DNA of 64,000 nt, taken from positions 28,210,001 through 28,274,000 of the forward strand of contig NC_088862.1 of NCBI RefSeq assembly GCF_963853765.1, in the 5' to 3' direction. This DNA comes from Magallana gigas (lineage: Eukaryota). Below are positions 1-64,000 of this stretch, piece by piece. Positions within the stretch are counted from its first letter, which is position 1. Each line of letters begins with the position of its first letter. The notes under the pieces were generated by a model. That model made no database searches. It had not been told where the DNA came from and worked only from the letters and a program-made list of their open reading frames with translations. Position numbers and translations under genes: made by a program.

Positions 1-733
1 AAAAATGAAGAGCCGTTGGAATGTTTCTGTCTAGATATTTATTACCACAGGTTCTACTCACTGTCAATCTACTGTTCAGTTAGGCTACAGTTAGACCATT
101 ATATTGTTTAAATATTAGCAATCCAAAAGAACCGTTATTTTGTTATTTTAAAATAATTTGTCAATGCTATAAGTGTATCTTCATTTCCATTAACAACCAA
201 TAAGAATTCCAAAGCTGTAGGAGAAACTAAACAAAACCAGAAGTGTTTAATAATCTTATGTCGCTACCATAGTTCAAGACTGTAACATCGTTCTTAACCA
301 CTTGATAGTTGGACGGAAATCAGGCACTCTAGCGGCAAGACAAACGAATATGTTTATTTCATTTAACCAAAACGTTGTATTAGTCGAACGCTTAGACGTT
401 TGGTTCGGTGTATATGCCGTATTTTCTTTAGTTTAACAATTTGATCAATTGTGATGATTTATTTTACATTGTAAAAATAATCAAATCAGTGATAACACCG
501 AGCGTTTCGTTACTTGAAAGTAATAGTCTTTGCACTCAATGTACATTGTATTGTCCTCTAATAACTTTTAACCAGGATTTAATATTCTAGAAATATTAAC
601 AATATACATACAGGTATATTCGGTCTTATAAATGCTTAATAAATTTCAAATGCTCATTATTCAAGATTTATACTTAAAAATATCAATTAACTCATTCAAA
701 ACAACCATGTTGATTGTTATTCATTCATTACAG

Positions 734-918
734 GTTCTCCCAGTGCCGGAGTAGAAAATGCGACAATTTTCTACTCCCCCAAAAAGACACAATCTAAAAT
801 GAGATCCACTTTAATGTTTGTTATAATGGGATTAACAGGTTTATTTTTAATCGTAATTATAATGTATATTTTCACAGGGTTGTTAGAAAAATTTCTTGTG
901 AACACAAACACAGTTTAA
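734..918 (+). CDS. Last coding exon (stalk, TM helix, short tail) of small EGF-domain membrane protein, tandem copy A; upstream exons mostly outside window
   Basis: Acceptor cattacag at 733; phase-1 open frame GSPSAGVENATIFYSPKKTQSKMRSTLMFVIMGLTGLFLIVIIMYIFTGLLEKFLVNTNTV*, which parallels the terminal exon of copy C (22360-22553). A possible preceding exon starts at 51 but its donor is uncertain. Confidence 0.7.
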
Positions 919-1760
919 AAAATAAAAACAATAACTTATTCATTTGCATTTTGAAGTCAAAATTGTACATATATGGAATAACCAGATTATGTTTATATTT
1001 AAAGATAATATACAAGTAATTGTTTTTCAATAAAACACTAATCAACATAAATATGCACTAATATATTTTCATACAGGTGTTTTTAGTTTACAAAGAAATC
1101 CCAATTATTTCCCATAATTCAACAAGTTTACTAACAACTATTGTTGACATATTTATTGATATCAATTTGTTTTATTTCTTCCTTATATTCTATATTTTGC
1201 AGTTGTTTTCAATAATTAAAATGTTAGCAAAACCGGTTGTCTTTAATTTTGTATGTATTGTTTAAGAACCAAAGCAAAACATTTTAGAAGGACAAATGAT
1301 AACGTTTTATAAACTTTCCAAAATTGAACATTTCTCTTTACAGAAGCATTGAATAACTAAAAAAAAAAGGTTGATATACATGTACGTTTAATTAACAATG
1401 CACTCTTAAAACTGTTATAATGATTTGTTTGCTATTGGACATCATCGCGTATAATTTGATTGTTTTTAAGTTAAGCTAACTACTTACTTACAAGTATGTA
1501 CATAATACTTGAGATCAAGTTTTAGTGAAAGAAATAGTAAAAGAAAAAATTGGATGTGCATCCTTTAATGATGCTTTTCGACAATAGCTTAAAAAAACGT
1601 GTATATTATGGCGTTTTTATGATAAACTTGAGGAAAACCATGCTTGAAACTGTCAATAACTTTGAGGATTGAAAAAAGCTAGGAACTTAGGAATTCTTTT
1701 CAATTTATAACAATATGTCAATTGCTCTGTAAAATTGGCAAAACAAATTCTTCCAGCTCT

Positions 1761-2253
1761 TCAAGGCATGGTCTCAATTTTGGTCAATTTTTTTTCTATT
1801 CTTATTGTTTACGATACTTTAGCAATGTATTTCTAATGATCAATCAAAAGTTGAGTGTCAGTCGTTAAGTTATTAGCAAGATACAAAACTACAATTCTTT
1901 ATTATGTAAACAAGGTTCTTGCTATGTTTTTGGTTACATTGGTGGTACAATGTACCGGTTAATTCTCTACTTCAAGCTGATTTGTTCCATCTACTTGTAT
2001 GTTCGGAACATAGATCCTTGCGTTTGTCACATTCATTTTAGGTCTAAATCTCGAATTTTCTGATCAGCATTCGAAATGTAAACAAAAATATTGTTTACAA
2101 AACAAAAAAATGCGAGTTCTGTATTTTGCTAATATCTAGACTATTGACGTTCCATTTCTAGTGGATTAATATAAATGCCTTACTGAAGCATCATAAACTT
2201 TTAAAAACAAAAATGAATAATTTTTGAAAAATATTGCGACCATGCCCCTTTAA
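1761..2253. mobile_element. Degenerate non-autonomous TIR DNA transposon (TTAA-ended, Kolobok-like), same family as 37910-38410
   Basis: Left ggcatggtctcaattttggtcaa, right gcgaccatgcccctttaa; internal motifs (ttgagtgtca, tatgtaaacaa) shared with the 37910 copy. Confidence 0.6.
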
Positions 2254-3756
2254 AATGTTATTAAGTCAAGTATAGGTTAAGGTTACTTTTTAAAGGATTT
2301 CAAATGCAGATGTTGTTTTTCTATCTCAGTCATAAAGTACAGGGGTTAAGATGTCAATTTAATTATGGAGTCATAACGGTTCTTGTAATTGAACACATTA
2401 TCATTGTTATTGTTATTCAAGCAAATATTTTTGACTGTTAATGGAAGTTTATCAAGATTTTCAATGAGGACATTTTTGTCATTTGTGAAGTCGAAAATGT
2501 TATGTCTGTGTATCGTTCCCACATGATAAAAAGTTCTAAAACTATAAACCATCACATTTTCTAGATAAAACATTTTTTTTTTTGCTTTTCATTAAAACTA
2601 TAATGGTTTGTTTTGCTCGATGTTGCATCAAGCAAATGCCCAACTTTACTTATGTATTATAATGCGGCATTTTTAACAGATATTTTCCGGTTCATCTGTC
2701 TAATGATTAGCTTTTGCAAAAACGGAAATAATATCGTATATCATTGAAATATTGTATGGCAATGTAATACATATAGTAGTTCATTGCTAGCTACACGGTG
2801 ATATCTTTAATTAAGTAATTAGAATCAGTCAAATTAAAAATCCATTTACAAAGAACACCGGTTTTGTTCATATATAGCAATTCACATTCACTGGAGAATA
2901 TGATAACCTGTAGATATTGCTTCAAAGTGTTTGCAACTGTATCTGTGTAAACCTGTGATGGATAATAATCAAACATAATGTTTGATTACCGTTTCGGATT
3001 TTGATTCACCCAATTATATAATTTCAATGTTATGTAGAACAGATGGAAAATTAATAGCGAGCGCAGCTCGCCGGCGTACAGCACCGGCGAGCGAAGCGAG
3101 CTATAAGAACCAGTGTGCGCGGGAAAAAGAACGAGCTAAACCTACAGTTCATCAAACAAAATTTTTTGTCTACGTCCCAAAATGCTCTCTAATGTTTTCA
3201 CCCGTGGTGCTATGCCAAAAATAGCCGACCTTTAACTCGTAATTAACGGTGTCTTAAAGTTTGAAGACACGTTTTGAGTACCGCATATGCTTTGGCGAGA
3301 CTCAACAGATGTTACATGCTTCCATACCTTCGTATTGAGTCGAGAAACGTAAACAAAGTCATGGATGACGTCACAGTGCTCTCGCGCTATATTTCGAGCG
3401 ATAAATTTAGAGGTGGATCAAACATCTGTAATGAGTGTACTAGCTATTTCAGTATAGACCGCGATACCTGCGGCATTGACATATGATTTGTTTTTATTTT
3501 TTTTATATAGAGATTATATAAATATATACTAGCAAGTGCAATACTTTACTGTACTATCGATCCATTTTTAAGCTAATTGTGCATGCATGTACAGTAGGCA
3601 GATAAGTATATGAGTAGGAATGAAATAAACAATAGTACATTTTGAACTAAATAAAAAGGAATAAAATGAAAAAATAAACAGTTAAAGAATGTATGTAGAT
3701 ATTGCTTATAGTCAAACCATTAAATTTGAAAGTGGGAAATTACACCAACAGGGACC

Positions 3757-3760
<4 letters not shown>

Positions 3761-3810
<50 letters not shown>
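3761..3810. repeat. (CT)25 microsatellite
   Basis: Direct reading. Confidence 0.95.
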
Positions 3811-3812
<2 letters not shown>

Positions 3813-4151
3813 GTAGGGGGTTGCGCTGTATGTATCATAACCATTACAATTAGTACCTTTGGCATACTTATTGAACAGCAATACTCTCTGAAACATTCTT
3901 TGACATTCGTTGATACCTAAATAACACTAGGTTGACAATGATGCAAGGTATTCGTAATTCTTGTTGCGCTCGCCGGAACGGTAGCACCGTAAAACATTAT
4001 ATATGCGGGACCCTGTATAAAATAATTGTCTATGTATTTTCATAGTTTTTTGGGTGTCGGCAATAATTGTAATGTATAAATAATTATTTGGTGTTTGAGC
4101 AATTTTCCCATCATTAAAAATTTAATAAGACAATAAACAATATATTTATAG

Positions 4152-4880
4152 CGTATGAAAATGGATATCATGGACAAAATTGTAAATCCACGTGTCCAAT
4201 ACCTGGTTATGGATATTACTTGCTGTGTATGATTGTAATGTTACATACTGTCATCATATCAATACCTGTAAACAATCTTCAGGGTGTAATGATTCTTATT
4301 TATCATACACAAGAGGTTTTCAGATGGCAGAACCTCTGTGCAAGACGATTCGGGAAGAGAAAGAAAGATTCCAAAGCGTCATTGAGAGAGAATCACGTCA
4401 AACAATATCGGAAATATCTGCAACCGTCGCGTTAAGCACATTGTTAGAAACCCACGGTCGATTTTAACTGATCATATGAACACTGACAGAGTCTCGGCAA
4501 AGTAGATTTCTAGATTGTTGTATTAAAATGATAACATCAAGCGTATTCCATTAAGAATGATATTTTTTAGATGCAAAAGCACGTGATGTATATGTTGTTA
4601 TCAACAGATTCATTACGAATAGTGGAAGGTGTCTTTTCCAATGCGACAGCATTAAACATTAAACAGTTATCGTCTGCGTGGAAAAGACCTTCATCTTCTC
4701 CTCCGCTATAAGCCAAATTTACCAGTCATATATGAATGTTTTCGAAAATATTCAGAGTATTCTGCTAGTTCATACTGTTTTACCCACACAAGCAGTCAAC
4801 GAAGATTGCTGTTCGTAGAAAATAAATTATGAACATGATTATGAGCACCATACACATGTACCATTATATATGAATGCAAG
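4152..4880 (+). pseudogene. Decayed MEGF/SCARF-like EGF receptor fragment
   Basis: After tttatag: YENGYHGQNCKSTCPIPGYG, then a frameshift to CDCNVTYCHHINTC, homologous to EGF exons at 5957 and 21494, with the first Cys changed to Tyr. Downstream remnants (EHDYEHHTHVPLYMNA) resemble a cytoplasmic tail and are interrupted by stops. Confidence 0.5.
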
Positions 4881-6195
4881 GTAAGCAAGATTAAGGTATA
4901 TGTGTGGTGACTTTTAAGTTTTTATAGAAATGACTGTTTTAAGAAAGTCGCCCGCGAGTCTGAAGTGTAATGCTTCTATTGCTATTGTTAAGGTTAGCAG
5001 ACGAAGTATCGAACAAACTGTGCGAAAAAAGCAATCCGGCCACTTAGATAACGACACATAGGACTCAAACTACAACGAGTTATTTGATAAACAAACTTAA
5101 ATTGGCTACGATAAAGTTGCAACATCAACATAGATCTCTCGATCTGTACCATTCATCCACCATTCTCAGTATATTCAGTCTCCTCTTAACATATAATATA
5201 GTTTAATTTTATATTTTTAAATATATTTATTGAATGTATTATACTTATTTATTGTTCAGAGATTGGAGGATATGTTTTCTGTTACAATATATAACATGGT
5301 TCATGATACATTTCTAATGAATCAACACAATGTGCTTTTTTAATATTTTTTTGTATTATTTACCAGTACATCTGTCACTTAAATAACTCCAACAGGAAAG
5401 AATTTTTTTTTCAAATGTCATAGGAAGAGAAAGCAATATTGAATTCATTTTGGATTTCATTGCGTACATCTCCAATAAAGCCGGGAACATATATCATAAC
5501 AAGAGACAAGGATATCGAGCATGTTGAATTGAGAACTAATACATGTATATGTCTTCAAAACTGATATATCATTGAACATATATTACAATTCAGATGGATT
5601 GGAAATTAGATGACTTTGTTTATAACTATTTTTATGCTGGTTCAATTGTCTTTGAATGTATCAATGCAAAACTGTACTGGGTGAGTAAAATAATTTTCTT
5701 AAAATGATTGTTTTGAAAATAATTTTTGCCAGCACTCATGTGTTGTTTAAATCCTATTTCATGTAGAAAAGATGGAACATATTGCTGTTATGGATACAAG
5801 TGGGATCTTGCACATGATAAATGTATACGTATGTATGATTTCATCATATACCTGCAGTGACTGGAGGACATTAGATTTTATTATAATTTGATAAACGTAT
5901 TTTATAGAATTTGAAGATTATCTTAAATTCATTAGATTTTTAAAAAAATTATCTAGCATGTGAAGATGGATTTTTTGGAAACAACTGTGCATTCAAGTGT
6001 CCATATCCCAGGTTTGGAAAGGAGTGTCAGTCTTTGTGCCTCTGTGAATTTCAAAACTGTGATCATGCCAATGGATGTATACAGCCCTCAAAAAGTAAGA
6101 TCCCTTAGTTATATATTATCAGTAAAAACGACAAGCTATCGTTGAAGTTCATTTCTATTCTTTTACAAATAAGGTCGATCAATATTCGAAGAAAA

Positions 6196-6200
6196 GAGAG
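6196..6200. repeat. Target-site duplication GAGAG (partner 17443-17447)
   Basis: Identical 5-mer immediately outside both LTR termini. Confidence 0.93.
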
Positions 6201-7863
6201 TGTAACGTAGCAGTACCGGGTGTATTTATAATTGGATTAAATAACGACCAAATAACTCAACCATTCGCAGAATAAGATATAAGACCTTTGTAAAGTTAAA
6301 CGAACAATTTTATTAACGATTTCAACAAATGACAATTTATATTAAAGAATAAATATGCAGCTTACACTCATCGTACACACATGAATAAATAATGAATAAT
6401 AATAATAAAAAATTAATAGAGTCGCTGAATACACTCAAAAAAATCCCTTAAAACAGACTACGAATTTTGAATAAAAATCCCAACCCGAAAAATATATTAT
6501 TTTAATTAATGACGCATATTAATAGGGGACAAGTCATAGTTATATATAACTTGAGACTTGTTAAACCTAACAACAAGTTGTGCTGTATGAAATTTACAGG
6601 CTTGACTTGTTTAAGAAAAATGCAAAGGGACCGTAAATTTCAGGTATAATTTTAGTACGAATATTAATCTTAAAATTTCAATGAAAAAATTACGTTTAAA
6701 AAGCGTTAAAAAAATCCAAATAATAAATGAGACCTTTCGTTGAATCTCTCAACTATCGGACTCAAAATGAGAGAAAGAGTACAAACTTGTAGCATAGCTA
6801 CGCTGCTTGTATGAACTAAAAATTAAAATAAAATTGAAGAGAAAATTTAAATAAATATAAAATACAATTAGGCCTATCTAGAGAGAAAAGAACTATAAAG
6901 TCTATAGACTAAAGTTCTTTCAATATACCGTAAAGGACTATATTTTGTCCTATAAACGGTTAATTCCTATCAAAATAATAAATAAAATATTTTAAGACTT
7001 CAAATAAAAGATAGTGTAAAATAAAATAAAATAAATAAATAAAAAAATCGGAAAAAACCCTACGTGACCTACCAGGCCAAAAAGTTGCAGGCGACTCTCG
7101 TGAAATCTCAGCGTCTCCGTTTATATATTAACCAATCACAGAAAACAACAGATAATACATGAAAATATCGAATATTAACAGATTGATCAGTAATATAATA
7201 TTATTGGTTTACATGTAAAATCCTACAATTTCATTGGTTAATTCACACGATCACGCATATTACTTATGACAATAATTATCAATTATTCTGAGGCATACAA
7301 AAACAATGGAAAACACATGTTTTGAATAACAAACACATACATATAGATATACACTCATAAAATCGATGTAATTAACATTTTTCATTAATAAAGGTTGCGA
7401 GAAATAGTACATATTCATAAATGCGCGCCGCGGAACTTTAACTAAATTTATCGACTATACCGTTTTCATCTTCAACCGGAAATGAACATGCGGGAAGGAA
7501 AACAATGTGCTCTTCACATATACAGTGATATACACTCAAAAATAGTGCAATCAATTAATAAGACAACCATGAAAAGAAAATAGGTATGTTCACAAAATGA
7601 ATTATCACAATGATGCTTGATGACAGTACATGTATGTTATGATACACGTTTATGCATTCAACTCGAATTTTCTCTGCACATTCAACAAAGTATATATTCA
7701 CTTGTATATTACTATACATGTGTACACTCTCATTTAATACAAATGCACAATACATATTTAACAATCTTCTCTATATTCTGCGAATAGTTTAGTCACAACA
7801 ATACAAACATTCAACACAAAAATATAATGCAAAGAAAAGGGGGGGGGGTACTCATATACTACA
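6201..7863 (-). repeat. 3' LTR (1663 bp)
   Basis: Direct repeat of 15781-17442; PPT abuts at 7864. Confidence 0.97.
6309..6314 (-). terminator. Candidate polyadenylation signal AATAAA in 3' LTR
   Basis: tttatt on + strand, about 110 nt before the LTR end in element orientation; the LTR is AT-rich so chance occurrence is possible. Confidence 0.4.
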
Positions 7864-7876
7864 CTGCCCCCTCTTT
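7864..7876 (-). promoter_or_regulatory. Polypurine tract (PPT)
   Basis: AAAGAGGGGGCAG directly before the TG of the 3' LTR. Confidence 0.85.
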
Positions 7877-8864
7877 AAATGTTCATGTCCCCATGAACAA
7901 TATCAATCTAAAAACACAGAAAACATAGACAAGAACATCATATGCATACCATCTTAAACAGTTTTACACCCACACAAAAATATTACACATAAACATAAGA
8001 TAAAAATATGTCATACACACAACTTTCATTCAACTAAATATAAAATCCCATTAATAAAAAAAAATGTAACATCTCACATGTACCATGACAACTTCACAAA
8101 ATAATAAACAAGACAAGGACAATAAAATGGTGATGCTTGTACTGATTTACATCAAATAAAATGCTCAAAAATTCTGTACCAACAGCAACAAAAGCCATAC
8201 CCATGGTAACAAAAATACATAACCATGCTAACAAAGGAAATTTCATGTCTCTAAAGAGGTTCTGTATTATGCCAAAGAAAAACTATATACAATAAGCAAA
8301 GAACCTTCGGTGATCAATCGTCATTGATAACACCTAAAATTGCGGAGCCAATCGTCACTGTACTACCGACTTAAGTATACCTAATTTTTAAGGACAAAAT
8401 AGTAAACCTATCATTCGCTACTGAACATCTATATAGCTGAAATATTCTTCTTAATTCAAAATGATTAGACAAATATAAACGAATCAATTAAAATCAATTA
8501 CTATAGATGTGTCATATTCATAGGTATCTTCTTCAAACATTTCTATCTACTATGAAAGTGATAGACATAATACTATAATATCACTGTACAGGAAAATCTA
8601 GCTCACAATGTCAGCTGTAATGTCATACAAGAATAATAAGATACATCTAGTTCTCATTTTAGGAACAACAGAAACTGGCAAGATAATTGGATATGGCACA
8701 AGAACATGATACAATATATATATAAGTAAACAATGATACACTGTGCTATGAAAAGTCCATCTTTCACTATCAGTGGACAATTTATGGTATATACATACAT
8801 ATTAAAATCCAACCCCCATCCCCAACTACAACCTATACTTTACCCTTAAATTTCTATATACATA

Positions 8865-9803
8865 CTAAGTACTTTTCTTAACGACTGACTTCATCTTCTT
8901 TGGAGGGGGTGATGGGGACCTTGACCGGGACCGGCTTCTTTCTCTCGTGAATAATGTCCTAGATCTTTTCCATCTGTCATCTCTTTGGATATCCCTATTC
9001 CTGGGGGGCATTAGTCGGTGGGGTCGTACGACAACTCGTGGGCGGTAGAAATGATTAGTTGGCCTTCGTGGGGATCTCCTCTGGTTTCTGCTGATAACTG
9101 GGGTTGGAGGCCTGTCGGGCAAAGGAGTTAACCCGCGCTGTGGACCACTGTTGTAGAAATACCCTGTAAGTGTCTTGTTGAGCTCTTGAATGGCCTTGGT
9201 CTGCTCTTGCAGGGCACGCACCTGTCTCTCTCCCTGTTTCCTGATTTCCTCTTTAATCTGTTCGAATACTGTTGTGGGTGTGTCTTCCTTCTCTGGCTTA
9301 TCTATTTCTACACTTTCTCCAACTCCTAGAAGATCTGGTAGGATATCCTCAAAGGGTGGTACATCACCAAGAGATTCCGGTGTCACAATGCCGGTACTCT
9401 CTGTTGACTCAATGTTTAGAGTATTGGGAAGACTGGCAGCCACTTCTAATAAATTCTGGAGGCTCTTTTCGTCATTCTTCTTCTGTTGGTTCATCCAGTG
9501 TGCTAATGATGAAGGTTGATCCCAACGTTTAAGGTGGTCATCCTTCCATACAAATGGATCAGCGGCTCTGACAATATCCACAGGCAGATCTGTGTTCTTG
9601 TGCGGTCCATACCATTTCCCATGGTTTTCAACATCTTTCAAGGTAAGAGACATATAGTCACATTTACTACATGAAAATGGGACCTGGTCTCTGGTTACAT
9701 GTGTTTTTAAATAATGTTTTATGGCATATTTCTTGATTTGTTTATAGTCACAAATGCTGCACTGGAAAACCCTTCCTTTCTTCTCTGCCTTGGAAATATC
9801 CAT
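8865..9803 (-). CDS. Retrotransposon ORF3: two C2H2-like zinc fingers, coiled coil, Pro/Arg-rich region and RS-rich tail (312 aa)
   Basis: Intact ORF co-oriented with gag-pol; C-x2-C-x11-H-x4-H and C-x2-C-x12-H-x6-H; QIKEEIRKQGERQVRALQEQTKAIQELNKTL; RERSRSRSRSPSPPPKKMK; ACCATGG start preceded by tttacag acceptor. Confidence 0.85.
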   Translation of the reverse strand: MDISKAEKKGRVFQCSICDYKQIKKYAIKHYLKTHVTRDQVPFSCSKCDYMSLTLKDVENHGKWYGPHKNTDLPVDIVRAADPFVWKDDHLKRWDQPSSLAHWMNQQKKNDEKSLQNLLEVAASLPNTLNIESTESTGIVTPESLGDVPPFEDILPDLLGVGESVEIDKPEKEDTPTTVFEQIKEEIRKQGERQVRALQEQTKAIQELNKTLTGYFYNSGPQRGLTPLPDRPPTPVISRNQRRSPRRPTNHFYRPRVVVRPHRLMPPRNRDIQRDDRWKRSRTLFTRERSRSRSRSPSPPPKKMKSVVKKST

Positions 9804-10008
9804 GGTTTTCTGTAAATTTTACAGATAGTAATTAAAGGTAAGTATAAATATACTTATATATATAAATATCATAAATCCAGCCCCAATGTTCTTATACACC
9901 CATAGTTGTAGTCTGTTTTATGTAACAATATGTCATTGTACATATATAGTATATAGTTCATAGAATGTTATACATCATGTACATAATATTTTGTCTTTAA
10001 AATTAAGT

Positions 10009-13000
10009 TTAAGTAAACTTCTGAAATTTCTTCAAAGCAGTTTTCATCCACGCCAATTTGTTTCCTTGATATGGCTTAATTTTGTCATGGTGAACTATTC
10101 TTTGTGTTCCCTTTTCATCTATTTGAACTCTGTATAATATATCATTCAACTTTTGTAGGATGAGGAATGGTCCATGGTATTTCAACAGTAGTTTCCTGCT
10201 TTCCATCTCAAGTTGGGGCTGCTCATGTAACATCAAAACAAGATCTCCTGGACTATACAGGTTTAAGGACATTTTTGTATCATATCTATCTTTCTGTACT
10301 TTTGCTGCCGTTTGTAGTTTTCTTCTGACAATTATATGGGCTTCATACAAATTATCACGTAAATTGTTGATATACTCTCCGTAAGAAGAGTTATCATCAT
10401 CTTCATTTGGACAGAATAAAATCTCCAGAGGTAGTTTTAATTCTCTACCTAACATTATAAAATTTTGGGAAAAATTTGTAGACTCCTGCGGCGTACATCT
10501 ATAGGCCATAGCTAAGCATCCCAAATTGAGGTTCCAATTGGTCTGTTTTCCTTTGATATAGGATTTAATCATGCTTACTAGTGTTCTGTTAAACCTTTCT
10601 ACCATCCCATTGGCTTTGGGATTCCTAGGGGTTGTTCTTGTCTTTTTAATTTCTAAAAGTTGACAAAGTTCTTTAAATATTTGGCTCTCAAAATTTCTGC
10701 CTTGGTCGCTATGTAAACTCAAGGGACATCCGAAACGAGCAATAAACTCATTTAAAATTTTATCTGCACAGGTAATGGCAGTTTGGTCAGGTACTGCTAA
10801 AATTTCGACCCATTTGGTGAAGTAGTCCATAACTACTAGAATGTATTTATTTCCTCGAGGTGTTCTTGGTAATGGTCCCAAAATATCTGTGGCTACTCTA
10901 TCTAATGGGGCGCCCACTCTCATATCTCCCAACGGTGCCTTGGGTGGCTTAACAGGAGGCTTATTCATTTGACAAATTTGGCATTTAGAGACCCATATTT
11001 TAATATCTTGTCTCATTTCAAACCAATAGAATTTTCTGCGTACTTTTGCAGTGGTTTTCTTATAACCAAGGTGACCAGAAATGACAGAATCATGCATTTG
11101 GTGTAAAACATCATCTTTTAAAACTCTTGGTAAAAGTATTTGTAGACTCTCAGAAGAATCATCTTTAGATAAGTTTTTCTTTTTTAATATACCATCTTCT
11201 AGTACAATAGAATCCCATATACAAAGATAATGTCTAGTAGCAGGACTTAAAGTCTGTATTTGATGAAAATCAGGTTTCTTCTGTTCTCTTTTAGCTTCAT
11301 GAAGAATTTTCAGATCCGGGTCATCTTTTTGTATCTGTTCCATATTGACGGGTATATAAATATCATTCCAAGTAGTTGCTTCTGCTTTTAGTTGATTTCT
11401 GGTGACTGCACGTATTTCTACGGTATTTTTGTTTTCTGGCCATCGTTTTCTCTCTGGAGTTTCTTCCATACGCTTAGTACATTTTTTACATGGTCCACAC
11501 TTTAATGGTTCTAGGCTATCAAAATTGGAACATTGACAATCTTTAGGATTAGGACATCGAGATAATGCATCCGCATTTCCGTGCTTATTTCCTTGGCGGT
11601 ATTCTATAGAAAAGTCATAGGACGAGAGTATTTCAATCCACCTTGCAATTCTGCCCTTGGGTTCCTTTATTTTAAATAACCAAACTAATGCCTGATGATC
11701 AGTTCGAATTTTAAATTTTCTTCCTAAAAGGTATTGTCGGAAATACTCTACAAAATATCGTACTGCCAGTAACTCTTTGTCTGTGACACAGTAATTTATT
11801 TCAGCTTTGTTTAATGCTCTGCTAGCATAAGCTATTACTTTTCCTTGACCATCCTGCACTTGGCTTAAAACAGCGCCAATACTATAGTTGCTGGCGTCAG
11901 TATCTAGTACAAATTCCCCTTCCATTATAGGAAAGCTCATAATTTCTGGTCCTGTTAGTAGCTCTTTAATTTTTTGAAATGCATCTTGACAATATGTAGT
12001 CCAATTAAAGGTGATGTCTTTCTTTGTCAAATTTACTAAAGGCCTTACAATACTGGCAAAATCTTTTATGAATTTTCTGTAGTATGAAGCCATGCCGATA
12101 ATCTGTCTCACTTCGGTCAGAGTTTTAGGAATAGGCCAATCTATGATCTTCGCAATGTTGTCAGGGTTTGGTGTAATACCATTTTTGTTAATGACATGTC
12201 CCAGGAAAGAGACTTCCTTTTGAAATAATTGGCATTTGTTAGGTTTCAGCTTTAGGCCAGCTTTTCTAATTCTTTCCAGTACTTCCTTTACTCTGTTCAA
12301 ATGTTCTTGAAAATTGGACCCAAATACAATGATATCATCAAGATAAATTAGGCAGGTCTGCCATTGTAGGCCATTCAAAATCATTTGAAGGGTACGTTGA
12401 AAAGTTTGTGCACTCCCCTTCATTCCCATGGGCATAGCAAGGAATTCCCACAATCCATATTTTGTAATAAAAGCAGTTTTTGGTATATCAGACTCTCGAA
12501 CAGGAACTTGGTGGTAACCAGATGTAAGGTCAAATGTAGAAAATATTGTCGCACCAGATACTGCATCTAAACAGTCTTGTATTCTTGGTAGAGGAAAAGC
12601 ATCATTTATTGTCACATCATTGACCCTTCTGTAGTCTACACATGGTCGGATTTTACCATTTTTCTTGAGTACCAAGTTAAGTGGGGATGCCCAAGGAGAA
12701 TTAGATTTTCTAATTATTCCTTGTTTTTCCATATCATTAATAGTCTGTAATTCTGCTTCAGCATATGCAATGGGGACTCGTCTTGGAGGAAGTTTTATAG
12801 GTTTTGCATCACCAGTATCTATGATATGCTCACTCACATGAGTTAAACCAAGATCTAGATCATTCTTTGAAAATGCATCTTGATATTCTAATAGCAAGTC
12901 AAGAAGCAATTTCTGAGAAGTCTGGTCAAAATTGTTGTCCTTTAATGAATTCTCATACATTTGCACTAAATGTTCAGGTATTTTAATGTTTTTTGTACTC

Positions 13001-13476
13001 TCTTTTTCAGCAGAACATCTGACTGATATGGGAGGTGTGTCATTCTGACAATCATCATCAAAAACAGTTTCGTAAAGAAATTCATCAGCTATTCCAAGGA
13101 CAGCGTCTTGTCTAATTCGTTTCTCGTCGCAAGTTGGGTTAAGTATTCGTATAGGTATTGATGTACTCTTGGCTGTATCCACTAAAGTACTTGCCATCAA
13201 TAACTCATATCTTGAACTGAAATTTTCATTCGGTTCTATAATAAACTCTGTAGGTTCAGAGATGACATCCTCTCTCTCAACAAAGGCCTGTATGATTTTT
13301 TCACTATAAGGCGGAATAGTATAGTCATCTGCAGCAGTAACTCTTCTACATTTATTATTGGACTCTATTTGAATGCAGGGTATATCTACCCCTTGTAATT
13401 TCAAAATTCCTTGACTAAGGATGATATCTGCAGCGACACCTTGTTTATTTTGTAAGACATCCACCCCAAGAGACAT
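10009..13476 (-). CDS. pol: Pol: protease C-terminus, reverse transcriptase, RNase H, integrase
   Basis: YLDD in RT; LDTDAS..GAVLSQ RNase H; HHCC zinc motif; D-D-E (ATDILGP, HSDQG, MVERFN); GPF C-terminal module. The ORF-track Met is not the real start. Confidence 0.96.
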   Translation of the reverse strand: MSLGVDVLQNKQGVAADIILSQGILKLQGVDIPCIQIESNNKCRRVTAADDYTIPPYSEKIIQAFVEREDVISEPTEFIIEPNENFSSRYELLMASTLVDTAKSTSIPIRILNPTCDEKRIRQDAVLGIADEFLYETVFDDDCQNDTPPISVRCSAEKESTKNIKIPEHLVQMYENSLKDNNFDQTSQKLLLDLLLEYQDAFSKNDLDLGLTHVSEHIIDTGDAKPIKLPPRRVPIAYAEAELQTINDMEKQGIIRKSNSPWASPLNLVLKKNGKIRPCVDYRRVNDVTINDAFPLPRIQDCLDAVSGATIFSTFDLTSGYHQVPVRESDIPKTAFITKYGLWEFLAMPMGMKGSAQTFQRTLQMILNGLQWQTCLIYLDDIIVFGSNFQEHLNRVKEVLERIRKAGLKLKPNKCQLFQKEVSFLGHVINKNGITPNPDNIAKIIDWPIPKTLTEVRQIIGMASYYRKFIKDFASIVRPLVNLTKKDITFNWTTYCQDAFQKIKELLTGPEIMSFPIMEGEFVLDTDASNYSIGAVLSQVQDGQGKVIAYASRALNKAEINYCVTDKELLAVRYFVEYFRQYLLGRKFKIRTDHQALVWLFKIKEPKGRIARWIEILSSYDFSIEYRQGNKHGNADALSRCPNPKDCQCSNFDSLEPLKCGPCKKCTKRMEETPERKRWPENKNTVEIRAVTRNQLKAEATTWNDIYIPVNMEQIQKDDPDLKILHEAKREQKKPDFHQIQTLSPATRHYLCIWDSIVLEDGILKKKNLSKDDSSESLQILLPRVLKDDVLHQMHDSVISGHLGYKKTTAKVRRKFYWFEMRQDIKIWVSKCQICQMNKPPVKPPKAPLGDMRVGAPLDRVATDILGPLPRTPRGNKYILVVMDYFTKWVEILAVPDQTAITCADKILNEFIARFGCPLSLHSDQGRNFESQIFKELCQLLEIKKTRTTPRNPKANGMVERFNRTLVSMIKSYIKGKQTNWNLNLGCLAMAYRCTPQESTNFSQNFIMLGRELKLPLEILFCPNEDDDNSSYGEYINNLRDNLYEAHIIVRRKLQTAAKVQKDRYDTKMSLNLYSPGDLVLMLHEQPQLEMESRKLLLKYHGPFLILQKLNDILYRVQIDEKGTQRIVHHDKIKPYQGNKLAWMKTALKKFQKFT

Positions 13477-13868
13477 TCGTCATCTATATTAGCTACAATA
13501 ATGTTCTGGCGTATAACAAGATCTCCAAAGGTCAGAGTAAATTCTGCTTCGCCAAAGGAATTCAAATTCATACCGCAAGCATTTATAACACCAGTAGTAT
13601 GTTCAAGTTCAGGTCTATTCTTCATTTGTTTGTAGATTTTGTTAGACATAATACTTCTTGAAGCTCCAGTATCGATTGTAAAAACAACAGAGACATCATC
13701 TATTTTGCCTTTGACATAAATTCCAGGGCATGTTTCAAAATTTCTTTTAACATCATAAGTATATGTATCTTTACAAATGTCATTTCTTTTCTTTTCAGGT
13801 AGGTCTTCTTTTGGAGCTTGTCCTTGGATCGTCTCTTGACCTACAGTTACGATCCCCTGAAGTTTAAA
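13464..13868 (-). CDS. Aspartic protease N-terminal part, in the -1 frame relative to gag
   Basis: Open frame from the slippery site: ...CPGIYVKGKIDDVSVVFTIDTGASRSIMS...NIDDECLLG; joins the pol frame across a 1-nt break at 13464-13467. Confidence 0.9.
13799..13868 (-). promoter_or_regulatory. -1 programmed ribosomal frameshift signal (T TTA AAC, 6-nt spacer, H-type pseudoknot)
   Basis: Heptamer 13868-13862 in the gag frame; stem 1 GGATCGT/ACGATCC (13855-13849/13832-13826); stem 2 GTAGGTC/GACCTAC (13844-13838/13805-13799). Confidence 0.85.
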
Positions 13869-15607
13869 TTTCCAGGTTGCTGAGATACCGTTCCAGGCTG
13901 AATGTTTGGCTGAGATCTGGACATGTGGGAAGGATTTCTGTAGTACTGTTGAATTTTGGTTGGGCAGTCACGCGCAAAATGTCCAACATTCTTACAGTTG
14001 TAACAAATAGTGTTCTGGCTTGGAGTTGACTTGGGCCTCTGTTGAAAACCAGTTGAGGAACATCTACTCATTTCAGCAATCATCTTCTCTAGATTTTGTA
14101 TTTGTTCTTTCATTTTTAACATGTCATCTTGGAATGTTGACAATGCTGAATCTTGTACATGATAGTCATCAGTAGTAATGGATTCTGTGTTATTCTGAGT
14201 TTTCTTTGACTGTAGTTCCTGACCGCCTGATTTTCTTTTCATTTCTGGTTTTGTCTGCTTATCTGTCACTGCTCTAACTGTTCGTTTTTCGGCTCTAGCA
14301 TTACTTCTTTTGTTGAGATCGCAGAAATTAACAACTTGAAATACAGCGTCATCGATATTGTCTGGTTCTTTAATATATTCAACTTGAAATTGGATTTTCT
14401 CATCATTCAGGCCATCGAAAAATTTTCTGAGTAGATCCTCTCTTCTGGTATTTTCATCTCGACTAGGGTATGCTTTTGCATACATCTTCTTCAGGTCTGC
14501 TGCATATACTTCAACAGGTTCGTTAGGTTTCTGTCTCCTATTACTAAACTTTGCTTCGAGTGACTTTTTGGTTTCCACTACTCTGTATCTGTTGTCCATC
14601 TCTTGAATAACCTTTTTATAGTCGGATCTAATTTCCTTTCGTAGTTGCTCGAAGACAAATTCTCCTGCTCCGCCTTGCATTCTGGGTAACAGTTCATCTA
14701 ATTTATCATTATCTGTCCAGTTCCCTCTCTCAGCTACTTCTTCAAATCTTCCTTTCCATACAATCCATTTTTCTTTGTCTTGGCCCGTAAAGGGGGGCAA
14801 TTTTTGAGTGAATTTTCTTTGACGTTTATTTTGCGTTACAATTGAAGTAGATATACTTTCTTCATCAGAAGAAGATGAGGTGCTGGTACAGCTAGAGTCA
14901 TCAGTTAGTGTGGAATCTGTCTCTGCGTGTCTTGCGTGTTTTCGATTTTTCCTTCGCTTTGCTCGTCTACTGCCCTTTTGTCTAAACTGGGTTTTTGGCT
15001 GGATGACATCAGTCTGACGTTTTGTAGGATTTTCTGATTTTAGAGACATGTTTGATTGAATTGAGCTCAATACTTTCTTCATATCTTCTAAGACTGTACT
15101 TAAGTTTTCATTTGCTAGATGTGGACCTGAATTTGGGAATAAGGGATGTGGTTTTGCTGACTGAATTCTGACATTTCCAGTTCTCCTCATGTCATCATTC
15201 TCTGAGCTATCAGTGGAATCATGGATTGGAAGTGAATATTGTTGTTGGGGATTATCTCCCCTACCCAATACGAACATCTGTCCGTTACACCTGTTAGGTG
15301 TTTCAACTTGCTCATTTATAGTAAATGATCTTGTATTTTCTGTGTTTTGAGTGTTCATTGGACATGAACTAGACATCAATTCAGATGTTAAATTTGTACA
15401 TGAAGTACGCATGGTGATTGGAACAGTTAAGTTACTATTCATGACACCTCTGGGTCCCAAAGGACTAATGTCAGATCCAGTTTTTAAACTGATTTCTGAG
15501 CCAATTTCCCCTACACTATGTCTATTGTTCTTCTGTGTATCTTTCACACCGTCTGATAAAACATCTGTTTCTACAACAACCAGACCCTTTCTCCCTTTCT
15601 TTCCCAT
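13847..15607 (-). CDS. gag: Gag (capsid-like domain plus CCHC zinc knuckle)
   Basis: ATG at 15607 (AAAATGG; the track's 15616 start is TTG); KLPPFTG..W..RFE capsid-like region; CYNCKNVGHFARDC knuckle. Confidence 0.92.
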   Translation of the reverse strand: MGKKGRKGLVVVETDVLSDGVKDTQKNNRHSVGEIGSEISLKTGSDISPLGPRGVMNSNLTVPITMRTSCTNLTSELMSSSCPMNTQNTENTRSFTINEQVETPNRCNGQMFVLGRGDNPQQQYSLPIHDSTDSSENDDMRRTGNVRIQSAKPHPLFPNSGPHLANENLSTVLEDMKKVLSSIQSNMSLKSENPTKRQTDVIQPKTQFRQKGSRRAKRRKNRKHARHAETDSTLTDDSSCTSTSSSSDEESISTSIVTQNKRQRKFTQKLPPFTGQDKEKWIVWKGRFEEVAERGNWTDNDKLDELLPRMQGGAGEFVFEQLRKEIRSDYKKVIQEMDNRYRVVETKKSLEAKFSNRRQKPNEPVEVYAADLKKMYAKAYPSRDENTRREDLLRKFFDGLNDEKIQFQVEYIKEPDNIDDAVFQVVNFCDLNKRSNARAEKRTVRAVTDKQTKPEMKRKSGGQELQSKKTQNNTESITTDDYHVQDSALSTFQDDMLKMKEQIQNLEKMIAEMSRCSSTGFQQRPKSTPSQNTICYNCKNVGHFARDCPTKIQQYYRNPSHMSRSQPNIQPGTVSQQPGNLNFRGS

Positions 15608-15758
15608 TTTATTCAAGAGTACTACTACCTATGAAAATGCACACATCAAAAATTATTGTCAATAAAAATAATCAATTGTCGATAAAAAATAACCAATCAC
15701 AAAAATAATCACCCAGCAAAAAGTTCGTATCACAGGATACCCCTAAAAAAATGAGGGT

Positions 15759-15776
15759 ATCCCGCCGTGGATGCCA
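15759..15776 (-). promoter_or_regulatory. Primer binding site TGGCATCCACGGCGGGAT
   Basis: 18 nt starting TGG, 4 nt inside the 5' LTR; its complement has tRNA 3'-end geometry (T stem, 7-nt acceptor strand, discriminator G, CCA). Isoacceptor not assigned. Confidence 0.8.
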
Positions 15777-15780
15777 AAAA

Positions 15781-17442
15781 TGTAACGTAGCAGTACCGGG
15801 TGTATTTATAATTGGATTAAATAACGACCAAATAACTCAACCATTCGCAGAATAAGATATAAGACCTTTGTAAAGTTAAACGAACAATTTTATTAACGAT
15901 TTCAACAAATGACAATTTATATTAAAGAATAAATATGCAGCTTACACTCATCGTACACACATGAATAAATAATGAATAATAATAATAAAAAATTAATAGA
16001 GTCGCTGAATACACTCAAAAAAATCCCATAAAACAGACTACGAATTTTGAATAAAAATCCCAACCCGAAAAATATATTATTTTAATTAATGACGCATATT
16101 AATAGGGGACAAGTCATAGTTATATATAACTTGAGACTTGTTAAACCTAACAACAAGTTGTGCTGTATGAAATTTACAGGCTTGACTTGTTTAAGAAAAA
16201 TGCAAAGGGACCGTAAATTTCAGGTATAATTTTAGTACGAATATTAATCTTAAAATTTCAATGAAAAAATTACGTTTAAAAAGCGTTAAAAAAATCCAAA
16301 TAATAAATGAGACCTTTCGTTGAATCTCTCAACTATCGGACTCAAAATGAGAGAAAGAGTACAAACTTGTAGCATAGCTACGCTGCTTGTATGAACTAAA
16401 AATTAAAATAAAATTGAAGAGAAAATTTAAATAAATATAAAATACAATTAGGCCTATCTAGAGAGAAAAGAACTATAAAGTCTATAGACTAAAGTTCTTT
16501 CAATATACCGTAAAGGACTATATTTTGTCCTATAAACGGTTAATTCCTATCAAAATAATAAATAAAATATTTTAAGACTTCAAATAAAAGATAGTGTAAA
16601 ATAAAATAAAATAAATAAATAAAAAAATCGGAAAAAACCCTACGTGACCTACCAGGCCAAAAAGTTGCAGGCGACTCTCGTGAAATCTCAGCGTCTCCGT
16701 TTATATATTAACCAATCACAGAAAACAACAGATAATACATGAAAATATCGAATATTAACAGATTGATCAGTAATATAATATTATTGGTTTACATGTAAAA
16801 TCCTACAATTTCATTGGTTAATTCACACGATCACGCATATTACTTATGACAATAATTATCAATTATTCTGAGACATACAAAAACAATGGAAAACACATGT
16901 TTTGAATAACAAACACATACATATAGATATACACTCATAAAATCGATGTAATTAACATTTTTCATTAATAAAGGTTGCGAGAAATAGTACATATTCATAA
17001 ATGCGCGCCGCGGAACTTTAACTAAATTTATCGACTATACCGTTTTCATCTTCAACCGGAAATGAACATGCGGGAAGGAAAACAATGTGCTCTTCACATA
17101 TACAGTGATATACACTCAAAAATAGTGCAATCAATTAATAAGACAACCATGAAAAGAAAATAGGTATGTTCACAAAATGAATTATCACAATGATGCTTGA
17201 TGACAGTACATGTATGTTATGATACACGTTTATGCATTCAACTCGAATTTTCTCTGCACATTCAACAAAGTATATATTCACTTGTATATTACTATACATG
17301 TGTACACTCTCATTTAATACAAATGCACAATACATATTTAACAATCTTCTCTATATTCTGCGAATAGTTTAGTCACAACAATACAAACATTCAACACAAA
17401 AATATAATGCAAAGAAAAGGGGGGGGGTACTCATATACTACA
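15781..17442 (-). repeat. 5' LTR (1662 bp)
   Basis: Differs from the 3' LTR, by eye, at 6448/16028 (t/a), 7293/16873 (g/a) and one G in the terminal G run; PBS follows it. Confidence 0.97.
16700..16716 (-). promoter_or_regulatory. Candidate LTR core promoter (TATATAAA with adjacent CCAAT)
   Basis: TATATAAA at 16707-16700, just upstream of a GC-richer patch in an otherwise very AT-rich LTR; further CCAAT/ATTGG boxes lie upstream. Confidence 0.5.
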
Positions 17443-19366
17443 GAGAGTAAAAATTTATTTATTTTTTTATTTACAAATGAGACTTTTGTTAAGGAATATA
17501 AGATTCAATCTACAATACAAATAATTTCATAACAAGATTGTAAAAATGAAAAACGTTAGCATTGATAAAAATAAATCTGATTTTCTTTATATCAATCAGA
17601 AAATTATTTTCAATGTATCTACATTGTGTTGGTTTATGTACATTACGTTTTATTGAAGAAGATGTTGTTAAAAAAAATATCAATATTTGTGATAAACAAT
17701 TTGTGTTTTAATATTCAACCCTAAAACAGAAAAGGATTTCACGGGTAAAGTAATCAGAGAAATTAAATTCTTTTTTTTAGGGTTTTAAGTTCGTTCATGG
17801 TTCAAATGATAATCGTTAGAGGCCTGTTTGAGACGCATTTTTATGTCTGTGACTCTTATGAAACATAAATCTTAATTTCAAAGATGCAAAATAACAGAAA
17901 AAATTGTGAAAATGATATGGAAAAAAAGAAAACAGCAAATATCGGACATGTAAATGTGCATATTGTAAGGGTCAACTCTGCAAACATTTCGATGGCGGAC
18001 ATTCAAATGGTTAAACAAGCATTCCTTTTAAAGGAATGATAGGCATGTAATATCGTTTGTCAGCTCTGTAACAATAATGTAACACGGAAGCATTTACGCT
18101 ACATGCAATAAACTATATATAGCACCGTTTTGTTGATTTCCGAAATAGCAAAGCATGAATAAGCTTCACCTTTAGTAGGCGAATTATACTTCCGATAAAT
18201 ATTCTTACGCAACGTGGTTTCAATCATTTTACAATGTATATGTAACTGTATAATTGTGCTTTTTTTTTAAGCAAACATATTAAATAACGTTTTTAGTAAT
18301 TAACGTGTTATTAAAGATATAGATGAGGTTGTCATTGCGTAGTGAAAAAATAAGTGCAAAATGCAATGCGTGCGCATTTTTATAAAATTTTCCGGATGCC
18401 TCATATGGACAGAACTGTGATCGGCCGAAGCCGAAAATGGTGTTTCAGGGGTGTTAAGTGCCTAATGAGAGCAGAGAAACTTCGCGGGGGGGGGGGGGGG
18501 ATCCGCACACATTGACTATTTGCAGGGACATGTCCAAGGCACAGTTTTAATAAATCTTTGAATCAATAATAGATAAATGTCTTACACATATGTTATAGCA
18601 TATGCATACAAATACTCATTGAGTACATAATAATTATTTATTTCGTTTTTGTTTTTTCTTGTTCTATTACATGAATATACAAGACGAAATACGAGCTTGA
18701 GCGGGGCCTCTGAAAAAAATCTTAAATACCAATTTTGTTCCATAGAGACGCAATGATTTGCTACCGCATTTTTAGTTAAATGCTGATGTATATTACGTTT
18801 TTTACAAGACCATTTTACATAAACACATTTTTATCATTTTTTTTAAAAAGGTACAAGACACATGATGTTCTATACACTGGGTATAGAAAATAATTGTATC
18901 TAACAAAAATTATTTACAAAAATATTACAATAGCTTTTGGTCCCTTTTACCCATTACTTTTTCCTATAGTCTTTAAACGATGTGTTAAAGTATTGTAATC
19001 TCAATTAAACGTAATTTTACATTTATTGTTTAATTACAGGTATTTCCAATGTAATGGAAGCAGACACAACAATGAATTTAACAAATCTCCTTCGTGAAAC
19101 AAAGGAAACAAAACATTGATTAACTCTATAATGTTTGCTATGATCGGACTAGCGGCAGTATCGTTCATCATATATATGATATACATTTACACTATAGCAT
19201 TAGAAAAAGGTATTGTATACGCAGCCCCTATTTAGCAAAAATGATATGAAAAGGCAAACCTCGTCCGCTTCAAAAGAATAAATTACATCTACAGAGTACG
19301 ATTTCCTCTTTTTCTTGCGGATTTTATAGTTAATTCATAGGTCTATACAAACAGCAAAACTGAACC

Positions 19367-19469
19367 CTACACGCTCTGTCTATCGATTGGTCGAAACCTA
19401 CAGCGACTGAAACTGACAGGATTAAAATCTACACGACCCGATTATCGATTAGTCGAAATCTACAGCGAC
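19367..19469. repeat. Diverged direct repeat (period about 62 bp) inside a probable non-autonomous element
   Basis: ctacacg..tatcgatt(g/a)gtcgaaa(c/t)ctacagcgac occurs twice. Confidence 0.6.
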
Positions 19470-21109
19470 CTAAGAAAAATCATGGACTGCACGAAATAAT
19501 TAAGATGATGTCAGACTCAAATTCTCATAGGAGACGATTTGGCTGTTTCCTTAGCTAACGTGCTGATGTACATTGACGACAATTCAGTGACTATTAATTT
19601 TACTTACTTTTTACAATCAATTTATTAAGTTACTATAATAAAATGTAAACATAAACAATAGAATGATTTCTTTGGTAATTCATGATGGGTATTAAGATAG
19701 CGACATTTCAGTAAAGTTACATAACACGCTAACGCATGAATCACCAAAGAAAGCATTTTATTGTTCAAATAAACTAACTTAATTGAGAGGTCAAAATTCT
19801 AATTTTTGTTTGACCATATTTCAAATACATCTTATCTTGTTTCAATATTGCTTTGATGAATTTCAGATTGAGATTCTTCTTCTAGAATTCATACAGGATA
19901 ATAAAGTGTTGTTAGGAGAATATTATAATTTTTTGCTTTGCCTCGTGAAATAGTACAAAGTAATAAAATATTGTTAAGAGAATATTATAATTGTTTCCTT
20001 CGCCTCGTGAAAAAGTTGCTGTATTGGGGGTTAAGTAACTAGAACACAAACTACACTGTATAATCAAAGGGGGACAATGTTTGAAAAAATAATACAAAGG
20101 ATATCATTTTCCACACTTTCCTCTTTAGTTAAGATAAAGGAAGTATTAATCCTTAATCTGGTAAATAAACTTCCTTTATTTCATTTACTGTGACAAACAT
20201 TTAAGCTAAACAAAAACTTATAAATACCTCTATTGCACTTAACAAATATGGTGTTTTTTTTGTTTTGGATCATTAGAATAACTTTATGTTTAATTTATCC
20301 AAAGAATGATTTCTTTTCCCTATTCAGAATAAGAGCTAAATTCTAGTTTTTTCTATGGTTCTGAAAAAAATGGAATATGAACATCATGTAAAATAAGTCT
20401 TTGCCTGAAAAACATAATTAGAAAAAATGTTTACATGTATAATTGCATTTGCAAAAAAAAATTTCATTTGACGGTTTTGATAAAGATTTCACAATATTAA
20501 TAGTTATTTAATTTTTAATTACATAGATGATATATTTGGCTATAAGCTATAAGCTATTATCTATTATGGAAAAATCCGAACATTTCAGCTTTAAATGTTT
20601 AACTATAAATTTCTTCAGGAGTTCTCATCTTAATGAGATAAATACAAAAAATGGCCACAACCATCGAGCCCCGGTAAGATGGGAGCAGATTTCAATCAAT
20701 GTTTTGCAAAAGTTCTAAAATAAAAACTTAAATAATACCTTGACTCATTTTATTTTACTTTTATACTACTCAAATGATTCACTATAGCTTTTTTATACAT
20801 GTGAGTGCTTTATTTAGTACGTTAAAGTTCAATGTTTTAAAATGTATTAAGTATCTTCCGGTTTATCTGTTACAGGAATGGCTCTAACGGAAAGGAAATA
20901 CTTGTTCATTGCATGTACTTGTCAGATAAAGCATCACTGCATTTATTTGCAATTGAATGTTTATGTCTGCATTAAAACCGTGTACGCATTGCAGGACAAG
21001 GAACAAGGATAACGAACGCGTTGATTGAGGAAACCCAGTCAAATTATATTTATTAATTTAGTGAGATCATTGCATATTTTTTTATTGCAATTTAGATAAA
21101 GTTCAAAAT

Positions 21110-22553
21110 ATGGTGACTTTGTTTATTACTCTTTTGATACTCCTCCATTTGTCGGTAAACGTTTCTATGCGAATCTGTAATGGGTAAGTGATATTGATTC
21201 TCTGTAAACGAATGTTTTAGAAACGTTTTAACGCAAACATTTATACATGATTATTATTCATATTTTTTCAGAATAAATGGAAGATATTGTTGTCATGGGT
21301 ATAAGTGGGATCATTCACATAATATGTGTATACGTATGTATACTTTTATTAAATACCTGCAATTATTGAAAGAAATTTGATATTAAGTTTGTATATTTTG
21401 ATAAATGTATTTTTAGGTAATAATTATCATTATAATGATTATTTTAAGATAATAACAAATTTATCACATTGTTTATATCATAAAATTTCTTAGCCTGTGA
21501 CAAGGGATTTCATGGATTAAATTGTGACATCATGTGTCAATATCCTACGTATGGACAGGACTGTCAGTCTAAGTGTAATTGTGATGTCGCAAACTGCAAT
21601 CATGTTAACGGCTGTATACAGCCTACAAGAAGTAAGATACATTTTCATTTATTTATGATAAGCATAAGTTATCGTTGAAGTCCATTTCATATGGACTTTG
21701 TTATTTCATAGAAAATATGGATAAATAATTTAAGTTAAAGGCGTACGATGCAGTTTCCTGTATTTAATCACGAGGGTTTTTTTTTTTACAGAATATATGG
21801 TTCAATCTACAATACACACAAACTACAAGACCGTTATATCCAGCAGTCATAGAGGTAATTAAAAATAAGTTCCTGCTTGAATCAATAATAATTTATTTTT
21901 AGATGTGTCTGCTGTGTCCGCTTGTGTAGATTGTTTTGTTCAAAAAATATATTTTTAAATAATTTGTTTACATTGGTTTAATCAGTAAGTGGGTTTAATT
22001 TATATTAAACCTTAAGATAGAAAGGTCTGTATTATGTAATCGTCATGATTACTTTTTTAATTTGTTTTTTATCATTTTCTTCTCTTTTTCTTTTTTTTTT
22101 AGGGGGGGGGGGGGGTAAATTTGTTTTGTTGCTGAAATAATTAAGTCAATATAAAGGACAATTTTGAGGGATTACATGTGTTGCTTATATTCGTGTATGA
22201 TTATAATGATTACCGTTAACTTATGTTTAAGAATAATAAAAAGATCGTGATTATAAAATTATGAAACAATAGCAATCTAAAAGTTACAGACGGGTGTATA
22301 TTAACAGGAAAAAATTATCTTGATATAACGTAATAACACATGTTGTTGTTTTATTACAGATGTTTCTAATGTTACGACAGACACTACAACGAATTTAACT
22401 AACCCTGTTTATAAAACAATGGAAACGGAATCTAAAAAGATCAACACCCTCATGTTTGGTATAATAGGAATGATAGCAGCTTCATTTATCATATACATGA
22501 TGTATCTTTACACACGAGTATTAGAGAATCGTCTTGTGAATTCAGTCTCATAG
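21110..22553 (+). CDS. Small EGF-domain type I membrane protein (MEGF10/SCARF-like mini receptor), intact copy C, 176 aa
   Basis: Exons 21110-21183, 21272-21333, 21494-21631, 21792-21854, 22360-22553; all GT-AG, phases consistent, total 531 nt. Signal peptide, CCHGYKW..C, EGF-like CDKGFHGLNCDIMCQYPTYGQDCQSKCNCDVANCNHVNGC, Thr-rich stalk, TM, short tail. Confidence 0.88.
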
Positions 22554-22609
22554 TTTAGATGAAATGATGAATAACAAATCTCATCCTATTCACAACCATA
22601 TAATCTCTT

Positions 22610-22949
22610 TTAAGGCGGAATAACACACCTGGAAAAAATCAATCCAATTAACCGTATATTATTTAATTATGAAAGATATGATAATAAACAAACTGTACAA
22701 ATGTAAAATAGGCGAAACATTCGCAGTTTAGGGATAAAAAATTAATATCTAAAAAATTCGATACAATAAGTAATAGCAAAAGCCCCTGGGGGATTCCAAC
22801 TCGGGATGTACGGATCACAAGCCCGACACGTTCTCCACTGGGCTATGAAGTAAGTTAAATGTTGCTTTCTATAAACTCCTTTTAATAAAATATAATGTCG
22901 TTTCGATGAGAGGTCAGCCATTTTGTGACGATGTGTTATTCCACCTTAA
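22610..22949. mobile_element. TTAA-flanked TIR miniature element with internal tRNA-derived cassette
   Basis: ttaaggcggaataacaca ... tgtgttattccaccttaa (18 bp, 1 mismatch); minus-strand A box TAGCCCAGTGG and B box GAGTTGGAATCC at about 22781-22846. Confidence 0.8.
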
Positions 22950-25549
22950 GGACAATATCTAGAAAATGAAAGGTGCGTACAGGTGTATAAAATTCCAGAT
23001 TTAATTTTTCCAATGATGCTTCATAACAATAGCTTTGATTAATTGGATTAACCAAAGGTTCGAATTTGGTAAACACATTTTTCATTTCTTTATAATTCCT
23101 TGAAGGTTGGAAAGAACGGGGAAAGATTTGTCAAATCAATGTTGACGTCATAATGATTCTATCACCAAAAAGGCACTCTGCAATTATTTACTATATCTAG
23201 ACCTTATTTTCGATGTAAAAACCACTATTTGTTGTTGACAAGATTAATCCAAATACAACCCCGACATCAATAATATGTCATAAAAACACTTGTCCCAAAA
23301 GGTTGATGTTTGACTTCATTAGTTGGTTAGAAACGGATTTCTTATTCGTTCTACTTTAATATTCAAATTTACCTTTTTAAATATCTAGTAAATAAATAAC
23401 ATTCACACAAGTTTAGGAAAGTAAAACGGGTAATTTCGGCTTCTGTTTAAGATTTTGGATAAGTTAACAGTCAACAACAAACCTTTCATTATCTCTAAAA
23501 TAAGTTATTCTTTAAAATGTAACACCATATTCAAAAGTATAGCTACATCAATATTATCATTAAAACTTTTCAAACAACCGCGACTAATGTGAGATAAAGT
23601 TGTTTTAAAGAAAAGTTTTTGAAATTGATTTTCCCTTTGAATATCAATGTCCAAGTAAAATCTTTTGTTTTGGTAGGTCTGATGTATGTTTTGTCAACAT
23701 AGCCTTTTGTACCTCTAACATTATTTCATAAACTAAACATCGAACATAAACTTTTCAAACTAAATGATTTATAGTGGAAAATGCTGAAATTCTTTCCACG
23801 TTGTCACCTTTGAACTTTGTATTAGTTTTCCAAAAAGCCTAAGTATTATTATCTGGTCAGACAGTGTTGTGTTATGCTTAGTCTTCGAAGAAGAAAGTTA
23901 AGGGGGTATTTCAGACACCATGTCATCGGGAAGGAAGTATTTTGCACACAAGATATATGTTTATACATGTATAATTAAAGCATAATTTATCTGATAATCA
24001 AATTTAATTTGCACTTGTGTTGTTGTTTTGAGGGGTGTTGTTTTCTTATATTTCTTTTTTTTTTCTTAATATACATAATAAATAACATTGACTGGTAGAG
24101 TAACATATGTTTAAGCTATTCAAAACTTGAAACAAAATGTGACATTATTAGATTCAATAATTATCATAAACAAAACTTCATTTGTACGTGCATAATTACT
24201 ACAAGACAAGCACATGTACTTAAAATATAGTATTATTCCCGTGTTGTTTTAACTGCACACACTTATTAGTTTCGTCATTGAATATTTATTGTCTGTATTC
24301 AAACATGAATTCTTTAATCTGTTTGATTTTGAACTGTTTGTTTATTTTTGAAAATTAGGAAAGTCAAAAAATAATGGCAGCTTCTCGACAATAGCCTTTA
24401 AATAGACACTTGATTTCAAACACATGTTTTGATTGTTTATAGTCATAAACTGCTGAACATCACGAATAAATGTCCTAAGTGAATTCCACAGGTTTCGAGT
24501 GATAGCATCTGTAAAAGGAATATGTACACGTGTGTGCTAAACATATGGCAATTTCACAGCTTTCACCAAAATGAATTTGTTATAAACCCACGGACTTATT
24601 AATATCGGCTAATGGGGATATTTCTTGTTCACATTGCAATTTGAACAATAAGTCTTGACAATTAACTCAATCATCAAACAAGGATCGGAAGTAAATATAA
24701 TAAAATGATTACTTCCTACCGTGTTTAATTCTTTAAAAAGATCTACTTATCAACTTTAATGCACTTTAAAATTATGGTTATGTTAGCATATGTACTTGTA
24801 TAATATTAGGTTTATATAAATTAACGGATCGTTAGGGCAAATATAGGTGGACAATATTATGAATAAGGTCTACAAAATACAACATAAACATCATGTGTCA
24901 ATGGAACGGTAACGCTTGATTTCATTTCACCCCTTATGAAGATTCGCATCATCATTCCATGCGGACATATCAGTATGAAGATTTTGCAAAATTTACGTTT
25001 GGTAACTTTTGAAAATATTGTGCAAATCAAACCAAAGCTATGTACATCTTTTGAAGGTTCGTTTTGTTACAACTGATGTATAATGAGGGGGCTTTTCTTT
25101 TGTTAACATGCTCATGACGTATGAGCCTTAATGTATTTGTTAGAATGAAATGTGGCGATAACGTAAAGAACAGTGTTCTAATCCAAATTTCAAAGAAAAA
25201 TAAAAACAAATCGCACAAAATCTTTTTATTTTATTCGAATATTTCTATTTTAAAAACTTTATTCTACTGTAATAGCAAGGTGAATATATATAACAAAGAG
25301 AACTGGTTTTGTATTGAAATTATTTCGATACTTTGACAGCCAAATAATTTGACCAATTAGCTTCCAAGATTTATTTCTTCCTTTGGCTTCAACTTTGTTG
25401 CTTTTGAATATACTAACTAGTACATTTCTCATGACACAACTTTGAAATAATTCTTTTTTACATTGATAACATTGACAAACATTGTATTTGTTTAATAATC
25501 TTAAAATATGTTGGTACAAATGCACCCATTGTGTCTGGAAACAAATTGT

Positions 25550-26392
25550 TCATGAATGTATTCTGAACATTGCTTTCATTTCTTTGTTAAGTTTCTTGAT
25601 CTGTGTACAGTAAATAAATGGGTTGACAGCTGAGTTTGAGGCAGAAAAGCAGATAATCAAAAACATATCTAACCGCGAGGAGACCCCCTTGAACCCAATA
25701 ACGATAGAGGGTACGATAGAAATCATGAAGGTGATGAGTATCAAGGTCACAACCTTCATTGATTTTACCATTCTTTTTCTCACTCGATTATTTGAGTTCG
25801 AGTTTACACCAATGATCGTCATGTTGTGCAATTTATATATCTTCCATAAAGTAAGAAGGTAAAAGAAAAAAGCTATACTTAGAACTAGGGTTTGGAATGA
25901 CCCAAACACAACTGCGTATATGGTTTTTCGTAATAGATAGTTCAAATCACATCCGTGCATTAAGAAATAATAAACAAGCACGTACAAAACAATAGAGACA
26001 ACCCACGTGACACTGAACACAATGTACTTCCTTTTACCGTTCCATAAAAGATGATTTAACCTATTTTCAGTAATCACTAGGTACCGATTTAAACTGATGA
26101 ATATTGTCTGCAATATTGACATTTGATAGGTTGCACCACTGACAATATTCAATATAGTGCACGATAAATGAAGGTTTCCATCGTTTGAGTCATTGTTCGG
26201 CATCAGCACTGTTCCATACGTTATGAGGATGACCCCAAATATGAAATCACAGACTGATAACGAGATTACAAGATTGTAATGTGTGTTGTCTCGGAGACTT
26301 TTATTTCGAGTGGCTGCCAGTACAACCATAAGATTCTCGACAGTAGCCAAAACTCCTAGGGTGGTAAGAATGAGTTTTTCTTCTATCTCCAT
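25550..26392 (-). CDS. Intronless rhodopsin-like (class A) GPCR, 280 aa, orphan
   Basis: Seven hydrophobic segments; EN in TM1, LSVCD in TM2, ISLNRY in TM3, NSAVNPFIY in TM7. Confidence 0.9.
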   Translation of the reverse strand: MEIEEKLILTTLGVLATVENLMVVLAATRNKSLRDNTHYNLVISLSVCDFIFGVILITYGTVLMPNNDSNDGNLHLSCTILNIVSGATYQMSILQTIFISLNRYLVITENRLNHLLWNGKRKYIVFSVTWVVSIVLYVLVYYFLMHGCDLNYLLRKTIYAVVFGSFQTLVLSIAFFFYLLTLWKIYKLHNMTIIGVNSNSNNRVRKRMVKSMKVVTLILITFMISIVPSIVIGFKGVSSRLDMFLIICFSASNSAVNPFIYCTQIKKLNKEMKAMFRIHS

Positions 26393-26875
26393 TTATAAGC
26401 TTCCGAAACGCTGTCGTTGAGGGACGATGTTGTATACTATATATACGATGTTTGGAACTAAAAAAAAAATTTATATATATATATATATAAATTACTTTCG
26501 TGCGGACCTGTTAAGGATAAATCAGTGAAAAATTATATCCTGCGTACAATTACAAAAACAGAACAGATTAATTTTAAAAAATCATTTTACAAAACTTTTT
26601 GTTTGTAATTAATAAAATCTATTTTGTTTAGCAATTCATTTCTGTTTGTCTTATTTATTAAATCAATACACCATGTTTTGTTAATAAAGGTCAAGATCTA
26701 GTTAATGATTTCAGGTTGCCGTTTTATTACTTGATCCACTGGGACTTCATGCTTAATATTATACATAATTTTCCTACATTTTAGACTATAAAGAAATGAT
26801 GTAGAAAAACATTTTCTTAACTTCAAATTGAAATATAATAGTAATACAGATACCTATGTTCAATTCATTATCACA

Positions 26876-27251
26876 TTAACGGGACTTCAACACATTTGAG
26901 CTAAACAGAAATACAATTTATTTTTCAATCTTAAAGTTAAAAATGGTTTGGGGTTTTTTTGCGAGCTCTAATATTTAGGAATGCATCTAATCAGTTTACT
27001 TTGTTTCTCACGAGTCAAATTGTCAAGGAAATGGCATTTCCATACTTAACATTATTTGTAAAAAAAAAAATATACAAGTAAGATCCGAGCTGTGTTTACA
27101 AAACAATAAATTATTACCCCTGAATATTCTGATAGCTTGACTTCTAATTTTCAAATTTTGGTCAATCATTCAAAATACACAAGTAAACCATTTTATGCAT
27201 AAAAGATGAAAAATAAAACTTTGATCTAAAACCGTGTCCAAGTCCCTTTAA
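26876..27251. mobile_element. TTAA-ended non-autonomous DNA transposon (Kolobok-like)
   Basis: ttaacgggacttcaacac ... gtgtccaagtccctttaa imperfect TIR. Confidence 0.6.
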
Positions 27252-29599
27252 AGAACAGATTGAGAACATTCTATATACCGGTTTTAGATAGACTGAATGC
27301 GTTTTAGATAAATTTCATTCGTCAAAAATCTTTAAAAATCCTCCGTTTGTTCTTTTGTTTTAAATTCAATGAAATAAACAGTTTCAAACATGACCTGTCA
27401 TTGTGTACATGTTAATCTTAAAATTCGGACCCAATACATCTGTTACTCCTGAGGCATCATGAAAGAAGTGTGTCTTAATTTCAGAAATTATTTACTTTCA
27501 TTTACTACATCTTGATCTAAAGTTAGATTAAATAGATTTTTAAAAACTAATAGTTAGTTTTCATTGAAGAAAATATACTTACCGTTTATAGTATCAGGTA
27601 CATTTAAAAGTGGCAAATACTGAGCATCAATATACAGATTTTTTTTTTAAGATTCCTTCCTTCAAGCTCTATTATTCCGTATATTTTATGACTATATAGC
27701 TTTCAATTTCTTTGAGTTTTGATAAAAGCGCGATTACATTAGTAATTTCATTTTCTTCCCTTTTATTAAAAAGGAAAATCAATCAAGCTTTAGAATGTGA
27801 GACGAAACTTCAAAAATGTTTATTAAACTTCAAAAATATATAAAAACTTCCTTTAATCTTCCGATTATTTTGTATATTTTGAATGAAAATTGCAAATACA
27901 TGTATTATGTGTTTCATTTCATGTTCATAAGAGAAAGGACCCTTCTTTATATTCTCGAAGGAATTAGTATTCTGATATTGATAGAAATCTAAAGAATATC
28001 TAATGAATTAGAAAAAATATCCTGATTTATTTAGCATAGTAAACTAGCATGTAACAAATGCAACAATAATTATAATTAATCAAATTGTAAACTTTGTGAT
28101 TCCGTGTTTATTATGAATTTTCATAAACATGAAATGTACTTTAACAGACGATGAATTCTAATAATATGATGACCAGTTTTAGTTTTTGAGCACAGCAAAA
28201 TACTAAAAAATCACTAAAAGCAATGTTAAAATGCATATATTTTCTAAAAAAAAAAATGCTAATAAACTCAAGATCATCATTTTACGTTTCAAATGTTCAC
28301 ACGATGTTTTGGCAGGGGAACCAGTAGGATCAGATACATGTATCAGTAAGATGGCTGCAGTCACTTAAAGTTTTTTAATCATATACATCTGACAATAAAA
28401 AATACTTCCACAGGATACACATTAATCATGTTAGTGATGGATTTCAAACTCAAAGGTGATCAAAATTTGACCGAGTGATATAGCTCTACAATTTACTAGA
28501 TTTTTCATGGAGAGTTTAATGAACTGAATGCCACAAGTTCACAGTAAATTTCTGTGTATTTATTTGTTTGCTTGTTGGTTGAGTTTTTTTTAATTAAAAT
28601 CAAAACAAACAAATATATTTTTTTCTGATTTACAAATAAACAAAATTAATATTCTTGTAATTTATACACGTAAATGTATAAATGTATAATTTTTTCTCAA
28701 CAGTTTAAAAGCTAAAAAAATATATAAATTATAAAATGACTGCAACAAAGAGGTGCATTCTGCTATGAATAATTTGTTTATTCATCTTTTATATTGCATA
28801 CTTACAGTCTAATATACTTATTTATGTATCATTGAGCTCAATGTCGAAAGAAATAAGGAATCATTCTTTGGGTATTATGAGATGATCAAATACGGTCGGG
28901 TTAATCAAATTATTGATTTCCTATTACCTATATTTATATAGTTGTCATCAATTTTACGATTATATATTAAAATAATCATTGATGAACTACATAACTATAT
29001 TGAACTACATGTACAGTGTCTATCTTACAAAATCGATTCGCAGTGTTTTACAGACATAAACACTTGAGAATGTTAATACATCGCAAAAAATTCAATAGAT
29101 ACAAAATTTATACGAGTATAAAAACAGAGTTGGAAGAGTGTACGACTGTAATTTTAAAAAAAAACACAAAAATAATCAACTGCCTTGTACGAGTTCATAA
29201 GCAAACTCAGGTGTGAATACCTAAAAAAAAATTCAATAAATTAGATGTCACATTTACAACTCTTAATGCTCGTATAAAATCTGTAGATTGATTTTATTCC
29301 ATATAATTCAATGCTTTATCAACAAGAACGGAAATTGAGACAAATTTACATAAAAAATAAAAATAAAATCTACAACATTTCCCCGCAATGCCGTTTTCAG
29401 CGCGAGCGATTGTGACGTTATCAGAAAGATTTGCACAAAATAGACTTTTCTGATTTACCAAATAAGATAGCATGTTACAAACAGATATTGAAAGTAATTT
29501 ATTTGATGCATGTTAAAAGAGTTTAACTAGTTTGTCTTGAATTCACATATAAATGTGTTTTTCATATATTATGATAACTTTCTTTGATCAGATCTCTAT

Positions 29600-29822
29600 T
29601 ACTGTGGAATCATGTTTATTATTAGGGGTCAATGTTCTTGGGTAGCCAAATTTTTCCTGGTTCGTAGAGACATAATTTCGTTGGTAGAAAGTTCAGGATA
29701 ATTTTAATAAATAGTAAACAAATGCTTGTATATCCGTTCGTGGGGATGCAAATTCTTGGGCAAGAGTTACCCACAAAAGCCACGAACATTGGTTCTCCAA
29801 GAACAATGATGATTCCACAGTA
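29600..29822. mobile_element. TA-ended MITE (Tc1/mariner-like ends)
   Basis: Perfect 14-bp TIR tactgtggaatcat/atgattccacagta. Confidence 0.8.
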
Positions 29823-31083
29823 TACTAAACATATGTTTTCATTTTGCCGTCGGTTTTCGTAAATGGCATGTTTTATCACCACGTGGGTGTTGATTTAATT
29901 AATATTGTTAATCAGTAAATAAAGCTGTGCTTAAGTTGTACAAGATAACGAAAGACAACCAAAAACTCTGCATTATTGTTAAACAGGAACCTTTTAGGAT
30001 TAAGTATCTTTTGTTGTTGTTAACAAGACGCTTATTAATGCCTAGCAGTTCTTTGTCGCCACCTGCACCAGCTAGGGTTATAAAAGTCAAATCGATACAA
30101 AAATCATTAAGTGCATTGCATTGTGCAAATTTTGATTATTGATTTATCAATTTCCGGAAACTCATAGCGAGAAACGACAACTAAAGTCAATTATCAAGCA
30201 TGTATCAGTTTGATTATTTTGAAGGCTAACATGAAAAAGCTTCAGACTTTGACCTCGGCTCATCTTTTGTGTTTTGTGCTTATATTTATTGAAGAACGGT
30301 GTCATTGCCTACTACTATTGTTCAAAAGATATGAGGGAGTAAAGACTTCTAAAATCAAATACACTTTCATGTGTAGGTGTATAAAAATTGGTACAGTCAA
30401 GAAACGCGCAGAATGAAATCTTCACTTATCTGTTAGAAAGTAAAAAAACAGACAAATATCGTTCACTCAGTAATTTATTTTTTGTTTTGTGTACATCTTG
30501 TTAACATTGAAGAACTAGTTTGTGTTTTCAGTGTAAATTATTTGATTAAGTTCACTTAATCTTAAAGGTGATTTCAAACAACTCTCAAGCTTAAGAACAT
30601 TCAATTATGACTACTAGTGACTTTTTAAAGATAAACTGAATGAAAAAACAAACTCCCAGTGAAAATATGTTTGTGTAAAGAAATTTCGTTCGATGGAATT
30701 GCACGAACGCCCACGAGTATCACAAAGAGAAACAAAAATAAGTAAACTTGTTAAAATAAGGTTATTGTGGGAGATGTTTCAATTTTTTTATTTTGTTTCT
30801 GTAGGAATTGAAAATTCAATGATGACGAAAAGGTACGAGTACAGTTTAGATTTTTCCCTCTCTTTTTCGAGCCCCTGTTACCGCATACATATGCATCTAA
30901 CTATTTAGTTAACTTTAATTGTTCAAAAAATTGAGTTAATGAGAATTTAATCAACAATTTTCATAACCATCATATATATTTCATAAAGGGAGTATTCTAA
31001 CTTATTAATAGATTTACTTATTTATTTAATTTACTGAAATTGACATTGACTTTACTACTTACGTAGACTAATTTTAAAAGTAT

Positions 31084-31294
31084 TACTGTAGAAACATATA
31101 TTTTCGTTGGGTCAAAATTTCGTTGTTTTTAAACCAAACAAGATTTCGTTGGCATTTAATTTCGTATATCGTAATCTTTTTGTATTCATTAATACCAGGG
31201 TTAAAAATTCGTCATGGATTTAATTTCGTTGATTTATATTGCCAACGAAAATAACGAACTTAAATCCTCAACGAATAGTTCTGCTTCTACAGTA
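31084..31294. mobile_element. TA-ended MITE related to 29600-29822
   Basis: tactgtagaa/ttctacagta TIR; repeated ttcgtt/aacgaa internal motifs. Confidence 0.7.
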
Positions 31295-32958
31295 CCTAAT
31301 AAACTTAAAAATTTGCATTATTGTGTTAGAAGTATGTATATACGAAAACGAAGACGAAATAAGAAATCGTAATAGAAAATTTTACAATTTATATCTTATT
31401 TACCAATTAAATCATGAATGTGATAGGCCGTATCCTAACGACACTCAAACGTATCGTTCAAATACTTTGGACGTAAAGTGTACCAAAACATCCAAATATA
31501 TTTGAACAGAAATGATAGCGATTGTGACGTATCTTTAATAATACCTACCGGTTTAATTTTCCTTAACTTGAATATCGGTCATAATTCACTCCGCATCAAA
31601 CGTTTTTGTAAATTGCGACCACCTCCACTCCACTCATTAACGTAAAAAAGCGTTTTGTGAAGAATCATCAAATCACTAAAATTGTATGTCCTACACTTAT
31701 AAAATTGGGTTCCAAATGACTTTTCGTGTTTTTTACTGTTTGTTAGCGATTTAAGCCCAAATTAATTTTATCGATTGATACATACATAATAATTTTGCTG
31801 ACTGTCTCATTTCATTTATGAAGAAGTTCAATAGAGAATCATGAATCAGCTCTGTACTTCTACAAATTAAATCATATTGATTAAGAACAAAATAAATGCC
31901 TGGTCTCTTTTTATGTATTGACCATCAAGCTTTCACGTTTGGTGAAATTCTATTGAATTCTATGGTTTCCGAGTCGATCCTTGGGAGCAGAGTAAATCAA
32001 TCTGTAATTTCATAGAAATCCGATAAGATAAAGATATAGATGTTGTGTCTGTTACTAAAAGAAGAAAATTGAACATTTGTTAACAGTTGTAATTTTTTCG
32101 ATCTTTTGTAAAACTAAATCAACGTGTATATCAAATCCTACATACAAATCTTCAAGCGAAATTGTTAGCGAAGGTTACAATGCAGTATTACTGCTTAGCA
32201 TTGTAAAATATGCTTGTATTGGGGAAAGGAAATCTGTTGGTGAAAAAGTTCTAGGAATCTAGGAGATGCAGCAGTATAGTTGATGGATTAGTGATAAAAA
32301 TGGTGATTCCTCACAAGCAGGAGTTATTACGGATCTACATCTTTACACAACTTGTAGGTAAGAAGGACTTAGATAAAGGTTTACCTTTTGAGGATAAATT
32401 ACGTGGGAAAAAATCCTACTTCGCAATACTTGTCTGTTCTTTACATGTAACTTATAGGATGTATGTGTCATGCATGACTATCTTTGCACTTAGACATCTC
32501 ATGTAAGGCCATATATAGTATACAGTGATGTTTGGCATTGTTGGTCAAATGATTAAGGTAGTCGGTGTACCGCTTGTTTAACCTTGTGGAATTTTCCAGC
32601 TTGATCGTTTTAGTTTAATTGGAACGTTATGTCAAGTAAAACTTAATTGAAATCGGTATCAGCCTTTAAACCTCATCCAATCCTCTTCAATCCGTCGAAA
32701 ACTCAAAACTTATGAATTTCATGGTTACACGTCTTTCTTGTCATAATTCTATCAAAGGAAGATGAAAGGGTAATCGATGGATTCAAATGATCATAGACTT
32801 AAAGCTTCTCGTGTTCCCGACTTCTGCTTGACATGCAAGTAATTGATTAATATGTATAAAAGGTACAGTTCTAATCTGATGATTCTATGACAAAGATACC
32901 ATGGTCCACTATAGGGCTTTAGATATTATTAGAAATTAAAAGGCAATCGAAATCAATT

Positions 32959-33356
32959 GTCATTATTTGCCAATGAATACCAATAGTCTTTGAATGCCTC
33001 TGAAATACAGAAATCTCAGTTTGTGAATTCTGTAATATCTTTTATATGTATGGTTCTATTATTTGAAGTATAATAGTTATGCTTCTGAATTACGAAAGCC
33101 TGCTTGGTTGATTTGGACAATGTACACAGATATCGAATTTGTTTTCTATTTTCGTCATTATTTGCCAATGAATACCAATAGTCTTTGAATGCCTCTGAAA
33201 TACAGAAATCTCGAGCTCAGTTTGTGAATTCTGTAATATCTTTTATATGTATGGTTCTATTATTTGAAGTATAATAGTTATGCTTCTGAATTACGAAAGC
33301 CTGCTTGGTTGATTTGGACAATGTACACAGATATCGAATTTGTTTTCTATTTTCGT
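32959..33356. repeat. Near-perfect tandem duplication (195 bp plus 201 bp)
   Basis: The units appear identical except for a 6-bp insertion (gagctc) in the second. Confidence 0.9.
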
Positions 33357-36300
33357 AGAGAATTACAAAAATAGATCGGCTCGTAGGATTCATTCAGATA
33401 TTTACAATGTTACTCCGATCACTGTCGGTAAAATTCCAAAGGAACTTTTTTTCTTTTATTTTTTTACCGCCTACTAATCTATTCATCTAAGAAAAAACAA
33501 AAGACTTCCTTATTCCAAAAGGGTTAAAATCGAAATCGTTTACTTGTATGTCGTAATTTATAATGATAACACAACATACGTAACATATGTATCTATTGTG
33601 CAGATATGTAATTACAGGGTTTCTTTTTAAGAGGACTCAATGGTCATGGTCATTCTATACTAATTCAATCTCCTTAGGAAGAAGAGCTCTGTATAAATAT
33701 AAAGTTATAGAAAAATGATTAAATTTTAAAGTTAAAATATTTGGGGGGTTTTTACTACATGTAACTATATGGTCAAAAATGTCATACATCAAAGTTAAAG
33801 GCAGATTTGATCGTTAGTTTGTTTACCATCTGGTGTCCTTAAACAGTGACTCTAAAAGACCTGGCTGATTACATTTGATCATTAAAGCAATATAAAAACC
33901 TCTCCTGAAGTAGAGCAACGGCTTTGAAAACAAAAGTTTAACGACGAAATGTACTTCAGTCGAAGGATCATGAATCTCAGATGAAAAATCTTGATAGTTT
34001 GTATTTTATTTTTTTTTCTCTTGGATAATGAATTTCTGATTATGTTGAACATTCTTTGTAACATTTGTTTATGACGAAAGCAACCCTGTTGAATAATATT
34101 TGACTTTATATAGACAATTCTCAAACATAATGCTAGGGAGTGATATGTGAAATTTATTGTGCAATCATTTAACTGTTTGGGTTTTTTTATAATGGCCGTA
34201 AAACACCTGGCTGATTCCATTTAATTATATAAGCATTATAAAGAATTTTTCTTGCAGTAGAGCAACTGCATTGCAATCAAAATTCGGACGATTTAGTGTA
34301 TTTTACTCAATGGAATATTAATCTTAGATGAATAAGCTTGATAAAGTTTCGTATGCGATATTTTTTCTCTAGAATGATGAATTTCTTATCAAGCTTGAAC
34401 TTTTCTTGTATCATCTGTAAATGACAAGTGTGCCTCTGTTGATTTTTTTTTAATCTTTAGGGACAAATTCAAACACTGTTAATTTTTCGTCATCATTGTT
34501 TTCTTTAGAGACTCTACAAACTCTGGAAAGTTCTTTTATTTGTTAGTTGCACTCTCAAAATGCATCTGCTCAAGATAATTTGTTTGCAGTCTTTAATCAA
34601 TAAACTGCAGAAAGTTTCATAGAATGTCTATATTCTATATATAGGGAGGTTCATTTATGTTTATGACGAGCTTGTTGATTGGAAGGCTTCATTTTTTTTC
34701 ACTTGAACTTGGTATTTAAAGGATCAATGGCCATTTTTGGGGTGTATAGTTTTCCTTAATACGAAGAGCTCTTTTTAAAGTTATAGGAAAATATTCTTAT
34801 TTAAGCTGAAACATTTGAAATATTTTGAAAACTGGATAATAGTTTATTAACAAATTTAAAAATTGGTATCTATAAATCCAAGGTAGATCTGATGACTAAT
34901 TCATAAACCACGTTCTTTTACATTCCCGAACCCTTGCCTTCTGGACCAGTTTCAGGCAAAAAACTGAAAACACCGTGTTGGTAACAGATTTCTTAAACAA
35001 TTTTTAACATTTTATTATAAAACTTATTTTTATACCATGATAATCTGCTGCATTATCACAATACAGATCAAAATGCAATTACCAGATCGTAGTACCTATC
35101 TTCAATCATCAAAAAATTCGACCTAACTCTGAGTTATTTTTCGTCCTGTCTATCCTTTTTATAGTTTTTATCGATCACAATCGCATCATATTGATGTGTT
35201 CTGATGAAAAGCAACACCTTGATCTATGAAAACGTCGTTCAAAAGAGATTTATCTTTTTAATGGTGGTCATTAGCAAGTCTTAAGATTGGTTTTGGCCAA
35301 TTAAACAGGCTAGTGCAAATAAGGTAAGGATGTTCTAAATCGCCAAGGTCACTTCTTAATTCGAGATAAACTGGTGTTACACATATTTGCGTCTTTCCCT
35401 GACTGTGGTAGGGCCGTGAACAAACTGGATTGATTTCTGATCAGGACAGTGACTTTTTTTCTTCTAGGACTTTTTACGACTTCTTGTATATAATCTTGTA
35501 AAGAAAATAGATAATCATTTTTTGTGAGCTGCATTGACGGATTGGTTTTCTACTAGTGATATACAACAATATAATATACATCTTAAAATTTATTTTATTT
35601 TTGGTTTTCATTTTTGAGGTTAGATGATTCCACTATTAACATCTTCTTTCAAAAACAATACCTATTAGATTAAAACTGACCACTTAAAATTTTTATTTGG
35701 GGGGAGCTGGCATTATATATTTAAGCTGGGAAAATGTAATTAAAGACAGGAGCGAATGGACTGAAAATTTTAGGGTTGGTAAAGTTATTTTTTTCTTTTG
35801 ACAGTCTATGCAAGATAGTTTGGGAAGTGGGGTGGGGGTCTGTTGAATTCATTTTGAAAAACAACGATACGCACCCTTATTTTCAGACAACCGTTAGTAA
35901 AATACCCAAGACTATATCAAACGAAGTTTTAGTATGACAAGTATTGATAAACATTTTACAGCTAGCTGGCTTTCTTAATCCATTTGGAATGAGTTTTTAA
36001 AGCGCAATGTTACCAATGAATTTGCTTGTAAGTTAACGTCGATGGAATTTTCTATCTTCATCCATAAATTTACACGCAAATCAATTAATATGTTACTTTC
36101 CTGTGGCATATTTGTTGTATATGCATTTGTCTTCTAGTAAAACAAACCCAAATCCAATACTAAGTTGTTGGCCCTGCGGTCGCCGATCTCGTCGTCTTTA
36201 TCAAAACAGAATTACTGATTCGTTAATTTGAAGTCCGCGCAGTGTAAGACGGGGAAATTACATTTGCCAGAAAAAGGCAAAAGAGTCGTATTTACGCCCG

Positions 36301-49607: not shown

Positions 49608-51757
49608 ATGAGGAGCTGGTATGGACTGTTACTGATAGGATTATTTCTGTTTATTCAGACGTTTGGTAGGTACTTGTATATAAAGAGATTTAAAACCCAT
49701 TTATTTCGATTTCAATCTCGAAAAAAAGAAAACTATGTGCTTTCTTTGTTGTATGAATTCAAAACCTTTCTTTGATACCGTTGTATCTATATTTGAAATC
49801 TTATCAAATCCGAAACAAGCTCAAGGAACAAGCGATGGTTTTATTCTTTGGCTACTTTCTTTTATTCGAGACACAATTATAAAATATTAGGTTTTTCATT
49901 TGATGAATACAAAAAAGAAATTGATATACAGGTATGAATACATGGAAGATTTGGAAAATTTCAGATAATATTTAGTGAAAAAAATTAATGAGAGTTTACG
50001 AAACCATTCCATTTAATGAATACAAAAAATAAATTGATATACAGGTATGATTACACGAAAGGTTTGGAAAATTCAGATAACATTTAGTGAAAAAAATTGA
50101 TGAGAGGTTACAAAACGATTCGTAATTATAGTCGTAGAATTTCTGATGCTACATGTACGTCACAATTCAGGACAGACATATTGATTTTTAGGAAAAATGA
50201 AAGATAAAAAACTGATTTATTTCTGGTAATTAAGATCATATACTGGTCGCTTTTTAATTAAAAGTTTATCAGTGCAAGTGCGTTCCCCCTTAATCTATAA
50301 TATAGCCTGCTTTACAAATCTTTATCTTGGATACGTAGAATTTGTTTCTATACGTTTAGTATTCTCGGCATCAGATAAATTGTCGTTTTAAACGAAAGTG
50401 CACAAATATTATAGAATTATAGTGTCTTACTTTGAGAATCAATTCTCGTATCGATCGACTTCTCGAAACTCAATACCCCCCACGAGTGCTTTAATATTTT
50501 CACCTTTGTCTAGGGTTCTACAACATTGACCCCCAAACAAGACAAAAAGTAATATATATTACACTGTAGTAAGGGAAAATGCCGGTCGACGTAAACATCT
50601 AGCTTTCTATAACTCAATATGAGAACTTGATTGCATTACGATCAATTGGACAAACCGATAAAAACGACCCTCTGTGGAGTTCGAACACCTGACACAAGAT
50701 CTAAGTCTTTCCACGACGACTCCAAGGTCGTCTCTTAACTTGACGGACTGACCTACAACGTTAATTATTACAGACGATGCATCTTAGGGATGTCGCAATC
50801 AATACGCTTTGCAGTCGGGTCAAGATAAGCTTCAAGAAGCCTGTTTACAAATCATTAGCTTATGCTTTAAGAAGGCTGATTGCTCGCTGTCATGGTTAGA
50901 CCATATTAATCTCTTTAAGAAGAAGAGCTTTTTTAAAGATGTAAGAAATTATTAGAATATTAGGGTTTTTTTTTCTTTACTATATAATGGAATATAACTA
51001 AGAGAAATTGTATCTTAATTTTAAGGTAGAATTGATGGGTAATTTGTAACCATCCAGTTTCCTTAAGGTAGATACTTGTACATGTATATGCTAAAAATTA
51101 TTTCAAAAAAAAACGCAAGCATGCCTCTGTTACACATGTTTTATATTTACCGTCACTTCTTTAAGAAAGTTACGTCTAATCCTTCAAATGATGCAATAGC
51201 TTTAGTTAACAATCTGTATTTCCGTTCCTTTCGCAGATCTGTTAATCTTCTGAAAGATTGGTTTGCTTTTAAACGGCAAACTTTCAACGATAGACCGAGC
51301 ACACTTCATGTGGGTTTTTTTTTTTAAATTAAGAATTAATTTTCGTTAATTTTATTGTCGATTCGATTCATGGTATCAAATTATATTCCTCGATGAAGGA
51401 TACGTTATAACGAAGATTATTTTTGATATGACATTTTCTACAAATTGGCGTATCCTCAAAACTATATAATCACGAAAACTGATGCTCACGAATACTTACG
51501 GAACCACAGAACTATTTTCAAATCTGTTATATTGTGCGTTGTATTGTAGGTGCTTGACATTTCCAATCTTGATGGCAAAGCTTGATAATAAAATCATAGA
51601 CTAGATTAATTAGATATTGTTTATATCGCGACGATTATTATCAACGTATTTCCGCGTAAGATGTTTGAACCATTGATAAATATAAAAAAACCCAGATCAT
51701 TTTCAGAGTTAATCTTATTTATCAATTGCAGTAAATATTCATGGGTGATCCAAATTG

Positions 51758-51816
<59 letters not shown>

Positions 51817-53885
51817 CGCTCTCTCGCTCTCTTACATACATAATAACCTGTCAATATTATATATTAATATCTTAAGTATCATCAACAAGATAGCTTAAAT
51901 ATTCCACGATCAATGTTTGATTCCGTGATAATCCGACATGTTCGTTTTTCTTAACACCAGTCCAGACGGTTACCATCTCTCGAGTTTCCTTCTTAGGTTA
52001 TTAATAAGTCTGATGATGGCGGCTCTTTCTATCTATTGATTTTGCCCCCGATCGTGTCCTTCAGAAGGAAAATTTCATTACTTGGATCAGCTGTTCATTT
52101 TGGTCTGTTGCACTTATTACAAAAGACCTTCACTTCATACGTGTCATTTTGAGACGTCTGCTCTGCATACAAAATGGCCGTTCGTTTCCCTCATCCTTAA
52201 GGTCTTCCGTTTACGTATATACATATCGGGTACTTCAATTTAAAACTGCAAAGTCTGCTTATGGCTTTTGCATTTCAAAAATACATTGGTTCATGTCGAG
52301 TTTACATAAGATTTACATAAGATAATGGATTTATTTTCTTTCAATTTATCTATATCGTTGTGACAATGCAATTTCTGAGTATGGATCTTCATTCATAAAC
52401 TATTGGGGAATAATAAAGTTTGAGGAAATCTATGCAAAGGTCTTATCAATTTGTCGGCGATCATTTTTGAACAATGAAAAATCAATGTTATTCAAATGAA
52501 TAGGCAAAAACAATATTTTCAACGAGAATAAATACATGTTTTTCGTGATGATCTAATTTTTGATATACATGTATCTAATTTGCGGTCGTTTTTATATCGC
52601 AGAAAATGAATTACACAGGCAACGTGTCAGTTATGATGTATAGTACTATATTAAAAAATGGCTTACAAAAGTATAGACCCATTTTTGCCAAAAATTTGCC
52701 AAAATTCGCAACATGTGAAAAAAACCCAAATATTTACGATACGATATCATATTGTATCATTTGTTCAATAAGCTGCTCTTTGTCTGAGGCTTGATGGTCA
52801 ACAGACTAACATTTTAATTAAGATATGATGTCTTTAGCGATAAACTATTATTCAATGAAGAAAAAATCCATTTGTTTGAACTTTTGAATATAGGGATGTT
52901 CGTATACTCTTATATAGAGCTCTTCTTCAAAAGGAGATCGATACAGTCTAAAAATGGTCATGACTGTTGAGCACTCTAAATGAGGCCTTTAGTTACCCAT
53001 TTCTTTGAATTAGACAGACGTATGTATTTATAAATTCTTTAAAATCATTTCAGGAATGTCTGTGGGTATAAAGTGCTGGCATTGTATTTCTAAGGACTGC
53101 CAATTGGATCCCAGCGAGAACTACAAAGCCGTCAAAAAGCAGTGCTTAACTGGGCAGTATTGTCAGGTAATGAATTATAGTGAACAGTATTATAACCCTA
53201 TCAAAGGGATCTTGTTGTTTTATCACAGATTAAATATTTTCGCTAAGACTCATAATTTGAAGATATTGAAAATCTAGGAACATAAAGATACGACTAGACT
53301 TTTTATGCTCATTATTCTTTATGACGTTGCATAATCCAGTAAAAATAAAACACAGTTGTTGACTGTGAGTAGATTAACGATCTGAATTCTTTTCATCATT
53401 ATCTTGGAGGTTTTTGGTGTTTTTTTAGTAATTGTATTGGAAATTAGTATATATAGACGATACTCTGGTAACATATACTCTGAAAACATGTACTTTGGTC
53501 TCCCTATGGATCTGAAGTCGTTTCTCAAAAGTTGTCTTGATTTTATGTGTTTGTTTTGTTTGTTTGTTTGTTTATTCACGATCAAAATTCAAATTTTGTT
53601 CAAGTTTTTTTTTTCACATTTCAGAAAGTATACTATTCGATGTACAGTACGATGGACAATATGGTATACGAGTCCACGGTGAGAGGGTGTGCGTGGGACT
53701 GTCTTCCCAAAGATGACTTTCAAAACTGCTCGTCTGAGCTTCACGGATCACGTGGTTGTGTGACGAGAAACTGTTGCCGTGACAATGACCTTTGCAACCA
53801 AGGGTCAAGGACTAATTCATTGCTGACGTCATCACATTTATCATGTTTGTTTCTTTTAGTTTTATCATCATATTTTGTGACGTGA
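49608..53885 (+). CDS. Ly6/uPAR (three-finger) protein, quiver/sleepless-like, predicted GPI anchor, 143 aa
   Basis: Exons 49608-49665 (signal MRSWYGLLLIGLFLFIQTF), 53054-53166, 53625-53885; phases 1 and 0 match; 12 Cys, IKCWHC start, CCRDNDLCN end, hydrophobic C-terminus. Confidence 0.87.
49897..50122. repeat. Diverged tandem duplication (period about 113 bp) in Ly6 intron 1
   Basis: cattt(g/a)atgaatacaaaaaa..aaattgatatacaggtatga occurs twice. Confidence 0.75.
51760..51832. repeat. (CT)n microsatellite with degenerate end
   Basis: Direct reading. Confidence 0.95.
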
Positions 53886-54087
53886 AAGTATTTTTGCTTA
53901 CTATTAAAGCTGTTATTTATTTTTGTGGGAACTTTGTGATTTTTGTTGCTTGCAGAATGAAAATTGTTTTCTTTTTTTTCTCATTTTCATGAAACCCTAT
54001 ATTTTAAAAGTTGTTTTGCAGAAAAGTATGCAAAAGTTCCTTAACTACAGTGACGTACAATATATTGAGTAACTAAAAAAAAGAGAA

Positions 54088-54193
54088 TTTCGAAAAATTT
54101 TATATTTAATTTCATGAAAAAAAGATAACAGATTCAAAGTTTTCGAAAAATTTTATATTTAATTTCATGAAAAAAAGATAACAGATTCAAAGT
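54088..54193. repeat. Perfect 53-bp tandem duplication between two convergent 3' ends
   Basis: tttcgaaaaattttatatttaatttcatgaaaaaaagataacagattcaaagt occurs twice. Confidence 0.9.
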
Positions 54194-54419
54194 TTTTGAG
54201 TATCATCTATTTATTACAGACAAGTAACGGCATTTTTTTGCATTTCGGTAATTCTGAGAAGATGTGTTCATGATTAGGTATACCGGTATATACATGTATA
54301 TACAATCATATTCCACAACAAATCATGCAAATAAAGCGTACCCGTAAAGTATTTCAGTAACACGCATCTCATATTATCCTACAAAACAACGGAATCTATG
54401 AATATACAGTACACAGAGT

Positions 54420-57400
54420 CTACCAGGCATCTTTCTTCAACATTTTCCCCTTTTTAGCCGGCCCCTTCTTGGCCGGGCTTGCTTCCGGTTCCCTGGGCCC
54501 GGGGGCCTTTGGTTTCGGTGCCGCTTTAGTTGCTGGCGGTGGAGGTGGTGCCCTCGATGTGGTGGGGCCGTCTCTGTGGGCCCGTGATGATACCGGTGCC
54601 TCCTTGACCTCTATACTCTCTACGTCAGGGTGGACACTGTTGTTTTTGCACCACACGGTGTAGATGATAGCGGTGATGATAATGGTGACGATCGTGGCTG
54701 AGGCCAGGATGATGATTACAAACACGGCCTTGTCCCCGAGGGCAAGCGATGATGAGGGCTGAATAAAACAAATCGTGTTAATAGTATATATAGGTAATCT
54801 GTAAGCATTTGTTGGAGCGTCTCTGTGGGGCCGTGGATATACCAGGGTTGTTTTCAAATGAATAGTTACGTTTACTTGTTGAAAAATCAATTTCAACAAC
54901 CGCGCCCATTTAGAAATATTTACAGTGTTACCAGCTTTTTCTTACTTTTCAATGCTCAAAATGGACTAAGTGACTGACAGAATAAATCTGTCCTTACATG
55001 TAACTGTTCAAAAAAGAATGTTTCCATGTATTTTGTATGACGTAAATACCGTTACTGCTGATGCTGGTAAACTAATCGGTGATTGGCTGGTGGATGCCGG
55101 AGACTGACTGCTAGATGCTGCTGATTGGCTGCTTGTAGCGGGTGAGGAGCTAGCAGAGGGCGTGTCTGTCGTCGAAGACGCTGATTGGTCGGTTGTGTTT
55201 TCCGTAGATGGCGCTGATGATGTGATACTACAAGAGCTCTCGTCTGATTGGTCCCCGCAATTTTTATCTCCATCGCATTTAAGAGAATCGCTGATGCATC
55301 TATTAACAATGAAAAGAAGAGAATATTTACTTAAAATAACCCAGATATAAAATTTGGTTTTAAATAGTTTTAAATATAATCATACAAAAAGATACTGGAT
55401 TGTTCTTAAGCTTGGGAGTTCAAACATAAAATGAGAGCGATTTAATTTGTTCAACTGGTCATACATATGATGTACATGTAAGAAAACCCTTATTGTCTAA
55501 ATTTCCATTGTATATGTACTATTTCCCACATCCAAAACAATTTTACTTTTTGGCGATTCATCAAAATTTGCACGTATTTTTTCCTGCAAAAGTTCTGAAA
55601 CTAATGAAAGGAAATAGTTAAGAATTTTGCCGTTAATACTTTTTCCCTCATTAAAAAAAATTGACACAAAACAATATTTAGATATTTTCGATGAAATTAC
55701 TGGCATTTTACTGCCATATATTTTTGAGATATTTAACAGTGCCTTCCGATCTACTTGGCAAAAAAAGGGTGGGGGGTGTTGCAAGCCATGTCCAATATGT
55801 ATATGTATATGTATGAAAGAGCTACGTGGACTCCAGACCGTGACTAGACACGATAAGGGTGGGGGGTCTGGTGGACGGTCCGATTTGATTGAAAACCATT
55901 GTATTATTTTTATAATGAAGTTTCCTATATTACCAGATTTTTAAGAACGGAGACAGAATACATTTAAGATACACATGTATACCTATCTGTGTCACAGATA
56001 AACTTTGATCCTGAGCAGCTACCGTTGGAAGCATCAGAGAATGACGTCACTAGCGCCGCAAAGCCTGTACCATTATGGGAGCTGGCTGCATCCGTGACGA
56101 GGGAAAACGTTACTATGGGAACGCTAAACTCAAATACTTGATTTGTAGCTGAAAGCATAATGATTTTAAAATATCATGAAAATAAAGCAAAGTATGAATT
56201 ATACAAAGAAAGAAAGAAAGAACGAAAGAAAGAAAATAAGAAAGAAAGAAAAGGAAATGAGGAGAACGGATTAAGAGGGAGAGAGAGATAGAAAGAGAGA
56301 GAGAGGCTAGTGAGGGGCACAGAAAAAGAGTGAGAGCAGAAAGAGACGGAGAAAAAATAAAAAAAGGGGTAAGGTGAGAGAGGCAGAGAGAAAGAGAGAG
56401 ATACATGTACGTTATCTAAATTGAGAGAGGGGGGAGAAATGTTCACACCATTGGTGCCACAGAGAGTCTGCTTTGTGTTGGCCTCGTCTGCTGGGTCGTA
56501 GATTTCTAACCGATCGACGCAAGATCCGTTCTGAGCGTCAGCCAGGTCAAAGGTCACGAGTACCAGGGTCTTAGTTCCTGTAAATCATTAATGAACCCCA
56601 TTAGAAACAAATCAATAATGTTCGCGGAGACTAAATTTATGCGAATTTCGTAGCTATCTCACTAATAATCACCCAAACGAATTTTGAAATAAAAATTTTT
56701 ACTTCTTAGTCATAATAGATATCATACGAAGTTATTATTACATCCTCGTTGAATTGATAATTCACGAAATTGTCCCTTACGTATCTTAAATGATTTTATA
56801 TTAATCTGACCGTTACAAACTACAATGTAGTACGTTCAGTTCAGTAATTAAAAAGTTAACATCACTGACAATCTACCCGAATTTAAAAGTCAAATTATAC
56901 GGATATTAGCTACATGTATGTTCCAGATGTTCTGTGGTAGACCCGAGTCCTCGATCGACGTTAAAACAAGTGTGATCGATTTTACAGGGGGATATATTAG
57001 TAAACCGTATTTTTTTCGTAAATGGTCTGCATATTGATGTTTAAATACCGCATAATTTAGCTTTTTATAAGAATTTTTATAAACTATGGCTCTACAATAT
57101 TTTTAATCAGTTTATTGTGCTAAAAAAAATGCTTTCATTGGCATTGTATTTCATGGGGGTGGGGGTGGCTTATGCATGTATTTCTCTATTAATTGTCTTT
57201 TTTTAGTAAGATCAATGCAAGATTTCCANNNNNNNNNNNNNNNNNNNNNNNNNNNNNNNNNNNNNNNNNNNNNNNNNNNNNNNNNNNNNNNNNNNNNNNN
57301 NNNNNNNNNNNNNNNNNNNNNNNNNNNNNNNNNNNNNNNNNNNNNNNNNNNNNNNNNNNNNNNNNNNNNNNNNNNNNNNNNNNNNNNNNNNNNNNNNNNN

Positions 57401-60400
57401 NNNNNNNNNNNNNNNNNNNNNNNNNNNNTCCCATATTAATTATCAAATAAGTTTTAATTTCATCATGGAATATTTTTTTAATCACGTAGATATTGTGCAG
57501 ACTTTTAAAAATTGCAGCCTTTATCCCACTGAGAAATTATTTCATTTCGGATAAAGTCCAAATTTATCCAAGTAGCAAAGGTATTGTTCTCTTGTTGATT
57601 AGACAAAAATAAATCTCATATGCATTATGCTGCATGTATGGGACATATAGATGCATGTATGTAAATTAATGAACCTATTTTTTGCTCTTATGATATCAAG
57701 AACAATATCACCCGTTACCACCATGCACGGATCCAGAATTTTTTTAGGCGTGGGGTGGGGTGGGGTGGGGGGGTTGGTTTCGACGGATAATTCTGTTTGC
57801 CGGGGGGGGACTATTTTTTGGATTTTTATTATGTGAATTCATTAAGGTATCTCACTACTCATGTTTTGATTTCATTGCGCAGATGATCATTATATTTAAA
57901 ATGAATATGATTTTATTTATTTAATGATCACAGATAGATTATTATTTCATAATTACACAACATTCATAAAGAAAATCCATTTGAGTTCAAGAAACAAACA
58001 AGTTTTTTGGGGAACTATTTTTTCGTGCGGAAGGTTTTTAGACGAAAATGACAGAAACAAGCAATTTTATGAATTTTCAATATACTTTTCTTTTTATTAT
58101 ACTTTATTCGTTATTCACATTTTTAACATTTGATAGGTTTGTAACATATTTTATAGGTTCTGTGTGACATGTACAAAATCAAATCTTGGGAATGTGATAG
58201 CCGTTTAGCATAAAATCATGCATATATATAGAACATGTCTGAATTTTTAAAGCCAAATTTTGCGAGAATTTTACCTTTGAAGCCCTATATCTAAAATTTG
58301 ACATCACTGACCCCCATGTTATATTATGTCAAAATGATACTGAATACATATTTAGGCAAACTGGATTAATCTTATAAAATTCTTGATATTCAAGAAGTTT
58401 TCATTTCAAATCAAATTGTAACTATTATAGAAATTGTCTATTTTAAGTGCAAAAAGGTCACAAAAAAATTTATGCAGCTTTGTACAATTTTTTTTCGTAA
58501 TCCCTCTATTCAGTGTGACCATTGTGCATAATTAAAAACAATATTTGAAGAAATAAGTTTGCTTAATCAAAAATACTGACAACAAACCCTAATCAGGATG
58601 AAATTGCATTTTAGGTGCAAAAAGGTCAAATTAAAGGGGCCATAACTCAGAGGGATGGATACTGATTCCCCATTATCTTTGTATTTTTTAAGTTTGTTTT
58701 GTCTACAGATTTCAATGATATACTTCTCAAGAAAATCTTGATACAACAACATTGAGGAGTGGGATACCTTAAGCTTAATTTTCCATACCCGCTACCCGTT
58801 TAGATCCGCGTATAAGCTTCTGACAACTGCGCGGGGGTGTTAAGGAAGCATATGGATTCTGAGTTACATGTAATTTCGTGATATCACAAATCTTAGTTAT
58901 TATGTACATATTCAATTATCTAAGCAACGAAACGTAGACCAATAGCAAATAAAAATACTGAAGTCAATTTTTTTTCTCAGAAATTAGTTTGTATTACGTA
59001 GATTTATACATTGATGACGTCATGACTAAAAGTTGAATGTCGTGTGAATTTGATAGGAAAGCATTGTAAATATATTCAAAACATAACTAATCTAAGAACT
59101 CTAATAAAGTATTGCAGTGTGATTTATCGGGAATTGAACATAAGAATACTGGGGGAGATGTTAGTTTTATCAATCATTCGCTAAAAGGTATGTAAATTTG
59201 CTTTTATTTCTCGGCCAGGCTTTCCTCTGTCGTTGTTTACGATATAAAAATCCGACTAGAACAACACTACCCCGCATATATTGAACTTTGAATTTTATAT
59301 GTATCGTTAGTTTGATCAATGCTTAAAATGAAAAGTGCTGCTAGAATCCCATGTTGTGTGTTGTTTTGATGCAACTTGCCGTTTTCCGTGCAAACTTTAT
59401 AAAAGTTGGGAAGGTTTTACGAGAACTGGATGAATAACTATTGAATTAAGAAAAACATAGGATTCTAGCAGCAGTTTTGATTAAACTGAGATGGTTTGCC
59501 TTCACTTGGTATGTTTATTTTATTTTGGAAACCGCGGGGTAGTGTTGTTCTATCTCATTTTATGTTAAGGAATATACGTATGCTATTTATAGTTGTCACG
59601 TGATAATGCACCAATGTGGCAGTAATGTACTACCCGATTTTATTGCACTTGCATCTATTTCAAAGGATAATACTAAGTTTTTGATCGTATTCAAAATAGT
59701 TATTTAATTTCACGGTTTTGAATATAACAGTCAAAATAAGACGCTAAATTGCCCATATGCTTCCTTAACACCCCCGCGTGACCTCCTAGCTATCACAGAG
59801 AATATTATTGGAACAAATCAAAAGTCCTTGGTATATACAGATGTTTACTTACTGAGAACAGGACACCAAGTGTATAAACAAAAAAAATACTGCCGAATAG
59901 TTTTGAATTCTTTAAAACAACACTTTGATTGATGCCATAACAATCTATTGATGAAGAAAGTCAAAAGAATTCTTTGAAGAAATATATTTCTTTAAAATTT
60001 TGCTTTGATCGATAAATCTAAGATAAATCATAGTCTTGCATCATTATATTTTGTTGATAAATAAAAATATGTGCTTTGAATTCTTATAATATGAATAGTG
60101 ATATAATCAGTACAGGGAATGCATGATCAAGATGCGCCAATTAATCACGCATTAACAATAAAGTAAGCATATCTTTTCTAGTTTTATGTTATGCAATAAT
60201 TCTATGTGAACAATTTTCTGATACAAACATTTGTTTTTTGAGTTCATTTGGCCATTTTACGAAAATGCTGCCATTGCGCATGTTTTCTAATTTTTAAATA
60301 TATGTACGTCATGCACGGATAAAGTAGGGTGGGGGTCGAACAGTCCCGACCCCCCCCCCACCCCCTTGAAAATTCAAATTTCTTGAAATTGCATAGCAAA

Positions 60401-61122
60401 GTTACCGAAAATACTTTCTACTTAATGCGACTTATTTTGTGTAATTGAGCTATCTGGTACATATTACATATTCATGCAATTTTGACACTCGTCAATAAAT
60501 AAAATAAATAAAAAAATATGAGACAAATGCATGTGCGAATTGCAGTACGATATCTATGTATTCAATATTTCGAAGGTGTGTAAATATTTTTGCATGCACG
60601 AATTCAAAGCAACGTGATGAACTACATAGGCGTCGGAACCGGGGGGGGGGGGGGAGCTTGGGGGGATTAGCCCCCCCCCCCCCCCCCTCCTGATTTTTTT
60701 TTGCAAACCTAGGCATAAATGTAACCATAACCCCCCCCCCCCCTTTTTTTTTTTTGCTTTTTAAGATTTTTAGGATTTTTGAAAGGTCTAGCCACCCCCC
60801 CCCCCCCCACACACACACACTTTCAATTTGCTTCCAACGCTGCTGAACTACATGTATTATTAAAATATATTTACTTTTACAATTGTATCAGAAAAATGTC
60901 ACCTGCTGTGGAGTTCCACGTCTGTTGACAGTTGGTTCCGTTCGGATATGTGGAACCATTTTGTGATTCAATTTTGCCGCTAGATAGTTCTTTTACAGTT
61001 AAGTTGGAGCAAGTTCCGTCAACATTGACAACATGATAGAGTTGGGCCGCACCAGCAACAAGTGTGAGTATATGAACAGCAAGTAAGAGCAAAAACACAT
61101 CTCTCGAGACTACGGCGGCCAT
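54420..61122 (-). CDS. CUB, LDLa, Ser/Thr stalk, TM and Pro/Lys-rich tail receptor (LDLRAD2/NETO-like architecture), about 365 aa
   Basis: Exons 61122-60903, 56577-56449, 56148-55983, 55299-55056 (or 55050), 54758-54420; GT-AG with consistent phases. LDLa CSGSKFICDTDRCISDSLKCDGDKNCGDQSDESSC; TM AVFVIIILASATIVTIIITAIIYTVWC. Confidence 0.87.
57229..57428. other. Assembly gap (N run) in intron 1 of the CUB-LDLa gene
   Basis: Ns. Confidence 1.
57722..58811. repeat. G/C-run short repeat, copy 4, split by a nested TTAA element
   Basis: catgcacggatccagaattt ... tagatccgcgt with an insertion at TTAA. Confidence 0.65.
57842..58772. mobile_element. TTAA-flanked non-autonomous DNA transposon (Kolobok-like)
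   Basis: ttaaggtatctcactactca / tgaggagtgggataccttaa (20 bp, 2 mismatches). Confidence 0.8.
58830..59778. mobile_element. TIR element with a perfect 26-bp inverted repeat containing TTAA
   Basis: cgcgggggtgttaaggaagcatatgg (58830-58855) and its exact reverse complement (59753-59778). Confidence 0.8.
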
Positions 61123-61465
61123 TATAATTCTATCAGCGTTGTTTGAAGCAGGAAAACGTCAACGTCAAAATTATTATGACGTAACGAACGTTATGCTAAG
61201 TAATAGCGGCAAAATTCTTTTTTTTCAACCCCAGTCATATGCTTACATTTTTCTTACCTTCGTCTATTTGACTTTCCTAGATTAATTTACTCCATATTTG
61301 TTGTATTTTATATCCCAAATGTCTCCGATTTTTTATGTATGCAACATTCGTAGTGAAATATTTATGAATATCATTCCGGATCATATATACAAGTTCAACT
61401 TTGAATTTAGGATTTTATGATATAATGCGCATGTCAAGTAATGGCAGCCCCCACATGAAAAGAGC
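61123..61465. promoter_or_regulatory. Putative bidirectional promoter between the CUB-LDLa gene and WDR75
   Basis: Divergent ATGs 343 bp apart; CRE-like TGACGTAA at 61177-61184; ATGGCAGCC YY1-like motif at 61441. Confidence 0.65.
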
Positions 61466-63682
61466 ATGGGAGAAGATAATCTAACTGTGGTTAACGTATC
61501 AGGCTCCAGTATCGTTAAATACAAGCCTGTGTTCTCTGCAGATTCAAAGTAAGTACCTCTTTGTTTCGATAGCTGTATTTGATTGTCAAATGTGAACAAA
61601 AATCGTAAGTTAACAAAAAAACTTTGTGGAAGTTTTTGTAAATAAATATCCTCAGAAATGTCATGTGCTTCACAGTTAAAAATATGCAAACATGTTAAAT
61701 GTATGTTCTATTTTAATAGATGCTTGTTCGTTTTGTCTGGAAAAAACATCAAGGTATACAATGTTAACAGCGGAGAATGTATGCACTACTTAATCGGTCA
61801 TTATGACGAAGTCACGGGCGCCTTGGTCAACCCAAAGAATAAACTTCAGGTATATTAAGTTCCGTGTTTTTTTCGCGAATGTTCATATCGATCATTTGTT
61901 GTTGTTTTTTTTTACAAGACCCCCCCCCCCCTAAATAAAATCAAGGAACCATAAGTAGTATGTTATCAGAATTTGTATGGAGTTAAAAATTGAAAACATT
62001 GATAAAAAATAAATAGGATATACATGTATATCCTATAGTCTATCCCTTGGTATTTATGCCACTCATTTTCTTATTATTTTCTATTTATAAATACCTCTGG
62101 GTTAAAACAATGTTCATTCTGTTGTTCAAAAGTATGAACATATCCCACTATTTCCCCTTTGATATGCCCCCACTAGCTTGTAAGGTTTCAATACACAGCT
62201 AATAATAAAAAGTCGAAGGGGATTTTGCATTGCAGAAGAGATGAAACCCTCAGTTACAAATGTAATAACATTGAAAGACTGTGAGGTATTTTGAGTGACT
62301 TCTGAATGGAGAAAAAAATGTAAACATTTCTCATTAAAAATCTCTGTTAGAAATCTGTTTTTGTTTCTGTGAATTTTTCCGAGAGAACAATGATAATGTT
62401 TCAATGAAGATATCTTGGAAATATTCCCTTTCATCTGTTTCAATTGCACTTCTTTCACATGAATGCACATTGTGTATTTATTAATTATAGTCCAAATGAT
62501 CTGCATAGATATCTTGAAACAGACTATAATAGTAGCTTTAAAACTCAGAAATTGTTTGTGACAGTGTAGGGTGCAAGCAAGGTTTGCATAAATCTACAGA
62601 ACGAAAATAATGAGTGGTTGCTAAAAATAATGTGAATAGAAGTAATAAGAAATCATCTTTGAATATTGTGAGGTGATATAATAATCGGGGCGAGATCAAA
62701 TCTTTCATAAAGCCCTTCTGGCTGTATTGGATTTGATCATGCCCGAACCAGTATTATCACCTCATAACCTTATTCCTTAAATAAGATTGTAAAGAATATT
62801 CTTAATATTGTAGATAAAAATTTTGACATAAATCATTGCTTTGTTTTTTCTTTCAATAGCTCTTTAGCTCCTCCTTAGATGAGACCATTATACTTTGGGA
62901 CTCTGCAGATGGAGTTATTTTGAAGGTATGAATAGTGAGTTAGGATATATCCCTGTAATCCTGAACAATATGTTTTAGTAAGCAGTATTTGTGGCATATT
63001 TTGTGCATTAAGTTTTCACCAAAAAAAATTGGTATGTTAATAATAAAGCCAATATATTGAGTGGACTGAAATCCCCCCCCCCCAAAAAAAAATTGTATAT
63101 GGTAGCCTTTTAGATTTTATGCTGTATGTTATATTAGGCTTAGTTTGAATCATATAAGAATACAATCATGTAAGAATCATATTTTGGTTAAAAGAAAAAT
63201 CAGGAAAATTGTTCCTTCTTTTTACAGCGTTACTCCCTCCATGCTCCAATATACGGCCTCATTGGGTTTACAAAAGATGAAAGTAATATTTATGTCATGG
63301 TTCGTTGGTATCCGAAAGGAGTAGATGACAAGATTCCTACACAGGGTTTGTGTGATTTTATTGTTATTTCAAGTGATAGACAGACAATATTTTCTCATAA
63401 GGCCTTAAATTGATATGTGGATTGTATTGTTTTCCATGTGATTGGGAACACAGTATTAAATTAATTGAACTTTTCTATCATTTTCATTATATCACCAAAT
63501 AATAGAATTGGGCCCCATGAGATCTTGATCAAGCACAATTCGACTTATCCTTATGCTGAATTTAATTTGAATGTAATTTGTGTCCAGATCATGATATCAG
63601 TGAATACGACCCTAAAACTGGATCACTTACTATGCGACTGAAGAAAGTTTTAAAGAGAAGACTCGTTGATGTAGGGGCAAAG
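61466..63682 (+). CDS. WDR75: WD repeat protein 75 (UTP17/NAN1, t-UTP ribosome biogenesis factor), first five exons; continues beyond window
   Basis: Exons 61466-61548, 61720-61849, 62860-62925, 63228-63345, 63588-63682 with consistent phases. PVFSADSKCLFVLSGKNIKVYNVNSGECMHYLIGH..VTGALVNPKNKLQLFSSSLDETIILWD matches the WDR75 N-terminus as I recall it. Confidence 0.85.
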
Positions 63683-64000
63683 GTAATTCTTTTTTTTTTT
63701 TATCCCAGCAAACGACTTATGAAAAAATCCATATTTTAGAAGTAAACATGGATATTTTCATCTGTCAATTACTACACCAAAGCAAAGTGTAATCAGTTAG
63801 CATTTACTTAAAGACATTACTTCCTTGATATCAAAAATATGCATGTTACATGTAGTAAGGGAATTCACTCTTAAAAACAAATATTTTCTTCTCTGACACA
63901 TATGTAGTGAAAAGTACTACTAAGTGACGTTATTGTTTAAAATTGCCATACAGTGTGAAATTTTTTTTGTATCCTATTAAAAAATGATAATATACACGGT

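What the first reader, a model, noticed from the sequence alone, without database searches (positions are those of the whole stretch)
8865..9811. Gypsy retrotransposon carries a non-env accessory gene (zinc fingers, coiled coil, RS tail) with its own splice acceptor: possible Rev/Tat-like regulator
Seen: an intact 312-aa ORF in the env position with no signal peptide or TM helix. It has two atypical C2H2 fingers, a heptad-like helix, an Arg/Pro-rich stretch and an RSRSRSRSPSPPPKK tail. A TTTACAG acceptor (9811-9810), of the same style as host acceptors in this window, lies 6 nt before an ACCATGG start. Established: env in errantiviruses and Rev/Tat in complex retroviruses are expressed from spliced subgenomic RNAs, and RS domains typify SR splicing/export factors. 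Inference: the element encodes a nuclear nucleic-acid-binding regulator of its own transcription, splicing or export. I do not know a characterised Ty3/Gypsy accessory protein with this architecture, but similar ORFs may exist unannotated in mollusc repeat libraries.
Basis: partly seen in the sequence, partly recalled or inferred. Interest (0 to 1): 0.88.

Follow-up and report, generated by a model that had tools for sequence, protein, structure and literature searches.

The report
Oyster retrotransposon's conserved zinc-finger accessory gene
A young Ty3/Gypsy retrotransposon in an oyster genome carries, where a viral envelope gene would sit, a third gene for a probably nuclear zinc-finger protein; the same gene sits in the same place in distantly related bivalve elements and is under strong purifying selection, so it is a real, so far undescribed accessory gene whose function is still inferred, not shown.

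Summary
Window 6201-17442 (minus strand) is an 11.2-kb Ty3/Gypsy element with 1.66-kb LTRs that are 99.8% identical, a 5-bp target duplication, gag, pol and an intact 312-aa ORF3 (8865-9803). ORF3 has no signal peptide and no membrane helix. It has two C2H2 fingers in a compact 125-aa domain (AlphaFold pLDDT 93), an acidic LxxLL linker, a long helix and an Arg/Pro/RS tail.

It is not a one-off capture. Homologues down to about 27% identity lie directly after integrase in at least nine element lineages, including Magallana gigas and Pinctada imbricata, and they keep the same architecture. ORF3 dN/dS is 0.05-0.10, as for pol.

An acceptor-like site lies 6-27 nt before the ORF3 ATG in seven lineages (combined P about 3e-4). 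I found no donor and no spliced transcript.

Pfam, PDB and BFVD give only generic C2H2 matches, with no hit to any retroviral regulator.

Best reading: a nuclear nucleic-acid-binding regulator made from a subgenomic mRNA. RNA export or splicing control (as with Cer1 CERV or Rev) is slightly favoured over transcriptional activation. The function is untested.

This is a new variant of a known kind: non-env ORF3s of LTR retrotransposons.

The parts
17443..17447 (.). Target-site duplication GAGAG (upstream side in element orientation)
   Evidence: the same 5 bases flank both ends of the element
15781..17442 (-). 5' LTR (1662 bp, TG..CA termini)
   Evidence: differs from the other LTR by 2 mismatches and 1 single-base indel
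15759..15776 (-). Candidate primer-binding site starting TGG, 4-5 nt after the 5' LTR
   Evidence: read directly from the sequence; the matching tRNA was not identified (the window has no tRNA gene)
13847..15607 (-). gag, intact, with one CCHC zinc knuckle
   Evidence: no frame change and no in-frame stop against the relative's gag
10009..13844 (-). pol (protease, RT, RNase H, integrase with H2C2 and SH3-like C-terminus); broken once in this copy (one frameshift, no in-frame stops)
   Evidence: aligns over all 1278 residues of the uninterrupted pol of relative L001, but in two frames; another M. gigas copy (L021) lacks this frameshift
9804..10008 (-). AT-rich pol-ORF3 spacer with a branch-point-like ATACTTAC, the TTTACAG acceptor-like site (AG at 9811-9810) and a TATA-like run
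   Evidence: acceptor-like sites at the same relative position in seven lineages; ATACTTA is also seen in L031 and L034
8865..9803 (-). ORF3, 312 aa, intact: the accessory gene of the finding
9429..9803 (-). ORF3 residues 1-125: compact domain of two C2H2 fingers, a beta-hairpin and a long helix carrying the conserved S..W motif
   Evidence: pLDDT 93, pTM 0.80; 8 zinc ligands conserved in at least 90% of members; pN/pS 0.04
9276..9428 (-). ORF3 residues 126-176: disordered acidic linker with the conserved LxxLL-like (also NES-like) motif
   Evidence: 13 D/E against 2 K/R; motif present in 11 of 13 full-length members
9150..9275 (-). ORF3 residues 177-218: long amphipathic helix, a candidate oligomerisation coil
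   Evidence: pN/pS 0.065
8868..9149 (-). ORF3 residues 219-312: disordered Arg/Pro-rich basic tail with S/T-P sites, a conserved RW..TLF helix, the RS run and a C-terminal KSVV motif
   Evidence: basic tail in 11 of 13 members, RS/SR dipeptides in 10 of 13, a KSVV-like end in at least 8
7877..8864 (-). About 1 kb of non-coding internal region between ORF3 and the polypurine tract
   Evidence: 87-93% identical to the L001 lineage; its small ORFs are not conserved; no unusual RNA folding
7864..7876 (-). Polypurine tract next to the 3' LTR
   Evidence: read directly from the sequence
6201..7863 (-). 3' LTR (1663 bp)
6196..6200 (.). Target-site duplication GAGAG (downstream side in element orientation)

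Best explanation
ORF3 is a long-standing accessory gene of a bivalve lineage of Ty3/Gypsy retrotransposons.

Shown: it is inherited together with gag-pol, always lies between integrase and the 3' LTR, and is kept intact by purifying selection. Its product is a soluble protein. It has a compact two-C2H2-finger domain, an acidic linker with an LxxLL/NES-like motif, a long helix and a basic Arg/Pro/RS tail.

Inferred: it is translated from a subgenomic mRNA, most likely one spliced onto the acceptor-like site just upstream of its ATG, as for errantiviral env and retroviral accessory genes. The protein probably enters the nucleus through its basic RS-type tail, oligomerises through the helix and binds nucleic acid through the finger domain and the Arg-rich tail. 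Its most likely role is on the element's own RNA: setting the balance between spliced and unspliced transcripts, or exporting unspliced genomic RNA. That would be the role of CERV in Cer1 and of Rev/Rex in complex retroviruses, reached here with an unrelated protein.

My probabilities: conserved functional accessory gene about 0.95; nuclear nucleic-acid-binding regulator about 0.6; expressed by splicing about 0.55; specifically an RNA export or splicing regulator about 0.35.
For: Linkage to the element. The homologue sits directly after integrase on the same strand in:
- the window;
- the 86%-identity oyster lineage (L001-L010, L036-L045);
- a 56-kb ENA contig (P0154);
- L031, L032 and L033;
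- L035;
- the complete Pinctada imbricata element L047, flanked by 1.68-kb LTRs.
L046 is too short to show pol, but its flanks are collinear with the window element.
ORF3 and pol identities fall together: 94/87, 54/29 and 50/33%.

Selection. Against L001, NG86 dN/dS is 0.048 and pN/pS 0.10, compared with pol 0.09-0.11 and gag 0.16-0.20. The finger domain has pN/pS 0.04. Among M. gigas copies, diversity at codon positions 1+2 is 0.0022 against 0.0095 at position 3. Most cluster members are full length.

Architecture. All eight zinc ligands are conserved. The profile matches CTCF and Ikaros fingers at E down to 6e-8. The domain model has pLDDT 93 and pTM 0.80. The acidic motif, the helix and the basic RS tail recur in members only 24-30% identical. 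Finger 2 has the H-x6-H spacing, and one member passes the Pfam cut-off for the dsRNA-binding zf-C2H2_jaz family.

Not env. There is no membrane helix and no signal peptide.

Splicing. An acceptor-like site lies 6-27 nt upstream of the ATG in seven lineages, Fisher P about 3e-4.

Precedent. In Cer1, a Ty3/Gypsy element, CERV is made from a spliced mRNA and is required for export of genomic RNA (PMC10309623). ORF3s of LTR elements are typically expressed from spliced messages (PMC5408684).
Against: - There is no transcript evidence. All 45 public contigs fetched for close relatives of this element family are collinear with genomic DNA, and they probably come from DNA sequencing.
- No convincing splice donor was found in the leader or LTR of the window element, L035 or L047.
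- The window's own acceptor has a poor pyrimidine tract (P=0.2).
- A TATA-like run in the spacer leaves room for an internal promoter.
- The 1-kb region after ORF3 shows no unusual RNA folding (z about 0), and Rfam finds nothing. So no RRE-like element is in sight, though this is a weak test.
- The fingers resemble DNA-binding fingers most closely, which favours a transcription factor.
- The RS run is short and there is no RRM.
- No similarity to Rev, Rex, Tat, Tas or any other viral regulator was returned.
- Nuclear localisation and nucleic-acid binding are inferences from composition alone.
Confidence: 0.4

Rival explanations
1. Transcriptional transactivator, working like foamy-virus Tas or deltaretroviral Tax. 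The two C2H2 fingers bind DNA in the element's long LTR, the acidic LxxLL segment recruits co-activators, the helix dimerises the protein and the basic tail is the nuclear import signal.
For: - The best sequence and fold matches are DNA-binding fingers: CTCF, Ikaros, Kaiso, Tramtrack and ZNF217.
- An acidic linker with a conserved LxxLL-type motif is typical of activation domains.
- The LTRs are unusually long, 1.66-1.68 kb, in both the window and the Pinctada element.
Against: - There are only two fingers, the inter-finger linker is not the canonical TGEKP type, and the fingers are predicted to pack into one rigid domain (pTM 0.80) instead of wrapping DNA.
- Fold matches are weak: E at least 0.05 and TM at most 0.32.
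- The LTR has no repeated candidate binding sites beyond low-complexity A/T repeats.
- The conserved RS-type tail is not explained.
Confidence: 0.2
2. Particle-associated or cDNA-associated factor: a nucleic-acid chaperone, a nuclear-import adaptor or an integration-targeting adaptor. It would travel with the element's RNA or cDNA, using an Arg-rich SPRR/RS tail like the C-terminal domain of hepadnaviral core protein.
For: - The tail is rich in R, P and S-P/R-S units in many members.
- The protein has an oligomerising helix.
- Zinc fingers could tether the protein to chromatin or to cDNA.
- This pol lacks a chromodomain, so a targeting function supplied in trans is conceivable.
Against: - gag already carries a CCHC knuckle for chaperone activity.
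- No similarity to capsid or nucleocapsid folds was returned.
- Nothing links ORF3 to particles.
Confidence: 0.12
3. Counter-defence protein: ORF3 antagonises host silencing (small-RNA or chromatin based) without acting on the element's own expression machinery.
For: Between lineages, ORF3 has a much deeper synonymous divergence than the rest of the element. Long-maintained ORF3 alleles riding on an exchanged backbone would give this pattern, which can accompany host-parasite conflict. The acidic linker is the fastest-evolving part (pN/pS 0.21).
Against: The protein as a whole is under strong purifying selection with no sign of positive selection in these pairwise tests. The finger domain is the most conserved part. 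The mosaic pattern has simpler recombination explanations.
Confidence: 0.08
4. Passenger sequence: a host zinc-finger gene fragment captured once and carried along with no role for the element.
For: The finger pair resembles host C2H2 arrays (many multi-finger hits), so a host origin of the fingers is plausible.
Against: The same architecture is retained in lineages whose pol is only 50-54% identical, in two bivalve orders. dN/dS is 0.05-0.10. The non-finger motifs are conserved. No homologue was found outside an element context.
Confidence: 0.03
5. A degenerate or unconventional envelope or cell-to-cell transfer protein.
For: Its position after pol.
Against: There is no signal peptide, no membrane helix (maximum hydropathy 0.53), no fusion-protein fold match, and the protein is highly charged and largely disordered.
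Confidence: 0.01

Closest known systems
CERV of Cer1 (Caenorhabditis elegans Ty3/Gypsy element; PMC10309623)
   Same: Both are accessory proteins of a Ty3/Gypsy element that are not env. CERV is made from a spliced mRNA, is nuclear, has a putative zinc-binding loop, an oligomerising coiled coil and a proline-directed phosphosite, and is needed for export of unspliced genomic RNA. ORF3 has analogous elements: fingers, helix, S/T-P sites and a candidate NES.
   Different: CERV is 517 aa, is encoded by five exons that overlap gag and share its N-terminus, and has H, M (C4 loop) and GTPase-like G domains. ORF3 is a single ORF after pol with two C2H2 fingers and an RS tail. No homology was detected. 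CERV's function is shown by genetics; ORF3's is only inferred.
Rev, Rex, Rem and Rec of complex retroviruses
   Same: Small, nuclear, Arg-rich, oligomerising proteins with a leucine-rich export signal, translated from spliced subgenomic RNA and acting on unspliced viral RNA.
   Different: Those proteins have no zinc fingers. Here no cognate structured RNA element was found, and no sequence or fold similarity was returned by the PDB, BFVD or protein searches.
Tas/Bel1 of foamy viruses, Tax of deltaretroviruses, Tat of lentiviruses
   Same: Virus-encoded activators of the element's own LTR, translated from spliced RNA. A DNA-binding domain plus an acidic activation domain (as in Tas) resembles fingers plus an acidic LxxLL linker.
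   Different: No similarity was returned. ORF3 uses C2H2 fingers and carries an RS tail. No response elements were identified.
env (ORF3) of errantiviruses and other env-carrying Ty3/Gypsy elements (PMC13524379)
   Same: The same genomic position between integrase and the 3' LTR, and expression from an mRNA spliced onto an acceptor just upstream of the ORF.
   Different: env is a membrane glycoprotein with a signal peptide, fusion machinery and a membrane anchor. ORF3 has none of these.
Non-env ORF3s of bdelloid rotifer LTR retrotransposons (GDSL, DEDDy, coiled-coil and TM types; PMC5408684) and additional ORFs of plant LTR retrotransposons (PMC7264820)
   Same: They show that LTR retrotransposons repeatedly acquire lineage-specific third ORFs that are not env. 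One rotifer type is a coiled-coil protein of unknown role.
   Different: None of those described is a C2H2-finger plus RS-tail protein. The rotifer ORF3s are mostly enzymes. The plant ORFs are often antisense or unrelated in sequence.
Cellular SR proteins, and the Arg-rich C-terminal domain of hepadnaviral core protein
   Same: Runs of RS / SP-R units in a basic disordered tail. In those proteins such tails drive nuclear import, speckle association or RNA binding and are regulated by phosphorylation.
   Different: ORF3 has no RRM and its RS run is only about 10 residues. It is not a capsid protein.

Membership tests
Ty3/Gypsy (Metaviridae) LTR retrotransposon (the element) | Direct LTRs with TG..CA termini and a 4-6 bp target duplication | tested here: met
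   LTRs of 1663 and 1662 bp, 99.8% identical, TG..CA termini, duplication GAGAG
Ty3/Gypsy (Metaviridae) LTR retrotransposon (the element) | pol domain order protease, RT, RNase H, integrase, with Gypsy-type Pfam families | tested here: met
   RVT_1, RT_RNaseH, Integrase_H2C2, rve, Integrase_p58_C, SH3_Tf2-1; the protease is seen in relatives and by alignment. The clade within Gypsy was not determined.
Troyka superfamily | CG..CG termini and 3-bp target duplications (PMC12440569) | tested here: not met
Classical C2H2 zinc finger (the ORF3 N-terminus) | C-x2-C ... H-x3-6-H ligands on a beta-beta-alpha fold, with a profile match to known fingers | tested here: met
   CTCF, E=6e-8; ligands conserved in at least 90% of members; two beta-beta-alpha units. 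No single Pfam finger model reaches its curated cut-off for the window protein.
Retroviral or errantiviral envelope protein | Signal peptide, membrane anchor and a fusion-protein fold | tested here: not met
   hydropathy; no fusion-protein match
SR protein family | At least one RRM plus an extended RS domain | tested here: not met
   no RRM; the RS/SR dipeptides are confined to a run of about 10 residues.
Rev/Rex-type export factors | Homology or fold similarity to a known member | tested here: not met
   no such hit
Rev/Rex-type export factors | Arg-rich RNA-binding motif, oligomerisation surface and leucine-rich export signal | tested here: inconclusive
   Arg-rich tail, long helix, and an NES-pattern match at residues 151 and 121. 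These are pattern matches only.
Rev/Rex-type export factors | A cognate structured RNA element in the unspliced transcript | tested here: inconclusive
   no Rfam match and folding z about 0 for the 1 kb after ORF3. The rest of the element was not tested, and thermodynamic z-scores are a weak test.
Rev/Rex-type export factors | Translation from a spliced subgenomic mRNA | tested here: inconclusive
   acceptor-like site conserved in position (P about 3e-4); no junction-bearing contig and no donor.
CERV family of Cer1-like elements | Multi-exon gene overlapping gag, with H, M and G domains (PMC10309623) | tested here: not met
   ORF3 is one ORF after pol, and its predicted domains differ from those described for CERV. 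A direct sequence comparison was not possible because no tool fetches the CERV protein.

The most novel reading that the evidence does not exclude
A lineage of lophotrochozoan Ty3/Gypsy elements independently evolved 'complex retrovirus' gene regulation. On this reading ORF3 is a zinc-finger/RS export or splicing regulator of the element's own RNA. Its alleles are maintained far longer than the gag-pol-LTR backbone they ride on, so ORF3 behaves as a modular cassette that is kept while the backbone is exchanged.
Probability: 0.25. Interest if true: 0.8.

Novelty: new variant of a known kind. Interest (0 to 1): 0.6.

Why it matters
Accessory regulators are what separate 'complex' from 'simple' retroviruses. 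Outside vertebrate retroviruses only one has been characterised in a Ty3/Gypsy element, CERV of Cer1.

A second, unrelated and widely conserved accessory protein in bivalve elements would show that this kind of regulation arose repeatedly. It would also give a tractable family, with many natural variants and a confidently folded 125-aa domain, for asking how retroelements manage spliced versus unspliced RNA or their own transcription.

It matters for annotation too. These proteins are currently called 'uncharacterized' or 'hypothetical' host proteins in the Magallana and Pinctada gene sets.

Finally, recently active LTR elements are relevant to bivalve genome instability.

Tried and rejected
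Searches that gave nothing beyond generic C2H2 matches
- Pfam on ORF3 and on 22 family members: only sub-threshold generic C2H2 models.
- Fold searches of the full model and of the N-terminal domain against PDB and BFVD: nothing better than E=0.02, and only single C2H2 fingers.
- Scans of JGI metagenome contigs and IMG/VR viral contigs with family peptide patterns: no confirmed relative. A first attempt failed because the alignment was too diverse.
- Rfam on the whole window: no match.
- tRNA scan to identify the primer: no tRNA gene in the window.

Tests of the splicing and RNA-element ideas
- Spliced transcripts among public contigs encoding ORF3: all are collinear with genomic DNA, and many contigs break at the same graph node upstream of ORF3.
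- Splice donor search in the leader and LTR of three lineages, by consensus count and by a rough PWM: no conserved or strong site.
- Folding of the 1 kb after ORF3: no different from shuffled sequence.
- Tandem repeats in the LTR as candidate response elements: only A/T-rich low-complexity repeats.

Ideas considered and dropped
- Troyka superfamily: rejected on termini and target duplication.
- A mutation hot spot as the cause of ORF3's excess synonymous divergence: rejected, because within M. gigas copies third-position diversity equals that of the flanks.
- Small ORFs after ORF3: not conserved in relatives.

Literature and sample identity
- Six literature searches (a seventh call failed on term syntax) found no description of this protein family.
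- The run and assembly accessions of the unnamed samples were not found in the paper library, so the host species of several lineages remain unknown.
Full report
1. What is there

The finding lies inside a complete LTR retrotransposon on the minus strand, window 6201-17442 (11,242 bp).
- The LTRs are 6201-7863 and 15781-17442. They differ by two mismatches and one single-base indel, begin TG and end CA, and are flanked by a 5-bp duplication, GAGAG.
- A TGG-initiated primer-binding candidate follows the 5' LTR, and a polypurine tract precedes the 3' LTR.
- In element orientation the genes are gag (CCHC knuckle), pol (RT, RNase H, H2C2 and core integrase, SH3-like C-terminus) and ORF3 (8865-9803, 312 aa). 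About 1 kb of non-coding sequence follows ORF3.
- Pol aligns over the whole length of an uninterrupted 1278-aa pol from a related lineage, but in two frames. This copy's pol therefore carries one frameshift and no in-frame stops. Gag and ORF3 are intact. Another M. gigas copy lacks that frameshift, so it is private to this insertion.
- The host is Magallana (Crassostrea) gigas or a very close relative: a UniRef M. gigas entry sits in the 98%-identity cluster.

2. The observation

- The ORF, the AG at 9811-9810 six bases before ACCATGG, the two C2H2 fingers, the helix, the Arg/Pro stretch and the RS run are all present.
- The protein has no membrane helix (highest 19-residue hydropathy 0.53) and a hydrophilic N-terminus, so it is not an envelope protein.
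- AlphaFold with a family alignment gives residues 1-125 as one confident domain (pLDDT 93, pTM 0.80). It consists of two beta-beta-alpha fingers, a beta-hairpin and a 29-residue helix.
- After that domain come a disordered acidic linker, a confident helix at 177-218 and a mostly disordered basic tail.

3. ORF3 is a gene family tied to the element, not a one-off capture

The word-indexed search found only close relatives, at 84-98% identity. The exhaustive representative search found 474 hits. Many are host multi-finger proteins matching only residues 9-65. A distinct set of 250-490-aa proteins match along the whole length.

When aligned, these proteins share:
- the two fingers, with all eight ligands conserved in at least 90% of 22 sequences;
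- a conserved S..W motif on the long helix;
- an acidic segment with an LxxLL-like motif (11 of 13 full-length members);
- a helix;
- a basic tail (11 of 13) with RS/SR dipeptides (10 of 13);
- often a terminal KSVV-like motif.

Wherever flanking DNA or gene calls were available, the homologue lies directly downstream of integrase on the same strand:
- the 86%-identity oyster lineage;
- a 56-kb ENA contig with gag, pol and ORF3;
- L031, L032 and L033, each with an integrase C-terminus upstream;
- L035, with gag, pol and ORF3;
- a complete element in the Pinctada imbricata chromosome assembly, with 1.68-kb LTRs (98.2% identical), inserted antisense in an intron of the host GPKOW gene.

L046, a third oyster lineage, has too little upstream sequence to show pol, but its flanks are collinear with the window element. 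One locus (L034) has too little upstream sequence to tell. ORF3 identity falls together with pol identity (94/87, 54/29, 50/33%), as expected for long co-inheritance. No homologue was found outside an element context.

4. Selection
- Against the 86% lineage, ORF3 has 128 differences at third codon positions, against 45 at first and second positions. NG86 dN/dS is 0.048 and pN/pS is 0.10. That is like pol (0.09-0.11) and tighter than gag (0.16-0.20).
- The finger domain is the most constrained part (pN/pS 0.04) and the acidic linker the least (0.21).
- Among 20 distinct M. gigas copies, diversity is 0.0022 at positions 1+2 against 0.0095 at position 3.
- Most cluster members are full length.

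5. Expression route

In seven diverged lineages the best acceptor-like site in the 40 nt before the ORF3 ATG lies 6-27 nt upstream. Each site ranks in the top 3-20% of all 40-nt windows of its own locus, and Fisher's combined P is about 3e-4. This uses a rough scoring scheme of my own.

Several of these sites are textbook acceptors with long pyrimidine tracts. The window's own site is pyrimidine-poor and is not significant alone (P=0.2). A branch-point-like ATACTTA lies 20-35 nt upstream of the AG in the window, L031 and L034.

Against this:
- I found no convincing donor in the leaders or LTRs of three lineages.
- All 45 public contigs fetched for close relatives of this element family are collinear with genomic DNA. 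They probably derive from genome resequencing and so say little about RNA.
- An internal promoter in the AT-rich spacer cannot be excluded.

I put splicing at about 0.55.

6. What the protein most likely does
- Pfam has no family for it.
- The family profile matches DNA-binding C2H2 fingers of CTCF and Ikaros.
- Fold searches return only single fingers, with E at least 0.02 and TM at most 0.32. No retroviral regulator, capsid or fusion protein came back.

The architecture is that of a nuclear nucleic-acid-binding regulator: a finger domain, an acidic LxxLL/NES-like motif, an oligomerising helix and an Arg/Pro/RS tail with S/T-P sites.

Two readings compete.
- An RNA-level regulator (export of unspliced RNA, or control of splicing). 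In its favour: the RS/Arg-rich tail is conserved across the family; finger 2 has the H-x6-H spacing; one member passes the dsRNA-finger Pfam model; the two fingers are predicted to form a rigid domain instead of beads on a string; any element with a spliced mRNA must also get its unspliced RNA out of the nucleus; and CERV of Cer1 is a precedent (PMC10309623).
- A Tas-like transcriptional activator. In its favour: the similarity to DNA-binding fingers, the acidic LxxLL segment and the unusually long LTRs.

I favour the first slightly (0.35 against 0.20). Neither is tested. The region after ORF3 shows no unusual RNA folding and Rfam finds nothing, but those are weak tests.

7. An unexpected pattern
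- Between three oyster lineages, third codon positions of ORF3 differ at 30-40%. The adjacent non-coding spacer and downstream region differ at only 6-14%, and pol third positions at about 15%.
- The change is sharp at the ORF borders.
- Within M. gigas copies there is no such excess, so it is not a local mutation hot spot.
- ORF3 alleles therefore coalesce much deeper than the backbone around them. That implies mosaic evolution: either exchange or homogenisation of gag-pol-LTR around a retained ORF3, or swapping of ORF3 cassettes. I could not resolve which.

8. Comparison with what is known
- Non-env third ORFs are known in LTR retrotransposons: enzymatic and coiled-coil ORF3s in rotifers (PMC5408684) and additional ORFs in plants (PMC7264820). 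One Gypsy accessory regulator, CERV, has been characterised.
- Six literature searches (a seventh call failed on term syntax) found no description of this zinc-finger/RS family. Studies of mollusc LTR elements and of env-carrying Gypsy elements do not mention it. Public gene sets label its members 'uncharacterized' or 'hypothetical'.
- I rate it a new variant of a known kind. Repeat libraries that I cannot search may hold the element's sequence without annotation of ORF3.

9. Limits and a slip
- The host species of several lineages are unknown, because their sample accessions were not found in the paper library.
- The clade within Ty3/Gypsy was not determined.
- Splice-site scoring used rough matrices from general knowledge.
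My working reasoning also placed the window's pol frameshift relative to pol's domains.

Noticed in passing
window 8865-9803 compared with L001:4874-5818 and L046:3-825: Synonymous (third-position) divergence of ORF3 between three oyster lineages is 30-40%. That is three to four times the divergence of the adjacent non-coding DNA (6-14%) and of pol third positions (about 15%), and the change is sharp at the ORF borders. Within M. gigas copies there is no such excess. ORF3 alleles are therefore older than the backbone, which points to a mosaic or recombinant history.
   Followed up: partly
window 10009-13844 (minus strand): This very young insertion (LTRs 99.8% identical) has one frameshift in pol, while gag and ORF3 are intact. 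Another M. gigas copy (L021) lacks it, so this copy is probably not autonomous.
   Followed up: yes
L021 (ENA metagenome-assembly contig, 99% identical copy): This copy has one internal deletion of about 0.4 kb that removes the end of pol and part of the spacer. ORF3 stays intact.
   Followed up: no
L011-L030 and L036-L043: Many independent Logan contigs from different sequencing runs begin at exactly the same point: 171 nt upstream of the ORF3 ATG in one series, and at the same point within gag in the other. This suggests assembly-graph branch points where element subfamilies diverge, in line with the mosaic pattern.
   Followed up: no
protein P0006 (UniRef A0A8W8J3W1_MAGGI, 447 aa): A public M. 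gigas gene model fuses the protease-proximal part of pol to ORF3 from about residue 58 onward. It is either a deleted copy or an annotation artefact, and it does not use the proposed acceptor.
   Followed up: no
L047 (Pinctada imbricata, GCA_033119305.1, VSWD01000005.1): A complete related element (1.68-kb LTRs, gag, pol with one in-frame stop, ORF3 annotated as a hypothetical host protein) lies antisense inside an intron of the host GPKOW gene. An unrelated pair of 0.88-kb direct repeats lies about 3.6 kb further on.
   Followed up: partly
window 25550-26392 (minus strand): An uninterrupted 280-aa ORF matches the rhodopsin-family 7TM receptor model (7tm_1, E=1e-19). It is probably a single-exon host GPCR gene or a large exon of one.
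   Followed up: no
window 15655-15722 and 8187-8235: Short imperfect tandem duplications (units of 21-22 nt, about two copies) lie in the 5' leader and in the region after ORF3. Both units contain TGGTTAT on the element strand. This may be chance.
   Followed up: no
window 46939-47100 and 57229-57428: Two runs of N (162 and 200 bases). They were left as they are.
   Followed up: no
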